A stretch of 64,000 nucleotides of DNA from a bacterium (GTDB taxonomy: Bacteria; Bdellovibrionota_C; UBA2361; SZUA-149; JAEUWB01): positions 3,182 through 67,181 of the forward strand of contig JAEUWB010000035.1 in the NCBI GenBank assembly GCA_016786595.1, read 5' to 3'. The notes beneath the pieces were generated by a model, which saw only the letters and a program-made list of their open reading frames with translations, searched no databases and was not told where the DNA came from. This document shows positions 1 to 64,000 of this stretch, piece by piece; position 1 is the first letter of the stretch; the number at the start of each line of letters is the position of its first letter. Both the position numbers and the translations under genes were made by a program.

Positions 1-285
1 ACCCTCGGACTATTCGCACTGGGGATTACGGCCTTAGCTACCTTACTTGCGGCGATTGCAGTGCAAATTTCTGGCTTAGGATTAGTTTTCGACATTTTAC
101 TTTTGCCCTTGGCCATTCCGCAGACGCTCGGTGTGCTGGCAGTCTTACAATCGAGCGTTGAGCGAGCGCCTAATATTTTTCTAAGTTCAGCAATGCTATT
201 GACTTTTGGATTTGCGATTTTAGTTGTAGGTTTGGGGTTGATCTTGTTTGAATTTTTAGTGAATTATGATCGTGCAAGGTAGGGG
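1..285 (+). CDS. ccmB: Heme exporter protein B, C-terminal fragment (gene starts upstream of the window)
   Basis: Frame-1 translation is hydrophobic and membrane-like (LGLFALGITALATLLAAIAVQISGLGLVFDILLLPLAIPQTLGVLAVL...). It lies immediately upstream of ccmC and ccmD in the canonical ccmABCD order. Confidence 0.5.
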
Positions 286-296
286 CGTTCAAGCAG

Positions 297-1019
297 ATGA
301 GTAATATTTTATCGCCAGAGCAGTTGATCTCCAGTGTTTGGGCCCGTTGGGTGCTGCCCAGTTTGAGTGTTTTACTAATCTGCCTCGTGCAATATCTGAT
401 TTTTATTGTTGTACCAGATGAAAATGTGATGGGCTCTGCGCAGCGCATTTTTTATTTTCATGTTGGCGCAGCTTTTACCAGCTATTTGATGATTGCCATA
501 CTTTTTATTGCCAGCGTTTATTATCTCTGGAGTGCGGACGCTCGATCTGATCACTTTGCTCGTGCTGCGGCAGAGATTGCGCTACTTTTTGCTTCAATCG
601 TGCTGATTACCGGCATGATTTGGGGGAAGTCTTCCTGGAACACGTATTGGCGTTGGGAGCCGCGCATCGTTTCACAGCTAATTTTATGGCTGACACTTGC
701 AGGCTACGTGCTTGTTCGTAAATTATTGGCCACAGAAGAAGTGCAGGCAGCGCGCTTTGCCGCTGTCTTAGGCGTGCTGGCAACGGTGTTGGTGCCTGTT
801 GTGATTTTTTCGATCAGACTGATTGAGCCAAGTGCACAACTCCATCCGCAGGTAATCTCCAACCAAGGACTACGTGCCCCCAGCTTTGTTTGGACCTTAC
901 TGACTGCTACGTTGGCACTCGGTACTTTCGCTAGCTGGTTGTGGTTACTCTTAGTAGCTAAACTTTTTTTACAAGCTGAGATCACTAACCTTTCTCGGCA
1001 GCGCCATCTTGAAGAATAG
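297..1019 (+). CDS. ccmC: Heme exporter protein C (cytochrome c-type biogenesis)
   Basis: 240 aa polytopic membrane protein with the Trp-rich WGxxxWxxxWxWEPR segment (WGKSSWNTYWRWEPRIV) typical of CcmC, followed by a small ccmD-like ORF. Confidence 0.75.
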   Translation: MSNILSPEQLISSVWARWVLPSLSVLLICLVQYLIFIVVPDENVMGSAQRIFYFHVGAAFTSYLMIAILFIASVYYLWSADARSDHFARAAAEIALLFASIVLITGMIWGKSSWNTYWRWEPRIVSQLILWLTLAGYVLVRKLLATEEVQAARFAAVLGVLATVLVPVVIFSIRLIEPSAQLHPQVISNQGLRAPSFVWTLLTATLALGTFASWLWLLLVAKLFLQAEITNLSRQRHLEE

Positions 1020-1028
1020 GGGAATTAT

Positions 1029-1181
1029 ATGAATTCTAACACTCCACAGACCTATTGGTACCTTTTTCTAGGCTATACAGCTTTCTGGTTGCTAATCAGC
1101 GCGTTTCTTGTTGTATTTGGCAATAAATTGAGAAAAATGAATGATGAAATTGTGCGTTTGAAGGAGCGCAATTCTAAATGA
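1029..1181 (+). CDS. ccmD: Heme exporter protein D-like small membrane protein (50 aa, absent from the ORF track because it is under 60 aa)
   Basis: ATG at 1029, single TM segment (YWYLFLGYTAFWLLISAFLVVF) then a basic tail, stop overlapping the galU start. Size, position after ccmC and topology fit CcmD. Confidence 0.45.
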   Translation: MNSNTPQTYWYLFLGYTAFWLLISAFLVVFGNKLRKMNDEIVRLKERNSK

Positions 1182-2056
1182 GCAAGCAAGTTAGAAAAGC
1201 TGTAATCCCAGCAGCTGGATTAGGAACGAGATTTTTACCGGCAACAAAATCTGTGCCCAAAGAGCTACTACCGATCGTTGACACCCCAACGGTGCAGTAT
1301 ATCGTGAAGGAAGCTTCTGATTCAGGAATTGAAACAGTTATTTTTATTACAGGTCGTGGCAAGAACGCGATTATTGATCATTTTGACATCTATCCTGAAC
1401 TTGAAGCTAAGCTTCAAGGGGAAGGCAAGTCAGAGTTATTGAAAGCTTTGCACGACACTAGCTATTTAGCGAAATTTGTAAGTGTCAGGCAGGGGGAGCC
1501 ACGCGGGCTTGGTCACGCAGTGCTCTGCGCCAAGGACGTAGTCGGGGAGGAGCCTTTTGTTGTGCTTCTCGGCGATGATTTAGTTGATGCCGTGACACCC
1601 TGCACGCAGCAAATGATTGATATTTACAATAAATATCAAAAATCAGTTGTGGCTTTGATGCGTGTTGGTGATGAGGATGTGTCTAAGTTTGGAATTTGTG
1701 GCGGGCACCAGATTGCAGAGCGCGTCTATGAATTAGACACGATGGTTGAAAAGCCGAGCTTAACTGATGCGCCTTCTAATTTAGCGATTGTCGGACGTTA
1801 CGTGCTTGGGCCAAACATTTTTAAATATCTCGAAGAGACCGATCCGGGTAAGAATGGAGAAATTCAATTAACTGATGCGATGGAGCGAATGATGAAGACA
1901 GAAGGCTTTATTGGTTACGAATTTAGTGGCCAACGCTTTGATGCGGGGGATAAATTCGGCTTCATCCAAGCTGGCATCCATTACGGCCTGAAGCGTCGTG
2001 ATATTGCTCCACGCCTTAAGGCCTACATGCGCGAGTTACTGAACAGTAATTCTTAG
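1178..2056 (+). CDS. galU: UTP--glucose-1-phosphate uridylyltransferase
   Basis: N-terminal AVIPAAGLGTRFLPATKSVPKELLPIVDTPTVQYIV is the classic GalU nucleotide-binding signature. 292 aa. Confidence 0.9.
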   Translation: MSKQVRKAVIPAAGLGTRFLPATKSVPKELLPIVDTPTVQYIVKEASDSGIETVIFITGRGKNAIIDHFDIYPELEAKLQGEGKSELLKALHDTSYLAKFVSVRQGEPRGLGHAVLCAKDVVGEEPFVVLLGDDLVDAVTPCTQQMIDIYNKYQKSVVALMRVGDEDVSKFGICGGHQIAERVYELDTMVEKPSLTDAPSNLAIVGRYVLGPNIFKYLEETDPGKNGEIQLTDAMERMMKTEGFIGYEFSGQRFDAGDKFGFIQAGIHYGLKRRDIAPRLKAYMRELLNSNS

Positions 2057-2068
2057 CGCATTTTTGCT

Positions 2069-5000
2069 ATGAACTGCAGTGACATTGCGTGGAAAATTTT
2101 ACTCTCCAACCAAGCTCACGCAGTTCGTAGCGGAATTATCCGAGAAAATCCAAGAAAGCTTACGCTAATTCAAGCTGAGTGTTTGCTACAGTGGGTGATC
2201 CAGCAAGCAGATCTCAGCAATCGATTGGTGAGCGGCACACTTTACCGTTACATCTCAGCGCTCAGGCATTTCGCGCTCGATGACCAAGCCTTTGCCGAGG
2301 TGATTGATGCTCATGGCCTTAGTCTGCCACATAAAAAATATCGTGAGCAGGCCTTATTGCTACGTGACCAATTTGACGAAGTGCAGCGCAGGCTGAATTA
2401 CTTCGCCGAGGAGCGCATTCTTGAACTGGCCTTTGAATTATTAAGTCAGGAACAAAGTAGTGCGCGTTTAATTTATCCAAAAAACGTGGAATTAAAACTT
2501 GAGACCGGTAAGCGAAGGTCAGAACTTGAAACTAAGTTTATTAACTTACTCTCGAAGCAGAGTGAAGTCAGTCAAACTGAGCTAGTTCATGATTCCAAGC
2601 TGGAGAATACTTTAATCCACACACCGCTTGCGCAAAAACTCCTCAGTTGCCTAGATGCTTGGCCGACTGCCGCAAAGGATAAGCTGAGTAGCGCGCAATT
2701 CCTCTCTTGGTATTCTGCTCAGAGGGTTAAGCTTGCTGATTATCGCCAAGCTTTAGCCAAGTTTGACCCGAAAATTAGTTCACAGTTACTCAGTGAACGA
2801 GTCCTGACACAACGCGCCATTACGCGATCGATTGTTGAAGCAAATCTTGCTTATCGATTGTTAATTGACCCAGATGCACCTGGGGTTGAACTAAAACCGC
2901 AAGATTCAATTTTAGGCTTTCAGGAGTGGAGTAAGATTCTACGACGTGTTCTTACTCAGAGTAGCTATGCCACACTAAGAACCAACGAATTTTACCAGAA
3001 CGTAGTAAGCGTAAGCTTGTCGGAAAAAGCTCCGGGTGAAACCGAGGATTTAGCGGCGCGTGCATTGCGGGCGATTCAGAGCCGCAGTTCTAACCAACTT
3101 ACCGCCTATGACGCTAAGTTTGAGGAGGAGTATCAAACTGCAACTGCCCTCAGCACCTATAGTGTTTCCGATCTGGAAATCCTAAGCGATTGCCCGCAGC
3201 GCTACTTTTTTCGCACAGTGCTTAAGCTTGAAAATTTAGATCAAGCCCCTGAGGATCGCATTCCAGCTGAAAGTGGAACACTCGTGCATGAAAGTTTGAA
3301 GCAATTCTATGCACTAAAAATTCCTGTCACCCGGGAAAATTTTCAAACTGCCTGTAATCATCTTAAGCAAATAGCACTTGAGCAATTTGAAAAGTCAAAA
3401 GAACGACAGCCTAGAGCAGCTTTAAAAGTGCTACCGACAATTGATTGGGATTCTTCAGCATTTTATCTTGCGGAAAAAGAATATATTCTTCGCGGTCTTG
3501 ATCAGGCGTTAGACGCAAAAGTAAAATTACGTGGCCCATTGCGACGTGCACTAGAACTGCAACTTAACTACTTTAGTAGTTATCCAATCGCGGTTGAAGC
3601 GCAGTCATATGCTAATAAATCTGACCCGTTTTTCTATTTGGAGCGAGTTCAAGTTCGTGGAATTGTCGATCGCATTGACCAAGAGCAAAACAGATTTCAC
3701 GTTTGGGACTATAAGACGGGCAGTGTCCCAAGTAGGGCTGATGTAAAGAAAAATCGAAGCCTACAGCCTGCGATTTATTCTGCAATTGTTGAAAAGCGTT
3801 TTGGTCAGGTTGCTCGTGTTGGCTTTATTCCGCTTGGCGGTAGAAACAATGAGCTCGAGGAGCCAACTGAAGTCACAGATTTGATTGATCAAGCAAAAAC
3901 TCAGGACTTAATTCATAGGCTCGATCAAAGAGTACGCCAGGGTGATTTTAGTCAAGTGCTAGAGACTACAGCTTGTTCCTATTGTGAATTCTCGCGCATT
4001 TGCTTTCGCGATCAGCGCTTACTTGAGAAAAAACTTTTAGCGCAGCAAGCACAAGCAAAAAACACCACGCAGTCGACTCAGCTCGTAGTGAAAATCAAGC
4101 AGGAGCCAAGCACGGAGGTAAGCTCAAGTAGCTTTAGCCTCAGTCCGCTGCAGTTACTTGCTGCCGACCCACTCAAGAGCGTAGCCGTTAGAGCTGGGGC
4201 TGGATCGGGAAAAACTCAAGTCTTAGTCACACGCTATCTAAGACAGATCTTAATTGGTGCATCAGTAAAAAGTATTCTCGTGATTACTTTTACCGAGAAA
4301 GCGGCAGAGGAATTAAAACGCCGAATTTATCACGCGCTTGAACGCATGCAAAGCAGTCGCGCCTTTCTCGGAAACGAAATTTCAGAGGAAGCACTTAAGT
4401 CGGTTGAACTTGCCCGAGTTGATTTCTCGCAGGCGCGAATTAGCACAATTCATGGTTTTGCACGTGCATTAATTTTAAGAAGTGGACTTGAGCGCTATCA
4501 GCATACTCGAATTATTGCACCGCTTGAGCGTGAAGAATTGCTCTCAGAGATTTTTAGATCTGTGCTAGTCAATTCTAAAAGTGATCAACTTTTAAAGCTA
4601 TACCGTCATGACATAGCTCGCCAGCGTCTCGCAGATTTAATCAAGCAAGCTATCTCTGAGCGCTTCCATGGTAAAGTTAAAGCTCAATATCAGCGTGAAG
4701 CATTGGAGCAGGATATTCGTTTACTACTGCAAGAACTTGCCGAAGTGAATTTTGAGAAGCTCATCTCACAATTAAAATTTTGGAATGAAGTTCAAAGACG
4801 CTGGTTTAGCGATGCTCAAGCAAGTCTTGAGACGCCGCAGCAGGAAATTTATGCGGGAATTCTAGAACGCACTGAAAAGCTTGAGCAGCAGCTAACCAGT
4901 CCAGCTGAGCTCAGTCAGCATCGCGAAAATATCGCTGAGCTATCGAATTATCTCAATCTTTATCGCCGCCGCGCACTCAAGAAACCGAAGAACTATTTAA

Positions 5001-6736
5001 AAATACTTGCCGACCTACTTGAGCAAATCTTACCTGAAATCTCATCTCTCGAGGCAGAATTAGCTTTTATTGAGTTGACTGAGGATTTTGAAAAAGTCGC
5101 AAGTGCGGTTGCCTACAACTACCAGCAGTCAAAGTTGCAGCGCGGAGCGGTGGATTTTTTCGATCTACTACTTGGTGCCGAGGAAATACTCAGCAACTAC
5201 CGAGGTGGAGGCGGCAACCAATCGAGTCATGCAGGGTTTAAGTATCTCGATCAGATTCGTCACCTCATGCTCGATGAATTTCAAGACACCGATGCACGAC
5301 AGTGGCAAATCGTTAAACATCTACTCACCGACGAAGGCCGAACACTTTTTGTTGTTGGCGATGAAAAGCAGTCGATTTATAGATTTCGTGGAGCTGAAGT
5401 CAATCTATTTCGCGAAGCTGTGCAGGCGGTTGAAGCACGTAACGGGCGGGTAATTTCACTAACCGAGAATTATCGTTCCGAGCCGCAAATTCTTGATTTT
5501 GTAAATCATGTTTTTGCTACCGAGATGGCAGATCTTAACTTTGAGCCGCTAACTGCAAAATTGCCGAGCAGTGGTAACTCAAGCGTGGAAGTATTTTTTG
5601 TCTCAGGAAAGGCAGATTCCGATAAAGACGCAGCTGAAGCCCAGCTCATTGCCCGTGAAATAAAAAGCCGGGAAATACAAAACGGGGGAACAAAAAACTG
5701 GATTGCACCGCAGCAAGAGATTGCAATTCTTGCGCGCACGCGCCTGCAACTAGAAAAGCTTGCTTTGGCATTAGGTGCCGCGGGCATTCCCTATACGGTC
5801 AAAAACAATCAAGCTTTCTTTGAATTGCAGGAAGTAAATGAGGTGGAGTTATTTTTAAAATTCATTGCAGCGCGGATTGATGGTAAACTTGATGCGATTT
5901 CTCTGGTAGGATTGTTGCGTTCTTCTTTGCTGGGTTATAGCGACCAGCAAATTTATAAATTGTCACTCCAGCACGATTCGTGGGAAAAGTGCGCACTGAG
6001 CTTGCCGCAAATTGCAACTTGGTGCCAGTTGGCACAAATCATTCCGGCAATTGACCTACTGGAAAGCATTTTCTTAAGTCCACACTTTGGTGGTGGGCTA
6101 CAAGCGCTAGGCTACGCTGAACGTATCGCGAATGTGCAGTTACTGATTGCGACCATGCGTGAGTTAGATCCGCTGCTACAGTCGTATGAGAAGCTTGCGC
6201 GCTGGATTGCATATGAGAGATCTAGTGGCGGACATGCGCTAGCAAATGACTCACTAGCGAAAAATAAATCAGTTGAGAATAGGGATCGCAATCAAGCACC
6301 TCTACCCGTTGTGCTTTCTACTATTCATGCGGCCAAGGGACTAGAATTTGATACAGTGATTTTACCATTTCTTTCCAGCAAATTGCGTGAACGCTCGGAT
6401 GCAATTCTTGGAAATTTAGGAAGTAATGAAATTCTTTGCTTGCCCCCGCGCAAGAATCAAAGCGTAGTCTATCAAACATTGAAAAAGTCAGAAAAAATTA
6501 GCGATCATCAGGAAGAGCTTCGCATTTATTATGTGGCTTGTACGCGAGCCAAAAAAAGACTACTATTGTCAGTGCGGGATGATGTGCTAAAGCAGCTGGA
6601 GAACGAAAGCAGTAAATATACGTTTGGAGCTACCTTGTTAAGTAAAGGACAGCTTGATGATGAAGAATCCCCTCATTGCTTCATCTACAATCAATCGCAA
6701 ATACCAGTAAAGGTATTAGATCTGAGTACGTTATGA
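2069..6736 (+). CDS. Fused AddB-like PD-(D/E)XK nuclease (N-terminal, Fe-S type) and UvrD/AddA-type superfamily 1 helicase (C-terminal), single 1555 aa polypeptide
   Basis: N-terminal half has RecB/Cas4-type nuclease motifs: SVSDLEILSDCPQRYFFRTV, GIVDRIDQ...VWDYKTG, and a Cys triad CSYCEFSRIC (CxxCxxxxxC). C-terminal half has UvrD motifs: Walker A AGAGSGKTQVL, motif III VGDEKQSIYRFRGA, TIHAAKGLEFDTVIL, YYVACTRAKKRLLL. There is no stop between the two domains. Confidence 0.8.
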   Translation: MNCSDIAWKILLSNQAHAVRSGIIRENPRKLTLIQAECLLQWVIQQADLSNRLVSGTLYRYISALRHFALDDQAFAEVIDAHGLSLPHKKYREQALLLRDQFDEVQRRLNYFAEERILELAFELLSQEQSSARLIYPKNVELKLETGKRRSELETKFINLLSKQSEVSQTELVHDSKLENTLIHTPLAQKLLSCLDAWPTAAKDKLSSAQFLSWYSAQRVKLADYRQALAKFDPKISSQLLSERVLTQRAITRSIVEANLAYRLLIDPDAPGVELKPQDSILGFQEWSKILRRVLTQSSYATLRTNEFYQNVVSVSLSEKAPGETEDLAARALRAIQSRSSNQLTAYDAKFEEEYQTATALSTYSVSDLEILSDCPQRYFFRTVLKLENLDQAPEDRIPAESGTLVHESLKQFYALKIPVTRENFQTACNHLKQIALEQFEKSKERQPRAALKVLPTIDWDSSAFYLAEKEYILRGLDQALDAKVKLRGPLRRALELQLNYFSSYPIAVEAQSYANKSDPFFYLERVQVRGIVDRIDQEQNRFHVWDYKTGSVPSRADVKKNRSLQPAIYSAIVEKRFGQVARVGFIPLGGRNNELEEPTEVTDLIDQAKTQDLIHRLDQRVRQGDFSQVLETTACSYCEFSRICFRDQRLLEKKLLAQQAQAKNTTQSTQLVVKIKQEPSTEVSSSSFSLSPLQLLAADPLKSVAVRAGAGSGKTQVLVTRYLRQILIGASVKSILVITFTEKAAEELKRRIYHALERMQSSRAFLGNEISEEALKSVELARVDFSQARISTIHGFARALILRSGLERYQHTRIIAPLEREELLSEIFRSVLVNSKSDQLLKLYRHDIARQRLADLIKQAISERFHGKVKAQYQREALEQDIRLLLQELAEVNFEKLISQLKFWNEVQRRWFSDAQASLETPQQEIYAGILERTEKLEQQLTSPAELSQHRENIAELSNYLNLYRRRALKKPKNYLKILADLLEQILPEISSLEAELAFIELTEDFEKVASAVAYNYQQSKLQRGAVDFFDLLLGAEEILSNYRGGGGNQSSHAGFKYLDQIRHLMLDEFQDTDARQWQIVKHLLTDEGRTLFVVGDEKQSIYRFRGAEVNLFREAVQAVEARNGRVISLTENYRSEPQILDFVNHVFATEMADLNFEPLTAKLPSSGNSSVEVFFVSGKADSDKDAAEAQLIAREIKSREIQNGGTKNWIAPQQEIAILARTRLQLEKLALALGAAGIPYTVKNNQAFFELQEVNEVELFLKFIAARIDGKLDAISLVGLLRSSLLGYSDQQIYKLSLQHDSWEKCALSLPQIATWCQLAQIIPAIDLLESIFLSPHFGGGLQALGYAERIANVQLLIATMRELDPLLQSYEKLARWIAYERSSGGHALANDSLAKNKSVENRDRNQAPLPVVLSTIHAAKGLEFDTVILPFLSSKLRERSDAILGNLGSNEILCLPPRKNQSVVYQTLKKSEKISDHQEELRIYYVACTRAKKRLLLSVRDDVLKQLENESSKYTFGATLLSKGQLDDEESPHCFIYNQSQIPVKVLDLSTL

Positions 6737-6754
6737 TACGAATTTTGGGGATTC

Positions 6755-9700
6755 ATGCGCCTAGAAACCTTTAGAAAAATTGTCAGTGAGAAAATTCTCG
6801 TGCTCGATGGGGGCATGGGAACAATGATTCAGGCTGCAAAGCTTAGTCCTGAAGATTACGCTGGGAAAATGCAGCTTGCCAAAGATCAAAAAGGCAATAA
6901 CGACTTGCTATCACTGACTCAGCCAGATCTGATTCGGCAAATCCACTCAACTTACCTCTCAGCAGGTGCCGATCTGATTGAGACCAATACTTTTAATGCC
7001 AATCAATTTTCCCAAGCAGACTTTGCCTGTGAGCACTTAGTTTATGAGATGAATCTGACAAGCGTTAACCTAGTGCGCGAAGCGATTAAGCTTAGCTCGC
7101 CGAGTCAAAGTGCTTATATTGCTGGGTCGATTGGGCCTTCAAATCGCTCTGTTACTTTGTCACCTGATGTTGAGCGTCCAGGTTATCGCGCTACGACATT
7201 TGCTGATGTTGTTCAGGCCTATACGCCACAAATCAATGCGCTGATTGACGGGCAAGTTGATTTCCTGCTCGTCGAGACAGTTTTTGATACGCTGCTTTGT
7301 AAGGCTATTCTGTTTGCAATCGATCAAGCGTTTGCACAAAAAAATACTCGCTTGCCGGTTATAGTTTCAGGCACGATTGTTGATTTAAGTGGCCGCACGC
7401 TCTCCGGGCAAACCGCCAAGGCTTTCTATCATTCGATCGCGCATGCCCCAGAACTTGCTGCGGTTGGCTTAAACTGCGCACTTGGCGCAAAGCAAATGCG
7501 ACCTTTTCTTGAAGAACTAGCTCGCGATATTCCTTATCCAGTCATTGCCTATCCGAATGCTGGACTACCCAATGAGTTTGGTGGCTACGACCAAACGCCG
7601 GGGCAGTTTTGTGGTGAATTAAAAGAGTTTTTGTCGCGCGGGCTGGTAAATTTAGTTGGTGGCTGTTGCGGAACAACGCCAGATCACATTCGCGAACTTA
7701 AAGACTTAGTCGAAGGTGTTAAGCCGCGAGTCATTCCGGAGCTTAAAGATCATTATCTTCATCTCTCTGGCTTAGAGCCATATACAAAAACTCCCGAGTC
7801 GAATTTTTTTAATATTGGCGAACGTACAAACGTAACTGGGTCGAAGAAATTTCTTGAACTAGTTAAAAATAATGATCTCGATACAGCTTTAACAATTGCG
7901 CGCGAGCAAGTGCTCTCTGGTGCCCAAGCTTTAGATCTCAATGTCGATGAGGGTTTGATTGATTCTCGGCAAATCATGCGTGATTTTGTGAATTTACTTG
8001 TATCCGAACCTGACATTTCGCGTGTTCCTTTCGTCTTTGATTCTTCAAAGTGGGAGGTGATTCAAGCTGGACTTGAATGCTGTCAAGGTAAGTCGATTGT
8101 TAACTCAATTAGCCTGAAGGAAGGGGAAGCGGAGTTTATTAAGCATGCCCGGCTTGCTCGTGCCTATGGGGCGGCTGTGATTGTCATGGCTTTTGATGAA
8201 AAGGGCCAAGCAGATACGCTCGATCGTCGCATTGAAATATGCCAGCGTGCCTATGATATTTTGACCAAGCAGGTTGGATTCCCGGCGGAAAATATTATCT
8301 TTGACCCCAACATTTTGGCTCTGGCGACGGGAATTGAAGAGCACAATAATTATGGCGTTGCCTTTCTTGATGCGGTGCGTTGGATTAAGACGAATTTGCC
8401 ACATGCTGGCGTAAGTGGCGGTTTAAGTAACGTCTCTTTTTCCTTCCGCGGAAATAATACGGTGCGTAGGGCGTTTAATACTATTTTCTTATACCACTCC
8501 ATTCGTGCCGGGCTTGACATGGCGATCGTCAATGCTGCTGAATTAGATGTTTATGAAAGTATTGACCCGACGTTACGTGATCACATTGAAGATGTTATTT
8601 TCAACCGTAGTCCTGATGCCACTGAGCGCTTGGTGCAATTTGCTGATAAATTAAAAGGAACTTCTACTGGAAAATCGGCAAGCGAGGATCTAACTTGGCG
8701 AAATCTCCCCGTAGCGGAGCGGCTGACGCATGCACTAGTCAAAGGCATTGCTGATTTTGTAGAAGATGACACCGCTGAAGCTTATCGTGAACTTAAAGAA
8801 CCAATGCTTGTAATTGAAGGCCCCTTAATGTCTGGGATGAACGTAGTGGGAGAACTTTTTGGCAGTGGCAAGATGTTTTTGCCGCAAGTTGTAAAAAGTG
8901 CGCGTGTAATGAAAAAAGCCGTTAGCGTGCTGCTGCCATATTTAGAAAACAAAAAGGCTGCAGTTAGCAAGAAGCATGGCAAGATCTTGCTTGCAACCGT
9001 TAAGGGCGATGTGCATGACATTGGGAAAAACATTGTCGGAGTTGTCTTGGGCTGTAACAACTACGAGATCCTCGATCTTGGTGTGATGGTTTCTTGTGAG
9101 AAGATTTTAGAAACAGCTCGACAGGAAGAGGTCGATATTATCGGCTTAAGTGGCTTAATTACTCCATCGCTTGATGAGATGGTGCATGTGGCTAAAGAAA
9201 TGGAGCGCTCAGGCTTTAAAATCCCGCTCTTAATCGGTGGGGCGACAACTTCACGCAAACACACTGCGGTGAAAATTGCTCCACATTACCAGCACGGCGT
9301 GGTGCATGTAAATGATGCCTCGCGAGCAGCACCGGTTGTCGGCAAGTTGATTAATAAAACGCTCAAGCCCGAATTCCTTGCGGAAATTAACTCTCAATAT
9401 CAGAAAATTGCCGATGAGTTTGCGCAAAAAAAACAAGACCGACATTATTTACCGATTCAAGAAGCCCGCAAGCATAAGCCACAGCTGAGCTATGACCCAG
9501 TTGTGCCAAAATTTTTAGGCGTCAAAGTTTATGACGATTTTCCGCTTGCTAGGTTAAGAAATTTCATTGATTGGGGACCTTTCTTTAATGCCTGGGAACT
9601 CCCGGGGCGGTTCCCAGAGATTCTAGATTCAGAGCAATATGGCAAGGAAGCTAGAAGCCTTTATCATGACGCAAGTCAGTTGCTAGATACCTTGATTGAC

Positions 9701-10414
9701 AAAAAACTGATCCGTGCCAAAGGCGTTGTTGGAATTTTTCCGGCAAATTCTACAGCTACAGATGATCTTAAAGTTTTTTCTTCGGAAGGTAAGTTGGAAG
9801 AGCTGATCACATTTAATATGTTGCGCCAGCAGGGGGAAAAGCGCGAAGGAATTTTTAACACTTCACTTGCCGATTATGTTGCTCCATTAGAGTCGGGGGT
9901 GCGTGATTACTTGGGCGCGTTTGCTGTGACGTCTGGAATTGGCTTAGCTGCGCTGGTTCAAGCTGCAGAAAAAGAGAACGATGACTACCGCTCGATTATG
10001 CTTAAGGCCTTAGCTGACCGTTTAGCTGAAGCTTTTGCTGAGTGTTTGCATCAGATCGTTCGTCGCGAGCTTTGGGCCTATGCGCCGGATGAGAATTTAA
10101 AGCCTGAGGCAATACTTCGCGAAAAATATCTAGGTATTCGTCCAGCGCCAGGCTATCCAGCCTGTCCCGACCACACGGAGAAGGAAAAGTTATTCAAGCT
10201 TCTAGCCGTAACTAAACACACTGGGATACAGCTTACGGAATCATATGCAATGACTCCGGCTGCAGCAGTTTGTGGACTTTATTTCGCCCATCCGGAAAGT
10301 CACTATTTTGGAATTGGTAGAATTCTTAAAGACCAAGTTGAAGAGTATGCAAAGCGTAAGGGCATGACAGTTGCTGCGGTGGAGCAGTGGTTAGCTCCGA
10401 ATTTGTTAGATTAA
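6755..10414 (+). CDS. metH: Cobalamin-dependent methionine synthase
   Basis: 1219 aa with homocysteine-binding, pterin-binding and B12-binding modules ([11 protein letters not shown] = DxHxxG cobalamin motif) and a C-terminal AdoMet reactivation domain. Confidence 0.92.
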
Positions 10415-10467
10415 TCAGACTGACCTTTAGGTAGCGCATCGAGAGGCAGTATGTTAAAATAGTTTTT

Positions 10468-10722
10468 ATGAGTGGTTTAAAGCAGCAACTTAAAGATTGC
10501 CCGATCGAGCTAGCGGATCAGCAAGGCAATATTGCCAGGTTTGGCAAGTTGGTCGATATGAACCGTTCTTTTGATATTAAATATTGGCAACAAAAAACCA
10601 CCTCAGAACGTATGCGCGCAGCTTGGGGGCTAGTAGTTTACGCTCTCCAACGTAAGGAGCAGATAAAAGATGAGCCCCGACTTCAAAGAGCTGTTACAAG
10701 CTTTCAACGACAATCACGTTGA
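10468..10722 (+). CDS. Hypothetical 84 aa protein
   Basis: ORF only; no motif recognised. Adjacent to the Fic locus. Confidence 0.3.
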   Translation: MSGLKQQLKDCPIELADQQGNIARFGKLVDMNRSFDIKYWQQKTTSERMRAAWGLVVYALQRKEQIKDEPRLQRAVTSFQRQSR

Positions 10723-10754
10723 GTATCTGCTAATCGGAGAAAAGTTGCAGTCCA

Positions 10755-11135
10755 CTAATTTGACTTCAGCCACTCTCGAAACATTGCCTGAAGACTTGTG
10801 TTTTTTTGCGTGGCGATAGCTCGGGCACGCTCAATATCTTTACGCTCTGCGCTTAGTGTAATTCTTCGAATTTCTATGTTGCGTTTTGGTGCACCGGCAT
10901 TTTTGCGATAACCCCCTTGTGAATGCGCCGAAGCCCAGGATTTAATTTCTCCTAATAATAATAACGTAGAATTTAAATTCATTCCTTTGACTAGCGTCCC
11001 GGTGGAAATCCATAAAAATACTTGCTCGATGTTAAGGCCTGGATATTTACTGAAATCTAGTGCTTCCAGGAATGCTTTGAACTGTTTGTGATCTTTTAGG
11101 TGCTTGAGTGCTTCTTGGTTGCTGAGGTTAATCAT
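10755..11135 (-). CDS. Hypothetical protein co-transcribed with fic (4 bp overlap); C-terminus resembles a ribbon-helix-helix DNA-binding tail
   Basis: Start overlaps the fic stop (ATGA). C-terminal ITLSAERKDIERARAIATQKNTSLQAMFREWLKS has an RHH-like pattern. Function not established. Confidence 0.4.
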   Translation of the reverse strand: MINLSNQEALKHLKDHKQFKAFLEALDFSKYPGLNIEQVFLWISTGTLVKGMNLNSTLLLLGEIKSWASAHSQGGYRKNAGAPKRNIEIRRITLSAERKDIERARAIATQKNTSLQAMFREWLKSN

Positions 11136-11899
11136 AGCGAGGTTAAGTGTTTATCCAAAAATTTTTCTAAATGCGAATACGAAATTTTAGCTTTATCTTT
11201 TACATATTGCCCAGTCATTTGCATCATAATCTTCAGGTGTTCAGGGCCATCATTGAGTTCAAAACGAAAGAAATATCCTAGTTCACTTGCAACCTTAGCA
11301 CTAACGAGAAACCGGCCGATACGTCCATTCCCATCAGTATAGGGATGCAGCATTTGAAAATGAAAATAGAGTTTTGCCAACGCACCGATTGCTAACTTTC
11401 GATTACTCGCTAAGTGCTTATTAATATGAAAATCAAGAAAAGCTTGATATTGTTCTTTAACCTCAATCGGATTTGCGTACTGTACTTCTACCAGCTTAGA
11501 ACCTTCTGTCCGCATTGTATAAGCACTGAGGTTAGTTGCGCCGCGATTTTTGCCTGGGGTTTTATCTCTTGGCTTTCCAATCCCACTCATTAAGATTTTG
11601 TGAGCTTGGTCTATATGTTTTGTAGTAATCAATTCATGTTGCAAGAAAATGCGATGAATATAACTTGCGCTTTGAATACCGTTTGTTAATTCAAGGTGTT
11701 CATCAACAGCATGTCCATGGATTACTTTACCGTTTAAGACTTGCTGGGCTTGATATTCTGTGAACGTAGAACCTTCGACTAGTGTTGAGCCAATTAAATG
11801 TCCTTCGATTAAACGCTTAATGAGTTTGTCATAGAGATGTTCTAGCTTTGGATTTAACTCCCTTAATTGCGAGATGCTTTTAGATGATATACTTTTCAT
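11132..11899 (-). CDS. fic: Fic/Doc family protein (AMPylation or related nucleotidyl/phosphocholine transferase)
   Basis: Canonical Fic motif HPYTDGNGRIGR (HPFx[DE]GNGRxxR) at aa 186-197. 255 aa. Confidence 0.8.
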   Translation of the reverse strand: MKSISSKSISQLRELNPKLEHLYDKLIKRLIEGHLIGSTLVEGSTFTEYQAQQVLNGKVIHGHAVDEHLELTNGIQSASYIHRIFLQHELITTKHIDQAHKILMSGIGKPRDKTPGKNRGATNLSAYTMRTEGSKLVEVQYANPIEVKEQYQAFLDFHINKHLASNRKLAIGALAKLYFHFQMLHPYTDGNGRIGRFLVSAKVASELGYFFRFELNDGPEHLKIMMQMTGQYVKDKAKISYSHLEKFLDKHLTSL

Positions 11900-12225
11900 G
11901 ATTTGATTATAGTACGTCTAATAATCAAAGGCAACAGGTGTCTACTGTCAGTAAATCGGAAATTCTGTAACTATTATAAGCTGTTAAATAGTCATTTAAT
12001 TTTGAGAGCTCGTACGGTCAGTAAAACAGCATAACAAATAAGCCTAACTCGTATCTTTGCTTGGAGTTTTTGCAAAAAAATTCGTGAAGGAGTGGGGGCC
12101 TTGCAGTCACTTTAAGTGGCTGAAGAAGAGTGTTCTCTGAAAATTATTTTTTTGCGGTAGAGGAAATTTAATCGCTGTTCAATTGGGTTTGGGGCGTGAG
12201 TACGAGTGGAATTAGCATTGCATTC

Positions 12226-12330
12226 ACGCTTAGGCTTGAACATGCACTTAAACTTATCCTTAGCTTTTGTTCGATTGTCTGAAGTAGATCGAGAAGGGGA
12301 AGCATAAGTTCGGGTGCAAGCCTAAGGCTA
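12226..12330. repeat. Repeat family B, inverted pair (partial reverse copy CTTAGGCTTGAAC..., forward copy GAGAAGGGGAAGCATAAGTTCGGGTGCAAGCCTAAGGC)
   Basis: Matches other copies at 22613-22685, 23323-23408, 49594-49637 and 50073-50103. Confidence 0.55.
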
Positions 12331-12478
12331 AACAGTTTCAACACGCCGATTCCAATCGAACAGCGACAGAGTTATTTAAGGTTTTATTTATTTTTATCAT
12401 GGTGCTTTGTGTCTTCACTCGAGCGCTTGGAAGTGAATCGTCACTTTCCAGAGTTCGTTCGGAGGACACAACAAAACC

Positions 12479-13354
12479 ATGTGGATCATTCTACTTATCG
12501 TCATCGCCGTTGCCGCGCTTTGCGCGTGGTGGGCGATCATCAACGCCAAGGAGTTAGCGAAAGCTAACTCCGAACTCAAGACTCTCAGGGCCAACTCAGC
12601 GGCCCAGACCGACCCGCTCGCAACGCAGATAACTGCGATGCAAGAGCAAGCGACAATCGATGCAGCAGAGAGAGATACTCTGAGGCAGAAATTGGCCAAC
12701 GCGGAAGCCTTGCTCAAGCAAAAGACCGAACTTGCTTCGACTGCACAGGAAACCAGCAAGCAAACTGGCTTTCAACTCAAGAATGCTCAGGATGCGCTGA
12801 AGCTCGCCCAGCAGCAGATCGATGCGCTCCAAAAAGAAGTCGCAACGCTGCAGGCGAAGTGCGACCCGACCTTGCTTGATCAGCTCAAAGCTGCGCAGGC
12901 AGAGCTCGAGACTACTCTCAAGCAAGTCGAAGCTCTGAACAAGGACAAAGAGCGTCTGCAGAAGGCGATCGAGGAAGGACAGGCAAAGGTTGCAGATCTG
13001 GAGAAGAGCAACGCGGGTCTCCGCAAGTATCTCCTCTGGTTCCAGCGCCTCTGGGCGTCTCTTGGGGACTATCCCAAGGCGTTTGGTGGCACTGACAAGG
13101 AGCTTGGCGCTTGGGATACGGTCGAAGAGGCTGATGTCCAAGCGCTCTGCAATAGAGTCGTTGCCTTCCATAAAGTTGCGATTCTGCTTGCTGGTGTGAT
13201 TGACAACATCGCTCGCCAAGTTGGTGACAACTTCCCGACTGCTGTTCAGATCGTCTCCGGCAAGGATGACGCTCGCAATCGCTTGAAGGACTTGATCGCC
13301 AAGCTTCAACTTCGGCAGGAAGATAAACCAGCCGAAGCGGAGCAAGGTAAGTAG
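12479..13354 (+). CDS. Membrane-anchored coiled-coil protein (N-terminal TM helix, about 250 aa heptad-repeat region); high-G+C gene
   Basis: TM segment MWIILLIVIAVAALCAWWAII followed by long coiled-coil-like sequence (LKQKTELAST..., ELETTLKQVEALNKDKERLQKAIEEGQAKVADLEK). Preceded by GGAGGA N ACAACAAAACCATG. Antisense ORFs 12596-13411 and 12918-13409 are interpreted as high-G+C artefacts. Confidence 0.55.
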   Translation: MWIILLIVIAVAALCAWWAIINAKELAKANSELKTLRANSAAQTDPLATQITAMQEQATIDAAERDTLRQKLANAEALLKQKTELASTAQETSKQTGFQLKNAQDALKLAQQQIDALQKEVATLQAKCDPTLLDQLKAAQAELETTLKQVEALNKDKERLQKAIEEGQAKVADLEKSNAGLRKYLLWFQRLWASLGDYPKAFGGTDKELGAWDTVEEADVQALCNRVVAFHKVAILLAGVIDNIARQVGDNFPTAVQIVSGKDDARNRLKDLIAKLQLRQEDKPAEAEQGK

Positions 13355-13356
13355 AA

Positions 13357-13431
13357 AGGAGTGTGTCCTCTTGGGGCGGAAAAGAGAAATCTGATCCGCC
13401 CCTGAACACACTCCTCCTACGACTTTTTTGG
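13357..13431 (+). terminator. Rho-independent terminator-like long GC-rich hairpin followed by a T-run
   Basis: AGGAGTGTGTCCTCTTGGGGCGG ... CCGCCCCTGAACACACTCCTCC, then TACGACTTTTTTGGG. Confidence 0.5.
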
Positions 13432-13630
13432 GCGACCTTTTTTGGCTACCTTTAGGTTACGAAACTCTGTCGCGTTCATTTTTATGATGTGATGTGCCGC
13501 AAGGTATAAATGTTTTTGCCTTGCACCCGCTGTGCGGGAGATTGCCGCGGCTACTAACGTAGCCTCGCAATGACAGTGAATGTCATTTTTATGATGTGAT
13601 GCAAAGCCAGTAGTCAATGGCATTACTGGC

Positions 13631-13757
13631 GTCATCTCGACCGAAGTAGTTCGTCTAAAATTTGTTTTAGACGAATTACGAGTGGAGAGATCTCCTAGAA
13701 TGATCCATTCTAGGATTTGGAGATTTCTCGACTCCACTTCGTGTCGCTCGAAATGAC
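13631..13757. repeat. Repeat family A: forward copy with a hairpin insertion (13631-13695) and a compact reverse copy (13715-13757), separated by the palindrome TAGAATGATCCATTCTAGG
   Basis: GTCATCTCGACCG...GAGTGGAGAGATCTCC on the forward strand, and on the reverse strand GTCATTTCGAGCGACACGAAGTGGAGTCGAGAAATCTCCAAAT. The whole 13417-13870 spacer is repeat-rich, including two copies of CATTTTTATGATGTGATG at 13474 and 13577. Confidence 0.6.
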
Positions 13758-13969
13758 GGTGCTTGTAGTTTTAAGCTGCTTTAGCAATCTCCAGCGCAAG
13801 CGGGGTTAGTGCTTTTAGTGTGTTCTTTGAAAATTTAATATGGGTGAGATTGGGAATATTTTAAGGTTATTATTTGTTTTATTTTTCATCGCTAATACGT
13901 TGTTTGGATTCCTCCCTGGTTTGCATTTTACCTGAAGTGCAAAGCCTGGAGGAATCCGACAACAAAACT

Positions 13970-15109
13970 ATGAAACTTTTCGATTGGCTTAACGGCCGCT
14001 TCGCCAGCGGCACCTCGTCAACCACGACCCCGCCGCCAGCGGCAGGGTCCACGACTTCGACTTCGACTCCGGCGGCAGCGCCAGCTCCGAGCCTTGTGAA
14101 ACAAGGATTCGGAGTCTTCGTGCGGACAGGGTTTTTCCTGGCCGCCTTCATCGTCGTCGGCGCGATCGCATTCTTTGCGATTCGTGCCGCCGTCCATAAG
14201 TCGCCCGAACAGGTGACTAAAGAGCGCGAGGCGAACGAACTTCGCATCGCGCAAGAAGAGAAGGTAAAAGCGGCCAAGGCTGCCTGGGACAAACCCAAGG
14301 CAGCATACGAAGACGCCGCTGCGGAACTTCCGGCGAAAGCTGAGGAAGTCCGCAAGGCCTTTGCCGCTCTCGACACCGTCGAGTTTGGCTCCGATGATCT
14401 CCACCCTGTGTGGAAGACCATGAAGGGCCGCGTTGACGGATTCTCTGATGAGAACGTCGACAAACTCCTCGATGCTGCTGAGCAAGCTGCCATCGCCGCC
14501 GAGACCAAGAAATCTCAAGGCCTCGATATTGCATGGCCAAGCGCTGAAACGGCAGTCGTTGAAGATGCTCTCGCGAAAGCGAAGGCACTCATCGGCGACA
14601 TTGCGGCTCTCGAAGCCAAGGGCACGTCCTTCACTGGAACCCCTGGCGCCGAGACTGCGTTAGCACGCTTCACGCGGGAAACCTCCGAACACGCTGCGGA
14701 TGTGGCGAAAGAAGAGGCGGATGCGAAAGTTGAGGACGCAAAGTTCGAGGCGGTCTGCTACGCGCAGTTCGACAAAATGGTCCTTAACGTGGATGCTAAA
14801 GGCAACCCGACGCCTCGAAAGATGCGCTGGCAAGCTCGCAGCATGTATCAGCTCGGCGAAAGTCTTCGCGAGTTCGAGACCGCCGTGTCTCTTGTCGCCA
14901 AGAAGGACAAGGCACGAGTGGGCTTTCTCTACGGTAATCCCGAAGAGATCAAAAAAGCCCACAAGTTTCTCAAAACTTGGATCGTCAACAACTTCGCTGA
15001 GTTTCTCACGGATCAAGAAGCACGCGACCTCGGTCAAGCGCTTCGCTATCCTGAGATCAAAGAGGTCCCCGACGTTGACGACATCAAGTCGCGCTGGAGT
15101 ATCGAGTGA
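13970..15109 (+). CDS. Membrane-anchored Ala/Glu/Lys-rich coiled-coil protein with a Thr/Pro/Ala-rich N-terminal linker; high-G+C gene. The ORF track starts it at 13874, but ATG 13970 carries the conserved leader.
   Basis: GGAGGAATCCGACAACAAAACTATG is a leader nearly identical to that of the 12479 gene. Low-complexity STTTPPPAAGSTTSTSTPAAAPAPS, TM helix FFLAAFIVVGAIAFFAI, then about 300 aa of charged helical sequence. Many long antisense ORFs (13879-14508, 14018-14518, 14217-14588, 14660-15037) indicate high G+C. Confidence 0.55.
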   Translation: MKLFDWLNGRFASGTSSTTTPPPAAGSTTSTSTPAAAPAPSLVKQGFGVFVRTGFFLAAFIVVGAIAFFAIRAAVHKSPEQVTKEREANELRIAQEEKVKAAKAAWDKPKAAYEDAAAELPAKAEEVRKAFAALDTVEFGSDDLHPVWKTMKGRVDGFSDENVDKLLDAAEQAAIAAETKKSQGLDIAWPSAETAVVEDALAKAKALIGDIAALEAKGTSFTGTPGAETALARFTRETSEHAADVAKEEADAKVEDAKFEAVCYAQFDKMVLNVDAKGNPTPRKMRWQARSMYQLGESLREFETAVSLVAKKDKARVGFLYGNPEEIKKAHKFLKTWIVNNFAEFLTDQEARDLGQALRYPEIKEVPDVDDIKSRWSIE

Positions 15110-15138
15110 GGCGGTGATGAAACTGTTGTCGGAAAAGT

Positions 15139-15185
15139 TCGAGAGTGGCCCAAAAGGCCCTCTCGACTTTTCCCTACTGTTTTTG
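15139..15185 (+). terminator. Terminator-like hairpin after the second high-G+C gene
   Basis: TCGAGAGTGGCC CAAAA GGCCCTCTCGA followed by CTTTTCCCTACTGTTTTT. Confidence 0.4.
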
Positions 15186-15282
15186 AGATTCCCAATCTCC
15201 CCGCCCTTTTATAATGATCGGGTTTAGATTGAATGATACAAATCGAATCAAGCAGTCATAACAATTACAAGAGTTTAAATTA

Positions 15283-15717
15283 ATGGACGAGAATTTAGAA
15301 AATTTAAAGCCAGCAAGGCTTGGCATCAAGGGTAAAATATTCTTTATTTCCTGTGGCTTAGGCTTTTTAGCCTTAGGCGTCTACGGTTCGGATTATATTG
15401 GAACAAATGGCCATGCATTTACCGCATCTGAAGAATCAGCAAGTTCTGTAAATGCAAACTATATTTGGGGCACTACTCCTTCTGGGGCTAGGCGGCCGAA
15501 TCCTGACATGGGATTTTTACAGAAAATCTTCTGCCGTGGGCGGAAAACATCAAGTTTCTGCACAGTCGAAGGATATCGCAGTGGCGATAACTACTTACAC
15601 CCATATTATCAATGGTGGTCAGACTGGGCCGCTCGCCCAGATGTAGATCTCGATGCACGCGGTAAACATGCCGCAGAGATGGAAGATATGGTCGGTAAGG
15701 CTCCAAATTCATTATAG
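15283..15717 (+). CDS. Hypothetical protein with an N-terminal hydrophobic segment
   Basis: ORF with TM or signal-like FFISCGLGFLALGVYG. No recognisable motif. Confidence 0.4.
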   Translation: MDENLENLKPARLGIKGKIFFISCGLGFLALGVYGSDYIGTNGHAFTASEESASSVNANYIWGTTPSGARRPNPDMGFLQKIFCRGRKTSSFCTVEGYRSGDNYLHPYYQWWSDWAARPDVDLDARGKHAAEMEDMVGKAPNSL

Positions 15718-15818
15718 TTTTTCTGGTTTAAACAATAATCGCATTTGAAAGGCACATCTTTTATTACAATCGCCATAACAGTTCTAGAAGTTAAAAATAC
15801 CTTAAGAGTTTAAGATTT

Positions 15819-16280
15819 ATGGATGTATTGAGCAAAGCAAATCTAAAAAAAATAAAGCTAAATTATTCGAAAGCTTGTAGCAGTTTTTATTCGCACTATC
15901 TGACTTTTACCTATCAACATCAGACCTTGATGTTGTTTGCACTTGGTTTTGTTACGCTAGCATGCGGACTTACAAGTGTTGCCATTGCTCAAGATGTAGG
16001 AATCGGTGACCCAAACTCAACAGGCGATACCAGAATCGGGGTATTTGCATGTCGGTTAATCCAACTTATTGAAGGTAATCTCGGCGCACTAATTATGATT
16101 GTCGCTGGTCTTGGCACAGTTATTTCTGCTGCGCTTGGCAGTTATGGACAAGCATTAAGTTTGCTGGTCGTGGCTTGTGCTTCATTTACACTGCGCTCAT
16201 TTGTAAGAATGTTTTTCGGCTATAATGGCGCTACAGTTCTAAATTGCGGAAATGGCGGAGGTTCTTCTTCGGCCGGTTAA
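15819..16280 (+). CDS. Small double-hydrophobic-segment membrane protein, candidate VirB2/TrbC-like T4SS pilin (hypothesis)
   Basis: Possible internal start at MLFALGFVTLACGLTSVAIA (signal-like). The mature part has two hydrophobic stretches (CRLIQLIEGNLGALIMIVAGLGTVISAALG and QALSLLVVACASF) and a Gly-rich C-terminus (GNGGGSSSAG), which resembles VirB2-type pilins. Followed by a strong terminator. Confidence 0.4.
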   Translation: MDVLSKANLKKIKLNYSKACSSFYSHYLTFTYQHQTLMLFALGFVTLACGLTSVAIAQDVGIGDPNSTGDTRIGVFACRLIQLIEGNLGALIMIVAGLGTVISAALGSYGQALSLLVVACASFTLRSFVRMFFGYNGATVLNCGNGGGSSSAG

Positions 16281-16305
16281 GTTAAAAATTTCATTTATCG
16301 CCCTA

Positions 16306-16346
16306 GAGCAGGTTTATGTGTTGCACGCTGACCTGCTCTTTTTTTG
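16306..16346 (+). terminator. Rho-independent terminator
   Basis: GAGCAGGT TTATGTGTTGCACGCTG ACCTGCTC followed by TTTTTTT. Confidence 0.65.
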
Positions 16347-16461
16347 TACACGACTTGAGCTCTACTCTGCCTTTTTGTTCTTTTCCAGCTAGAGCAGCTT
16401 TCCCAAAACATTCAGTGTCGCCTGTTTGGAGATCCTTCGGCTGTGCCGAGCAAAAATAAAT

Positions 16462-16563
16462 TTGGCTCGTGCTCGCTCAGGATGACAATCTTTTTAGCGT
16501 TATAGATAATAAATACCGTCATCTCGAGCGAGCACGAAGTGCGAGTCGAGAGATCTCCAAAAA
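16462..16563. repeat. Repeat family A inverted pair (reverse copy about 16462-16488, forward copy 16518-16560)
   Basis: GGCTCGTGCTCGCTCAGGATGAC (rc GTCATCCTGAGCGAGCACGAG), then GTCATCTCGAGCGAGCACGAAGTGCGAGTCGAGAGATCTCCAAAAA. The two copies can form a long hairpin. Confidence 0.65.
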
Positions 16564-16583
16564 TAAAACTACGAAAAGAGTGG

Positions 16584-17552
16584 CTACGACTGCCGCATGG
16601 AAGTGCGCAGCATCTCGGCCATAGCCAGCACCGTGCTGATATATGGCTCGGAGCGATTGTAGTGCCAAATTGCCTGACGCTTTGCGCTAGAAGTCATCTG
16701 TGCGCTGCTCCAGCCATGATGCGCAAGGAATTTTGCAACAGAATTAATTGCATCAGCAGGAGTGAAGATATCGACCCGGCCATTCCTGTCTCCATCTACA
16801 CCATAAGCGAGCACGTTTCCCGGAAGAAACTGAGGAATACCGAGCGCCCCGGCACCCGAGCCCCGTAAATCAAGCGGGCTTAAATTTGAGCGCGACGCTA
16901 GAATAATTGCCGCAACCACGTGCGGCATAAAAGTGTCTTCGAGATACTTTGCCCGCTGATATACAGCTTCTCGAGTTACATTTGGGTTTTCGGCTTTACG
17001 TCTGCGATATGTCGCCTCGAGGCTTTCTGCATCGGTTGCATTTGCCAGGCGTAGTAATCCATGGAAGGTAGGACGTTTGCCAGTATTTTTCCCGCAATAA
17101 GTTTCGACTTGTAGAATCGATAAAATCACACTTGCCGGAACATTAAACTCAGTTTCAGCACGAAGAAAATCTGTGCGGTGCTTACGATAGAAATTTAAAG
17201 CATTGGCGCGATTACGTTTGGTGTTAAGTTTGCGGTAAGGGTAGTGCGATTCACGTGGGTTAAGTGAGAAAATCAAAGGTTCATGGCGCGGTAGGCGCGG
17301 GTCAGATAAAATTGCTTCAAGGTGCTTTGGATCTATGCCCTTAGTGCTCAGGATTTTAAAGGCATGATCCCAGCCTCGTAAGCCCTGTTTTGGTTGATAT
17401 GAAGTGACCGTGCTCGATTGTTGCTGAGTAAAAAAGGGCTCTTTGCTTAATTCTTGTGAGAGTTTGCTTGCTAACATTGTGTCGATGGCAAACGCCGGAG
17501 ACGTGGCCCCCAGAATAATCAAGCTTAAATGTGCAAAGACACTTTTTTTCAT
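16584..17552 (-). CDS. mltB: Lytic murein transglycosylase (MltB family)
   Basis: Signal peptide MKKSVFAHLSLIILGATSPAFA, catalytic-region LSILQVETYCGKNTG, and C-terminal GAGALGIPQFLPGNVLAYGVDGDRNGRVDIF...AHHGW, typical of MltB-type transglycosylases. Confidence 0.85.
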   Translation of the reverse strand: MKKSVFAHLSLIILGATSPAFAIDTMLASKLSQELSKEPFFTQQQSSTVTSYQPKQGLRGWDHAFKILSTKGIDPKHLEAILSDPRLPRHEPLIFSLNPRESHYPYRKLNTKRNRANALNFYRKHRTDFLRAETEFNVPASVILSILQVETYCGKNTGKRPTFHGLLRLANATDAESLEATYRRRKAENPNVTREAVYQRAKYLEDTFMPHVVAAIILASRSNLSPLDLRGSGAGALGIPQFLPGNVLAYGVDGDRNGRVDIFTPADAINSVAKFLAHHGWSSAQMTSSAKRQAIWHYNRSEPYISTVLAMAEMLRTSMRQS

Positions 17553-17683
17553 CAGCCTTAGTCAATACTTATCATTCTACTATATGAGCAAGGAATGTTC
17601 TTTGTCGACAAAAATCTTGTAGAATAAGCGTTCAGGAAAGTAAAAGTTGGATAAAGCACTCCGCTTGGGTGTGCCCGGACTTT

Positions 17684-18661
17684 TTATAGCCAATCGGTGT
17701 TTTGGTACTGAATCGAATAGGGGTTTGCGAAATAGCCATTTTCGATCTTTTCTTTCAGTCCAACTAGGCTTGCTTCCAAGGAATACTTCGGGGTCCAGTC
17801 TAAAATTTTCTCAATCTTTGTCGAGGAAAGATGGTAATTTAAAAGGTCAGCATCCTCTTCTCCAATTTCAACTGCAGTGCCTGGAACCAGGCTATTAACA
17901 ACCTGAACAACGTCACTGACGGCTAGATTCTGGTCATTGTCTCCCAGATTAAAGGTCTCTCCGCTAATTAAATTTACATGAGCCCGGAGACAAGCCAAGA
18001 TTGCTTGAGCTACATCATCAACATGAATCATCGCCCGGCATTGCTCGGCGCTACCAATAAAAATTGACTTTTTGCATACAGCGTCGCGCATTAATTGATT
18101 TGCTACCGCATCAAAGCGCATCCGCGGAGAAAATCCATGACACTGTGCGATGCGTAGCACAGTAGAGTGAATCCCGGTGCGCTTGGCCCGAATCACGCGC
18201 TCTTCCATGCGCAGCTTTAAGCGCGCGTAAAGACTCACAGGTTCAGGGGTGGTAGTTTCAAAAACAACGCCACTGACATTGCCATAGACGCTGTCTGTCG
18301 AGGCGAAAATAAAGCGCTCCACTCCGTGCTCAATTGCAGCATCAAGCGCTACCGTTGAGGCAAGAAAATTAACATCGCGAATACCTGAATGCTTAACTTC
18401 TTGAAAACGGTGTCCGACCACAGCGGCAAGTAGGACAACAGCCTCGGCATCTCTGACTGCATGCGAAACTTCACGGACGTCACAGAGATCGCCATCCAGA
18501 ATTTCTAAATCGGGGGAATCAAGCCCTTTTAATCCATCATCGCCATAGCGAAAATTATCTAGCACTCTGACAGCGAAGCCATGATTGATTAAGTGCCGCA
18601 CAAGACTGGAGCCGATATATCCCGCGCCACCAAAAACGACAATTCTGGGTTTTGTAGTCAT
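17684..18661 (-). CDS. NAD-dependent epimerase/dehydratase (SDR family, GalE-like)
   Basis: N-terminal Rossmann motif IVVFGGAGYIGSSLVRHL. 325 aa. Confidence 0.8.
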   Translation of the reverse strand: MTTKPRIVVFGGAGYIGSSLVRHLINHGFAVRVLDNFRYGDDGLKGLDSPDLEILDGDLCDVREVSHAVRDAEAVVLLAAVVGHRFQEVKHSGIRDVNFLASTVALDAAIEHGVERFIFASTDSVYGNVSGVVFETTTPEPVSLYARLKLRMEERVIRAKRTGIHSTVLRIAQCHGFSPRMRFDAVANQLMRDAVCKKSIFIGSAEQCRAMIHVDDVAQAILACLRAHVNLISGETFNLGDNDQNLAVSDVVQVVNSLVPGTAVEIGEEDADLLNYHLSSTKIEKILDWTPKYSLEASLVGLKEKIENGYFANPYSIQYQNTDWL

Positions 18662-18681
18662 ATTCCAACTGAGCTTAAATA

Positions 18682-20172
18682 CTAACTTTGGCGTTTTAGT
18701 TTTGGTCCAGTCGCACTATCTTCAATTACAAACCCCTGGGCAAGAATTTTGTCGCGCAGCTCATCGGCAAGCTTGAAATCCTTGGCTTTTCTTGCAGCTT
18801 GGCGACCTTCAAGTAGCGTCAGTACTGCTGCTGGAATCTCTACTGTTCCTTCTTCCCAAGTTTCAATGCCAAGTCCAAGAACTTGGTCAAACTTGTAAAG
18901 TAGGCACAGCTTGTCGGCACTAGCCAAGCTGCTGTCGGATAAAAGCTGATGTAGTACGGCAATAGCTCGCGGCATGTTGAGGTCGTCGAAGAGTGCTGCG
19001 TTGAAAAGTTGGCTATATTGGTTTGACTGAGCCTGACGGACTTGTGATTGTGGGTTATTAGGGTCGGAGTGGACGAGATTGCCACGGTCGCTATCGCTCC
19101 CTTGCAATGACGAGCCCGAGACAGCTTTGATACTTAAGATCGTTGATTTAATTTTTTTCAAGGTGTTGATGCTTGCTTCGAGACTCTCCCAACTAAACGA
19201 TAACTCTTGGCTATATTTACTTGTGAAACAAAATAATCTGTAGGCGATAGGGTCGATTTTACGCTCAAGCAGTTTATCTAGTGTGAGAAACCCTCCTTTG
19301 GATTTTGACATTTTGTCATTGTTGTCCAGCAGAAACCCGCCGTGCAGCCAAAAGCGCGAAAAGGGTTTTCCAGTCGCACCTTCGCTTTGTGCAATCTCAT
19401 TGGTGTGATGCACAGGGATGTGATCAATCCCGCCGCAGTGAATATCGAAACTCTCCCCCAGGTATTTCATCGACATAGCGCTACATTCAATATGCCACCC
19501 TGGATAGCCTCGGCCCCAAGGTGAATCCCACTGGAGTTCCTGATTTTCAAACTTTGATTTGGTAAACCATAGCGCAAAGTCTAGGGTGTTACGCTTTTTG
19601 CTATCGACTTCAATGCGCGCTCCGGCTTGAAGTTGGTCGAGCGGCAAGCGAGCAAGCTTGCCGTAATCATCAACTTTAGTGATATCGAGATAGACGTTTC
19701 CTCCACTTTCGTAGGCAATGCCCTTAGCCTCAAGGCGCTTGATCAATTCAATCATTTCTTGGATGTGATCGGCGGCTTTACAGACGATCTCAGGACGTTG
19801 AATGTTTAATAGCGCACAGTGGTTAAAGAATATCTCTGTATAGTAGGCAGCTATTTCTGCTGAGCTCTTTCGCTCGCGCTTGGCGGCAAGAGCCATTTTG
19901 TCTTCGCCTTCATCGGCATCAGAAACAAGGTGACCAACGTCAGTAATATTCATCACGTGGCGCACGGAGTAGCCAGCAAATCTTAGGGTGCGGACTAGAA
20001 TGTCTTCGAAAATGTAGGTTCTTAAGTTGCCAATATGCTGATAATTATAGACCGTTGGCCCACAGCAATAGATTTTAACTTCGCCCTTGGATAAGGGTTC
20101 GAAGACATCTGTGGTTCTTGTGAGCGTATTGTATAGTTTAAGCTTTTCACCCATAAATTCTGCTTTGGCCAT
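18682..20172 (-). CDS. cysS: Cysteine--tRNA ligase
   Basis: HIGH motif (CCGPTVYNYQHIGNLRTY) and KMSKS motif (DKMSKSKGG). 496 aa. Confidence 0.92.
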   Translation of the reverse strand: MAKAEFMGEKLKLYNTLTRTTDVFEPLSKGEVKIYCCGPTVYNYQHIGNLRTYIFEDILVRTLRFAGYSVRHVMNITDVGHLVSDADEGEDKMALAAKRERKSSAEIAAYYTEIFFNHCALLNIQRPEIVCKAADHIQEMIELIKRLEAKGIAYESGGNVYLDITKVDDYGKLARLPLDQLQAGARIEVDSKKRNTLDFALWFTKSKFENQELQWDSPWGRGYPGWHIECSAMSMKYLGESFDIHCGGIDHIPVHHTNEIAQSEGATGKPFSRFWLHGGFLLDNNDKMSKSKGGFLTLDKLLERKIDPIAYRLFCFTSKYSQELSFSWESLEASINTLKKIKSTILSIKAVSGSSLQGSDSDRGNLVHSDPNNPQSQVRQAQSNQYSQLFNAALFDDLNMPRAIAVLHQLLSDSSLASADKLCLLYKFDQVLGLGIETWEEGTVEIPAAVLTLLEGRQAARKAKDFKLADELRDKILAQGFVIEDSATGPKLKRQS

Positions 20173-20331
20173 AACTTGTTGAAATAATTAGATTTGGTTC
20201 GACCCTAATTCATCACAGAACTAAGCATACATCAAAATAATAATAATTCTTTAGAAACTAAGCTGGAAATCCGTTCATCTAATTACAGCGAGCATAGAAA
20301 ATAGACAAATCAGATAGGAAGATAAGCTCCA

Positions 20332-21435
20332 GTGCGCCTGATGCCCTCAGAAAATTCAAGATCCGAATACACTCAGCTTGGCGACGCTTTGGTATTTAAA
20401 TTGCGCCCACTCTCGGGCGAGTTTCCTCGCATTGTAAATGTCTTGCCTGGAACGATTGCAGTCTTAAGAACAGGTGTAATCGAGGACCTACGTGAAATTA
20501 GAGAAAAATTCGATATTTGTACTCAAACTAAAAGTTTACGCGTCGATTTACGTGTCGGCGCACGAGAGCTCTACGAATCAGAACTCAGTTCTAATCGACT
20601 AGTCAATGCGCATTGGAACGATCAACCCTTAATTTTGATACTCGACCGTGTCAATCTACCACGACACCTAGCGGAAAAACTTCTCGGTTTAGCTGGCGTA
20701 GAAAATCCCGCAATGTTGTGGGCGCATGCGCCACATGCTGCGCGCGGCCTAGTGCGCCTGCTCAACGCAGTGATGACGCGCTCCCCGGTAATATACTTAG
20801 AAAACCCCTTCAGTGATTTCTCTTTGGCGTTAATGGAATGTTCAGCGAAGTTGATTATTGAAGAGCTGAGCATGCGCGATGCTAGATTGGTAGTCGTTGG
20901 CTTGGAGCGTCTTCCCGAAGCGTGGCGTAAATCTGACCGCGTAAGAGAAATCAGTTTGAATATGCTTGCTACTGAAGATCATTTGATCGCAAGTAGTATT
21001 CGTAAGGCGGCAAAATTAATTGACCAATTACGGATCGTGCATCAGGGCAATACGCTAAGCAATGAACACTTGATTGTTACTCGTCCACAGCGGATTTCAA
21101 TCAGTGCTTATCGCGAGGTTAGCGAGCAAATGCTCAGAGAAAATATCGTTAGCCCAGTTTTGAATGGCCAACTTGAGGCGCGGTCAGATACTAGAGTTTC
21201 CAGGCAGCGTCGCAAGGGCACGTTAACTCGAATGAATTTTTCTGAGCGACTGATGCTTCGTGCTGGGCGCATCTTGCTTGGTGCTTATCAGCAGGCGTCA
21301 AACTCCAAGCTGATGCATAGCGCTTCTGCGTTAATGCTTAAGCGCGGCAGTTTGCAACAGCAGCGACATTACTCGATGCTGAAAGTCCTAGTGTTCGGCT
21401 TGCTTTTGGCAGGGATACTGCTTTTTCCTAAGTAA
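20332..21435 (+). CDS. Hypothetical protein with a C-terminal TM helix
   Basis: ORF only; C-terminal VLVFGLLLAGILLF hydrophobic anchor. No motif recognised. Confidence 0.45.
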   Translation: MRLMPSENSRSEYTQLGDALVFKLRPLSGEFPRIVNVLPGTIAVLRTGVIEDLREIREKFDICTQTKSLRVDLRVGARELYESELSSNRLVNAHWNDQPLILILDRVNLPRHLAEKLLGLAGVENPAMLWAHAPHAARGLVRLLNAVMTRSPVIYLENPFSDFSLALMECSAKLIIEELSMRDARLVVVGLERLPEAWRKSDRVREISLNMLATEDHLIASSIRKAAKLIDQLRIVHQGNTLSNEHLIVTRPQRISISAYREVSEQMLRENIVSPVLNGQLEARSDTRVSRQRRKGTLTRMNFSERLMLRAGRILLGAYQQASNSKLMHSASALMLKRGSLQQQRHYSMLKVLVFGLLLAGILLFPK

Positions 21436-22129
21436 TCGCTTCTTTGCGATCTAAGAATTTCTGATGCTCAACTTTAATAATTGCTAAAGCCTCTGCGGGG
21501 GTTTCTACGACATGAATCCAACGCATGTCAGTTGGGCCGACAAGCCCACGGTCGATTTGCTGCTTGCGCATCCAGTCGAGTAGCCCTTGCCAGAATTTTG
21601 CATGGATTAAAATAATTGGCCGACTTGTGAGGTGTCCGATTTGCAGTAACTGCCAAAAGAAATAAAGCTCCAGCAGTGTGCCAATGCCTCCAGGCATGAC
21701 AACTACTGCATTGGAAAGGCGCATGAAGTCGTCGAGGCGTGTAGAAAATGTGCGGTGATGTTGTTTAATATCGAGATGCATGTTGGTATGTTTGGCTTCA
21801 ATCCCGCCTTGGATCGAAAGCCCGAACGACTTCGATTTGCTGCGCGTTTCATTGCGCCCTTCAGTTAAGCCTTTATTTGCAGCCTCCATTAGTCCTGGTC
21901 CACCGCCCGTGAGCACGTCAATGCCTTGATGGCCAAGTAGGTGCGCAAGCTCTTCTGTGATTTTGTAAAGCTCATCATCTTGCTTAATGCGGGCGCTGCC
22001 AAAGATGCAAACGCGGTAAAAGTCATTGGTGTATTCTAAAAGTTCTTGTTCGATAAAACGGATGCGATCGCGGAGGATATTTAAGCGATCGGTAAGACGC
22101 CTACGGCGCTGGCCTTTGTCTTCTTGCAT
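21428..22129 (-). CDS. LOG family protein (cytokinin riboside 5-prime-monophosphate phosphoribohydrolase-like / TIGR00730)
   Basis: VCIFGSARIKQDD...GIDVLTGGGPGLMEAANKG...PGGIGTLLELY matches the LOG-family GGGxGxM and PGGxGTxxE motifs. Confidence 0.8.
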   Translation of the reverse strand: MQEDKGQRRRRLTDRLNILRDRIRFIEQELLEYTNDFYRVCIFGSARIKQDDELYKITEELAHLLGHQGIDVLTGGGPGLMEAANKGLTEGRNETRSKSKSFGLSIQGGIEAKHTNMHLDIKQHHRTFSTRLDDFMRLSNAVVVMPGGIGTLLELYFFWQLLQIGHLTSRPIILIHAKFWQGLLDWMRKQQIDRGLVGPTDMRWIHVVETPAEALAIIKVEHQKFLDRKEAIT

Positions 22130-22134
22130 AATAT

Positions 22135-22560
22135 TTATTCGTCGTCGTTTGTGCCGGTTTTTTCAGTTTCGATGACGTCATGGTTACTATCGACGTCTTG
22201 TTGAATCCCATGCGTTAATAATTCGATGCGTTGACGCAGCAGTCTCGTCCAGTTTTCCCAGCCAGGCGCATCGCTGCGCTCGTCAATCATTTGCTCTAAT
22301 ACTTCAGGTTCGTCTCCTGGGTGCTCTTCGGAAATTTGATGAATTGAGGCAATTGCGAAATCTAGAGCAACGAGGATTTCTTCGTAATTTTCTTCTGATT
22401 TTAGACCGAGCGAGGCATTCTTCGATCGCACTTGAGCTCGGGCAATGGCCATGCGCAGCTCAGTTGCTGCTTGTTCAAGTTCACTAAGCTCTAATGCCCT
22501 GACCGGCTCAGAAATGAGGCGCGGGTTATGATGCGGATGGAAGTAGCGGTAAAGATCCAT
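22135..22560 (-). CDS. Hypothetical acidic protein
   Basis: ORF only, 141 aa, Glu/Asp-rich C-terminus. Confidence 0.4.
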   Translation of the reverse strand: MDLYRYFHPHHNPRLISEPVRALELSELEQAATELRMAIARAQVRSKNASLGLKSEENYEEILVALDFAIASIHQISEEHPGDEPEVLEQMIDERSDAPGWENWTRLLRQRIELLTHGIQQDVDSNHDVIETEKTGTNDDE

Positions 22561-22612
22561 TGACGAGTATTGTAGTGGGATATTTGGCTGTGCGCCAGAT
22601 ATTATTTACGAC

Positions 22613-22685
22613 CTTGAAGCTAGGCTTGAACTTCAGCTTTAAATTTAGGTTAAGGGGAAGGGTAAGTTCAAGCCTAAGCCAAAGA
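22613..22685. repeat. Repeat family B inverted pair
   Basis: CTTGAAGCTAGGCTTGAACTTCAG ... TTAAGGGGAAGGGTAAGTTCAAGCCTAAGCCAAAG. Confidence 0.6.
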
Positions 22686-22706
22686 CTAACCATTCAGTAA
22701 AATTTA

Positions 22707-23258
22707 CTATTTCCATTTAATCGAGCAGCCCACAGCGGATGTTAGCGCTGGATTGGGAGCTTCACCTGACAAAACAGCATCTAAGGCATCGCGTAGTGAA
22801 TGGACGGTCACTTTCTCTGGCTCTTGATAATTATCATCGATACGGCCGTGATAAATTAATTTTCGTTCGGCATTAAACATATAAACTTCTGGTGTGCATT
22901 GGGCGTCGTAGGCTTTGGCAACATTTTGATCGACGTCTTGGAGGTAAGGATAAGGTAAGGCCAAGGCTTTTGCCTTCTCAACCATTTTCTCAAAACTATC
23001 TTCAGGGTAGGCATCGGCGTTATTTGCGCAGATGGCAATAAACTGCACACCGCGAGGTTGATAAAATCGCGCAAGTTCGACAAGCCGAGTTTCGTAAGCT
23101 TGAGCGTAGGGGCAATGATTGCAAGTGAAAATCGTTACTAAAACTTGCTTATTGGCAAAGTCAGCTAATGAGTAGACGCGCCCATCAGTTGCTTTGAGGC
23201 TAAAATATGGTGCGGGATTTCCGAGTTTTAATTTAAGACCTTCGGCGAGACGTTCCAT
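22707..23258 (-). CDS. Thioredoxin-fold redoxin (thiol-disulfide oxidoreductase / AhpC-TSA-like)
   Basis: CxxC active site FTCNHCPYAQAY in a thioredoxin-like context. 183 aa. Confidence 0.65.
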   Translation of the reverse strand: MERLAEGLKLKLGNPAPYFSLKATDGRVYSLADFANKQVLVTIFTCNHCPYAQAYETRLVELARFYQPRGVQFIAICANNADAYPEDSFEKMVEKAKALALPYPYLQDVDQNVAKAYDAQCTPEVYMFNAERKLIYHGRIDDNYQEPEKVTVHSLRDALDAVLSGEAPNPALTSAVGCSIKWK

Positions 23259-23322
23259 AACTACTTACTTCCTTTACCGCGACTGTCGCAGGCTGCGCGG
23301 CCGATATAGTCTATTCAGTGGA

Positions 23323-23408
23323 TAAGGGGAAGAGGGAAAATCCCGCGCAGGCAAATTTTAGGATGAGGCACTACGATTTATGGGAAAGTTCAAGCCTATG
23401 CCTAAGCA
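23323..23408. repeat. Repeat family B copy with an internal insertion of about 45 bp
   Basis: GATAAGGGGAAGAGGGAAAATCCC...GGGAAAGTTCAAGCCTATGCCTAAGC. Confidence 0.5.
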
Positions 23409-23454
23409 AAATGCAAAGCACAAGTCGCGCTAAACAACTGATACTTGTATATTA

Positions 23455-25497
23455 TTGATAACCTTTATAAAAATAGCTCGTATGAAATTATCCGATTCAG
23501 AATTAAAACTTATTTCCGATACGATTGCCATGGTCTCCGCTGATGGCGTTGAAAAAGCAAAATCTGGCCATCCAGGTATGCCGATGGGGGCGGCCGATGT
23601 TGCCGCAGTTCTTTGGTTTGAATATCTCCAGTTGAATCCGCGCGATACTCAATGGATCAATCGCGACCGTTTTGTGCTCTCGAATGGTCACGGATCGATG
23701 TTGCTTTATGCTCTACTTGCGTTGTCAGGCACTGGGCTGACGCTTGAGGATTTGAAATCATTTCGCCAGCTGCATAGTAAAACTGCAGGGCATCCAGAGT
23801 TTCACTTAACTCCTGGTGTTGAAGCGACCACAGGACCACTGGGCCAAGGAATTTCAAATGCTGTCGGAATGGCCATTGGTGAAAAACTACTTGCAGCGCA
23901 AATGAATACAGCAAGTGAAGAAATTATTTCACACCGTGTTTTTTGTATGGTCGGCGACGGTTGTTTAATGGAAGGCATCAGTAGCGAAGCTTCTTCAATC
24001 GCGGGACACCTTGGGCTGGGCAACTTGATAGTGCTCTTTGACGACAATCATATTAGTATTGCCGGAGACACGAAGCTGGCGTTTACGGAAGATGTGCTTA
24101 AGCGTTACGAAGCTTATGGCTGGCAAACTGCACGAGTTGATGGGCATAATTATGCAGAAATTCGCCAGGCTTTAGCAGCTGCAGTGCAAGATCAAAACCG
24201 ACCGAGCATCATTGCTTGTCGAACAATTATTGGCAAAGATGCCCCACACAAAGCTAATACCGGAGAAGTCCACGGATCGCCGCTCGGTAAGGACGAACTT
24301 GAAGCTACAAAGAAAATCAAGGCTTGGCCGCTTGAACCAAGTTTTTATGTGCCTGATCAGGTCAAAGAATTTTTCTGTAAGCGTGCTGGTGAATGGCAAG
24401 AAAATTATGATGCTTGGCAGAAAAAATTTTCTAGCTGGAAAAGTCAAAACGCGGAAAAAGCTGAGCGCCTCACCCAGCGCTTAAATCGCACAATCCCAAA
24501 AAACTTAGATCAAAAATTTCTTAGCGTTGTGCCTAGTGATGGCAAGGCAATTTCTACTCGTAAATTATCCTCGGACATTTTGCAGGTTGCTGCCAAGGAA
24601 CTGGAATTTCTGGTTGGCGGGTCTGCGGATCTCGAACCTTCGTGTTTGACTTTGATTAAAGATTCAACCGATGTGCAGAGCGGTCAATTTACGGGAAGGA
24701 ACTTGCGCTTCGGAGTTCGTGAACATGCGATGGGCGCAATCGGTAACGGGCTTGCTTATTATGGCGGCTTTATCCCTTATGGATCGACCTTTTTGTGCTT
24801 TTTTGACTATCAAAAGCCGAGTGTGCGTCTGGCTGCTTTATCTGAATTACAAAATCTATTCATTTACACGCACGACAGTATCTTTCTGGGTGAAGACGGA
24901 CCAACGCACCAACCAATTGAGCACGTCAACGCGCTGCGGATGATTCCGAACATGCGTGTTTTTCGACCAGCTGATGGACTTGAGGTTGCAGTGGCTTATG
25001 CGCAAGCATTAGAACATCAAAATGGTCCCGCTGCGCTAATCCTCACCCGGCAGAATTTAGAACCAATTAAACGTAGTGCAAATGTTACTGCGCAAAACGT
25101 GCGTTGTGGCGGATATGTTGTTCTTGAAGCCGGCGCTGCAAACTTGCCGCTTTGTGTGCTTGTTGCCACCGGCTCTGAGGTTAGTTTAGCTTGTAAGACA
25201 GTTGAATTATTGCCCAAGACCTATCGATATCGCGTGGTCTCAATGCCCTGTGTTGAAATATTCAAATCACAAGACCGGAAGTATCGTGACGAAGTTATCC
25301 CGAAGACAGCTAAAATCGCGACCCTTGAAGCTGGGTCGACATTTGGCTGGTTACAGCATGTCGAAGGTAACTCGCAGAGCACTTTAACGGTCGGCATCGA
25401 TAGCTTTGGCGCCTCGGCTCCGGCTGAAGCTTTAGCCGAATACTTCGGCTTTACGCCGCAGAAAGTGGCAGAAAGGATCGAGAAAGAATTGCTCTAA
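23455..25497 (+). CDS. tkt: Transketolase (alternative in-frame start at 23482, MKLSDSELK)
   Basis: TPP-binding N-terminus GHPGMPMGAADVAAVLW, GDGCLMEGIS, and C-terminal transketolase domains. 680 aa. Confidence 0.92.
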   Translation: MITFIKIARMKLSDSELKLISDTIAMVSADGVEKAKSGHPGMPMGAADVAAVLWFEYLQLNPRDTQWINRDRFVLSNGHGSMLLYALLALSGTGLTLEDLKSFRQLHSKTAGHPEFHLTPGVEATTGPLGQGISNAVGMAIGEKLLAAQMNTASEEIISHRVFCMVGDGCLMEGISSEASSIAGHLGLGNLIVLFDDNHISIAGDTKLAFTEDVLKRYEAYGWQTARVDGHNYAEIRQALAAAVQDQNRPSIIACRTIIGKDAPHKANTGEVHGSPLGKDELEATKKIKAWPLEPSFYVPDQVKEFFCKRAGEWQENYDAWQKKFSSWKSQNAEKAERLTQRLNRTIPKNLDQKFLSVVPSDGKAISTRKLSSDILQVAAKELEFLVGGSADLEPSCLTLIKDSTDVQSGQFTGRNLRFGVREHAMGAIGNGLAYYGGFIPYGSTFLCFFDYQKPSVRLAALSELQNLFIYTHDSIFLGEDGPTHQPIEHVNALRMIPNMRVFRPADGLEVAVAYAQALEHQNGPAALILTRQNLEPIKRSANVTAQNVRCGGYVVLEAGAANLPLCVLVATGSEVSLACKTVELLPKTYRYRVVSMPCVEIFKSQDRKYRDEVIPKTAKIATLEAGSTFGWLQHVEGNSQSTLTVGIDSFGASAPAEALAEYFGFTPQKVAERIEKELL

Positions 25498-25571
25498 GCG
25501 CGCGCTGGTCGGGTCGTTGCGATTGAACAAAATTCTTACTAGATCTGCTTCAATCTGCTATCCTTTTCTCC

Positions 25572-26297
25572 GTGACGCAGGCTGAAAAAATTCTCTTCTA
25601 CAAGAAAAAATTACCCAAGTTTATTTGGAGACTACTGCGTCGCCAATTATGGAATAACTTCTGGATCGCCGAAGAAGAGCAGCAACGCCAACTCCATCAA
25701 GGAGTTTTGCCCGGGCCAATTCGCGACACTGAAAGGGCAAAGCTGATAGAAGCAATTCTCGAGCAGTATCCATTTAGGTCCTTACTAGAAATTGGTGCTT
25801 CTTATGGGACAAATTTTCACACTTTGGGAAAACTCCTTCCTGAAGTTGAATTTCTCGGCATCGATCAAGACAAAATGCGGATTGATGCGGGAAATATTCA
25901 GCTTCAAGCAGCTGGTCTTAAGCATTGCAAATTAGATCGATGTTCGGCCCAGAGCTTGGCGCGACGCTTTCCGGAGAATTCCTACGATTTGGTGATTTCG
26001 TCTGCGTGCATGCTTTATATTCCACCAGATGACATTAGCTTAGTGCTTTCCAACATGTTGGCAATTGCGAGGCAATCAGTGATTTTACTTGAGCAGCATC
26101 TGCCTGGGCTTAGTCAAGACCAGCGCTGCGAGGAGCAGGGACGTTGGCCTTATTTTTTAAGAGATTATCTAGCTTACTTTAAAACCCTGACTACGGCAGG
26201 CAAAACTACTGTGTTTAAAGTTCCAAATCCTATCTGGCCAAACGAGAAGTGGAAAGAGTATGGATCAGTGATTGTTGTCTCCAAGAAGAAGGCTTAA
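25572..26297 (+). CDS. Class I SAM-dependent methyltransferase
   Basis: Motif I-like LLEIGASYGTNFHTL and downstream acidic-residue motif (FLGIDQD). Confidence 0.65.
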   Translation: MTQAEKILFYKKKLPKFIWRLLRRQLWNNFWIAEEEQQRQLHQGVLPGPIRDTERAKLIEAILEQYPFRSLLEIGASYGTNFHTLGKLLPEVEFLGIDQDKMRIDAGNIQLQAAGLKHCKLDRCSAQSLARRFPENSYDLVISSACMLYIPPDDISLVLSNMLAIARQSVILLEQHLPGLSQDQRCEEQGRWPYFLRDYLAYFKTLTTAGKTTVFKVPNPIWPNEKWKEYGSVIVVSKKKA

Positions 26298-26309
26298 TTA
26301 CTTTATCGC

Positions 26310-27944
26310 ATGATCAGCGCTGCTGTCGAACTCCGTGCCGAAGATTTTGTTAATCGTTTCGATTTTCTTGCCAGCTATTCGCCGCTCTATAAACTCGATG
26401 GCAATTGGCCAAGTGTTGGTATTGTAGATTTAATTACGCATTCATTACGCGGCAAATCGCAGCTTGATGCCGAAGACCAACAAACCCTGGCTGGGGCTGC
26501 TTGCTATCTGGCAAGAGTTTTGGATCCGCTTTGGGAGGCTGCGGGGCTGAAAGTTAGTGCAGTGCTTGTCGATGATATTTTGGAAGTTTGGTTTGAGCAC
26601 CCTGAGCAAACTGGAGCGCGTGGCGTGCTGCCGCTAGAAAAAGCTATCGGCGCATTTCTCTATCAACCGATTTTACCGCTGCCGATCACTAAGGATTATT
26701 TTCGCATCATTCCCCCGCAGAATAATTTCTTAAGCTTACTTGCGCTTGGGTTTGCTAACTTAGCGAGCCCATTTTTTAGCCAAGACTTCCCCAGAGTGCC
26801 TGCTCCTGATGCGTGGCGAGAGCTCCTTGCCAAACAAACTGCAGTGTCCTGGAAGTTACTCTATCCTAAGCGCACCTATGGGTTAGATTATAAATTATAC
26901 GACAGGGGGTTATTTTGGCCTCCACTTGCGTGTGGAGAGACTCCCCCAGGAATAAATCACCTCAAGCTTGCTTATCAGTATTTTAGCGACCAAAAATATT
27001 CTAGTGAGCAGTTGCTCGATGCAGCGCAATTTATGGCCGTGCACCCTGATGATCAAATCTCTCTTGTGGGTCTAATGCTTTGCGCGGGGTTAAGCAAACG
27101 CGATTTACCCACCGAGGTCGTGCTGCAAGCGCGAACTAAGGGTGTCGTGATGGCGGAGCTGCGTAGTGCCGTTTCTCAATTTCGACGCGAACTGGCTGAA
27201 AGCCAAGCCCAAGTTAAGGGCGGCGCGCAGCGCAGTGTTGCTGGCGATGATTGGTTTGCCGACACGTTATTTACGCCGCAAGATAAATTTAGGTTTGAGC
27301 TTGAGCGTAAGCTTGGAATGCTGCCTTGGTTTGTGATTGATGCGCAAGATTTGCTGTTGCGGATCAAGGATTTGCAACTACTTGTGACGGCTTTAGCGTA
27401 TCTTGATCTTGATACGGCGCTTCAGGAGGCGGATCGAATTTTAGAAGCAACCCCTGGAGATTTACTGATTGCAGTTCAAAAAAATGTGCTGCTCATGATT
27501 CAAGGCAAATTCGATGATGCCCAAGCAAACTTTGAAACGCTTGCTACTGAAGTTGGAGCGGAAGAGGACGCCTTAGTGCAGGAACAGCGTGGGTTGTGTG
27601 CTTTAGCGCGAGGCGATCAGGCGCTGGCCTTGTCATGTTTGACGCGAGCAAGTGTGCTTGCCGCGACGAAGAGTAGAGAAAGTCTTTCACGAATTGGCAA
27701 TAATTATGCCTGGGCATTGATGCTTGCTAACGATTACGAGGCCGCTTTAAAAATTCTTGACGATATAATTTCTATCGATCAATACCCGGTGACAGCCCTA
27801 TTAAATAAGTTATTTATCTTGCGGGTGCTAGGCAAAGATGAAGCGGCTAAGCCGCTAGAACTAGCCTTGGCTAAATTTGCGCCCTTGGACCGTCGGGTTG
27901 TTGAGCAGTTGATTGTGGGGCAGCGGGCGGCTCAGGAGTCTTAG
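26310..27944 (+). CDS. Hypothetical 544 aa protein with a TPR-like C-terminus; paralog of the 28577-30232 ORF
   Basis: N-terminal blocks align by eye with 28577-30232 (DFVNRFDFLASYSPLYKLDGNWPSVGIVDLITHSLRGKSQ vs WQTRFQKFPLLHLDHSWFSLGTVDHLALGLRGQKDY). The C-terminal helical repeats resemble TPR. Confidence 0.6.
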   Translation: MISAAVELRAEDFVNRFDFLASYSPLYKLDGNWPSVGIVDLITHSLRGKSQLDAEDQQTLAGAACYLARVLDPLWEAAGLKVSAVLVDDILEVWFEHPEQTGARGVLPLEKAIGAFLYQPILPLPITKDYFRIIPPQNNFLSLLALGFANLASPFFSQDFPRVPAPDAWRELLAKQTAVSWKLLYPKRTYGLDYKLYDRGLFWPPLACGETPPGINHLKLAYQYFSDQKYSSEQLLDAAQFMAVHPDDQISLVGLMLCAGLSKRDLPTEVVLQARTKGVVMAELRSAVSQFRRELAESQAQVKGGAQRSVAGDDWFADTLFTPQDKFRFELERKLGMLPWFVIDAQDLLLRIKDLQLLVTALAYLDLDTALQEADRILEATPGDLLIAVQKNVLLMIQGKFDDAQANFETLATEVGAEEDALVQEQRGLCALARGDQALALSCLTRASVLAATKSRESLSRIGNNYAWALMLANDYEAALKILDDIISIDQYPVTALLNKLFILRVLGKDEAAKPLELALAKFAPLDRRVVEQLIVGQRAAQES

Positions 27945-27959
27945 TAACAGAACTTTATT

Positions 27960-28026
27960 TTGGAGATCTCTCCACTATGCACATCGCCACTTTAAAGTGA
28001 CGATGTGCTTCGGTCGAGATGACGCG
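27960..28026. repeat. Repeat family A, reverse-orientation copy with an internal palindrome
   Basis: TTGGAGATCTCTCCAC...GCACATCGCCACTTTAAAGTGACGATGTGC...GGTCGAGATGACGCG. Confidence 0.65.
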
Positions 28027-28105
28027 ATTTTGAATGTCGATAGTAAAACTTAGCAACATATTTGGTAAGTGCTGCTGTCTTCATTTCTAATACCGACAAC
28101 CAGCG

Positions 28106-28172
28106 TCGTCATTTCGAGTGTAGCCTGAACGAACGGAGAGAGTGAAAGGCGAAGTCGAGAAATCTCCAAAAA
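28106..28172. repeat. Repeat family A, forward copy
   Basis: CGTCATTTCGAGTGTAGCC...GAAGTCGAGAAATCTCCAAAAAG. Forms an inverted pair with 27960-28026. Confidence 0.65.
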
Positions 28173-28207
28173 GATGTTCTAGGGGCGCTTGTTTCGTATG
28201 AACTTAA

Positions 28208-28516
28208 TTAGGCTGGCTTATTCACTCCTTGATTTAGCTCTTCGAATAGATCTCGCATCGCATAGTTACATTTGCTTATGAGTTCTAGCTTTTTCTTTCG
28301 CCCCCAGCGCTTGAGCTGTTTCTCTCTTTCGAAGGCATGATAAATGTCGAAGAATTCCTCAAAATATACTAGTTTACTAGTGCAGTATTTGTGCGCAAAT
28401 CCCGATTTTAGGCCCATTCTGTGCTGTAAAACTCTGTTAATTAGATCTGCTGTAACTCCAATATACAGCACCGTGTTCCAAGCGTTAGATAAAATATATA
28501 CGTAACTGATTTTCAT
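28208..28516 (-). CDS. GIY-YIG nuclease family protein (UPF0213-like small endonuclease)
   Basis: N-terminal YVYILSNAWNTVLYIGVTADLINRVLQHR shows the GIY...YIG spacing and downstream R/E residues. 102 aa. Confidence 0.75.
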   Translation of the reverse strand: MKISYVYILSNAWNTVLYIGVTADLINRVLQHRMGLKSGFAHKYCTSKLVYFEEFFDIYHAFEREKQLKRWGRKKKLELISKCNYAMRDLFEELNQGVNKPA

Positions 28517-28576
28517 GTGATCGTCCTCCTCGAGTATATTATCGTCCCGATCAGAAGAATTATTGCTGGAGGATGA

Positions 28577-30232
28577 CTAAAGTTTCCCTAAAACTTCCTT
28601 TGTCCACTCGGGCGAATCAGGGTCAGTGAAGTAGAGGATATTTCTAAAAACCTCAGGATGGGTGGGTAAGAAATTCATCGTGGTTTTCACGTCTTGGGTA
28701 ACTAAATCAAATTTTTGCAATTGGGAATTAATCACGGCGCGATTAATTAATGAAAAAATATGCAGTGGCCGTGCTTCCAGAATATCAGAAAAGGCCTTGA
28801 GTGCTTGCTCGTTTTCGTTTTTTACCATTAAAAGTGTTGCTAAATTTGTGCGGATTAAAAGGTCTTGGCGCCTAAAGCCGCGCACTAATGATTGTGCAGT
28901 GCGAAAATAGTCAAAAGCTTGATCTGGCTTATTCATGCGTAGCGCACACAATCCCAGTAAATAATGAATCTGGGCCTCATCTTTACATTCAGGCCCATCC
29001 TTCAGGGCATCCTGTAGATTCGTGTATGCCTCCTGCATGCCGCCACGTAACATGACTAAATAGGCAGCTTGGGCACGTACGGCCGGTGCTTCGCTGGCAA
29101 GTAATTTTAAGTCCTCGCTAATTTGGCAGGCTGATTTTAGATCTAGTGCGGCAATTGCCGAAAGTAGTGGTCGCAAGCGATTACGCATTAAGTCGGCGTG
29201 TTCAAGTTTGAGCCAGGGGTGAAATCCCAACTCGGTTTCAAGTAGAATGGCATCAGCTTCGGGCTCAGCTAATTTTTCGATTTCAGTCCAGCGCTCCGTT
29301 CCCCAAATAATTTGATAGGCTTGGGCGTAGGCTTCACGCAGTTGGCAAATCCTTAGGCCTTTTGCTTCTGAAATAGCTAAGACTTCTTCAGGTAGAGCTG
29401 ATCCGGATGTTGCGGCAAGTAAAATAAATCCAAAATCAGACAACTGCTCTTCAGCAACTCGCGCTAAATTTGTGCTAAAGGCGCTAATATGATCTGTGCC
29501 AATACCAACTTCAGCTGCGTATTCGAGAAAGCGGTTAATTGCTCTAGTGTAGGGATAATCTTCTTCAATATATGGAGGCGGAAAAAGTACACCTTCCATG
29601 TAGACTTCTGGGGATTGGCCCACGAGCTCGGCAGGAAAGAGCTTGCCGTAAGTATCGGCGCAGGATTGAGCAATTTTTTTCACAGCTTGCTCTAGGGTTG
29701 GTTGGTAATCGAGAAAGCTTAATTTTTTTTCATTACCTTCACTCTGGGCACATAGTCCTAGAGCTAAACTTGCCGCGAAGAGGTTGATTAGTTGGGAATT
29801 AAAGGCGACGGGACGCAGGGTGTCTCCGATGTAGGGGAAAAGAATTTCGGGACGGCTGAGGCGTTGTGCGATTTTCTCCTGGATATGGACGAAGTATGGT
29901 GTCGGGGATTTGTCGGCAAGATTTTCCAGTGAATTTTGTGCCTCGAGGTAGATGCCGATGCGCTCACTAAATTTAATTAGTCCTTGGTCGGACTTGATGC
30001 CGACTGATTCTAGAATTGGGGCAATGATTGTGCCGAGGTAAGCTGAGATTCCGGTTAGTAATTCGAGGTCTGCGCTAGAATAGTCTTTCTGTCCGCGAAG
30101 TCCCAGGGCGAGGTGATCGACCGTGCCGAGGCTGAACCAGGAGTGATCGAGGTGGAGGAGGGGGAATTTCTGGAAGCGGGTTTGCCAGTAGGCAGCAAAG
30201 TCTTGTGCGATTTTTGAGGTTTGCTCTGTCAC
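28577..30232 (-). CDS. Hypothetical 551 aa protein with TPR-like C-terminus; paralog of 26310-27944
   Basis: See 26310-27944. Convergent orientation with its paralog. Confidence 0.6.
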   Translation of the reverse strand: MTEQTSKIAQDFAAYWQTRFQKFPLLHLDHSWFSLGTVDHLALGLRGQKDYSSADLELLTGISAYLGTIIAPILESVGIKSDQGLIKFSERIGIYLEAQNSLENLADKSPTPYFVHIQEKIAQRLSRPEILFPYIGDTLRPVAFNSQLINLFAASLALGLCAQSEGNEKKLSFLDYQPTLEQAVKKIAQSCADTYGKLFPAELVGQSPEVYMEGVLFPPPYIEEDYPYTRAINRFLEYAAEVGIGTDHISAFSTNLARVAEEQLSDFGFILLAATSGSALPEEVLAISEAKGLRICQLREAYAQAYQIIWGTERWTEIEKLAEPEADAILLETELGFHPWLKLEHADLMRNRLRPLLSAIAALDLKSACQISEDLKLLASEAPAVRAQAAYLVMLRGGMQEAYTNLQDALKDGPECKDEAQIHYLLGLCALRMNKPDQAFDYFRTAQSLVRGFRRQDLLIRTNLATLLMVKNENEQALKAFSDILEARPLHIFSLINRAVINSQLQKFDLVTQDVKTTMNFLPTHPEVFRNILYFTDPDSPEWTKEVLGKL

Positions 30233-30332
30233 GGCAGTAAAAGGCTTATTTGTAAGTTCCTATAATAACTAGCTTTTTCTTATCATACGCTTTCTTTTGG
30301 CCTTGGGCCAGGCCTCTTTTTCTGCGCATCCA

Positions 30333-30423
30333 CAAGTAGGGGGGCTACTTTCTGGAGCAGAGGGGGGCAAGGTACGGGGTTACTTTTTGAGCTTTTAGGC
30401 AAGTAGGGGGGCTACTTTTTGTC
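30333..30423 (+). promoter_or_regulatory. Two direct repeats of CAAGTAGGGGGGCTACTTT(C/T)TG, 67 bp apart, with a related G6 element between them, upstream of the 30560 operon
   Basis: 30333-30355 and 30400-30423 are near-identical. 30361-30391 (AGGGGGGCAAGGTACGGGGTTACTTTTTGAG) is related. Confidence 0.4.
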
Positions 30424-30559
30424 GGAGTTATAGGTCACACCTCCCGCCGATGAATCCATAACAATTCTAGGAAGATAGCCCTCGATCTGGGGCATGCAAT
30501 TGAGAAGTCCTGATAAGTGACTGTAACCGGGGCGAGTCTATCTTCAGAGAGTTTGTAAA

Positions 30560-31663
30560 ATGCAGAAATTCATATTGATATTCTCATGCGTATTGGTGAG
30601 CGGATTTTTACCGGCACATATTGTTGCCGCCGAAGTTTGCACGAGCTTTTTCTGTGACAAGAATTCCGACCCAAACAAACTCGGATCGAAATTAATTGCT
30701 AGCACGCCAGAAGAAAATACTTCTGAAAATAAAGCAGTAGCTAATTCGAGTCCAAAGATCGAAACAACCGAGCAATCCTCTGCAACTCAGATCCAATTTG
30801 TAAATAGCGACCCGAAGTCGCACATCGTTTCCCCCGACAAGGACCCAGCGATTCGTATCAATCCTGAAGCACCTGGACCATTCAAGGCTATGGCTGAGCG
30901 CTTCCAAGCCGGCGATATGCAAACTGCATTTGCATACGCACGCCAATATGCGCGCTATCAGAATCGCCTGATGGCAGACGTTTCCGCATTAACTGCCTTA
31001 ATTGGAAAGGCGATGATTGCCGAAGGAATCATCACTGAAGAGCAATGGTTTGGAGCAGATCAATATTTAAAATACAATTTGGCGAAAGCACGCAAAGACT
31101 CAAACTCCCCGTTGAAAATTACCGAGAAAGATACGCTACCACTGATTAAGTCTGTTTCAGGCGGTGAGATTGAAATCTTTTATTTCTTTACGGTGCAAAG
31201 TGAGCACGCGCGCAGAATGAGTCCGGAAGTAGAGCGTTTGTATCGCATACTTAAAAATGATTCGCGCGTAAAAATGCTGGCTTTGAGTATGATCGATGAA
31301 AAACAAGAAATCATCGATCAATATAAACAATACACTGGGTTGACAATGCCCATCGCTCGCGGTGAAGAAATGTCAAAAGCGATGGGTATCGCCTTTGCTC
31401 CAGCAGTGGTCGTTTTATCCAAAAACGATAAGCGCGGGTACTCACGTTCTGGAGAACAAGGTTTTGAAAGTCTCTACACCTTTGTCAAGACGATTCAAGG
31501 CGAGAAAGTTGATTTAACTGCACTTGAGCAGTCAGGAATTTTATCAACGCCGATTGGAGCTGCAGCGAAATCACGTGAAGACTCAATCCGTGCCCAGTAC
31601 AAATCAGTCAAAGGAAAAGCTCAGCCAGCCAATTCTTCAGCGTCAGGGTTAAGTAGGTTTTAG
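30560..31663 (+). CDS. Secreted thioredoxin-fold protein without CxxC, candidate TraF/TrbB-like (F-type T4SS periplasmic) protein (hypothesis)
   Basis: Signal peptide MQKFILIFSCVLVSGFLPAHIVAA, then a Ser/Thr/Glu-rich linker. C-terminal 150 aa (EIFYFFTVQSEHARRMSPEVERLYRIL...KMLALSMIDE...TGLTMPIARGEEMSKAMGIAFAPAVVVLSKND) resembles the TraF thioredoxin-like fold lacking catalytic cysteines. Confidence 0.4.
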   Translation: MQKFILIFSCVLVSGFLPAHIVAAEVCTSFFCDKNSDPNKLGSKLIASTPEENTSENKAVANSSPKIETTEQSSATQIQFVNSDPKSHIVSPDKDPAIRINPEAPGPFKAMAERFQAGDMQTAFAYARQYARYQNRLMADVSALTALIGKAMIAEGIITEEQWFGADQYLKYNLAKARKDSNSPLKITEKDTLPLIKSVSGGEIEIFYFFTVQSEHARRMSPEVERLYRILKNDSRVKMLALSMIDEKQEIIDQYKQYTGLTMPIARGEEMSKAMGIAFAPAVVVLSKNDKRGYSRSGEQGFESLYTFVKTIQGEKVDLTALEQSGILSTPIGAAAKSREDSIRAQYKSVKGKAQPANSSASGLSRF

Positions 31664-31668
31664 GTGCA

Positions 31669-33537
31669 GTGATGAAACAAGTCAAAAGTTTTAATGGGAA
31701 AAATTTAATGGTGATGAATATGTTAGTAAAAATGTTTTCTCCAAATAAAATTTATACAATTTTAGTTTTGAGTGTGCTGCTTGCAAGTAGCGCGAGTGCG
31801 CAAGATAGTTCTACGGATACGGGCGGCCTTGCTGGCGTTACTGGAGCAACCGGAACGACAGGGCAAGAAAAACAAGATGACCGTGAAACGTTCTGTAAAA
31901 CACTTAGCGCAGAGCGCCGCCGCATTGATCCCTGGTGTTCACCCGAGGCGAAGGCGATGCGTGCTCGTAAAATGGATGAATTCTCCAGTGAAAGTGCCAG
32001 CTTCTTCTATCAAGATACGCAAACTGGTGACAGTAACTATAAAGAGAAAGATTACTATAAGAAGAATAACCTTGCTAAAGATGCTGGAGGTTGGAGCTTC
32101 CAATTAAATGGAATGGTTGGCGACCCGCTAGTCATTCAAAAGCTTCCACTTGAAAAAGAAGCTGGGATTAAGCAAAATGTTATTCCCGCCAATGAGCTTT
32201 ATCGCCAGTTTACTATCCAGGACTTATCTAACGACAATCAAGTTGTTTTGACTTCGATGGCGCAATTTCAGCCACTTTCTGCAATGCGCGCAAGTGCAGT
32301 GGAAAATCAAGAAATTGTTGACCAGCACATGCAATTATTTAGCACTTTGAAAGGTGTTTCTGATCTGACACTTGCATATCTCGATAAAACAGTTGCTTCG
32401 GGTTTAAATGCGGTACAGAACCAAGCTGACGCGCAAGTAACGCAAATGTTATTAAAGCAAATTTCCTGGGCAGCTAATAAGCAAGCTTCTCCTGAATTGT
32501 CACATGCATTCGCCAATACTGAAATGGCGCTGCAGAATTGCATGCAACAGTGTAACGGCGAGTTTGTTCCTGGCGTTTGTGACTACGCAGGCTGCCTAGC
32601 TAAGGTCGAGCAACTGGCAGGCAAGAAGATTGTGGATCCATTTACGCGCAAGGAAATGCCTGACGAAAGTGAATGGTCTTTGGTGCGCAAAGTTTTTGGA
32701 ATTCCACAAGGTATTAAGCTTGCTACGCCTCCACCTGCCGATATCGCGCCACGATTAAAATATGCATGTCGTTTTGCCACACATTTTGGCGATTTGACGA
32801 CTAGAGCAACCGCTGGTGCTACTGGAGGCAACGCACTTAATTACAGCTTTAGGGCTGCAAAGAATGCTCCAGCTGGCGATGAAACAAGAACCACTTGGTA
32901 TATCGACCGCTTCGCACGCAGAATTGAACGAGCAATGGTATGCGCAGTAGAGTGCTACGATAAAAACAAAAATCTTCAAAATTCAGAAGAGGGCATTATC
33001 TGTCAGGCAACAGAAGTATCACGGCCAATATGTATGTATAGTGGGGCAAATGAGGGCTCGAATGTGCAAAACATCGCCTGCGAAAAAATGAATTTCCGCG
33101 TTGCTTTAGAACGCGCTTCGCTAGGCGCGAATGTTACCTTTGCAGATATCATGCATGTTTCATCGATGCCGGAATCAACACGTTGCCGTTTTATCGAAAA
33201 CTTTTCAGGCAACTCTGCAATTGTAGCTTACTCCAAGTACCTACGCACAATGGCTGCGCAAGCAGAAGATATTTTTGTCACGCAGCGCATGGTTCCAGAG
33301 AATGAAAAAGAACTTGTTCGCGGATTAACAACTCGTGCATTCAACAAGATTAACTATGCATTTAATAACATGGCGGCAGAAAGCACGATTAAAACGATGC
33401 TTTTAGAGGCTTGGACGGAATACGACAAGCGTCGCCTTGCTGAGCAAGAAGCTGCAGCAGCCGCAAACCAGTCTGGTCGACTTAATACCGGAACACAGCA
33501 AGGACTTAAAGGTTACGGACGACCAGGTTCTCAATAA
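31669..33537 (+). CDS. Secreted Cys-rich 622 aa protein; TraN-like is a possibility, unverified
   Basis: Signal-like LVLSVLLASSASAQD and about 17 cysteines clustered in the C-terminal two-thirds (CMQQCNGEFVPGVCDYAGC, MVCAVECYDKN, GIICQATEVSRPICMYSG, NIACEKMNF). Size and Cys pattern resemble F-type TraN outer-membrane proteins. Confidence 0.5.
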   Translation: MMKQVKSFNGKNLMVMNMLVKMFSPNKIYTILVLSVLLASSASAQDSSTDTGGLAGVTGATGTTGQEKQDDRETFCKTLSAERRRIDPWCSPEAKAMRARKMDEFSSESASFFYQDTQTGDSNYKEKDYYKKNNLAKDAGGWSFQLNGMVGDPLVIQKLPLEKEAGIKQNVIPANELYRQFTIQDLSNDNQVVLTSMAQFQPLSAMRASAVENQEIVDQHMQLFSTLKGVSDLTLAYLDKTVASGLNAVQNQADAQVTQMLLKQISWAANKQASPELSHAFANTEMALQNCMQQCNGEFVPGVCDYAGCLAKVEQLAGKKIVDPFTRKEMPDESEWSLVRKVFGIPQGIKLATPPPADIAPRLKYACRFATHFGDLTTRATAGATGGNALNYSFRAAKNAPAGDETRTTWYIDRFARRIERAMVCAVECYDKNKNLQNSEEGIICQATEVSRPICMYSGANEGSNVQNIACEKMNFRVALERASLGANVTFADIMHVSSMPESTRCRFIENFSGNSAIVAYSKYLRTMAAQAEDIFVTQRMVPENEKELVRGLTTRAFNKINYAFNNMAAESTIKTMLLEAWTEYDKRRLAEQEAAAAANQSGRLNTGTQQGLKGYGRPGSQ

Positions 33538-33577
33538 CTGGGAGTTATTTGGCACTGAACCAGGTTTTTTCGGGTAG

Positions 33578-36343
33578 ATGGCACAGGATGTAATACAATC
33601 AGCTGGGACATTAATCGCCGCCGCTTTAGAGACGGCAGGATATGTCTCGCAGTCGGAGGTCTTGCATGACTTCCAAGCGCTATTCGATGATTGGGCAGCG
33701 TTACTCTATATGGTTGCTGCTCTTGGCGCGATTGTTTCAGTTGCTATCTACGGAAGCTATCGAGCTGCGCGTTACTTCGTTTTCGGTCCCGCCCTTTTCC
33801 AATTATTTGTTTATTCCGTAACTCCCGCTGAAAATGTGCAATGGGCAATGGGGTCAACCCCAGTTGCTCAAGAAGCAGTGCAGGGGGCATTATCTGGAGA
33901 TCTTGCGACTTATAACGTTACGAGTGACACCAAGGTTTCTTGGGTATTTGATCAATACACAAGGTTTGTCAGTAGTGTAGTCAATAAAATTACCTCGACA
34001 ATTGTTGGAGCAAGCGAGCAGACAAATGCCGAAGGCAAGAATGAGCTTTTATTTCTTACACGCGGTGTAGTTTTGGATCAAATGTTCGCGAGCGACTTAG
34101 TCGATGGTAACTTAGTTGCAGTAGTTCGTAGCTCATTGAATCGAGAGTGCGGAGAGCTTTCAGCCGCATATCTTGGAGTTGCTGATCCGAAGCTGCAATA
34201 TGATTACTTCGAGCATCTTACAAAGAAAGCGAGTGAAATTAGAACTGAAATTGCAGCTGATGCTCCTCCGGAATCAAAGGAAGTTGCGATTGCTCAAGCG
34301 GTTGAGCTTGAAAAGGCCGTGGAGCAAGGAAAGGCAACGCGGGAGCAATACGAGGAGATTATCTGTCGCGCTGAAGAGTATAATGTAAGTCTTAAGGGTG
34401 ACCCGACTTTAAGGGAGTATTTAGTTAAAGATTTAGGCACGACAGATCTTGCGGGGTTTAAGGATCGATATGGACTGCAGCTGAATCCTTTAACTTACAA
34501 AGAAGTTGAAGCCCCTGATTTTACAATGACCTGTGGAGAATTATGGTCGTATATAGCAGCTGGAGTAAAGAAAAACGCAAAATATAGGATCGAAGAAGTG
34601 CTTGCCGAGTACACTGGCCGACCTGGCCAACCGAAGCAAAGAGTTCTGTGCAATGAAATTCGACAAGTCTTTGGAATGTCTCCGCTGCCTTCTGAGCAAA
34701 CGCCACGGGGTCAGCGAACACGTTTACGCTGTGGAAAAGAAGTTCTTGTGCAGGGTGACGTGACCGATCCCGGCGGAAATTCTGTTATCGAAGAATGTAA
34801 TTTAGAAAACGTTTTAGGTGCGATGTTGATTAAGCGCGCAATCGGACAACGTGCACCGTCGCGGTGGCTTCAAGATTTCGGATCAAGAGTGCAATTAGAT
34901 GCTAAGCTTTCAGCAGCGCAAGTTAAGTCTGAACTTGAATCTGCACAGCAAGCAGGAACTCAAATGCCAGAAGTGCTTGAGGTCGAATTCAAAAAAATTG
35001 CTTCTGTAGATGCTTTTAATAACGCTTTCGGTGAGCAGCAGACATATACCTCCTATGGATTAAGACAAGCGATTTTCTCTGCAGCTTTAACCTTTCCATA
35101 TTTTCAGGGAGTAATTTTATATCTACTCTGTATTGTTTTCCCTTTTATGGCAGTGGTTCTTGTTATGCCCGGCAAGGCAGAGTCGATTTTCACTTGGTTC
35201 TTGCTCTGGTTCTGGGTCAAATCTTGGGATATTGGTTTTGCGGTTGCGATGGTTCTGGAGAAAGTGCTTTGGAACTTAATGCCACACTATGATGTTCTCG
35301 AAAAAACATCTCTCACTGCAATTCCTCCGGAAGACATTTTAACACACGCATTATCGGGGGATCCGATATATCATATCAATACCTATTATGCGTTGATGGC
35401 GATGTCGATCATGTCGACACCAGTCTTAATGGGCTTTGGCATTTTAAAAGGTCGTGCCGCGATTCTTTCAAGTTTTACTCATGCAGTAAGTCAAACTGCT
35501 GATGAGTCAAAAGAGTTAGGAGAAGGTCGCTATGCTGTAAAGGTCATGAACATGAACCATGCGGCAATGACAGCATTTAAAAACGCCGCGGGCTTAAGTG
35601 CGCGCAGCCGGGACCTTGCTTATTCGGATCTTGCCCCATGGGGGGAAAGCGGTAGAGGAAAAACTAATGAAAGTAGCGATGGCGGTGCTGTCACAGATCA
35701 TGCACGCCAGAGTGGAATGATTCGTGGCGTTAGCTCTGGTGCTGGAGAGGTGATGAGTAGTATTCCAGGCCTTGCAGGCAAGGCTGGTAATTTTTCAAAA
35801 GGTTCTAAGGCTTCAAAGTTAGATAAGAAAAATGCCAAGCTAGATTCAATTGACTCAGGGCTGGGAATTGCCCAAACGGGCATTGATAAATATCTCAGTA
35901 ACTATAAAAGACTCTATGGCGCTGGCATGAGTCGTGAGTTTCAAGAACAGCATTGGAAAGTGCGACTTTCACATTCAGTTTTTACAATGATTGCGCAATA
36001 TAACTCGATTGATGGCGGCGGTGGCTTTGAGCTTGAGCTTTATGAGGTCAAAGCGCTTTGGTCTAGTCTCTCAAGCGCGTACAAAGAAGATACAGAAACT
36101 TTTGTTGGAGCTGCAGAAGATTTGGGTGGCGGTGCTGTAAAGGGTTTGAGTGGCGGTTTCGATAAGTTAATTGGGGGCAATCAAAAAGCCGGAAATTTTG
36201 GCCCTGTTACGGGTGGGGCGATCAAGGGTTTTGTGCGTAGTGATCTTGCAACGTCACTATATCTCTGGTCGCAAAACGACGAGGGCAATGAATTATCACC
36301 AGTGCCAATGCAAATTGATGTCTGGGAAAAGGAGCGTAAATAG
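33578..36343 (+). CDS. Tandem paralog 1 of 5: large polytopic membrane protein, VirB6/TrbL/TraG-N-like layout (hypothesis)
   Basis: N-terminal AGTLIAAALETAGYVSQSEV helix plus TM (LLYMVAALGAIVSVAIYGSY), about 400 aa Cys-containing soluble region, TM cluster with shared signature PYFQGVILYLLCIVFPFMAVVLVMPGK...WFLLWFWVKSWDIGFAVAMVLEKVLW, and a Gly-rich C-terminal domain. Confidence 0.7.
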   Translation: MAQDVIQSAGTLIAAALETAGYVSQSEVLHDFQALFDDWAALLYMVAALGAIVSVAIYGSYRAARYFVFGPALFQLFVYSVTPAENVQWAMGSTPVAQEAVQGALSGDLATYNVTSDTKVSWVFDQYTRFVSSVVNKITSTIVGASEQTNAEGKNELLFLTRGVVLDQMFASDLVDGNLVAVVRSSLNRECGELSAAYLGVADPKLQYDYFEHLTKKASEIRTEIAADAPPESKEVAIAQAVELEKAVEQGKATREQYEEIICRAEEYNVSLKGDPTLREYLVKDLGTTDLAGFKDRYGLQLNPLTYKEVEAPDFTMTCGELWSYIAAGVKKNAKYRIEEVLAEYTGRPGQPKQRVLCNEIRQVFGMSPLPSEQTPRGQRTRLRCGKEVLVQGDVTDPGGNSVIEECNLENVLGAMLIKRAIGQRAPSRWLQDFGSRVQLDAKLSAAQVKSELESAQQAGTQMPEVLEVEFKKIASVDAFNNAFGEQQTYTSYGLRQAIFSAALTFPYFQGVILYLLCIVFPFMAVVLVMPGKAESIFTWFLLWFWVKSWDIGFAVAMVLEKVLWNLMPHYDVLEKTSLTAIPPEDILTHALSGDPIYHINTYYALMAMSIMSTPVLMGFGILKGRAAILSSFTHAVSQTADESKELGEGRYAVKVMNMNHAAMTAFKNAAGLSARSRDLAYSDLAPWGESGRGKTNESSDGGAVTDHARQSGMIRGVSSGAGEVMSSIPGLAGKAGNFSKGSKASKLDKKNAKLDSIDSGLGIAQTGIDKYLSNYKRLYGAGMSREFQEQHWKVRLSHSVFTMIAQYNSIDGGGGFELELYEVKALWSSLSSAYKEDTETFVGAAEDLGGGAVKGLSGGFDKLIGGNQKAGNFGPVTGGAIKGFVRSDLATSLYLWSQNDEGNELSPVPMQIDVWEKERK

Positions 36344-36346
36344 CTT

Positions 36347-38836
36347 ATGGCTGACTACGTATCCGCCGGAACAGAAATGGCAGCAATGCTACAGACTGCA
36401 GGTTACTTCGCGCAATCTGAAATTCTTGCCCACTTAGGCTGGATGTTTGATCAAATTGGCGTAGTGATTCTACTAGGCTGCGCAATTTTTGCCATAGTCT
36501 CTTTTGTTGTTTACGGGCGTGCCGATGCGACAAAATGGTTCTTATTGGGACCACCGCTATTTATTTGGATCCTCAGTTCTCGTATCGAAGCGCATGGAAC
36601 TAAATGGCAGTTTGGTACCTTCGACCGCGGTACTCCTAATGCAGCAGAAGTCTTTCCTTCGATGGAAGGTAAACAGATTAAAGTCTCCTGGGCCTTCCAT
36701 CAGTGGGATTTATTTGTCTCTGAGCTTTCACGCCAACTGATCGACATGTTGACCAAGAGTAGCGAAAAGCCAGATTTGCTTTTTAATGTACGTCAGCAAG
36801 TTATGGATAAAGTGATGTCATCGCGTGTTGCCGATCCGGGATTACTTGAATTAATCCATCTAAGCATGCGCGGACAGTGCGCTGAGAATACGAATTTAAT
36901 TCAACGCATGGTCGATATCGAAACGCAAGATTTGTACAGGAAATATAAAAACCCAACCGACCGTGGCGGATTAAGTCCAGAGGAAGTAAGAGCGGCTGAG
37001 GCTTTAGAGCGCGATTGGAATGCGACCAAGTATCAGCTCGATCTTAAAAGCGGTTCGCGTGAAAATAAACTTAGCGAATCGGCGCGAAACTATGTCCGTG
37101 GGAACTTAACAATTATTGAGAAGACAGGAACTGCAAGTGCCAGTGCTCCAACGGATGTCTCCTATGATGAGTGCATTGGTATAACTGGAACAGAATTAGC
37201 GAAAATGAATTTGGATCTTGCCTGTTCAAACGGAGCTGCTTGCACTGAGGAGCCGAGTGAGTTTTACGATAATGTTTCCTGCGCTCATATCTGGAATTGG
37301 GTTTATCTCGGTGCTAAGCAAGAAGCTTGTGGTGCGATTACCGAAGCGATTGACGGGAGTTTGACCACTAACGCTCAGCAGCCAGAATTGCGTGTAGAAG
37401 TAGCTAAAGAACTTTTGAGTAAGTTGACTAACGGTTCTGGAGGCGAGGCCCCCTCAGCCTATTTGCCACAGATTGTTGCCGGTTATTTTATTCGGAATGA
37501 GCTGACTCGTGACCCAAGTCGCAACTGGGCAAGCACCTTGCACCAACACCTCAGTATTGACGGCATTGAATACGATTATAAAATCAAAACCGAGTACGAA
37601 AATAATGTGCCGGGGGACTTCAGTAAAAATGAGGATATCTATAAAGGTTCGCGACTTTTACGTGAAGCACTAGATTCTTATACGCATCGCTTTACACTTT
37701 ACAGCACGGCTATGGCGATGCCCTACTTTCAAGGTGTATTGCTTTATATACTCGCACTACTATTTCCGTTCTTCTGTATTTTTATTCTTGTTCCAGGTTT
37801 TGCCGGGGCATTCTTTATTTGGCCTGCGCTTTGGATGTGGGTGAAATTCTGGGATGTCGGGTTTGCAATGGTTAAGGTCCTCGATGAATTTCTCTGGGAA
37901 ATTATGCCACACGCAAATTACGATTGGCGCTCTGCGATGGAAGGCACCGGAGAGATTACGCGAGCACCGGTTGATGCCTTGCGTGTAGCTTTTGGTTATG
38001 ATCCGGGTTACAGCCTCTCAAATTACTACCACATTCTTTCTGTTGCGCTTGTGAGTATCCCTGTAGTTTTTGGACAGGCGATTCTTGGCGGCAAAGCCGC
38101 ACTAGTGTCTCCATTTTTAAATGGCGCTAAGGCGCTTGGGCAGAAGCGTGGCGCAGATGCAGACATGATGTACGGTTCATATCAGGCAGGTGTTATCGAT
38201 AAACTGCGTGAAAAATACGCGGTAAAAACAGTTAAAAACCGCCTTCGTAAAGGCCAAGTCGCTCGAACAGGGCGTAGGGAACTCCTTGGAATTAAAGAAC
38301 AAATTGATGCCACCGAAGCAAGTCAGTCGCAAAACCTGATTAATGGTGGGGTAGGGATGGTGCTAGGCGGAGTAGCTACAGTCGCTGGAGTTATCTGCTG
38401 TTTTACTGGAGTGGGTGCTGTGGTTGGAGCACCGTTAATCGGTGCAGGAGTAGGTGCGATGGCTAGTTCAGGAATGTCTACAGCAGGGGCAATGATTGAT
38501 AAGCGTCGTTTAGCAAATCAAGGGCGAGCTGGTTACACGAAATTAAATGCAAGAATGTTATACCAAGATTTACAGAAAGACCGCAGTTATCAGGCCTTTG
38601 ATATGTATCGTGCAGCAGTTACTGACCGTATTGAGTTTTGGAACTTGCCGGATGTTGACAGTCAATCAATAGCTAAGTTGGCAACTTTTGCGACAGAGAT
38701 GCAAGCAAAAACTGGCAGCATCGATACACATCAGATCGGGAAAATGCTGGGAGATACTGCTGAGCTAGCTGAAATTGGATCATGGTTTTCTGGCAAGGGT
38801 GGTGGACCTAAACCAGGTGGAGTTGGGACACCGTAA
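36347..38836 (+). CDS. Tandem paralog 2 of 5 (829 aa)
   Basis: AGTEMAAMLQTAGYFAQSEIL, TM, soluble region, PYFQGVLLYILALLFPFFCIFILVPGF...WPALWMWVKFWDVGFAMVKVLDEFLW, and a Gly/Ala-rich hydrophobic C-terminal segment (GGVGMVLGGVATVAGVICCFTGVGAVVGAPLIGAGVGAMA). Confidence 0.7.
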   Translation: MADYVSAGTEMAAMLQTAGYFAQSEILAHLGWMFDQIGVVILLGCAIFAIVSFVVYGRADATKWFLLGPPLFIWILSSRIEAHGTKWQFGTFDRGTPNAAEVFPSMEGKQIKVSWAFHQWDLFVSELSRQLIDMLTKSSEKPDLLFNVRQQVMDKVMSSRVADPGLLELIHLSMRGQCAENTNLIQRMVDIETQDLYRKYKNPTDRGGLSPEEVRAAEALERDWNATKYQLDLKSGSRENKLSESARNYVRGNLTIIEKTGTASASAPTDVSYDECIGITGTELAKMNLDLACSNGAACTEEPSEFYDNVSCAHIWNWVYLGAKQEACGAITEAIDGSLTTNAQQPELRVEVAKELLSKLTNGSGGEAPSAYLPQIVAGYFIRNELTRDPSRNWASTLHQHLSIDGIEYDYKIKTEYENNVPGDFSKNEDIYKGSRLLREALDSYTHRFTLYSTAMAMPYFQGVLLYILALLFPFFCIFILVPGFAGAFFIWPALWMWVKFWDVGFAMVKVLDEFLWEIMPHANYDWRSAMEGTGEITRAPVDALRVAFGYDPGYSLSNYYHILSVALVSIPVVFGQAILGGKAALVSPFLNGAKALGQKRGADADMMYGSYQAGVIDKLREKYAVKTVKNRLRKGQVARTGRRELLGIKEQIDATEASQSQNLINGGVGMVLGGVATVAGVICCFTGVGAVVGAPLIGAGVGAMASSGMSTAGAMIDKRRLANQGRAGYTKLNARMLYQDLQKDRSYQAFDMYRAAVTDRIEFWNLPDVDSQSIAKLATFATEMQAKTGSIDTHQIGKMLGDTAELAEIGSWFSGKGGGPKPGGVGTP

Positions 38837-38841
38837 CTTTT

Positions 38842-38983
38842 AGACTGAGTGCCAAAATAGCTGTTAATTAGGCTGTAGTTGAGGCACTCAGTCTAATCGT
38901 CCAGTAAACTGATTTTACTGGACAAAATAAATAAATACCCGTTGACGAAAGTTTCGTTAATCGAAAAAACTTTTGGCAACGGG
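38842..38983 (+). promoter_or_regulatory. Structured intergenic region splitting the paralog array: a 12 bp-stem hairpin (AGACTGAGTGCC/GGCACTCAGTCT), a second hairpin (CCAGTAAA...TTTACTGG), and a third (CCCGTTG...CAACGGG) containing a TTGACG -35-like element
   Basis: Read directly from the sequence. This is the only untranslated gap longer than 4 bp among the five paralogs, so it is a probable terminator plus internal promoter. Confidence 0.45.
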
Positions 38984-39009
38984 TTTAGGTAAAGATTTTT
39001 AAAAATAAT

Positions 39010-41145
39010 ATGCCACCAGAAACGGATGGAGTTGCAATTGGTGCTGTAGGGCACTTAATCGCTGCAGTGATGCAGACAGCTGGCATGTATGGCCAGTCTG
39101 AGATTCTTGCGACTATGCAGTTCTGGTTTCAACAAATGGGAGCGCTGATTTTTATTGCTTTCGCAGCAATGGCTCTCGGCCAACTTGTCATTTTTGGATC
39201 CTATCGCGGCGCGCTTTGGTTTGTGATCGCGCCTGTTCTCTTTCAATATGTAATTTTCTCTAAGCAAAATGTTGAGCTTACCAATTGGAAGTTTGGTAAC
39301 CGTTACGGTGAGAATGCCGGGCTAAATAGTGGAGAAGAGGAGTCAAAGGCTGCGATTGAGGAAAAGCTCAAGGAACTTAAGGTAGAGCTTCCAGAAAATG
39401 GAACAGCCTACTTATCGAATATATTTGTTGAATTTGACAAAGCAGTTTCTGCTATCGTGCAAAACACAGTAGCATTTCTAGTCGACCAAGATCGCCAAAG
39501 CGACCTTAAGTTTGTTGCCCGCATGAAATTATTCGAATCGCTCTTTCAAGAGCGACCCAATAGCGCAGGCTTGCATGAACTGATTATGACGGGTCTTGTC
39601 GGTGAGTGCGGGCAAGCGACAAATAATATGCAATCGCTCTCAAGTATTAAAATTCTAGAAGAGAAAGCCCGTGCTAAGGGTTCGAGTTTAGATCCGAAAA
39701 TTTTAGAACAGAAAAGCAAACTCGAAGAAGAACAAGCTCGCATATTTAGTGACCGCAAAGTGCAGTTTTCACGACCAGTTTGTCAATACTTGCAAGACTT
39801 ACAAGGTTGCTTCATTGGCAGCAATTTTCAGGAATTAAATTGCACACGTCCGGACTTGTACGGCTGCTATGAGCCACTATCCTACCTGCGCCCGAGTGAA
39901 CGCGGGAGTCAAGACTCGGCATCATGTAGCGACGTTTGGAAATATGTTTTCTTAGGTACATACCAGGAAGCAAAATATAAATTTGAAAAACTTGCTAAGG
40001 AAAACACCAAGCTTGGGTTGAAATGGGAAGACTTAGCAAAAGAAGTCTTGGAGAAAATTCCAGCCACTGGGGAGATTGATAATCCTGAAGTTTCTTCAGC
40101 AGCGTTTCAAGTGATTGCCGGACATTTACTACAGAACCATGTGCTGAGAACTCCTCACGGCGCATTAACTAGTGGCCTTTATGGTCGTCTGACTGAACAC
40201 TCGCAGATGACTAGTGAGATATTTGAATGGGGACAAGATGCTGAATCAATCGGGGATCAAGCATACTTATTAACGCTCAGTGGAATGCTACCTTATATTC
40301 AAGGTGTGGCCTTGTTTCTACTGTCGATTACTTTCCCATTCTTTGCGTTGTTCTTATTAATGCCAGGAAGAGTGAATACATTTTTCATGTGGCCTGCAAT
40401 GTGGATTTGGGTCAAGTCTTGGGATATTGGCTATGCACTTGTGCACATGATCGAGCAGCTGCTTTGGGAATTCATGCCGCATGTTGTACGTAGTGAACTT
40501 AGTGCTTACACAGCAGACTGGACGAATCCGAATTCAATTTGGACCACAATCTTTAGCAATGACCCAGTTTATTCGCCGAATTTATATTACTCCGTTTTAG
40601 GCGTATCGACTTTAGCAATTCCGGTGATCACGGCCCACCTGACCATGGCCAGTACTGACTTACTTGATGTATTTAACTCACGCCTGTCTTCATATGGCTC
40701 TCGTGTTCAAGCGCGTCAAAAGAACGTCGAGCGTAACCGCTTAGGAGGAACTCGAGATAATGAGTGGAAAATGGCTACTGGTGAAGCATGGGATAATGCA
40801 CGTGTCGCCTTAATGAAAAGTGAAGCTGGTAAAGCTAAGAAAAAACAAGGCGATGGTCTTTATGCCCGCTACGTCGATGCTAAAGCAAATCTTGCGCGTT
40901 TTGAGCGCAGTCACGATGATGACATTATTTGGCAAAAATCTTCAGCCAATATGCTGCGGGGTGCTCGTAAGATGAACTACAGCGCTAAATACACACAACA
41001 AGCAATCGATTCAGAAGCAGAATTGTATATCCAGGAAAAGGGATACGAGAGTGGCTTCTATGGATCAGAGAATTACGATACTACAGCGACGAATGCAGAT
41101 GCTTCAGTTTCGTCGGGTGGTGATAATGATGGTTCTGGAGAATAG
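39010..41145 (+). CDS. Tandem paralog 3 of 5 (711 aa)
   Basis: VGHLIAAVMQTAGMYGQSEIL, TM (IFIAFAAMALGQLVIFGSY), LPYIQGVALFLLSITFPFFALFLLMPGR...WPAMWIWVKSWDIGYALVHMIEQLLW. Confidence 0.7.
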   Translation: MPPETDGVAIGAVGHLIAAVMQTAGMYGQSEILATMQFWFQQMGALIFIAFAAMALGQLVIFGSYRGALWFVIAPVLFQYVIFSKQNVELTNWKFGNRYGENAGLNSGEEESKAAIEEKLKELKVELPENGTAYLSNIFVEFDKAVSAIVQNTVAFLVDQDRQSDLKFVARMKLFESLFQERPNSAGLHELIMTGLVGECGQATNNMQSLSSIKILEEKARAKGSSLDPKILEQKSKLEEEQARIFSDRKVQFSRPVCQYLQDLQGCFIGSNFQELNCTRPDLYGCYEPLSYLRPSERGSQDSASCSDVWKYVFLGTYQEAKYKFEKLAKENTKLGLKWEDLAKEVLEKIPATGEIDNPEVSSAAFQVIAGHLLQNHVLRTPHGALTSGLYGRLTEHSQMTSEIFEWGQDAESIGDQAYLLTLSGMLPYIQGVALFLLSITFPFFALFLLMPGRVNTFFMWPAMWIWVKSWDIGYALVHMIEQLLWEFMPHVVRSELSAYTADWTNPNSIWTTIFSNDPVYSPNLYYSVLGVSTLAIPVITAHLTMASTDLLDVFNSRLSSYGSRVQARQKNVERNRLGGTRDNEWKMATGEAWDNARVALMKSEAGKAKKKQGDGLYARYVDAKANLARFERSHDDDIIWQKSSANMLRGARKMNYSAKYTQQAIDSEAELYIQEKGYESGFYGSENYDTTATNADASVSSGGDNDGSGE

Positions 41146-41147
41146 GC

Positions 41148-43577
41148 ATGCCGGATCCAGTCAATAGCATCGAATCAGGATCTTTAGGAACAGCAGGTTC
41201 TCTGATTGCTGCCGCCTTGGAAACTGGCGGGCATTATCTCCAATCCGGAATAATTGATACTTTCTCGCAGGGACTTTCCAATGAAATTGGCGCCGTGCTC
41301 TATATCGCTGCAGCAATTGGCGCAATTATGACTGTTGCCCTTGGCGGCAGATATCTGCACGCAATGTGGTTTATCGCTGGGCCAATTCTTTTTCAAGCAG
41401 TTGTTTTTTCGCGCACCCCTTCAATTGGCCCATCCTTTTCGATGGGGCAGCGGCCAATTACCATGGACGAGAAAAAAGCTGCGTTGAATGAAGCGATTGA
41501 TAGCCCCTCGTTGGAACTGCTCAAGCAAGCGAAAGTTTCAGTGTTTTTTAGCACCTGGGTGCAAATTGTAGATAGTGTCAACCAGGGCTTGATTAAGGTT
41601 ATTTTTCAAATCAAGGATCAAGATCAATTACAATTCTTATTACAAAGCCAAATTTATGCAGCGATGCTCAATTCCCGCATTGAAGATCCTGCACTTCAAA
41701 CATTAACAAAGCTTGTCTTGCTCAAAGAATGTGCTCCCTATGTATCGGCCGCAAGAAGTGCTTATGACGATAACTTAACTACTAAAAATCAACTCGAAGC
41801 TCAGGGTTTAATGCGGGATTATGGGGCCTTCCCTGTGTCTTTAGATACGCACCCGTATTTAAGGCAGTTTATGGATTCACCTTTTGCAAAAAGCATGTTC
41901 GAGAATCCTAACGCTGAGTGTAAGGACCCACACATCGCAGGTAAAACAAATATAGCCTGCGCTGATATTTGGAATTTGGCATTTTGCTCACTGAAGCAAG
42001 AAGCGCGCAGAATGGTGCTAGATACGATGAGCTCAGTGCCGCAAGAAGTGACAGATGCATCTGTAATGCAAGCGATTTTAAAAAAGCTAAACCCTGACAC
42101 TGCGGCGCACACTCCTGCTGAGCAATTTAACATTGTCTATAATGCAGTTGCTGCACGGATGATGAATAAAGCATTGAAGGAATTGAATCCAGGCTCGCAG
42201 TATTTGCTTGCCGACCGGGATTTTAAGCTGGCCAATGATCAAGTTTTTTCGGTCAATAAAATTGTTTCCAAAATTAACGTTCCAGAACGCTATAAAGGTG
42301 TCGGTGATTTTCTTGAGGCGATGTTAGCTCTGCCCTATGTGCAAGGCATGCTTCTATTTTATTTGTCACTTGCCTTTCCATTTTTTGCTTTAGCTTTGAT
42401 CATTCCTGGTAGATATGAACTTTTCTTGGCTTGGATGGCTTTGTGGGCATGGGTTAAATCTTGGGATGTTGGCATGGCAGCAGTCATGCTCTTAGAGAAA
42501 ATTCTCTGGTCAACCTTGCCCGGCACTCACGCAATTGATGATCGTTTTGCCGAAGATCCGGGGCTAGTCTTTAAGCAGGTGCTAGGGTCAGATCCACTTT
42601 ACTCGATGAATACGCATTATCTAATTATTGCTGGAGCGATGGCCGCAGTGCCAGTGTTGACGGGATTTATCGTTAAACGCGGAGCCGGTGAAATTATTGA
42701 TGCTGTTGGCAATAGTATGGGTAAGTTTGCTGGCCGCATCGGTAACGCAATGCGCGACTACGAATCTTCGATTCACGCCCAGAACGAAGTTGCCTTGATG
42801 GCTAAGAAAAAAGAAGATGCCGTGATGGCAGCCCGTGGCGGAGCATTTGCCCGCGCCTCAGACGCTTACGAGAAAAGAATGGTCCTTAGTAGCGCAAGCC
42901 AAGCCTCGAAAGGTGGTATTGTTAATAATGTCTTGATTAATCCTAAGTCAGTGCTGCAGGGACAATCTACTAAGAGCGCCAATATTGCCGGTTCAATTAT
43001 GGACTTTGAAATGGCGAATAACGTCTATAAGGCAAGTATCTCTAAAGATGTCTTAAAGCATGCTTGGAGTGCGGTCTCTTACGGTTGGTATAACCACGAT
43101 TTCCAAGACGAGCCGGTCTGGGATTACAAACGTAAATTCGAATTGGCGAAACTAGGTCAATTTGAGCGTAAGGGATATTCTGAACCTTTTAAGTGGTTTA
43201 CCGATGTGGCTTATCAAGGGAAAGAAGTGCGAGGCGTAGGAGATATTTATGCACAAATTCCGCGAGAACTCACTGTGATGGCTGGGTTGTTCAGTAGTGG
43301 GAGTCCCGCGAGTTTCGTATTGCAGCCATTGTATACCCACCAAATTACTTCGACGATTGCGCACGAACAGCGCCCAGACCTACGCCGCGATGGTATGGAC
43401 TTGGCTAACGTTGTCCAACGCAGCACTTACTCAGGGACTCGTATTGATGGAGGGGATATCATGCTCGGTCGATCTGAAAATCGCATGACTAAGTATCAAG
43501 ATCGCGCTGAAAACGATCAGTATATCGCCTATCAGAGAAAATACTTAGGCACTGGTGGGGGAATTGAGGGAAGGTAA
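41148..43577 (+). CDS. Tandem paralog 4 of 5 (809 aa)
   Basis: GTAGSLIAAALETGGHYLQSGII, TM (VLYIAAAIGAIMTVALGG), LPYVQGMLLFYLSLAFPFFALALIIPGR...WMALWAWVKSWDVGMAAVMLLEKILW. Confidence 0.7.
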   Translation: MPDPVNSIESGSLGTAGSLIAAALETGGHYLQSGIIDTFSQGLSNEIGAVLYIAAAIGAIMTVALGGRYLHAMWFIAGPILFQAVVFSRTPSIGPSFSMGQRPITMDEKKAALNEAIDSPSLELLKQAKVSVFFSTWVQIVDSVNQGLIKVIFQIKDQDQLQFLLQSQIYAAMLNSRIEDPALQTLTKLVLLKECAPYVSAARSAYDDNLTTKNQLEAQGLMRDYGAFPVSLDTHPYLRQFMDSPFAKSMFENPNAECKDPHIAGKTNIACADIWNLAFCSLKQEARRMVLDTMSSVPQEVTDASVMQAILKKLNPDTAAHTPAEQFNIVYNAVAARMMNKALKELNPGSQYLLADRDFKLANDQVFSVNKIVSKINVPERYKGVGDFLEAMLALPYVQGMLLFYLSLAFPFFALALIIPGRYELFLAWMALWAWVKSWDVGMAAVMLLEKILWSTLPGTHAIDDRFAEDPGLVFKQVLGSDPLYSMNTHYLIIAGAMAAVPVLTGFIVKRGAGEIIDAVGNSMGKFAGRIGNAMRDYESSIHAQNEVALMAKKKEDAVMAARGGAFARASDAYEKRMVLSSASQASKGGIVNNVLINPKSVLQGQSTKSANIAGSIMDFEMANNVYKASISKDVLKHAWSAVSYGWYNHDFQDEPVWDYKRKFELAKLGQFERKGYSEPFKWFTDVAYQGKEVRGVGDIYAQIPRELTVMAGLFSSGSPASFVLQPLYTHQITSTIAHEQRPDLRRDGMDLANVVQRSTYSGTRIDGGDIMLGRSENRMTKYQDRAENDQYIAYQRKYLGTGGGIEGR

Positions 43578-43579
43578 GT

Positions 43580-46378
43580 ATGGCAGACCCTGTCTCAGTT
43601 GGCTCATCAGCATTAATGGTTGCTTCAGCTCTGGAGACTGCTGGTTATTATTACCAGTCCTATGTGCTTGATTCATTCAGCTCTACAATCATGGGGCCAC
43701 TTGGTGCGATTGCCTTTATTGTTGCAGGGATACTAGCAATTACTCAGTATGTTGTTGCCGGTGAATATAAGGCTTTTCTTTGGTTTGTAGTTGGTCCGGG
43801 GTTATTAGCAGCTGTTATTTTGACGCGCGAACCTACGACAGGCTCAAATTGGATTTTTGGCGATGAAGCTCGCGATCAAGCCGAAAAAAATGAAGTGATC
43901 CAATCAATCACAACAATCGATAATACAAATACCCCAAAAGTTTCTTCTTTCTTTGCTTGGTACAATAATTTAACGAGCGAACTTGTGCGCTCAATTGTTA
44001 CAAAACTAGTAGAGCAGCGTCAAAAAGCGGATATGACCTTTGTCGCGCGCACGCAGTTGCTACAAACTGCCGTGACTCAATCGATTTCAGATCCGCGCTT
44101 GAGTTCCATGATTCACGCAGGTCTTTGGGGACATTGTGGTGAGCTTGCTAAGGCCGCAAGGCAAACTCATCTTGCCAGCCTTGGTGATCGTGGCGCTGAT
44201 CCAAAGGGTGAGTATCAACGCTTTTATAGTCAAAATAAAGATCAAGAAATTGTTCCCTATAGTCAATACACAATTGATTATTTGGTTTCGCGTGCTGATC
44301 CTGCGAATCGTGCAAATGTGGCAAAAGAAGCGCAACGATCGTACTCCTGCCAAGAAATTTGGGATTTAGTTTACGAAGATCTCCTAGATCAATCAGCTCA
44401 AATCCAGACTCGCTTAACTGAGCGAGCCAAGTCCTTAGGTATCCCTGAGGAGAAATTTGAGGCAGATCTAACAAAAGCTCTAGGCGGCATGACTGCTGAC
44501 GATCCAAATCGTGGGCATGAACTGCATCAAGTATTAGCTAAGCATTTATTGAAAATTGAGTCGCACAAGGGATCAAGCGCACGCTATCCTCAAATGCTTG
44601 CGCGACAAGGTGGCGAAGCGGGCTCTGTTGCTAAGGTAGAACGCATGAAATGGTCGGGCCGCGAGCAAGAGCATAAAAGTAGGCTGGTCACAACTGCGAT
44701 GACGCTACCATACTATCAAGGGCTAATGCTTTACTTCTTGGCCTATACTTTTCCATTCTTTGCGATCCTTTTAGTGATCCCTGGTAAGTATACGGGCGCG
44801 TTAATGTGGTGCGTGCTCTGGTTGTGGGTGAAGAGCTGGGATATTGGCTATGCTGTTGTAATGATGCTTGATGATATTCTGTTTGGAATGTTTGCAGCTA
44901 ATCAAGATCCTACGGCATCGCAATTTTCCAATGATTTGGGCACCGTGATGGCCAGTCTTTCGGCATACGACCCGACGATGAATTTATCGACTTATTATTA
45001 TATTGTGGGCGTTTGCTTTTCTACTATTCCGGTGATCATGGGCTATATGGTGATGGGTGCGGCGAAAGGCGGAGCCCAGCTGATTGAAAACGGCGCAAAA
45101 ACATATGCGACTTCAATCGGAACTGGTGCTGGGTTATCGCAAAACCAAGGCCAGAACTTACAACTTCGCGCAGGAGAATTTAGAGCAGCAACGAATAATA
45201 TTTTTAACCGCTTAAGAAATGACAATGCGAAAACTCGTAATGACATGTCAGATATGGAATATCAGTCGCGCAAGGGTGGACTGCCAATAATGCCCAATAA
45301 CCGCGTTGATTCTATTAGTGGGCGCAGCATTCAGCAGTTGAAAGATGATTTTGTGTATTGGAGTGCTTGGGAGGGAGCGTTTGAAGGGTATAAAGGAAGC
45401 GGCCTTGTGCGTAAATTCGCAGGAGATTTAGGCATTGCTGGAAATATCGAGACTCCTGGGAAGGACGCGCAAAATGTGGATGTTGACAACGCATTAACTC
45501 CAATTACTTTTGCAACCCGCCGCTTAGCAGGAACAGCCTTACCAAAAGTAGCATTTGAGAAAGAATCTGCTTACAAGCATATGCAAGCTCGAGTTGGGCA
45601 AGTTATTGCCGAAGAAATGTTTGACTATTCACTTTCTTTTGCAGGCATGGCTCATGCGCAAGACAGACGCGTTTATCGAGGCTTTGAATTGCCATCGGCA
45701 TATGACGATCCGGGCGAAAGTATTTACGCCGCTAGAATGGTTAAAGACCAACGGTTAATTGAGAGCGCTAAGGCAATTAGTAACACGGGATTCAATCTTA
45801 CTCGCGGTGGCGTGCAGTTTATCGAGAACTACGGTAAAGGCAAAAAAATGCGAGGTAGCGTAGATAAGGCGGGTAAAAAAGGTGGGGGCTTCGGAGGTAA
45901 AACTAATGGCACCCCTCTCATCGGTGGACAGCTTGAGCCAATTTTTATTACATTAGGCGTAGCTGATCAGCTAGAAATGGGAGATTTCGGCTACACTCCA
46001 AACCAACACATGGACATCGCACTGGATCAACAAACTTTCCATGACAATGCAATTGGCAGTGGTCCAGGAGGACGTGCTCCGGAAATGCCTGGTTATGCAG
46101 GAGTTGTTGAGAAAGTGGTCGGATCAAACCTACAAGATTGGAACCAGCGTTCTTATGGGACAATGGATTTAAGTGAAGCTTCAATCGCGGAGCGTAAGCA
46201 CGTAACTGCACGCTTAGAGCAGGCAATCGACGATGCTCGGCTTGGTAACCGCGAGGCTGATATAGCTAGAAACTTGTTAGCAGATCGCTACACTTCGATG
46301 GCGGATTTGAAACAATCCTTAGATCGCCTACTTGAGGAAAATCAAAAACTCGCTAAGACGGAAAAATCCGGCAATTAA
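43580..46378 (+). CDS. Tandem paralog 5 of 5 (932 aa)
   Basis: SALMVASALETAGYYYQSYVL, TM (AIAFIVAGILAITQYVVAGEY), LPYYQGLMLYFLAYTFPFFAILLVIPGK...WCVLWLWVKSWDIGYAVVMMLDDILF, long C-terminal soluble domain. Confidence 0.7.
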   Translation: MADPVSVGSSALMVASALETAGYYYQSYVLDSFSSTIMGPLGAIAFIVAGILAITQYVVAGEYKAFLWFVVGPGLLAAVILTREPTTGSNWIFGDEARDQAEKNEVIQSITTIDNTNTPKVSSFFAWYNNLTSELVRSIVTKLVEQRQKADMTFVARTQLLQTAVTQSISDPRLSSMIHAGLWGHCGELAKAARQTHLASLGDRGADPKGEYQRFYSQNKDQEIVPYSQYTIDYLVSRADPANRANVAKEAQRSYSCQEIWDLVYEDLLDQSAQIQTRLTERAKSLGIPEEKFEADLTKALGGMTADDPNRGHELHQVLAKHLLKIESHKGSSARYPQMLARQGGEAGSVAKVERMKWSGREQEHKSRLVTTAMTLPYYQGLMLYFLAYTFPFFAILLVIPGKYTGALMWCVLWLWVKSWDIGYAVVMMLDDILFGMFAANQDPTASQFSNDLGTVMASLSAYDPTMNLSTYYYIVGVCFSTIPVIMGYMVMGAAKGGAQLIENGAKTYATSIGTGAGLSQNQGQNLQLRAGEFRAATNNIFNRLRNDNAKTRNDMSDMEYQSRKGGLPIMPNNRVDSISGRSIQQLKDDFVYWSAWEGAFEGYKGSGLVRKFAGDLGIAGNIETPGKDAQNVDVDNALTPITFATRRLAGTALPKVAFEKESAYKHMQARVGQVIAEEMFDYSLSFAGMAHAQDRRVYRGFELPSAYDDPGESIYAARMVKDQRLIESAKAISNTGFNLTRGGVQFIENYGKGKKMRGSVDKAGKKGGGFGGKTNGTPLIGGQLEPIFITLGVADQLEMGDFGYTPNQHMDIALDQQTFHDNAIGSGPGGRAPEMPGYAGVVEKVVGSNLQDWNQRSYGTMDLSEASIAERKHVTARLEQAIDDARLGNREADIARNLLADRYTSMADLKQSLDRLLEENQKLAKTEKSGN

Positions 46379-47445
46379 ATACTGCCGCGTTTGCGGGAGA
46401 GCCAGCCATCTTCAAGTAATTCTCGTGGCGAAAAGTTACTGGCCTCTGAGCAGTGTAAGACCGGAACACAAACACATTCTCTCAGATTATATTGCTGATT
46501 TTGGTGATAAAGTATTGCCGCAACTCCAGCATCGCGGATCGCTTGGTTGAATCTAACTTGAATTTTCCCTTGAGGTGGCAGGAAGCTATTGTTCGCATAT
46601 AATTTATGCTCACGAAGTGTATTTAAAGTGTGTTCAATCTCTTTGGGTAAATCATCGGTGCCAAGCTCAACTAAAGGGCGAAAAGTATGAGTGCTCAGGC
46701 CAATCGTAACATGATTGTTGGAGAGTTCGGTTAAATGCTGCCAAGACATAAACGTGACATCACTCTTTAGCTCGGCGTAGTTGCGGGCAAGCTCTCCGTA
46801 GAGCCCTAAGATTATAAAGCGATTTTCTGGAGAACTTTGAGCAAGTGCTTCGGTGAGTTCATCTAAGGCGAGATAAAAATCGTTGTCGGATTCTTTTTCT
46901 AAAAGACGAAACAGCAAATCGCGCGTCGGATCTACTTTGTCTTTGGTTAGGCCTTGCTCACTTAAGTCTCTGAGTATTTTTTTACGAGATCTGAAGCAGG
47001 TGAGTAGGGCCAGAGCAAGCTTGTCTTGCCAGAGCATTTCCGCGGTCCCAAGGTATGCCGTAGCCGGAAAGATTGTGACCGGAAGTTTGAGTTCTTGAAT
47101 AATTGGCAGTGCAATGAAGTAATGTTCCAGATATGCGCCTTCTAAGATTAGACTTACCGTGAGGGGATTGATCTTGTGATTGTGACTTCGTGCTTCGATT
47201 AGATCTTCTAAAGGCATTACGGTCATATGCCTAGCAACCCAGCGCAATAAGTTTTCAAAATGTTCCGGTGTGATATAGCGGTTGCTAGCAATCGGATAGG
47301 GAAGCTTCTCTGGATCAATAATTCTTTCAAATGCAAGTAGGCGATGATTTAATCCCCTGAGGCTTGCAATTTTTTTTAAAATCCCTGAATGAAAGCTAAT
47401 TGTTTTAGCTGCTAGAAGAAAGAGATCGGCCCAAGGAGAACTCAT
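46375..47445 (-). CDS. Hypothetical protein, possibly a divergent polysaccharide deacetylase (NodB-fold)-like protein
   Basis: Weak resemblance (VSLILEGAYLEHYFIALPIIQELKLPVTIFPATAYLG vs the NodB TFDDG...PATFF pattern), but the Asp-Asp motif is not conserved. Low confidence. Confidence 0.35.
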   Translation of the reverse strand: MSSPWADLFLLAAKTISFHSGILKKIASLRGLNHRLLAFERIIDPEKLPYPIASNRYITPEHFENLLRWVARHMTVMPLEDLIEARSHNHKINPLTVSLILEGAYLEHYFIALPIIQELKLPVTIFPATAYLGTAEMLWQDKLALALLTCFRSRKKILRDLSEQGLTKDKVDPTRDLLFRLLEKESDNDFYLALDELTEALAQSSPENRFIILGLYGELARNYAELKSDVTFMSWQHLTELSNNHVTIGLSTHTFRPLVELGTDDLPKEIEHTLNTLREHKLYANNSFLPPQGKIQVRFNQAIRDAGVAAILYHQNQQYNLRECVCVPVLHCSEASNFSPRELLEDGWLSRKRGSI

Positions 47446-47447
47446 AT

Positions 47448-47891
47448 TTAACTCATTTTGCTAGGGAAATTATGCAGGGCTTTCTTGAGTTGTTCTGGTA
47501 AAGGGCAAATCTCAAATTCATGAGTTGGGCTTGTTTTTACAAAAACGTGCTTGGTGCGCCCATGGTGTAATAAATCTGTAATTGCAGATTTGCGTGAAGA
47601 GAAAATATTATAATTTGCTTGAAAGCTCGCTTTGCCGATTTCAGAAAAATATAATTCAACTACTAATTCGTTACCGTAGCGAATTGGTTTTTTATACTGT
47701 AGCTCTGCGTCAATGACCGCCAAGTGATAATTTTCTTTTACTAAGTCCGAGTAGGGCAGGGCGATTGAGCGCAAAAAATCTTCGCGCGCACGTTCGTAGA
47801 TTACAAAATAATTTGCGTGGTAAAGCACTCCGCCTAAATCAAAAAGACCAAGCTGAAGATTGTCGATCGTTGTGATGAAGGGCTGGTTCAA
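47448..47891 (-). CDS. Hotdog-fold acyl-CoA thioesterase (YbgC/4HBT-like)
   Basis: LGLFDLGGVLYHANYFVIYERAREDFL pattern typical of 4HBT thioesterases. 147 aa. Confidence 0.6.
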   Translation of the reverse strand: MNQPFITTIDNLQLGLFDLGGVLYHANYFVIYERAREDFLRSIALPYSDLVKENYHLAVIDAELQYKKPIRYGNELVVELYFSEIGKASFQANYNIFSSRKSAITDLLHHGRTKHVFVKTSPTHEFEICPLPEQLKKALHNFPSKMS

Positions 47892-47930
47892 TTGATCTAA
47901 TCTCAGCCACTAGGCGATTAATATTTGTGC

Positions 47931-48137
47931 TTAAATATCTTTTTGCGCAGTTTGAATTAAACGCAATGATAAATTGTGATCTGTTTGCGGAATTTCTCCG
48001 CTACTGTATTTCTCTACTAACTGCTCACGCGTTAATTCTAAATCACTAGAGCGCGTATTATCTCTAGTTGTTAAGACAGCAGAAAGTGCAATTACAAGCA
48101 GTGCTGATCCTAAAACTATTGAGAGATGATTTTTCAT
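47931..48137 (-). CDS. Small secreted hypothetical protein (68 aa)
   Basis: Signal-like MKNHLSIVLGSALLVIALSAVL. ORF only. Confidence 0.3.
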   Translation of the reverse strand: MKNHLSIVLGSALLVIALSAVLTTRDNTRSSDLELTREQLVEKYSSGEIPQTDHNLSLRLIQTAQKDI

Positions 48138-48251
48138 AAGTGCCTGATTGGATTCACTAAAAAAGCGCCACTAATACGCTGGACTTTAATCGAGTTTAAC
48201 TGAGTAGACAAGATTAGAATTCTAATCTTAACGTAATTTTTCGGAAAAAAT

Positions 48252-48923
48252 TTAGTCTGATCGCTCGGGATGAATGAAAATCCAAAAAATAAAAAAGCCT
48301 GTCAAAAATCCTCCGATGTGGCCCCACCATGCAACATTCTCCTGGCCGGCAGCAGCACCAAGCTGGCTGCCAGCAAGAATCTGCGCAATAAACCAAACAG
48401 CGATATAGAAAAATGCTCGAATTTGAATGAAGTAGGGAATGATAATGATAGGGATCACAGTAATGATTTTTGCCCCGGGATACATAAACGCATACGCAGC
48501 TATCACCCCTGACACAGCCCCAGAAGCTCCAATCACAGGCATGGAGGAATTCTTAAATACCACTGCATGCACAATCCCTGAACCTAAGCCGCAGAGAATA
48601 TAGAAGAAAATAAAGCGCCCAACCCCCATGCGGTCTTCGACATTGTCGCCGAATAGGTGCAAGGTCCACAGATTAAGCGCTAGATGTAGCAAGCTCCCAT
48701 GTAAGAAAAGACTCGTCAGTAAAGGGAGGAAGCGACTCTGCCAGCTTATTGCTTCAGCAGTCAGGAGTTCCCTCGGAACTAGCGCGTATAATTTAATCGC
48801 GTCTTCAATCGATCGCTTGTCTAATGTTGTTTCCCAGAAAAATACTAGTATATTTATAATAATTAATGTCCAAGTCGCCGCAGGGAAATTAGATGGACGC
48901 TTATTGTCTCGTAATGGGAACAT
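48252..48923 (-). CDS. Rhomboid family intramembrane serine protease
   Basis: Catalytic GASGAVSGV (GxSG) in a TM helix and a downstream HIGGFLTGF histidine helix. Six TM segments. Confidence 0.8.
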   Translation of the reverse strand: MFPLRDNKRPSNFPAATWTLIIINILVFFWETTLDKRSIEDAIKLYALVPRELLTAEAISWQSRFLPLLTSLFLHGSLLHLALNLWTLHLFGDNVEDRMGVGRFIFFYILCGLGSGIVHAVVFKNSSMPVIGASGAVSGVIAAYAFMYPGAKIITVIPIIIIPYFIQIRAFFYIAVWFIAQILAGSQLGAAAGQENVAWWGHIGGFLTGFFIFWIFIHPERSD

Positions 48924-48947
48924 GCCTATGCCTTATACGAAGAAAAT

Positions 48948-49580
48948 ATGTTTAAGCACATAAAAAATATACTGATTTTGATGATTGCGACGGTTTTGCT
49001 GGCCAGTATTTTTATTGGACCCGAGCTCGTTACCGAATATCTGCCGCGCTTAATCTTCAAACGAAATTTTGCAGAAATTATCCCAGGAGAATTTTATCGA
49101 TCAGGGCAAATGTCACATCAACGGTTGGCCCGCACAATTACAAGCAATAAAATCAGAACAGTCCTGGATTTGCGTTATGGAGAAGACGACCCAGAAGCAG
49201 ATGGCAAGCGTGAAAAAGATATTGTTGCGGAACTCGGCGGCAAATATCTCCATTTCCCACTGCGCGCATCCCGCCGTCCAGAGCAGAAAACGATTCAAGA
49301 ACTCATTCAAATTTTAGACACGCTAGAAAGCCCGGTGCTTGTGCATTGTAGTGACGGAGCGCATCGCACCAGTGTCGTCAGTGCGATTTGGATGTTAACC
49401 CAGGCGCATGAAGATTTGAGTCTAGCACTCGAGCAAATGAGTCCGCGTTACGGTTTTGTCAAAGCGGAACGCCAGTTTGCTGAATTCTTAAATGGCTACC
49501 CGACCATCGATGATTTGATTTGGGATTATCAGCAAGAAACAAACGGTCAAATGCCCTTTCGTGAATGGGTCGCGAAGTAG
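48948..49580 (+). CDS. Membrane-anchored protein-tyrosine/dual-specificity phosphatase-like protein
   Basis: CX5R active site VLVHCSDGAHRTSVV. N-terminal TM helix. Confidence 0.7.
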   Translation: MFKHIKNILILMIATVLLASIFIGPELVTEYLPRLIFKRNFAEIIPGEFYRSGQMSHQRLARTITSNKIRTVLDLRYGEDDPEADGKREKDIVAELGGKYLHFPLRASRRPEQKTIQELIQILDTLESPVLVHCSDGAHRTSVVSAIWMLTQAHEDLSLALEQMSPRYGFVKAERQFAEFLNGYPTIDDLIWDYQQETNGQMPFREWVAK

Positions 49581-49593
49581 GGGGGTGATGCTG

Positions 49594-49637
49594 CTTCGGC
49601 TTAGGCTTGCACTGCTCCTTATCCTTACTCTTAACCT
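49594..49637. repeat. Repeat family B, reverse-orientation copy upstream of the four-helix-bundle gene
   Basis: CTTCGGCTTAGGCTTGCACTGCTCCTTATCCTTACTCTTAACC (rc about GGTTAAGAGTAAGGATAAGGAGCAGTGCAAGCCTAAGCC). Confidence 0.5.
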
Positions 49638-49700
49638 GCTGTTTTCATAAATTTTCGCTTCATTTCCGCAACAAGCACACAGAAACGGAGGAATATAGAT

Positions 49701-50078
49701 ATGGAGGCAATTGCATCTATGTTCAGTCATCAAAAATTATATGTATATCAAAAGGCTATAACTTATTTTTCAAAAATTGCAGACATTCTTGTCCAAATTC
49801 CACCGGGGAACAAAGACATCGTAAGCCAGTTGAGGAGGGCAGCGATCTCAATAGCGCTTAATATTGCCGAAGGTGCAGGTAAGACAAGTTCTATGGATAA
49901 AAGACGTTTTTATTCGATAGCACGTGGCTCTGCTTTAGAATGTGCTGCGATATTTGATTTATTGGTTATCTTGAAGCTTTCAAGTGAGGAAGAATTGAGC
50001 GAATGTCGCGCACTTCTGAGCGAAATTGCGTCAATGTTTTCAGCTATGACACAGGTGAACAAAAAGGTCGAAGGCTAA
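49701..50078 (+). CDS. Four-helix-bundle protein (TIGR02436 / S23p type, the family typically encoded inside 23S rRNA intervening sequences)
   Basis: YQKAITYFSKIADIL...LRRAAISIALNIAEGAGKTSSMDKRRFYSIARGSALECAAIFDLL is the characteristic pattern of this family. The stop codon lies inside the downstream family-B repeat. Confidence 0.75.
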   Translation: MEAIASMFSHQKLYVYQKAITYFSKIADILVQIPPGNKDIVSQLRRAAISIALNIAEGAGKTSSMDKRRFYSIARGSALECAAIFDLLVILKLSSEEELSECRALLSEIASMFSAMTQVNKKVEG

Positions 50079-50103
50079 GGGGAAGTTCAAGCCTAAGCCT
50101 AAG
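50073..50103. repeat. Repeat family B, forward copy immediately downstream of, and overlapping the stop of, the four-helix-bundle gene
   Basis: GGCTAAGGGGAAGTTCAAGCCTAAGCCTAAG. Confidence 0.55.
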
Positions 50104-50123
50104 AGACAACCTTCGCACTGAGT

Positions 50124-52001
50124 CTACAACTCAACCTGCAAGCCAATTTCCAAAACTTGATTTGGTGGAATCTTGAAATACTGCGTTGCGGGCTGCGAAT
50201 TACGCTGCAAGAAAGCAAATAATTTCTCGCGCCAAATTGCCATGCCCGGACGCGGGGTCGCAAGTAAAATTTCGCGCCCAAGAAAGAATGTCACTTCCTC
50301 AGTGCGCACTTCTAAATCGTGAGCGAGGCAGGCACTTAAGATATTCTCAATTGAGGGTTTTTGCATGAAGCCATAACGTGCCAGAATCCGATAAAAGCCG
50401 TGATCGAGTTGTTGAATCGAAACTCGTTCGTGAAATGGGATTACTGGAGTTTGTTCGAAAAGCACTGTAATAAAAAGAACGCGCTCGTGTAGCACTTTGT
50501 TATGACGCAGATTGTGCACTAATGCTGGCGGGATACCTGAAGTCGAGCCAGTCATGAAAATTGCCGTCCCGGAAACTCGCGAAATCTGACGTGTTGGAAG
50601 TTCGCTGAAAAATTTATCAAGCGGCACGGTCTGTTCACGCAGGCGTTCAGCAAGAATACCTCGACCGCGTTGCCAGGTTGTCATCATTGCAAAAATTACT
50701 ATGCCTGTAACCAGCGGGAACCAGCCGCCATCTGCTATTTTTAAACAGTTGGCCCCGAGAAATAAGAGTTCAATTATGAGTATTGGTAAAATTACAACTA
50801 TCGACTTGACCCATGACCATTTCCAGACTCCACGCGTCACGTAGAACATCATTGATGTTGTTAGCACCATCGTCAATGATACTGCTACGCCATACGCGCC
50901 AGCAAGTGCGCTTGACGTGCGAAAGGTTAATACTAGCCAGAGCGTGGTAACTAGTAGGGCAGTATTTATCGAAGGTACGTAAATCTGGCCGATTTGCTCT
51001 GCTGAAGTATGGGTGACGCGCACACGCGGAAAATATCCGAGTTGAATCGCTTGGCGAGTTAGTGAAAAAACTCCCGAGACGATTGCTTGAGAGGCAATCA
51101 CAGTAGCTGCTGTTGCTAGCGCAACTAATGGAATTAGTCCCCAGGTTGGTGCAAGCATGTAAAACGGATTCTTAATTGATAAGGGATCGTGCAAGAGTAG
51201 TGCTCCCTGGCCAAGATAGTTTAAGAGCAGTCCAGGCAGGGCAAAGAAAAACCAGCCATACTTAATAGGAATCCGTCCAAAATGTCCCATGTCGGCGTAG
51301 AGCGCTTCGCCACCAGTGACCACTAGAAATACTGAACTGAGCAGAAAAAAAGCGTGAGCTGGATCATCAAGTGCTAGTTCAATGGCATAGCTTGGATTGA
51401 AAGATAAAAATACTGAAGGCTCTTTGAGAATCCCGTAAATACCTAAAAGTCCCAATACCGCGTACCAGAGGATAATGATTGGCCCAAAAACAGTCCCAAT
51501 CCGTGCCGTGCCGAAACGTTGACTCATGAAAAAGAAAAGTAAAATTAGAATGGTAATGCCGATCACATATTTTTCGAATACTGGTGTAACAATTGCTAGG
51601 CCTTCAACTGCGCTGAGCACTGAGATTGCCGGAGTAATTACTCCATCACCAAAAAGTAAGGCAGTTCCAAAAAGTCCCATGACAATAATGCCCACAGTCA
51701 GAGTCGAATGGTCGCGCGGCTTGGCCAGGGCCATTAACGCCAAGATTCCGCCTTCACCTTGGTTATCGGCACGCATCACAAAAGTTACATATTTAATGCT
51801 GATCAAAATAATTAAAGACCAGATAATTAAGGAGAGTACCCCGAGTACATGGCTAGGTGTTAAACTTAATCCATGTGCTTCGGAGAAGCATTCCCGCATC
51901 GCATATAATGGACTGGTTCCGATATCTCCGAAAACAACTCCCAGCGCTCCGAGGGTTAGTTCCCATGTTGTAGTTTTAGATTTTTGATTATTATCTGACA
52001 T
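50124..52001 (-). CDS. kup: KUP/HAK/KT potassium uptake transporter
   Basis: 625 aa, 12 TM segments, N-terminal LTLGALGVVFGDIGTSPLY signature of Kup. Confidence 0.9.
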   Translation of the reverse strand: MSDNNQKSKTTTWELTLGALGVVFGDIGTSPLYAMRECFSEAHGLSLTPSHVLGVLSLIIWSLIILISIKYVTFVMRADNQGEGGILALMALAKPRDHSTLTVGIIVMGLFGTALLFGDGVITPAISVLSAVEGLAIVTPVFEKYVIGITILILLFFFMSQRFGTARIGTVFGPIIILWYAVLGLLGIYGILKEPSVFLSFNPSYAIELALDDPAHAFFLLSSVFLVVTGGEALYADMGHFGRIPIKYGWFFFALPGLLLNYLGQGALLLHDPLSIKNPFYMLAPTWGLIPLVALATAATVIASQAIVSGVFSLTRQAIQLGYFPRVRVTHTSAEQIGQIYVPSINTALLVTTLWLVLTFRTSSALAGAYGVAVSLTMVLTTSMMFYVTRGVWKWSWVKSIVVILPILIIELLFLGANCLKIADGGWFPLVTGIVIFAMMTTWQRGRGILAERLREQTVPLDKFFSELPTRQISRVSGTAIFMTGSTSGIPPALVHNLRHNKVLHERVLFITVLFEQTPVIPFHERVSIQQLDHGFYRILARYGFMQKPSIENILSACLAHDLEVRTEEVTFFLGREILLATPRPGMAIWREKLFAFLQRNSQPATQYFKIPPNQVLEIGLQVEL

Positions 52002-52066
52002 CTATTCTGAATACTTGATCCGCGTTAAGTTAATCGTTAAATATTAAAACATAGATAATTTTAAGC

Positions 52067-53053
52067 ATGAAGTCAGTAACATTTTCATTTCGCACGGAAA
52101 CAGCGCTTTTTTCTTTGGCCTTTGGCGGGCTGCCACTGCGTGAGCAGGCGTTTAAGGGGGCAATGCGCTACTGGTATAGGGCCTTCTGTGCTTCTGCTTA
52201 TAATCTTAAATCTCTTGCGCATAAAGAGTCGCAAATTTTTGGCTCTAGTGGGAGACAAGGCCAGGCCACGAGGGGAGTGCGTCTCCAACTAATCCGACCA
52301 AACGTCCTGCCCCAAGAAATCTCGCCACAGCCACACAAGGAACGGGTTAAACCTTTGCGCGCCTTGCCAGCGCGGCATGAATTTCAACTTGTGTTATCAC
52401 AACCACACTCGATGCGTGACGAGGATTTTCTAAAAGCCTGTGCTGCACTTTGGCTTGCTGCTACAATCGGTGGATTTGGTCGGCGTTCGCGACGTGGAGC
52501 GGGAGGAGTGCGGGTTATTTCAATCTCAGGTTCGTATCAACTGAACTTGCCAGTAATCCATCAGCAGTGGTCGAGTGACGAACTTAAGAATGCATTAAGT
52601 GCCGGTTTAATTGAAGCCAGAAAAATATTATTCGAAGGCGGAAAAAATATTGAAACTCCCAATCAGTTGCGCGGCGATATCCCACAACTGGTTAGCGGTA
52701 AAGATGGTTCGCATATTATTATTTCTGACCTCGGCCCTAGTAGCGAAGCCGAAGCGCGCGCTAAGCTCATGCTTAAGTTACGGCAATTTAAAAACCAAAT
52801 TTTTGGTTTGCCGTTGAAGATCAATCAGGGAGAGAATGGAGCGCAGGCAGAACGAAAAGAGCGCTTCAGTCGAGAAGGTTCCAAGCGTTATGCATCACCA
52901 GTATGGATCAGGCTAATTGAGTTAAAGAGCGGGTGGACAATGATTGTCACACTCTTATTGCCGCTGCCCCGAGTTAAAACGGCCAATCGAGATAAGCTAG
53001 ATGAATTTTTAGCTGCGCTCAAGCAGAACCGTAAAGAGGTTGCAATTCCATGA
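52067..53053 (+). CDS. cmr1: Type III CRISPR RAMP protein, Cmr1-like
   Basis: N-terminal TETALFSLAFGGLPLREQAFKGAMRYWYRAF matches the Cmr1 LFxGG...RxxSxKGALRFWFRA signature. QIFGSS block. Gly-rich loop GGFGRRSRRGAGGVRV. First gene of a four-gene operon with overlapping stops and starts. Confidence 0.6.
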   Translation: MKSVTFSFRTETALFSLAFGGLPLREQAFKGAMRYWYRAFCASAYNLKSLAHKESQIFGSSGRQGQATRGVRLQLIRPNVLPQEISPQPHKERVKPLRALPARHEFQLVLSQPHSMRDEDFLKACAALWLAATIGGFGRRSRRGAGGVRVISISGSYQLNLPVIHQQWSSDELKNALSAGLIEARKILFEGGKNIETPNQLRGDIPQLVSGKDGSHIIISDLGPSSEAEARAKLMLKLRQFKNQIFGLPLKINQGENGAQAERKERFSREGSKRYASPVWIRLIELKSGWTMIVTLLLPLPRVKTANRDKLDEFLAALKQNRKEVAIP

Positions 53054-53844
53054 GCGAGAAAACAGTTTTTATTCATGCCTTAACGGGCATTGGCTCGACC
53101 GGTGAGAAAACTGCAAGCCTGACTTATCTACCACGCGCGGCCATGGAAGCGGCCATAGACACGGATTTAAAAATTCCAGTCATCAGAACCTCAACCTTAA
53201 TGCGGGCGTTGCGGCATGCTAAAATTACAATCAATCCTGAGAATATTTCTTATGACCCGAGCTTATTGCTTTTACCGGTGCGCACCCCCGCGGGACTTTT
53301 TGCCTGGATCACTTGTCCGGCAGCGCTCGGGAAAATGAAATTACTCGGGTCGAATAGCAATCAAACGATCCAAGGCTTTACTTTTAATCCTGAAGTTCAA
53401 GCTTACGTTACACGGTCGTGTCAAATTTTACTCGATCGGGAATTAATAATTGAAGAATATTTCTTACGTTCAAAATACAGTAATGAACTTGATGTGATCG
53501 CGCTTGAACTTGCAAAAAATATTTTTTCTGACCCAGGATATGAATGGTGGCAAAAGAAACTCCAAATGGATCTCGTTGTCGTCAGTAACCAAACCTTTGC
53601 TGCAATGCTGCAAACGGCCCTGGAAATACGCGCACGTGTTGCCGGCAATTCCGCTCAAATCGCAAGGAAGACTCCCTACCTCTACGAAGAGCTATTTCCA
53701 GCAGAAGCGGTGCTAATTACCGCTTTAGCTGCAGAAAACTTGCCAACAGAGACAAAATTAATTGAACTCGGGAATAATCTTAGCACCGGACGAGGGCTAT
53801 CTCGACTAATTATGAGAGCAAGTAGTTATGACCTTGGAGCATAA
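53050..53844 (+). CDS. cmr4: Type III CRISPR backbone RAMP, Cmr4
   Basis: Start overlaps the cmr1 stop (ATGA). Cmr4 signature blocks: LLLPVRTPAGLFAWITCPAALGKMK (thumb region: L.PVRS..G.FAyvTSP.vL.R), ARKTPYLYEELFPAEAVLITAL (gaLfyeE.lPaesvfy), and terminal Gly-rich loop ELGNNLSTGRGLSRL. The N-terminal IPVIRTSTLMRALRHA corresponds to the IPGSSLKGVLR block but is divergent. Confidence 0.65.
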   Translation: MSEKTVFIHALTGIGSTGEKTASLTYLPRAAMEAAIDTDLKIPVIRTSTLMRALRHAKITINPENISYDPSLLLLPVRTPAGLFAWITCPAALGKMKLLGSNSNQTIQGFTFNPEVQAYVTRSCQILLDRELIIEEYFLRSKYSNELDVIALELAKNIFSDPGYEWWQKKLQMDLVVVSNQTFAAMLQTALEIRARVAGNSAQIARKTPYLYEELFPAEAVLITALAAENLPTETKLIELGNNLSTGRGLSRLIMRASSYDLGA

Positions 53845-54259
53845 AACAGCTGATCGCGGAACTGCGGTAGTTGCTGCGGCAGACAATTTATTTTCTGCTG
53901 CACTAAAGCGCCGAAAATCTGGCGCAACTAAAGCGCTGATTTATCGTATGCCGGTTGTGATTGCACGCCATGGTATCGGACAAGCTATTGCTGAATTAGA
54001 GCAGAGTCCAGTAGGTAAAATGGTTCGACATTATTTAGGACTTTGGATCTGTGAACAAGCAGGAAGCGATGCTCAAAAGCTTAAAAATTTTCGCACTGCA
54101 GCTTGGGAAAGCGATTCGCAGTTGGTAATGTCAATCACTAGCGCAGCGCTCAAATTTTTTGCCCTGCAAGCTCAGCAATTCACGCAAGTGCAGACTGATT
54201 TGCAGGAGAATCTGGAAAGTCCCGAACAGACAGCCACAATTGATCAACTAAACGAGTAA
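53828..54259 (+). CDS. cmr5: Small alpha-helical subunit, Cmr5-like (143 aa)
   Basis: Overlaps the cmr4 end. All-helical, right size, and MPVVIARHGIGQAIAEL resembles the Cmr5 aPVmIlsnGLlQTLAFL block. Weakest of the four assignments. Confidence 0.45.
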   Translation: MTLEHKTADRGTAVVAAADNLFSAALKRRKSGATKALIYRMPVVIARHGIGQAIAELEQSPVGKMVRHYLGLWICEQAGSDAQKLKNFRTAAWESDSQLVMSITSAALKFFALQAQQFTQVQTDLQENLESPEQTATIDQLNE

Positions 54260-54280
54260 CACTGAACGAGTAAGACTGAG

Positions 54281-55498
54281 ATGAGCGAAAAAACAGGCAA
54301 GATCATTAGCTATAATGCTGCCAACAAAATGGGAGAAATCGCTTTTGCCGGTTTTGATGTCCCTGCGCGGTTCTATCTTTCTGTTGTTACGAACCCGACA
54401 CCTGAACCAGTTAAGGGTGACCAAGTGAGTTTCGCAGCAGCAGATCCGGTAAAAAATAAAAAAGGAAAATACTCGCCTGTAACTGCAAGTACGGTAACTA
54501 TTACTGAGCGTTCTCCCGTACGGGAAGAGGAGAAAAAATTTGATGCAACTGCTCAAAGTTTTCGCACGACACTGCAGCGTGGAGCTCGTAATGACCGCTC
54601 CAGAAACAACCGCACAAAATCAGCTTCAAAAATTTCGCAGCAAGCTCAAGAATTACGTGTGATCCCTAAGCGACAACTTTCGCTACGCATTGCCCATGAT
54701 GCAACTCCACTGCCGCGTGATATGCGTCGACGTATGGTCAATTGGGGCACTGCTAATCCAGCTTTTTTGCTAGCAAAGGGCATTTCCTGGAAGCATGCTG
54801 AAAATAATGAATTTGAGCGTAATCGCGATCATTTTCGGCATTTTATGCACAAAACATTTCTGCCGGTTTATCAAAATGCAGTGAAGAATCTTATCCCTTT
54901 AGAGGCACTCAAAACTCGGCAGATCCAAATTTATAAATCCCTACGAACTCAGGGCTATTTACTCGATCATCGTGTTTTAAAATTATCTACACCACTAGTG
55001 CTTGGGCAGAATGCTTCTAGTTTATTACGGCAAATCAGTGTCGTTACTGACCATCTTTATGGTTATCCTGTGGTGCATGGGTCAATGATCAAGGGAACTT
55101 TTAAAGAATATCTACAAAACTTACTGGCTGGAGATCCTGGACTTGCAGTAGCTAGAGATTTTGAACAAATTTTTGGGACAACAGAGGCACCAGGCCGGGT
55201 GATCTTCTTTGATTCTTTTCCTACGCGGGCTTTGCCTGATCTTGGATTTGAAACTCTGCAGGATTCATTCCCTGCTTGGTATCATGGCCGGGGTTCTGCA
55301 GCTGATACTCAGTTACCTGAACGAGACTATCTATCTGTGATTAAACCTGGAGCTGAATATACATTTAGTTTTGCGTTGAGGCCTGGCTCAGAAGAGTCGC
55401 TACTTGGCACGGTAGGGAACTTATTGCAGCAAATGCTTGTTGAGTTTGGGCTGGGATCAAGAACCGCCCTAGGATATGGGCGATTCAGGGTTAACTAA
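54281..55498 (+). CDS. cmr6: Cmr6-type RAMP with an N-terminal cold-shock domain (CSD) fusion
   Basis: aa 1-70 KTGKIISYNAANKMGEIAFAGFDVPARFYLSVV...KGDQVSFAA follows the CspA pattern (GxVKWFNxxKGFGFI...VFVHxSxI...GxxVxF). The C-terminal half has Cmr6 blocks PVVHGSMIKGTFKEYL (pyIPGSSlKGvlR), EQIFGTTEAPGRVIFFDSFP (lFGs...G.v.F.DA.P), DSFPAWYHG (tPHy.pYY) and the terminal Gly-rich loop EFGLGSRTALGYGRFRV. Confidence 0.6.
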   Translation: MSEKTGKIISYNAANKMGEIAFAGFDVPARFYLSVVTNPTPEPVKGDQVSFAAADPVKNKKGKYSPVTASTVTITERSPVREEEKKFDATAQSFRTTLQRGARNDRSRNNRTKSASKISQQAQELRVIPKRQLSLRIAHDATPLPRDMRRRMVNWGTANPAFLLAKGISWKHAENNEFERNRDHFRHFMHKTFLPVYQNAVKNLIPLEALKTRQIQIYKSLRTQGYLLDHRVLKLSTPLVLGQNASSLLRQISVVTDHLYGYPVVHGSMIKGTFKEYLQNLLAGDPGLAVARDFEQIFGTTEAPGRVIFFDSFPTRALPDLGFETLQDSFPAWYHGRGSAADTQLPERDYLSVIKPGAEYTFSFALRPGSEESLLGTVGNLLQQMLVEFGLGSRTALGYGRFRVN

Positions 55499-55584
55499 GG
55501 AAGCTCTAATAAGTCCGATCTTGGCTCAACCTCGAACTTAATCATAGCTTCCTTAGAGCATTCATGATTCTATCCGTTCCAGTG

Positions 55585-56088
55585 TTAGCAAGTCGAACTG
55601 TTATAGCACTTTGTCGGATTTGGAATGCGGTAGCACTTTCCAGTTTTTCCTACAGCAAACACGGTAACTGAGCCTGTATTTGCTTTTGCTTTTGACGCCA
55701 TTGATTTTGTGCTTTGGCAATTTGCGCCCGGTGTGCCGCAACCATAGTAGCGGAATTTATACAATGCACCTGCAGGAGTATAAGGTCCCCAACTGGCGAT
55801 TCGATTGCCTTTATTATCAACTATTTTCCCAGAAAATGTTACTGCGCAACCACGCTTAGCAATTAGTGATCCGCTTTTGTGGCGAGGATTATTCCGTGGA
55901 ATATGCGCTGATTGCTTTTTGCCTTTGTAAATCAAACAACCCGGTAAGGAAGCAACCGATTTACAGACATCCGAAAAAGCGCTGGTTGAGCGAGTTAGAT
56001 CTTCTAATTCGTCAGCAATTGAATCTAACTCATCTGCCAAAGCCGGTAAGGGCATGATCAATGTTAAAAGTAATAAATATTTTTTCAT
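55585..56088 (-). CDS. Secreted Cys-rich small protein, paralog 1 (167 aa)
   Basis: Signal peptide MKKYLLLLTLIMPLPALA, acidic propeptide-like DELDSIADELEDLTRS, and 8 Cys including the C-terminal TGKCYRIPNPTKCYNSSTC. Confidence 0.55.
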   Translation of the reverse strand: MKKYLLLLTLIMPLPALADELDSIADELEDLTRSTSAFSDVCKSVASLPGCLIYKGKKQSAHIPRNNPRHKSGSLIAKRGCAVTFSGKIVDNKGNRIASWGPYTPAGALYKFRYYGCGTPGANCQSTKSMASKAKANTGSVTVFAVGKTGKCYRIPNPTKCYNSSTC

Positions 56089-56119
56089 GAGCTTTCTAAT
56101 CCTTTTAATTAATTAAAAA

Positions 56120-56671
56120 TTAGCAACCTGAGCTGTTGTAGCATTTGCGTGCATCAGGGATTTCTACGCAGCGTTTATTTTTGCCAACGGCGTAAATTGT
56201 TCCTGAGCCTGTGTTTTGGACTGCGGTGTTATAGATTGATCGAGCACGGCGGCAACATCCGCTACAGCTTTGTACTCCTTGTGTGCAGTAAAATCTGTAG
56301 GCATAAGTTTTGCCAGAGTTATTATAGCGCACAAGGCTATTCACGACATTGCCCTTACTGTCGACGAAATTCATTTTATTGCCGTAACGTTTTGTGCAAC
56401 CACGAAAGCCAATCCAAGTGTTGCCCTTAGCTCTTGGATTGCTGTTGCCGATATGTCCTGAGATCTTAGTTTTGTATACAGCGCATTTGCCTTCGCTCTT
56501 GATGTTCACGATTGTTGAGCAGACATCTTGAAGTGCCTTAGTCGAATGATTGATTTCGGTGTTGTTAGTCGAAACTTCATTGATCGCATCCACTAAATCT
56601 TCTAAATCATCTGCAAATGAAAATGATGGGATTAGTAGAGTGATAAGGGAGAGAATAATTTTATTTCTCAT
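56120..56671 (-). CDS. Secreted Cys-rich small protein, paralog 2 (183 aa)
   Basis: Signal peptide MRNKIILSLITLLIPSFSFA, acidic DDLEDLVDAINEV, and C-terminal KNKRCVEIPDARKCYNSSGC parallel to paralog 1. Confidence 0.55.
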   Translation of the reverse strand: MRNKIILSLITLLIPSFSFADDLEDLVDAINEVSTNNTEINHSTKALQDVCSTIVNIKSEGKCAVYKTKISGHIGNSNPRAKGNTWIGFRGCTKRYGNKMNFVDSKGNVVNSLVRYNNSGKTYAYRFYCTQGVQSCSGCCRRARSIYNTAVQNTGSGTIYAVGKNKRCVEIPDARKCYNSSGC

Positions 56672-56884
56672 GACAGCTGAATCTCCTTAGTTTAGGCAAG
56701 TCGTAATTAGTTTTCACTTATGAGCTATCCTTATGCTAGTTAGATAAAAGAGGGCAAGCATAAATTCAACAGAATTAAAGCAGTTCTCAAGGACCACCCA
56801 GGACCATTTTGTCTGGTGCTTGAAAATACAGTGCTTTCGCGCTATATCGGCAGTTCATTGGAATCTTCATCTTGATTAAAATAA

Positions 56885-57721
56885 ATGCACGATAACGTAA
56901 AAAATACACTTCCTGATATCATGGCCTCAGCTAATCCATTTATGGATGCGCAGGTCAGCATTCCAGTTGTGGGCATTAAAAATTTAAAATTACCACTTAC
57001 ATTTTCGTTCTCGAATGCGCTGAATTCAAAATTAGAAACTCAGATTGATGTGAGTGTTAGTTTAGCTCAAGAGGCGCGGGGGATTAATATGTCGCGCTTT
57101 GTTGAATTATTTTCTGAATCTACAGTGCTTGAATATTCCTGGAAAGCTTTAGACGAGTTAGCGCAGCGACTTTGTCAATTGATGGGTAGTAAGTCTTGTG
57201 AGATTGCTTTTGGTTTTAATTATCAAATCGATCAAGTTAGCTTACGCACGCAAGTGCGCGCGCCGCGTTTTTATCCTGTGAAAATTCAAATCAAAAAAGA
57301 GCATAATTTGCCTAGCCGCGTCAGTTTGAATTTTTCATTTTTGTATTCGTCTGTTTGCCCCTGCTCACAGCTTTTATCTGAACATGCAGAAACGTTTCGT
57401 GGAGTTTCTGCCGTGCCGCATTCGCAGCGTAGTTTGGCTGTAGTCGATCTAACTTTTGCTGCACAACAACTCTTAACAATTGAAGCAGTGCAGTCACTGC
57501 TGGTTAGTGCACTGAAGACTGAAGTGCAAACATTGGTAAAACGTGGCGACGAGCAGGCTTTTGCTGAGCTTAATGCTGAGCATCCAAAGTTTGTTGAAGA
57601 CGCAGTGCGGTTGCTATACGCAGAGCTTCGTAAAGAACCGCGTATTGAGCATGCCCAGATAAAAGTTACGCATTTTGAGTCACTGCATGAGCATGATGCG
57701 GTGGCCGAGTTGTCGTATTGA
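56885..57721 (+). CDS. folE2: GTP cyclohydrolase FolE2/MptA family (type IB) protein, probable
   Basis: 278 aa with a GINMSRF block resembling the conserved GxHMSRF of FolE2, and the CPCS pair (YSSVCPCSQL). Moderate confidence. Confidence 0.5.
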   Translation: MHDNVKNTLPDIMASANPFMDAQVSIPVVGIKNLKLPLTFSFSNALNSKLETQIDVSVSLAQEARGINMSRFVELFSESTVLEYSWKALDELAQRLCQLMGSKSCEIAFGFNYQIDQVSLRTQVRAPRFYPVKIQIKKEHNLPSRVSLNFSFLYSSVCPCSQLLSEHAETFRGVSAVPHSQRSLAVVDLTFAAQQLLTIEAVQSLLVSALKTEVQTLVKRGDEQAFAELNAEHPKFVEDAVRLLYAELRKEPRIEHAQIKVTHFESLHEHDAVAELSY

Positions 57722-57724
57722 TCT

Positions 57725-57870
57725 AGATTTGCGAGAGATGACAAGAAGTGAAATCGAACGCTCGGGTCTAAGATAAGATCACAGTGGTAGATGACAATCT
57801 ATTTGCGTTTTGTGTCATTGCTTCGGTCGCTACCCTCCCTCGCTATGACTGGTGAAAACTTAGTGAACAG
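57725..57870. repeat. Degenerate repeat family A cluster (several GTCAT...GAG termini in both orientations)
   Basis: GCGAGAGATGACAAG, GTAGATGACAATC, GTGTCATTGCTTCGGTCGC...CTCGCTATGACTGG. Confidence 0.45.
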
Positions 57871-57934
57871 ATTGCGGAGCCTGCCCTGAGCAGTGTTAAA
57901 CGGGATCAACATGACAGGGCTGTAGTATACCTCT

Positions 57935-59269
57935 CTAGTACAACTCGCGGTCGATTTCCCAAGCCTCTAAGTACTTGGTCACATATTGTAAGAACATCCC
58001 ACCAAGTGAACCGTCAATTACGCGATGGTCGTAACTTAACGTTAAGTAAACCATGTCACGAATTGCAATTGCGTCATTCACTACCATCGGGCGCTTCTTC
58101 ACGGCACCAATACTTAAAATCGCAAGTTGCGGCTGGTTAATGATCGGGTTCCCAATAATGTTACCAAAAACACCCGGATTAGTGACGGTAAATGTGCCGC
58201 CTTGAGTGTCGTCAGGGTTTAACTTTTTATTTCGTGCCCGCTGGGCTAAGTCATTCAGTGAAGAGGCAATGCCTGTGAGTGATAAAGTCTCTGAGTTCTT
58301 AATCACCGGAACAATCAAGCCTGTGTTTCCAAGCGCAACCGCGCAACCCAAATTAACATTTTTCTTTAAAACAATTTCATCGCCTTCGACTGAAGCATTC
58401 ACATGTGGATAAGCAATCAGAGCTTTAATTGCGGCTTCCAAAAACGGCGGAGTCATTGTTAATTTAAAGCCCTCGCGAGCTTGAAATTGTGACTGCACGC
58501 GTTCACGCCATTTCACAATGTTTGTAACATCGACTTCAGCAGTGGAATAAACGTGCGCACTCGTGGCCTTGGAGCGGACCATATGCTCGGCAATGCGTTT
58601 ACGCATATTGTCCATTTTCTCACGGCGGGTTCCGTCAGGACCATATTCGAGTTGTGGAGCCGCAGGTAGATCGAGGCTTTTCTTTGACGGCGCACCACCT
58701 TTCATGTCCCGGAATTGGGCATAAGTCATCACGTCAGTTTTTGTAACGCGACCTTGCACTCCAGATCCTGGAATCGATGCTAATTCTGTTGGCGTCATGC
58801 CATAAGCTGCACCGACATTGCGTGCAACCGGAGATAGGAATTTATTGCCGTAGTCACGAGGAATTTCATGCGCAGTTACTGCGACTTGTGGCGCTGGGTT
58901 AGCAGTCGGGCTTGGTTGTGTGACCACAGGCGCAGGGGCCAGCTTTGTAGCTTCTTTCTTGGCTTCGGCTTTAGTTTCAACTGGAGCTGACTTAGCTGCG
59001 CCGTTTGTTGTAGCTTTAACCGCAGCACCACCTTCAGAATCAATCACTGCGATTACAGATTTAACAGCAACTGTTTGGCCTTCTATCGCCTTAAGCTCGA
59101 CTAAAACTCCACTGGCGGGAGCAGGAATTTCTGAATCAACTTTGTCAGTTGAAATCTCTAAGATCGTCTCATCTTTTTTGACATTATCGCCGATTTTTTT
59201 GTGCCACTTTAAAATTGTAGCTTCGGCGATTGATTCGCCCATCTGGGGCATTACCATTTCTGTCTTCAT
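57935..59269 (-). CDS. Dihydrolipoamide acyltransferase (E2) of a pyruvate/2-oxo-acid dehydrogenase complex. The ORF track extends to 59314, but ATG 59269 has an AGGAGA ribosome-binding site.
   Basis: Lipoyl domain ILEISTDKVDSEIPAPASGVL (lipoyl-Lys), Ala/Pro linker, catalytic C-terminal LTLSYDHRVIDGSLGGMFL (DHRxxDG). Confidence 0.9.
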   Translation of the reverse strand: MKTEMVMPQMGESIAEATILKWHKKIGDNVKKDETILEISTDKVDSEIPAPASGVLVELKAIEGQTVAVKSVIAVIDSEGGAAVKATTNGAAKSAPVETKAEAKKEATKLAPAPVVTQPSPTANPAPQVAVTAHEIPRDYGNKFLSPVARNVGAAYGMTPTELASIPGSGVQGRVTKTDVMTYAQFRDMKGGAPSKKSLDLPAAPQLEYGPDGTRREKMDNMRKRIAEHMVRSKATSAHVYSTAEVDVTNIVKWRERVQSQFQAREGFKLTMTPPFLEAAIKALIAYPHVNASVEGDEIVLKKNVNLGCAVALGNTGLIVPVIKNSETLSLTGIASSLNDLAQRARNKKLNPDDTQGGTFTVTNPGVFGNIIGNPIINQPQLAILSIGAVKKRPMVVNDAIAIRDMVYLTLSYDHRVIDGSLGGMFLQYVTKYLEAWEIDRELY

Positions 59270-59528
59270 ATTATCTCCTATACGGCGAGCACTTTTGGCC
59301 AAATACTTGGTCACGGGATATTAGCTAAAATCCTCGTTTATTTCAAATAAAGTCCGGTTTTGGCAAATTACCGGTAATCATCTTTGCCTCAAAATTTTTC
59401 GCCTTGATTTTCAAGCCCAAAGCAGCTGCAAAGCCCTTGTGCTTTATATCTTCAGCAAACGGATACTTAGTGTAACAGCTCCGAAGAGTTTATTTTAATC
59501 CAAACTACTCAAGTTATTAAGCGTAGTG

Positions 59529-61628
59529 TTAATAAGCAAGTAGTTGCCTTAACCCTTCGGTGATCCACTCAGTTTGTGGCAAAATCTGCGCCTCTAGAAC
59601 TGGTGAATGTGGAATGGGCGATGCTTTGCCGCCAATTCGTTTAACCGGAGCGTCAAGATACTCAAAAGCATGCTCTGCTACAAATGCCGCAATTTCTGCG
59701 CCAAAACCCATAAAAAGCACATCTTCATGAGCAACGAGTAAGCGACTAGTTTTCTTCACGCTTTCTAAAATAGTTTGCGTATCAAGCGGAACAATTGTTC
59801 GTAGGTCGATTACTTCAACCTCGGCGCCTGCTTTAGCAAGTTCTTCTGCAGCAAGGAGACTTTTTTGCACTAAGGCGCCCCAGGTCACAATTGTTGCATG
59901 CTTACCAGGTCGTACTACCTTAGCGCGCCCGAGCGGAATTAAGTCATCAGCTCCGCCTTCTTTGCCCTTGGCATAAACTTGGCGATATAGACCTTTGTGC
60001 TCCAAGAATAACACTGGGTCCTTGCCGCGAATTGCCGATTTTAAAAGCCCCTTGGCGTCTGTCGCATTTGAGGGCAGCACTACATAGAGCCCGGGAAAGT
60101 GTGCAAAAGTCGCTTCGATATTTTGCGAGTGATAGACCGCACCATGAATGTATCCGCCAATTGGAACACGTAGCACTGCTGGACAAGTCCATGTGCCGTT
60201 AGATCTGTAGTTCATGATTGCAAGCTCGTTACGAATTTGCATCATTGCAGTCCAGATATAATCTCCAAATTGAATTTCTGCGACAGGCCGCATGCCCACA
60301 GCAGCCATGCCCACAGCAGCTCCAGCAATTGAAGCTTCAGCAAGAGGCGCGTTAAACACGCGCTTAATGCCGTATTTAGCAGTCAGTCCAGCTGTTACCG
60401 TGAACACTCCACCTTTGCCATGCGCGACATCTTGCCCGAAGATCACCATCTCAGGATTCCGTGCGAGCTCTTCGTCAAGTGCATGGTTAATTGCGTCAAC
60501 GATAAATGTTTCTTCGCCAGTTGCTGGTTTTTCAACAATGCCCGCACCGGGATCGAGATCTACATAGACATGATCTAGTGCAGTATGCGGAGCTGGCTCT
60601 GGCTGCGCTTCAGCCCAGTTTGCACCAGCGTCGACTTCTTGAATGACTTCTTCGCGAATTTTCTTTAGTTCTGTCGTGCTAAAACCTGCCGTAGCAGTAA
60701 GATAGGATTCCATGCGTAGTAGCGGGTCACGCTTTTGATCTCCGAGGATGTCCTTTTCGTCGCGGTATTTAGCCTGGTTATCAGAGATCGAATGGCTTTG
60801 TAGGCGCACAACTTTGGCGACTACAACTGTTGGGCCGCCTCCTGAGCGTGCGCGTTCAACTGCTGTGGCAAAGACTTGATGCGAAGCTTCAAAATCTAAG
60901 CCATCAACTTCTACGACCTCCAATCCGTCGTAGCCCGAGGAAATCCCGGCAACACTTTTGCCGGCAGTTTGCTCAGAGATATGGACTGAAATCGCGTATT
61001 CGTTATCTTCGACAAGGAACACGACGGGAAGTTTTTCGCGTGCGGCCCAGTTTAAAGCCTCGTGATAATCGCCTTGGGAAGTTGTGCCTTCGCCAGTAGA
61101 GACATAAACGACTTGGTCGGTGCCACGGTATTTCGCCGCCATGGCAGTTCCGACGGCTTGAAGGAACTGTGTTCCAGTAGGTGAGCTTTGATTGATGATG
61201 TTGAGTTGATTGTGTCCATAGTGCATCGGCATTTGACGACCGCCAGAATTTGGATCGTCTGCGCGATTCATGGCGTTAAGCATTAATTCCTTTGTGGTCA
61301 TGCCTACGCCAACGCAAAAAGCCATGTTGCGGTAGTACGGATAAAAATAATCGTAGCTAGGCTTAAAATTGTATGCAGCTGCGATTTGGACAATTTCATG
61401 TCCAGCGCAGCCAATTTGGAAGTGGCACTTATTTTGCTTGTATAAGACAATCGTCTTTTCATCGGCTAACCTCGCGCGGAGCGCGTCGCGATAGGCGCGA
61501 GCGAGCAGCTCTTTAGTTAGCGTTGAGCTAGTCTTAGGTTTTTTGCTGGAGGCGACAAGAACGCTGGAGCTGGTCTTTCCGCTGCTGCTTTTTTTGTTCT
61601 TAGATGTGGATTGCTCTTCCAAGCGCAT
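59529..61628 (-). CDS. 2-oxo-acid dehydrogenase E1 component, fused alpha and beta subunits (TPP-dependent)
   Basis: 699 aa single ORF. The N-terminal half has the TPP-binding alpha subunit pattern (GEGTTSQGDYHEALNWAA) and the C-terminal half is a transketolase-like beta subunit (VFGQDVAHGKGGVFTVTAGL). Confidence 0.85.
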   Translation of the reverse strand: MRLEEQSTSKNKKSSSGKTSSSVLVASSKKPKTSSTLTKELLARAYRDALRARLADEKTIVLYKQNKCHFQIGCAGHEIVQIAAAYNFKPSYDYFYPYYRNMAFCVGVGMTTKELMLNAMNRADDPNSGGRQMPMHYGHNQLNIINQSSPTGTQFLQAVGTAMAAKYRGTDQVVYVSTGEGTTSQGDYHEALNWAAREKLPVVFLVEDNEYAISVHISEQTAGKSVAGISSGYDGLEVVEVDGLDFEASHQVFATAVERARSGGGPTVVVAKVVRLQSHSISDNQAKYRDEKDILGDQKRDPLLRMESYLTATAGFSTTELKKIREEVIQEVDAGANWAEAQPEPAPHTALDHVYVDLDPGAGIVEKPATGEETFIVDAINHALDEELARNPEMVIFGQDVAHGKGGVFTVTAGLTAKYGIKRVFNAPLAEASIAGAAVGMAAVGMRPVAEIQFGDYIWTAMMQIRNELAIMNYRSNGTWTCPAVLRVPIGGYIHGAVYHSQNIEATFAHFPGLYVVLPSNATDAKGLLKSAIRGKDPVLFLEHKGLYRQVYAKGKEGGADDLIPLGRAKVVRPGKHATIVTWGALVQKSLLAAEELAKAGAEVEVIDLRTIVPLDTQTILESVKKTSRLLVAHEDVLFMGFGAEIAAFVAEHAFEYLDAPVKRIGGKASPIPHSPVLEAQILPQTEWITEGLRQLLAY

Positions 61629-63000
61629 CTGCCATTGCCTCCATCATTGCTTCGGATAGTGTTGGGTGAGCGTGGATAGTATTAGCTACGCTCGTTGCTG
61701 TGCCTTCTAATGAGCGAATCACTGAAGCTTCAGCAATTAATTCTGTAGCCTCAGGATGTAAAATGTGGACTCCTAGTACTTCATCAATGTCGGCATCGAC
61801 AACGACTTTCACGAATCCATCTGTTTCATTAGAAGCTACTGCTTTGCCGCTGGCGCTAAAGGGGAAGCGCCCGATGCGGACATTTTTCCCTGCGTCGCGT
61901 GCGGCTTTTTCGGTCATGCCAATTGAGGCGACTTGTGGTTTGCAATAGGTGCAACCCGGGATACTCGTATAGTCGAGTGGATGAGTGTGGTGGTTGGCGA
62001 TGACTTCTGCGGCGATAATGCCTTCATGACTTGCGACGTGGGCAAGTAGTGGTGGGCCAATCACGTCTCCAATCGCGTATACGCCGGGCACGCCAGTACG
62101 ATAATATTGGTCAACTTTAATAAAAGATTTTTCAGGTCGAATGCCGATTTTTTCAAGGCCAAGATCTTCTACATTGCCTTGAACGCCGACAGCCACGAGG
62201 CAATAGTCGCCCGACCATTGTTCGACTTTATCGCCGCTTTTAAGAAGTGCGTTAACGCTATTACCTTTGCGCGTTAGGCTTTCGACGACAGTTTTAGTTT
62301 TAATTTCGATTTTCTGATTTTTAAAGATTTTTTCTAAGCCTTTTGCGCAGTCTTGGTCCTCGATCGGTAGGATTTGATCTTGAAATTCAACGACTGTTAC
62401 TTCTGCGCCGAAGGTGCTGTAGAAGTAGGCAAATTCGATGCCGATTGCACCGGCACCAACGACAAGTAATTTCTTTGGACATTCGTTGAGGGCCAAGGCG
62501 TGGCGATAAGTAATCACGCGTTCGCCGTCGACGGGAAGGCTGGGCAGTGTTTTTGCGCGGGCTCCTGTAGCGATAATTACATTCTTGTAACTATAGGATG
62601 TTGCTTTGCCGGCTGAGTCTTTAACGACAACAAAGTTGCCAGCTTCAAGGGATGCGGTTCCGGGGATGAGATCGACTTTGTTTTTTTTGAGCAGGAATTT
62701 TACTCCGCCAGTCATTTTATCGACAACGTTACGAGAGCGTTTGATGATTGCCGGGAAGTCAGCTGTAATGCCGGAGGCGTTTAGTCCGTAGCTGCTAGCG
62801 TGTTGCATGGTTTGAAATACTTCTGCGCTTTTGAGCAGCGCCTTTGTAGGAATACAACCCCAGTTTAGGCAGATGCCGCCGGGGGATTCTTTTTCGATGC
62901 AGGCTGTTTTTAGGCCAAGTTGTGCGGCGCGGATTGCGGCGACGTAGCCGCCTGGGCCTGATCCGATGACGATGCAATCATATGAATTTGTTGCTGACAT
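61600..63000 (-). CDS. lpd: Dihydrolipoyl dehydrogenase (E3)
   Basis: FAD motif IVIGSGPGGYVAAIRAAQLG, redox disulfide GGICLNWGCIPTK, NAD motif, and C-terminal HAHPTLSE. Confidence 0.92.
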   Translation of the reverse strand: MSATNSYDCIVIGSGPGGYVAAIRAAQLGLKTACIEKESPGGICLNWGCIPTKALLKSAEVFQTMQHASSYGLNASGITADFPAIIKRSRNVVDKMTGGVKFLLKKNKVDLIPGTASLEAGNFVVVKDSAGKATSYSYKNVIIATGARAKTLPSLPVDGERVITYRHALALNECPKKLLVVGAGAIGIEFAYFYSTFGAEVTVVEFQDQILPIEDQDCAKGLEKIFKNQKIEIKTKTVVESLTRKGNSVNALLKSGDKVEQWSGDYCLVAVGVQGNVEDLGLEKIGIRPEKSFIKVDQYYRTGVPGVYAIGDVIGPPLLAHVASHEGIIAAEVIANHHTHPLDYTSIPGCTYCKPQVASIGMTEKAARDAGKNVRIGRFPFSASGKAVASNETDGFVKVVVDADIDEVLGVHILHPEATELIAEASVIRSLEGTATSVANTIHAHPTLSEAMMEAMADALGRAIHI

Positions 63001-63180
63001 ACTTTTGTCCGTTGATATAGTTTCTTTGTTTATCTAAGTTAAAGAATTTAAAGCAGAGAAACTAGGATATTCTTCGCGAGATAACAAGGGGTGCAAAATA
63101 AGCACTTAACATCGGGTATCTTGTTGAAAACTTTACTCATTCGGCAATCCGTTTTAGATTGCTGAGAAGTGGCAAATGTG

Positions 63181-63254
63181 CGCCCTTAGCTCAGCTGGAT
63201 AGAGCAACTGGCTTCGAACCAGTAGGTCGGGAGTTCGAATCTCTCAGGGCGCGA
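63181..63254 (+). tRNA. tRNA-Arg (anticodon UCG)
   Basis: Cloverleaf folded by hand: acceptor GCGCCCT/AGGGCGC, D-arm GCTC-AGCTGGATA-GAGC, anticodon arm ACTGG-CTTCGAA-CCAGT (UCG), T-arm GGGAG-TTCGAAT-CTCTC, discriminator G. No encoded CCA. Confidence 0.85.
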
Positions 63255-63535
63255 TGGCTAGAGAAGTGCAGAGGATTTGCAACTAGAGGATTCGAACCGG
63301 GCGGCCGTTAGGCTGCCGAATCAGTAGGGTGAATCTCTCAGGGCGCGATGGCTAGAGAAGTGCAGAGGATTTGCAACTAGAGGATTCGAACCGGGCAGCC
63401 GTTAGGCTGCCGAATCAGTAGGGTGAATCTCTCAGGGTGCGGTGGCTAGAGAAGTGCAGAGGATTTGCAACTAGAGGATTCGAACCGGGCGGCCGTTAGG
63501 CTGCCGAATCAGTAGGGTGAATCTCTCAGGGCGCG
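63255..63535 (+). repeat. Three tandem 93-94 bp direct repeats, each ending with the last 17 nt of the adjacent tRNA-Arg (GAATCTCTCAGGGCGCG)
   Basis: Units 63255-63347, 63348-63441, 63442-63535, differing only by a few substitutions and one 1-bp indel. Begins exactly at the tRNA 3-prime end. Confidence 0.85.
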
Positions 63536-63554
63536 CTTAAAATCGCTTACTGTT

Positions 63555-63614
63555 GTCATCTTGAGCGGAGCGAGTTTCGCTTTGCGAAGCTCGCGGAGTC
63601 GAAAGATCTCCAAA
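63555..63614. repeat. Repeat family A copy
   Basis: GTCATCTTGAGCGGAGCGAGTTTCGCTTTGCGAAGCTCGCGGAGTCGAAAGATCTCCAAAT. Confidence 0.6.
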
Positions 63615-63643
63615 TTAGTTTTGCCAGATACGTAGGAATGCAT

Positions 63644-64000
63644 ATGAAAATCATAGTTGCCCAGACCCTTGCTAACCGTGTGAAGTCTGGTGAGTTAATT
63701 GGCCTTGGTTCGGGGACGACTGTTGAGCTTGCGATTGAGTGCATTGGTAAGCGGATTGCAGAAGAGGGTCTTAAAGTTACCGGAGTGCCTACGTCAATTC
63801 GAGTTGCCCAGCAGGCGGCTAAATCTGGTTTTACGTTGCTACCTTTACAAGCGCAGGCCGACATTAACTGGTCTTTTGATGGGGCTGATGAGGTTGATCC
63901 ACATTTGAATTTAATCAAGGGTCGTGGCGGGGCGATGACTTGTGAAAAGATTTTAGCTCGAGTTAGTCGTCGTCTAGTGATTATTGTGAGTGAGGATAAA
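63644..64000 (+). CDS. rpiA: Ribose-5-phosphate isomerase A, 5-prime partial (continues beyond the window)
   Basis: IGLGSGTTV, GVPTS, DGADEVD and IKGRGGAMTCEKI motifs of RpiA. Confidence 0.8.
   Translation, partial: MKIIVAQTLANRVKSGELIGLGSGTTVELAIECIGKRIAEEGLKVTGVPTSIRVAQQAAKSGFTLLPLQAQADINWSFDGADEVDPHLNLIKGRGGAMTCEKILARVSRRLVIIVSEDK

Follow-up and report, generated by a model that had tools for sequence, protein, structure and literature searches.

In the solved Cmr complexes, Cmr6 and Cmr1 together cap the "head" of the particle at the crRNA's 3' end, where binding of the target RNA starts. Canonical Cmr6 proteins (TIGR01898; A. fulgidus 3x1l_H and 9l7c_I, P. furiosus 4w8v and the Cmr-beta chain 6s6b_I) are matched through their RAMP core only; they do not match a cold-shock domain (CSD) profile and lack a polybasic tether. 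A different case is PDB 9arw chain H (also 9z7q, 9z7v and 9z7x), whose deposited name is "CSD domain-containing protein Cmr6" and which has a canonical CSD at residues 3–64. With such a protein among the PDB entries already, the CSD-Cmr6 fusion is itself not new. Neither a paper for 9arw nor a description of a CSD-Cmr6 fusion was found in the literature searched.

Backbones that have lost Cas10 are also known. As reviewed in PMC8730458 and PMC12669027, type IV systems and the type III-E gRAMP effectors have a reduced type III-like backbone without Cas10, as does the locus described here, but type IV keeps Cas5 and the Csf1 large subunit, whereas our module has no Cas5, and in type III-E the Cas7 domains are fused and the array is kept, whereas here Cmr1, Cmr4, Cmr5 and Cmr6 have separate genes and no array lies nearby. 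Nothing like a Cas10-less Cmr1/4/5/6 module was found in term searches of those two papers or elsewhere in the literature searched, and term searches of the 2025 CRISPR classification paper turned up neither such a module nor a CSD-Cmr6 fusion. The version in the window (the whole 64-kb stretch of DNA that was analysed) is of interest because it combines a type III-B backbone with the absence of Cas10 (signalling/nuclease), Cmr3 (the crRNA-handle binder) and a nearby array. Most of the reduced modules also lack the slicer residue, and yet the CSD is their most conserved part; the arrangement recurs in rare relatives, in diverged chromosomal contexts.

Domain structure of the Cmr6-like protein

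Positions 54281–55498 (+ strand) hold one unbroken 405-aa frame in the ORF list, that of the Cmr6-like protein, and the original prediction that a cold-shock domain is fused here to Cmr6 was confirmed. This single polypeptide consists of a divergent cold-shock-type OB domain (residues 1–78, 54281..54514, + strand; supported by AF2, Foldseek, hhalign and alignment A1), a polybasic and disordered tether of about 64 residues (residues 79–142, 54515..54706, + strand; supported by pLDDT, composition and comparison of length and charge in the family) and a complete Cmr6 RAMP core (residues 143–405 plus the stop codon, 54707..55498, + strand; supported by TIGR01898, PADLOC, PDB profile matches, Foldseek and alignment A3).

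The core has the RAMP fold, the C-terminal glycine-rich loop (G-L-G-S-R-T-A-L-G-Y-G-R-F) and the N-x-x-L-L-x-K motif of Cmr6, and it scores above the family cut-off: NCBIfam TIGR01898 (Cmr6) matches residues 233–402 with 69.7 bits (cut-off 51.1), the PADLOC Cmr6 models match residues 205–404 (E 1e-23), and the Pfam RAMPs family gives 45.7 bits against a cut-off of 22.1. The best Foldseek matches to the protein are the Cmr6 chains 9l7c_I, 3x1l_H and 6s6b_I, and profile matches are to the Cmr6 chains 3x1l_H, 9l7c_I and 9arw_H. The N-terminal part of the core carries P-L-P-R-D and N-P-x-F-L-L-x-K (here A-N-P-A-F-L-L-A-K, residues 158–166); G-Y-P-V-V-H-G-S-M-I-K-G is also present, as is F-F-D-S-F-P, whose Asp311 is invariant in the family. 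With canonical Cmr6 the protein shares the RAMP core, the glycine-rich loops, an F-F-D-A-x-P-type motif and the gene's place after cmr5.

The N-terminal domain is harder to recognize by sequence. In the HMM comparison that had been proposed as a check, of residues 1–90 against the CSD family PF00313, this segment has no Pfam match at E ≤ 1, and none in NCBIfam or PADLOC; in this the window protein differs from cold-shock proteins (CspA/CspB/CspE and the CSDs of CRHSP-24/CARHSP1, Unr, YB-1 and Lin28), and only 3 of 18 family members match PF00313 individually (best E 7e-5). Word-indexed protein searches returned only the query itself for the single sequence, nothing for the CSD alignment and at least five matches for the full-length alignment. 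Structure and profile comparisons, however, agree with the claim of a CspA-type OB fold. AF2 predicts a five-stranded antiparallel beta-barrel, the CSD topology, for the domain alone (pLDDT 86.7; strands at about residues 4–12, 17–22, 29–32, 48–52 and 71–76), and in the full-length model, where the cold-shock-type barrel is also seen, the block means over residues 1–80 are 89–98. The best Foldseek matches to the domain are CRHSP-24, CspA, Bc-Csp, CspC, CspE, Unr and YB-1. Cold-shock-domain proteins make up 16 of the 17 matches of the A1 profile to PDB sequences (E 0.013–1.9), and when A1 is compared by hhalign with seven canonical Csps, the probability is 92% (E 6e-7). The domain corresponds to the segment 54281–54520 of the original prediction. 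The same domain, beginning M-[AS]-E-[RK]-x-G, opens 18 relatives (alignment A1), and at 59% mean column identity, compared to 27% for the whole protein, it is the best-conserved segment in the Cas10-less clade.

The face through which cold-shock proteins bind nucleic acids is largely altered. The aromatic RNP1 and RNP2 motifs (K/N-G-F/Y-G-F-I/V and V-F-V-H-F) are absent: RNP1 is N-[RK]-Q-G-x-I in the window family, compared to K-G-F-G-F-I in cold-shock proteins, and RNP2 is x-F-Y-L, compared to V-F-V-H-F. Two positions of the CspA aromatic face (W11, F12, F18, F20, F31, H33 and F34) stay aromatic, Y11 (equivalent to CspA F12; 16 Y and 2 F among the 18) and Y32 (equivalent to H33; 17 of 18), while most family members have non-aromatic residues at the equivalents of W11, F18, F20, F31 and F34. 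The basic beta4-beta5 loop, R-K-N-K-K-G-K in the family and V-K-N-K-K-G-K at residues 57–63 in the window, is conserved; it is longer than in cold-shock proteins and Lys-rich, a trait partly seen in CRHSP-24.

A basic linker leading into the Cmr6 core had also been claimed, and this holds: residues 79–157, which extend 15 residues into the core, contain 19 K+R and 8 D+E (net charge +11), ahead of the TIGR01898 match. The tether begins with a short helix (residues 82–94) and continues as a disordered stretch (predicted disorder at 91–138; AF2 pLDDT below 50 at 91–117 and 123–138). It is 84–174 aa long with 22–34% K+R in the Cas10-less clade, compared to 50–59 aa and 12–14% K+R in the canonical clade.

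Operon content and neighbourhood

The CSD::Cmr6 gene is the last in an operon of four + strand genes, for the subunits Cmr1, Cmr4, Cmr5 and Cmr6, that lies among housekeeping genes. The first is a cmr1-like RAMP gene of 328 aa (52067..53053; TIGR01894 33.6 bits, cut-off 28.65; PADLOC Cmr1 1e-18), followed by a cmr4-like backbone RAMP gene of 264 aa (53050..53844; PADLOC Cmr4 5e-20) and a cmr5-like small-subunit gene of 143 aa (53828..54259; Pfam Cas_Cmr5 E 2.8e-5, 24.7 bits, cut-off 21; PADLOC Cmr5). Recent horizontal acquisition was rejected because the GC content of the operon (45.7%) equals that of its host (window 45.5%).

The Cmr4 family profile matches PDB Cmr4 9arw_C with E 2.8e-33, the best PDB match of this family, but only from about residue 65 on; the N-terminal 65 residues of the Cmr4-like protein fall outside the profile alignment with PDB Cmr4. 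In alignment A8 the catalytic Asp position of Cmr4 is occupied by Tyr26 (LTYLP here, VVDLP in Cmr4 from full loci). Four of six reduced modules have lost this Asp (Tyr26 in the window, Phe in L004, deleted in L003 and L006), and L002 and L007 keep it.

Scans of 35 window ORFs and of the 10-kb flanks of relatives L002, L006 and L017 gave no Cas10/Cmr2 domain. They also gave no Cas_Cmr3, either for the window or for the reduced-module loci; Cas_Cmr3 is present in L008, L011, L014 and L015. The 64-kb window contains no Cas6, and no CRISPR-like repeat family was found in it or in the L002 and L006 loci. A CRISPR array or non-coding RNA beside the operon was considered and rejected: the spacers flanking the operon are about 65 and 86 nt, there are no repeats, and the Rfam scan of the window gave tRNA only. 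Cas10, Cmr3 or an array could be located elsewhere in the genome, as the scans covered the 64-kb window.

The reduced four-gene operon also occurs in L002, L003, L004 and L006, in differing housekeeping contexts, and a three-gene form is found in L005 and L017; one subclade has lost Cmr1 and has a degenerate Cmr6 C-terminal glycine-rich loop. One reduced module sits inside a menaquinone gene cluster, and in L007 a MenC-like enzyme of 375 aa is encoded upstream of the module. A tighter alignment (A4) matched only two genomes of the genome collection, both from Bdellovibrionota.

The fusion in complete type III-B loci

When other genomes were searched for the same fusion, as had been suggested, it was found in relatives that include full type III-B loci. 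Metagenomic CSD::Cmr6 proteins occur together with Cas10/Cmr2 and Cmr3 in L014, L011 and L015/L016; L014, the one of these loci that also has Cas1/Cas2/Cas4, reads Cmr1-Cas10-Cmr3-Cmr4-Csx1-like-Cmr5-CSD::Cmr6-Cas1-Cas2-Cas4. L008 is also a full locus with Cmr3 and Cas10/Cmr2, and its CSD-like domain is C-terminal. The CSD::Cmr6 proteins of the canonical clade match 9arw chain H best (E 5e-56). These proteins and 9arw_H itself are CSD-RAMP fusions of the kind that the original prediction could not recall from canonical Cmr complexes. They also weaken the suggestion that the domain could stand in for the missing Cas10/Cmr3: related loci that have both carry the fusion as well, and the domain therefore did not arise as their replacement. 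It may have taken on such a role later, in the reduced module.

The protein in the window resembles 9arw_H in having an N-terminal CSD and a linker, followed by P/L..D, N-x-x-L-L-L-x-K and the RAMP core of Cmr6. However, 9arw_H keeps RNP1 and RNP2 (KGFGFI and IFFHI), whereas the window CSD has lost most of the aromatics and conserves a Lys-rich loop; the linker of 9arw_H is about 25 residues long, compared to the polybasic tether of about 64 aa; and 9arw bears its depositors' type III-B/Cmr names, whereas the window operon has neither Cas10 nor Cmr3. The two CSDs give no significant alignment to each other. In a neighbor-joining tree of the RAMP core alone, which carries no support values, the Cas10-less clade adjoins most canonical Cmr6 proteins that bear a CSD. 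The simplest reading of the core proteins and of the domain's position is that the fusion common to the window and the neighbouring type III-B branch would have been inherited. P0062 and P0059 suggest that the CSD fusion has had multiple origins, and since they hint at repeated events and the CSDs of the window and 9arw_H do not align significantly, we infer common descent and do not regard it as proven.

Possible roles of the tethered domain

The role that appears most likely, judged from the features above, is that the CSD would capture or tether single-stranded RNA at the head of a Cmr-derived complex that does not slice, and we give a probability of about 0.55 to the whole explanation, in which an inherited fusion is kept in a reduced Cmr1-Cmr4-Cmr5-CSD::Cmr6 module with this putative function. 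Because Cmr6 and Cmr1 cap the crRNA 3' end, a CSD flexibly tethered to the N-terminus of Cmr6 would hover over that end, where it might capture ssRNA, or melt RNA, and so pass single strands on to the Cmr4/Cmr5 filament. Binding by the CSD would probably be more electrostatic and involve less base-stacking than in cold-shock proteins, since the aromatic RNP1/RNP2 face is mostly replaced and Y11, Y32, the R-K-N-K-K-G-K loop and a more basic tether remain. The whole complex would probably be an RNA-binding, non-slicing particle, and any guide RNA that it uses would be encoded elsewhere. Provided that the module is autonomous, it would represent a natural reuse of Cas7-family filament proteins outside adaptive immunity and would show how RNA is loaded onto such a filament without Cas5 or Cas10; it also offers a concrete test system for CSD function in complete type III-B complexes.

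A bolder form of the capture hypothesis, which we put forward tentatively as one possibility, is that the array-less and mostly slicer-dead CSD::Cmr6 module without Cas10 or Cmr3, in its four-gene and three-gene forms, has been exapted as a chromosomal RNA-binding machine of Bdellovibrionota-type bacteria. Its role would then lie outside defence, for example in chaperoning or protecting RNA or in post-transcriptional control, and the CSD and tether would be its main RNA-loading device, replacing the recognition of the repeat tag by Cmr3/Cas10.

It is also conceivable, though we think it doubtful, that the CSD-like barrel is now a protein-protein docking domain, for subunit assembly or recruitment of a host factor, and that RNA is contacted through the tether and the RAMPs only. 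The near-invariance of Y11 and Y32 on the canonical binding face argues against this, as do the conserved Lys-rich loop and polybasic tether that flank the domain and the fact that its top structural matches are RNA-binding CSDs.

Less probable is a form of the original suggestion in which the tethered CSD replaces the Cmr2-Cmr3 "foot", so that it holds the RNA end in the 5'-handle role and allows the Cmr4/Cmr5 filament to assemble without Cas5/Cas10. The absence of Cas10 and Cmr3 from the window and from the relatives' 10-kb flanks would fit, as would the strong conservation of the CSD and a tether that is longer and more basic in exactly the Cas10-less clade and that might perhaps span to the far end of a short filament. 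However, related loci have the fusion alongside Cas10 and Cmr3, a solved Cmr complex contains it too, and no guide RNA was identified. Moreover, no sequence-specific recognition of a repeat tag by a CSD is known.

Decay of a type III-B system to a remnant in which the CSD has no current function would account for the absent Cas10, Cmr3 and array, for the Cmr4 catalytic Asp lost in four of six members and for the subclade with a degenerate Cmr6 loop and no Cmr1, but it is very improbable: all four operon ORFs are intact, the operon has been retained in varied chromosomal contexts among lineages whose Cmr6 proteins are only about 25–33% identical, the CSD has 59% column identity, and the GC content is like that of the host.

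Finally, the notion that a small gene of its own encodes the CSD-like segment, or that a wrongly annotated start produced it as an artefact, can be dismissed, since the frame runs from the CSD to the core without a stop codon and the N-terminus is conserved; nothing was found in its favour, the sole consideration being that the Shine-Dalgarno-like sequence upstream of the ATG is weak. That ATG is the first start codon past an in-frame stop, and the cmr5-like stop lies 21 nt upstream of it. More than 20 cluster representatives have the identical architecture and the M-[AS]-E-[RK]-x-G start, and the internal in-frame ATGs encode M17, which is within the OB domain, and M148 and M152, which come only after the tether.

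The cmr operon and its fused final gene

Four tightly packed genes on the + strand of the window, recognized by Pfam, NCBIfam and PADLOC models, encode a Cmr1-like RAMP protein (52067-53053), a Cmr4-like RAMP protein (53050-53844), a Cmr5-like small subunit (53828-54259) and a 405 aa Cmr6-like protein (54281-55498); the GC content of the operon is that of the window. The final gene is one frame that opens at the first start codon past an in-frame stop, 21 nt downstream of the cmr5-like stop codon, and 2.4 copies of a 14-nt unit, ACTGAACGAGTAAC, at 54247-54279 cover that stop codon and the 21-nt spacer up to the cmr6 start. The Cmr6 models reach residues 205-404 only. The original prediction saw a cold-shock domain (CSD) joined to the N-terminus of this protein, and the CSD-like domain is truly fused to the Cmr6 core and not a separate gene: no stop codon lies between the two, family members share the N-terminal motif M-[AS]-E-[RK]-x-G, and >20 cluster representatives have this architecture. 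The full-length AF2 model (pLDDT 85) of this protein, CSD::Cmr6, has three parts, a barrel (block means of pLDDT 89-98), disordered residues 91-138 (pLDDT <50), and a Cmr6 core that is confident from about residue 145 and whose best structural matches are Cmr6 from the A. fulgidus and Cmr-beta complexes. The Lys/Arg-rich linker that had been described ahead of the core is also there, with 19 K+R versus 8 D+E in residues 79-157. Convergent with the cmr6 3' end are genes for two adjacent paralogous small proteins (55585-56088 and 56120-56671, both - strand) that match no family and have signal-peptide-like N-termini and a common Cys-rich C-terminus ending KCYNSS[TG]C.

A divergent cold-shock domain

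Residues 1-90 of the window protein match nothing at E ≤ 1 in Pfam, NCBIfam or PADLOC, so the proposed check against the Pfam CSD model (PF00313) is negative for the window's own sequence. HMMER, run exhaustively against 1.84 billion cluster representatives, gave 1820 Cmr6 relatives, and the same ~80-residue N-terminal domain occurs in 17 of the best 150 of these, in addition to the window protein. It is the best-conserved segment of the family, with a mean column identity of 59% versus 27% for the whole protein. Cold-shock-domain proteins made up 16 of the 17 matches of the domain profile to all PDB sequences (E 0.013-1.9), three of the 18 family members individually match Pfam CSD (best E 7e-5), and profile-profile comparison (hhalign) with seven canonical Csps, whose profile matches PDB Csps at E around 1e-38, gave a probability of 92% (E 6e-7). 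On this evidence the assignment to a CspA-type OB fold is sound, though the domain has diverged. By the hhalign alignment it retains aromatics at only two positions of the CspA aromatic face (Y11, which is Y or F in 18/18 members, and Y32, which is Y in 17/18); where CspA has W11, F18, F20, F31 and F34, most members have Ser/Glu, Gln, Glu/Lys, Arg/Leu and Leu, respectively. Conserved instead is a Lys-rich beta4-beta5 loop, R-K-N-K-K-G-K (V-K-N-K-K-G-K in the window).

CSD-bearing Cmr6 proteins in complete type III-B systems

Among PDB sequences the family profile also matches chain H of 9arw, the Cmr6 of a solved type III-B Cmr complex (also 9z7q, 9z7v and 9z7x), which was deposited as 'CSD domain-containing protein Cmr6'; the best PDB match of the family's Cmr4 is likewise from 9arw (E 2.8e-33). 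Residues 3-64 of chain H match the canonical Csp profile (E 6e-9), its N-terminus, GKIKTFKKAKGFGFIKYSGGEIFFHINDV... (revealed with a chimeric query), has RNP1 and RNP2 intact, and its Cmr6 core begins only ~25 residues after the CSD. The window-type CSD is found in complete type III-B loci, L014 (Cmr1-Cas10/Cmr2-Cmr3-Cmr4-Csx1-like-Cmr5-CSD::Cmr6-Cas1-Cas2-Cas4) and L011 (Cas10-Cmr3-Cmr4-Cmr5-CSD::Cmr6, then Csx3). L015/L016 are a full III-B locus adjoining a type I-C locus, and the N-terminal stretch of their Cmr6 protein, P0062, matches the canonical Csp profile weakly (E 9e-4) and the family's CSD profile not at all. The Cmr6 of L008 (3963-5198), a locus with a short mCpol/Cas10-palm protein and Cmr3, carries a CSD-like domain at its C-terminus (residues 353-410), which suggests an independent fusion. 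The CSD-Cmr6 association is therefore recurrent and coexists with Cas10 and Cmr3, and the doubt that CSD-RAMP fusions occur in canonical Cmr complexes does not hold (9arw chain H, L014, L011). In a neighbor-joining tree of the RAMP core alone, which has no support values and is indicative only, the clade from loci lacking Cas10 and Cmr3 adjoins most canonical CSD-bearing Cmr6 proteins and P0062 lies far off; this placement suggests more than one fusion event. We found no description of the association in the literature searched; the fusion itself is already known, and what the window adds is a reduced form of the module.

The reduced module and its possible function

The unusual feature is the genomic context of CSD::Cmr6, not the fusion. 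Within the 64-kb window no Cas10, Cmr3, Cas6, Cas1 or CRISPR-like repeats were found, and its RNA families comprise one tRNA only; the window is chromosomal and carries genes for MetH, CysS, transketolase, Kup, FolE2 and 2-oxoacid dehydrogenase. The operon (52067-55498) is conserved in rare metagenomic relatives: the same four genes are present in loci L002, L003, L004 and L006, with ~25-33% Cmr6 identity and differing housekeeping neighbourhoods. L006 is in a complete Bdellovibrionota genome, where genes for Ccm, arginase, DinB and T2SSE flank the module, and the GTDB species genomes gave two matches only, both Bdellovibrionota. Literature searches turned up no description of a Cmr1-Cmr4-Cmr5-Cmr6 module without Cas10, Cmr3 and array. 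A three-gene form that lacks Cmr1, Cmr4-Cmr5-CSD::Cmr6, occurs in one subclade, where the Cmr6 G-rich loop is degenerate. In L017 (8464-11668) this form has a menC-like gene upstream and menB/menD/menF genes downstream; L005 (1-2491) has the same men genes downstream, its upstream side being cut off. All four proteins compared between L017 and L007 are identical, and L018 has the same Cmr6 protein.

Alignment of Cmr4 from full and reduced loci showed that the slicer Asp (VVDLP in full loci) is deleted or replaced in four of six reduced modules: the window has Tyr26 (~53125-53127) and L004 has Phe at this position, L003 and L006 have a deletion, and L002 and L007 keep the Asp. RNA slicing has therefore probably been lost, judging from these residues. 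The reduced-clade domain differs in three ways: it has fewer aromatics, it conserves the Lys-rich loop, and a polybasic tether joins it to the core (84-174 aa, 22-34% K+R, net +11 to +25; 50-59 aa and 12-14% K+R in two canonical-clade members). Because Cmr6 and Cmr1 sit, according to published structures and biochemistry of Cmr complexes, at the crRNA 3' end, the site where target binding initiates, the tethered CSD is best explained as a device that would capture or melt ssRNA there. These three changes and the strongest conservation of all elements suggest that the CSD has become a key element of RNA recruitment in the reduced clade, as part of a complex that would bind RNA without slicing it. 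The main rival is that the CSD is a protein-docking module. Substitution for the missing Cas10/Cmr3, as originally proposed, fails to explain how the fusion arose but may apply as a secondary role; the original observation is confirmed and its interpretation partly supported.

Elsewhere in the window, three 94-nt tandem units (63237-63518, 98-100% identity) begin within the 3' end of tRNA-Arg(TCG) (63179-63254; whole region 63179-63535) and may reflect duplication of an integration site. At 33578-46378 an uninterrupted run of five large ORFs (921, 829, 711, 809 and 932 aa) resembles an array of paralogous, large membrane-type proteins; four show weak TraG_N-like matches, scoring close to or under the Pfam cut-off, and one matches DUF4225. 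The window also carries a Fic-domain gene at 11132-11899 (-) and a gene of the 23S rRNA intervening-sequence protein family at 49701-50078 (+).

Follow-up and report, generated by a model that had tools for sequence, protein, structure and literature searches.

Gene content of the locus

The window, i.e. the whole 64-kb stretch of DNA analysed here, carries a single tRNA gene, which ARAGORN places at 63179-63254 and names tRNA-Arg(tcg). The same gene, tRNA-Arg(UCG), is recognized by Rfam family RF00005 at 63180-63253 (69.9 bits, E 5.9e-15) and forms a full cloverleaf. Its last base is the discriminator G63253, and CCA is not encoded. Behind this gene stand three tandem units, each ending in the last 17 nt of the tRNA; this arrangement had been proposed in an earlier sequence-only reading and is confirmed by ARAGORN, Rfam and TRF. 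The coordinates of these and the neighbouring features are collected in Table 1.

The upstream neighbour, lpdA, is divergent and forms the last gene of a minus-strand 2-oxoacid dehydrogenase operon. On the other side, the sequence-only reading had expected a "family A" repeat followed by rpiA, and both are present in that order. The family A element is dispersed in the window, with partial copies near 13715-13735, 16425-16561, 28153-28170 and 33895-33910, and its ends read GTCATCYTGAGCG ... GAGTCGARAGATCTCCAAA. The rpiA gene is the conserved downstream neighbour of tRNA-Arg(UCG) in relatives as well. No terminator-like site was found between the tRNA and rpiA, and the array is probably co-transcribed within this spacer.

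Two other features of the window were recorded. Between 33578 and 46378 on the plus strand, five consecutive large paralogous ORFs (921, 829, 711, 809 and 932 aa) share a common conserved block and give weak TraG_N-like matches (PF07916), mostly under the gathering score; the tandem family looks like membrane or secretion-related proteins. Moreover, two plus-strand ORFs at 52067-53053 and 54281-55498, which is 8-11 kb upstream of the tRNA, contain RAMP superfamily domains (PF03787, E 1e-10 and 1e-11) and may belong to a type III CRISPR-Cas-like module.

Table 1. Features at the tRNA-Arg(UCG)-rpiA locus, with positions counted from the first letter of the window.
Feature	Position	Strand	Evidence
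lpdA (dihydrolipoyl dehydrogenase), divergent upstream neighbour	61600..63000	-	homologue search
Intact tRNA-Arg(UCG), discriminator G, CCA not encoded	63180..63253	+	ARAGORN, Rfam RF00005, sequence
17-nt repeat GAATCTCTCAGGGCGCG, copy 1 (part of the functional tRNA)	63237..63253	+	TRF, sequence search
Unit 1, 94 nt: 77-nt body and 17-nt tRNA 3' end (63331-63347)	63254..63347	+	TRF, unit comparison, alignment
G+C-rich central hairpin GGCGGCC-GTTA-GGCTGCC of unit 1	63300..63317	+	inverted-repeat search, folding, alignment
Unit 2, 94 nt; private transitions G>A 63397 and C>T 63438	63348..63441	+	unit comparison
Unit 3, 94 nt; private transition A>G 63442; terminal 17-mer 63519-63535	63442..63535	+	unit comparison
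REP-like palindromic element (family A), outside the repeat unit, between array and rpiA	~63553..63615	+	repeat searches
rpiA (ribose-5-phosphate isomerase A), 5' end of the gene, truncated at the window edge	63644..64000	+	PF06026 homologues

Structure of the 94-bp tandem array

Over 63237-63535, TRF reports a period of 94 with 3.2 copies (3.18), 97% matches and a score of 577. Counted from the first 17-mer, the array is 299 bp long and consists of four 17-mers and three bodies. The 17-mer GAATCTCTCAGGGCGCG takes in T-loop positions 57-60, the 3' strands of both T-stem and acceptor stem, and the discriminator, and the exact identity of the fragment to the tRNA begins at T-loop position 57. 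Its copies start at 63237, 63331, 63425 (1 mismatch) and 63519 and occur nowhere else in the window, where 0.23 would be expected by chance at up to 3 mismatches. The three downstream copies lie on the plus strand in the orientation of the gene and all reach the discriminator, and the 17-mer is intact in three of the four copies. Each body is flanked by identical 17-nt repeats and contains no genes. Both junction types are present, namely 17-mer to ATGG and 17-mer to CTTA, and the terminal 17-mer of unit 3 adjoins the downstream flank CTTAAAATCG.

The units are very similar to one another. The sequence-only reading had put the variation at 3-4 differences per unit; instead, only three positions vary in the 282 nt, all of them by transitions (unit positions 1, 50 and 91, at 63442, 63397 and 63438, respectively), which gives 0-2 variants per unit. 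All units measure 94 nt and are about 99% identical across this full length, including the 77-nt body. The change at 63438 falls within the 17-mer of unit 2, and the change at 63397 replaces a G.T pair by A-T in the central hairpin.

The unit body has a G+C content of 54.5%, compared with 35% in the adjacent intergenic DNA. The central hairpin listed for unit 1 recurs at 63394-63411 and 63488-63505 and is an insertion relative to the tRNA, and each unit as a whole forms a long hairpin with imperfect pairing (-34.5 kcal/mol, z -2.4). No coding potential was found in the array: its period, 94, cannot be divided by 3, and the only ORF, which crosses the tRNA, is a spurious one of 50 aa. The sequence-only reading had also suggested that ARAGORN be run on both strands of the units, and no tRNA or tmRNA was called at default settings or with -ps80, while -ps60 and the mitochondrial mode gave nonsense calls only. 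Rfam, searched at E up to 10, returned the real tRNA and no family in the units.

Two other kinds of repeat system were considered and rejected. A CRISPR array, already dismissed in the sequence-only reading, does not fit, since the entire 94-nt period recurs with about 99% identity and there are hence no unique spacers. An integron attC site does not fit either: the only GTTRRRY match (GTTAGGC) lies in the hairpin loop and not at the stem base, and no complementary RYYYAAC, cassette ORF or intI accompanies it.

A 13-nt segment upstream of the tRNA (63134-63146, TACTCATTCGGCA) is 92% complementary to TGCCGAATCAGTA, which occurs in every unit, at 63314-63326, 63408-63420 and 63502-63514. This complementarity may be due to chance; a rough estimate by hand, not a computed value, is a few percent.

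The unit body as a tRNA-gene fragment

By local alignment with cheap gap extension, the 77-nt body aligns colinearly and in the sense direction on tRNA-Arg(UCG) from the D-loop onward. The alignment consists of three blocks: TGGCTAGA on the D-loop TGGATAGA; GCAACT..GGATTCGAACC on the anticodon arm GCAACTGGCTTCGAACC; and GGGCGGCCGTT on GGTCGGGAGTT or, alternatively, CGAATCAGTAGG on CGAACCAGTAGG. The aligned blocks are about 86% identical to the tRNA. Insertions of about 16, 3 and 21-24 nt break up the tRNA-like sequence, and the G+C hairpin is one of them. The tRNA-like part appears to begin no more than 1 nt past the tRNA end, where TGGCTAGAG matches the D-loop TGGATAGAG at 8 of 9 positions.

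Against 1000 dinucleotide shuffles, the sense alignment has a p value of 0.001-0.003, and the reverse complement stays at chance level (p 0.27). We also scored the body against 38 distinct tRNAs, with the last 17 nt removed from each of them. The top five were all tRNA-Arg(UCG) with scores of 31-37.5, and the mean over the 38 was 24.3 (sd 5.0). Since the sense alignment is significant and the top scores all belong to tRNA-Arg(UCG), the body should be regarded as a tRNA-gene fragment and not as native spacer. Judging by these alignments, it is a copy of tRNA-Arg(UCG) in the sense direction that has lost the 5' part and has decayed with insertions.

The segment GGATTCGAACC had earlier been taken as the reverse complement of a T-arm, hinting at an antisense origin. 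The segment itself is indeed present in the units, but the antisense origin was rejected on the p values given above. The better reading is the sense anticodon loop, and 10 of its 11 positions agree with the sense anticodon arm GGCTTCGAACC. Both readings looked possible because TTCGAA is its own reverse complement.

Occurrence of the unit and the empty site in relatives

The unit appears to be confined to this locus. The other 63.7 kb of the window hold no further copies beyond chance-level 9-14-mers, and nhmmer found no match in 570 kb of related loci. The GTDB representative genomes and JGI metagenomes, searched with a gapped pattern, gave no match, and sensitive blastn against GenBank phages and PLSDB plasmids gave chance matches only. 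In IMG/VR, four patterns were searched without a match, including both attP-type junctions. As far as these data reach, a dispersed REP/MITE family thus appears to be excluded.

A recombinase was looked for as well. None of the 10 integrase-sized ORFs of the window (290-411 aa) has a recombinase domain. Between the tRNA and the fragment there are 77 non-coding nt with no integrase and no cargo, which is below the minimum of 2 kb that Islander sets for an island, and no matching attP was found in the viral contigs, phages or plasmids searched.

MBL7662209.1, a protein of an NCBI MAG, has the same sequence as the window LpdA, which was used to find the relatives. The closest other LpdA is 78% identical, the best GTDB species representative has an LpdA of 72% identity, and the nearest homologues carry the labels Bdellovibrionota or Oligoflexia. 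The sequence-only reading had recommended that the arrangement be looked up in relatives. The locus with the 78% LpdA (L001) keeps the order lpdA, tRNA-Arg(UCG), rpiA, with about 45 nt from the tRNA to rpiA and no repeat. In the metagenome contigs L058 and L065, the tRNA-Arg(UCG) is identical over the 3' 43 nt and then continues with A73 and CCA; the spacer before rpiA is about 75 nt, unrelated and also without repeat, and the tRNA-rpiA order is kept. The empty site, with tRNA-Arg(UCG) 45-75 nt upstream of rpiA, is thus seen in three distant relatives whose LpdA is 78% identical or less. On this comparison, the tRNA-rpiA junction is conserved, and the array is evidently an insertion into it that is specific to this lineage.

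Two side observations concern the same relatives. The tRNA-Arg(UCG) of the window has G73 and no encoded CCA, whereas A73 and an encoded CCA are present in the orthologues of L001 and L058/L065; the difference could reflect a replacement of the 3' end. In addition, the lpdA-tRNA-Arg spacer of L001 (4940-6000) has about 1 kb inserted, including an 86-aa ORF (5503-5763) flanked by several palindromic repeats of the CCGCAGAGG/CCTCTGCGG type, a family distinct from the 94-bp unit.

tRNA-Arg ends as integration targets

The known footprint of integration at tRNA genes is a 3'-terminal fragment in direct orientation, located downstream of an intact gene and ending at the discriminator, and the crossover sublocations are the anticodon loop, the T-loop and the T/acceptor junction (PMC4383910). 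The 21-mer GTTCGAATCTCTCAGGGCGCG is present in 18 IMG/VR loci, several of which lack a full tRNA by ARAGORN. In two of them (L020 and L022) the fragment is of tRNA-Arg(UCG) and begins at the anticodon stem; in two others (L010 and L015) a tRNA-Arg fragment begins in the D-arm. We read these truncated viral fragments as putative attP-type sites or att ends. They are 45-55 nt long, compared with 17 nt here, and the hosts are unrelated. Their presence in viral contigs without a full tRNA means that genes with this end are real integration targets; mobile elements do use tRNA-Arg genes that end in this way as targets, and they carry 5'-truncated copies of them.

One of the viral genomes (IMGVR_UViG_3300041409_000267, 67.7 kb; L014/L017) has a truncated tRNA-Arg fragment and the same ~70 nt, including this fragment, at both of its ends, which suggests a circular or terminally redundant genome.

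Origin of the array

We tentatively favour an origin in one integration-type tRNA fragment whose island was lost and which decayed and was then recently amplified in place; we would give this account a little less than an even chance. First, a tyrosine-integrase element would have entered the 3' part of tRNA-Arg(UCG), which would yield a regenerated intact gene together with a tRNA-gene fragment that lacks the 5' part and stops at the discriminator. Second, the element would have been deleted, leaving at most a few tens of bases, and the fragment would have decayed by insertions, the small G+C hairpin among them. Third, the segment of 77-nt body plus 17-nt end, lying between identical 17-nt direct repeats, would have been amplified recently from one copy to three. 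The result of this last step is seen directly in the array, and its mechanism was likely unequal homologous recombination or replication slippage. The product is most likely an inert relic, without sign of present function, and not a working system.

The composition of the array bears on the order of these steps. With four 17-mers and three bodies, the precursor must already have had the form 17-mer/body/17-mer, since plain duplication of a segment gives equal numbers. The three transitions among 282 nt indicate that the amplification is recent, and the near-identity across all 94 nt indicates that the units are copies of one unit and not three independent scars. The sequence-only reading had regarded the duplicated tRNA ends as the footprint of integration, repeated in cycles of integration and excision. 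The integration part is supported by the geometry of the fragment, by the viral fragments and by the relatives without the insertion, but the serial origin is not, because the near-identity extends through the body. Moreover, integration and excision leave either the element or nothing.

Several findings were counted in favour of an integration event. The identity starts in the T-loop, which corresponds to the T-loop/junction sublocation (PMC4383910). The G+C content of the body, the empty site in relatives, the viral tRNA-Arg fragments and the sense identity to the tRNA were counted on the same side. Against it stands first that no integrase, cargo gene or attP was found in the searches. The terminal identity of 17/17, given blocks of about 86%, is no strong outlier (~0.08), and the boundary is not statistically sharp. 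The distal 17-mer, which is expected to be the host original, has G73 without CCA just like the proximal one, while the relatives have A73 and CCA; G73 without CCA at both ends is unlike the simple picture of a host original and an element copy, unless the ancestor had no CCA or the copies were homogenised. Finally, without a close relative (the nearest LpdA is at 78%), no intermediate states are available.

The strongest rival is a local origin without any mobile element, which we consider possible but less likely. Here, tRNA positions ~17-73 would have been tandemly duplicated by slippage or unequal exchange, the pseudogene would have gained insertions, and the 94-bp unit would have been amplified. 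The D-loop-like TGGCTAGAG 1 nt after the discriminator, colinear with the tRNA, fits such a duplication of positions 17-73 better than it fits the deletion of an island, unless the 8/9 match arose by chance. The unit is specifically tRNA-Arg(UCG)-like and private to this genome among the collections searched, and the absence of integrase, cargo and attP from the searches is also in agreement with a local event. However, the 3' breakpoint exactly at the discriminator would be a coincidence, whereas an att fragment should end there. Integrase-generated fragments are known to be commoner in bacteria than partial duplications of tRNA genes (see also Islander, PMC4383910), and the body has decayed heavily by indels while the 17-mer has been kept perfectly. 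Both models lead to an identical present structure.

It is improbable that the copy number is an artefact of assembly, i.e. that the true locus has one or two units and strain variants were threaded into a path of three. The source is a short-read NCBI MAG contig of 86.8 kb, the 299-bp array exceeds typical reads, and the three variant positions could be variants of the population instead of differences between copies. Collapsed or looped de Bruijn paths normally yield identical copies, however, and the units carry distinct variants. Since both junction types exist, at least 17-mer/body/17-mer is real.

Still less probable is a functional array, for which three forms can be imagined: four tandem attB-like sites acting as a landing pad; a 94-bp att-only non-autonomous element, expanded and contracted by an integrase in trans; or a hairpin RNA, processed from the tRNA-Arg/rpiA transcript, with a mimic of the tRNA 3' end. 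The stable imperfect hairpin of each unit (-34.5 kcal/mol, z -2.4), the single substitution in the central stem, which turns G.U into A-U, the 17-mer kept intact in three of four copies and the lack of a terminator-like site from the tRNA to rpiA would agree with some role. But the z-score of the fold is modest, and one compatible transition is not evidence. The unit has no homologue in any collection searched, so that neither conservation nor covariation can be shown, and neither an Rfam family nor a tRNA-like fold was found in it, even at relaxed thresholds. The relatives manage without the array, and no recombinase was present among the ten window ORFs tested.

A dispersed palindromic cluster (REP/BIME-like or MITE) beside the tRNA by chance is hardly credible: the unit is an imperfect palindrome, tandem and intergenic, with a genuine dispersed REP-like element just downstream, but no other copy exists in the window, in 570 kb of related loci or in public collections, and its ends are the tRNA's own 3' end and not terminal inverted repeats with target duplications.

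Implications of the array

If the single-integration account is true, the array would be a small natural example of the fate of a tRNA-gene fragment once its island has been lost, and it would show that the short direct repeats made by integration can themselves drive tandem amplification. It would also mean that a structure that looks like a regular repeat system, or like att sites in series, can nevertheless record a single event. This concerns pipelines that find islands or annotate repeats: arrays of this kind do not pass the integrase and length filters, and a miscall as CRISPR-like or as a novel RNA is possible. Moreover, tRNA-Arg(UCG) would be a probable integration site in a poorly sampled lineage of Bdellovibrionota. 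The array opens no new biological question.

Comparison with known systems

We compared the array with five known kinds of element. It is like an Islander tDNA fragment in that an intact tRNA gene is followed by a 3' fragment of the same gene, in direct orientation and extending from T-loop to discriminator (PMC4383910). It is unlike one in having just 77 nt between the repeats, no integrase or cargo, and a unit in tandem three times, and the Islander filters, which ask for a length of at least 2 kb and an integrase, would reject it.

The 20-bp ssrA 3'-end repeats of the Dehalococcoides ssrA islands, which are direct repeats in tandem downstream of tmRNA, have the same geometry, and some of the segments bounded by them are without an integration module (PMC3146451). 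At those loci, however, every interval is an island of its own, kilobases in size and carrying genes, whereas the intervals of the array are all the same 77 nt, which argues for amplification and not for serial insertion. The integrase of Dehalococcoides is a serine recombinase, and none was seen at the array.

CIMEs are decayed ICEs or IMEs that keep attL and attR. Like the array with its putative att repeats, they are bounded by att-like repeats, lack the genes for integration and transfer, and can lie in tandem, by accretion, at a tRNA 3' end (PMC5704250). Unlike it, they are kilobase-scale and their mobilisation by a related ICE has been demonstrated, while the array has a unit of 94 bp and no partner element was found for it; the mobility of a 94-bp circle is physically doubtful.

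REP/BIME arrays and MITEs resemble the array as imperfect palindromes set head to tail in intergenic DNA, but the unit has a single locus in everything searched and is derived from the adjacent tRNA. With tRNA pseudogenes from tandem duplication, the array shares a body that is apparently decayed sense tRNA-Arg(UCG). It differs from them in that the unit is truncated 5' at the D-loop, broken by insertions and unseen by ARAGORN and Rfam, yet exact at its 3' end. Taken together with these systems, the array is best placed as an unusual small variant, most likely inert, of the well-known tRNA-gene fragment at an integration site, amplified in tandem.
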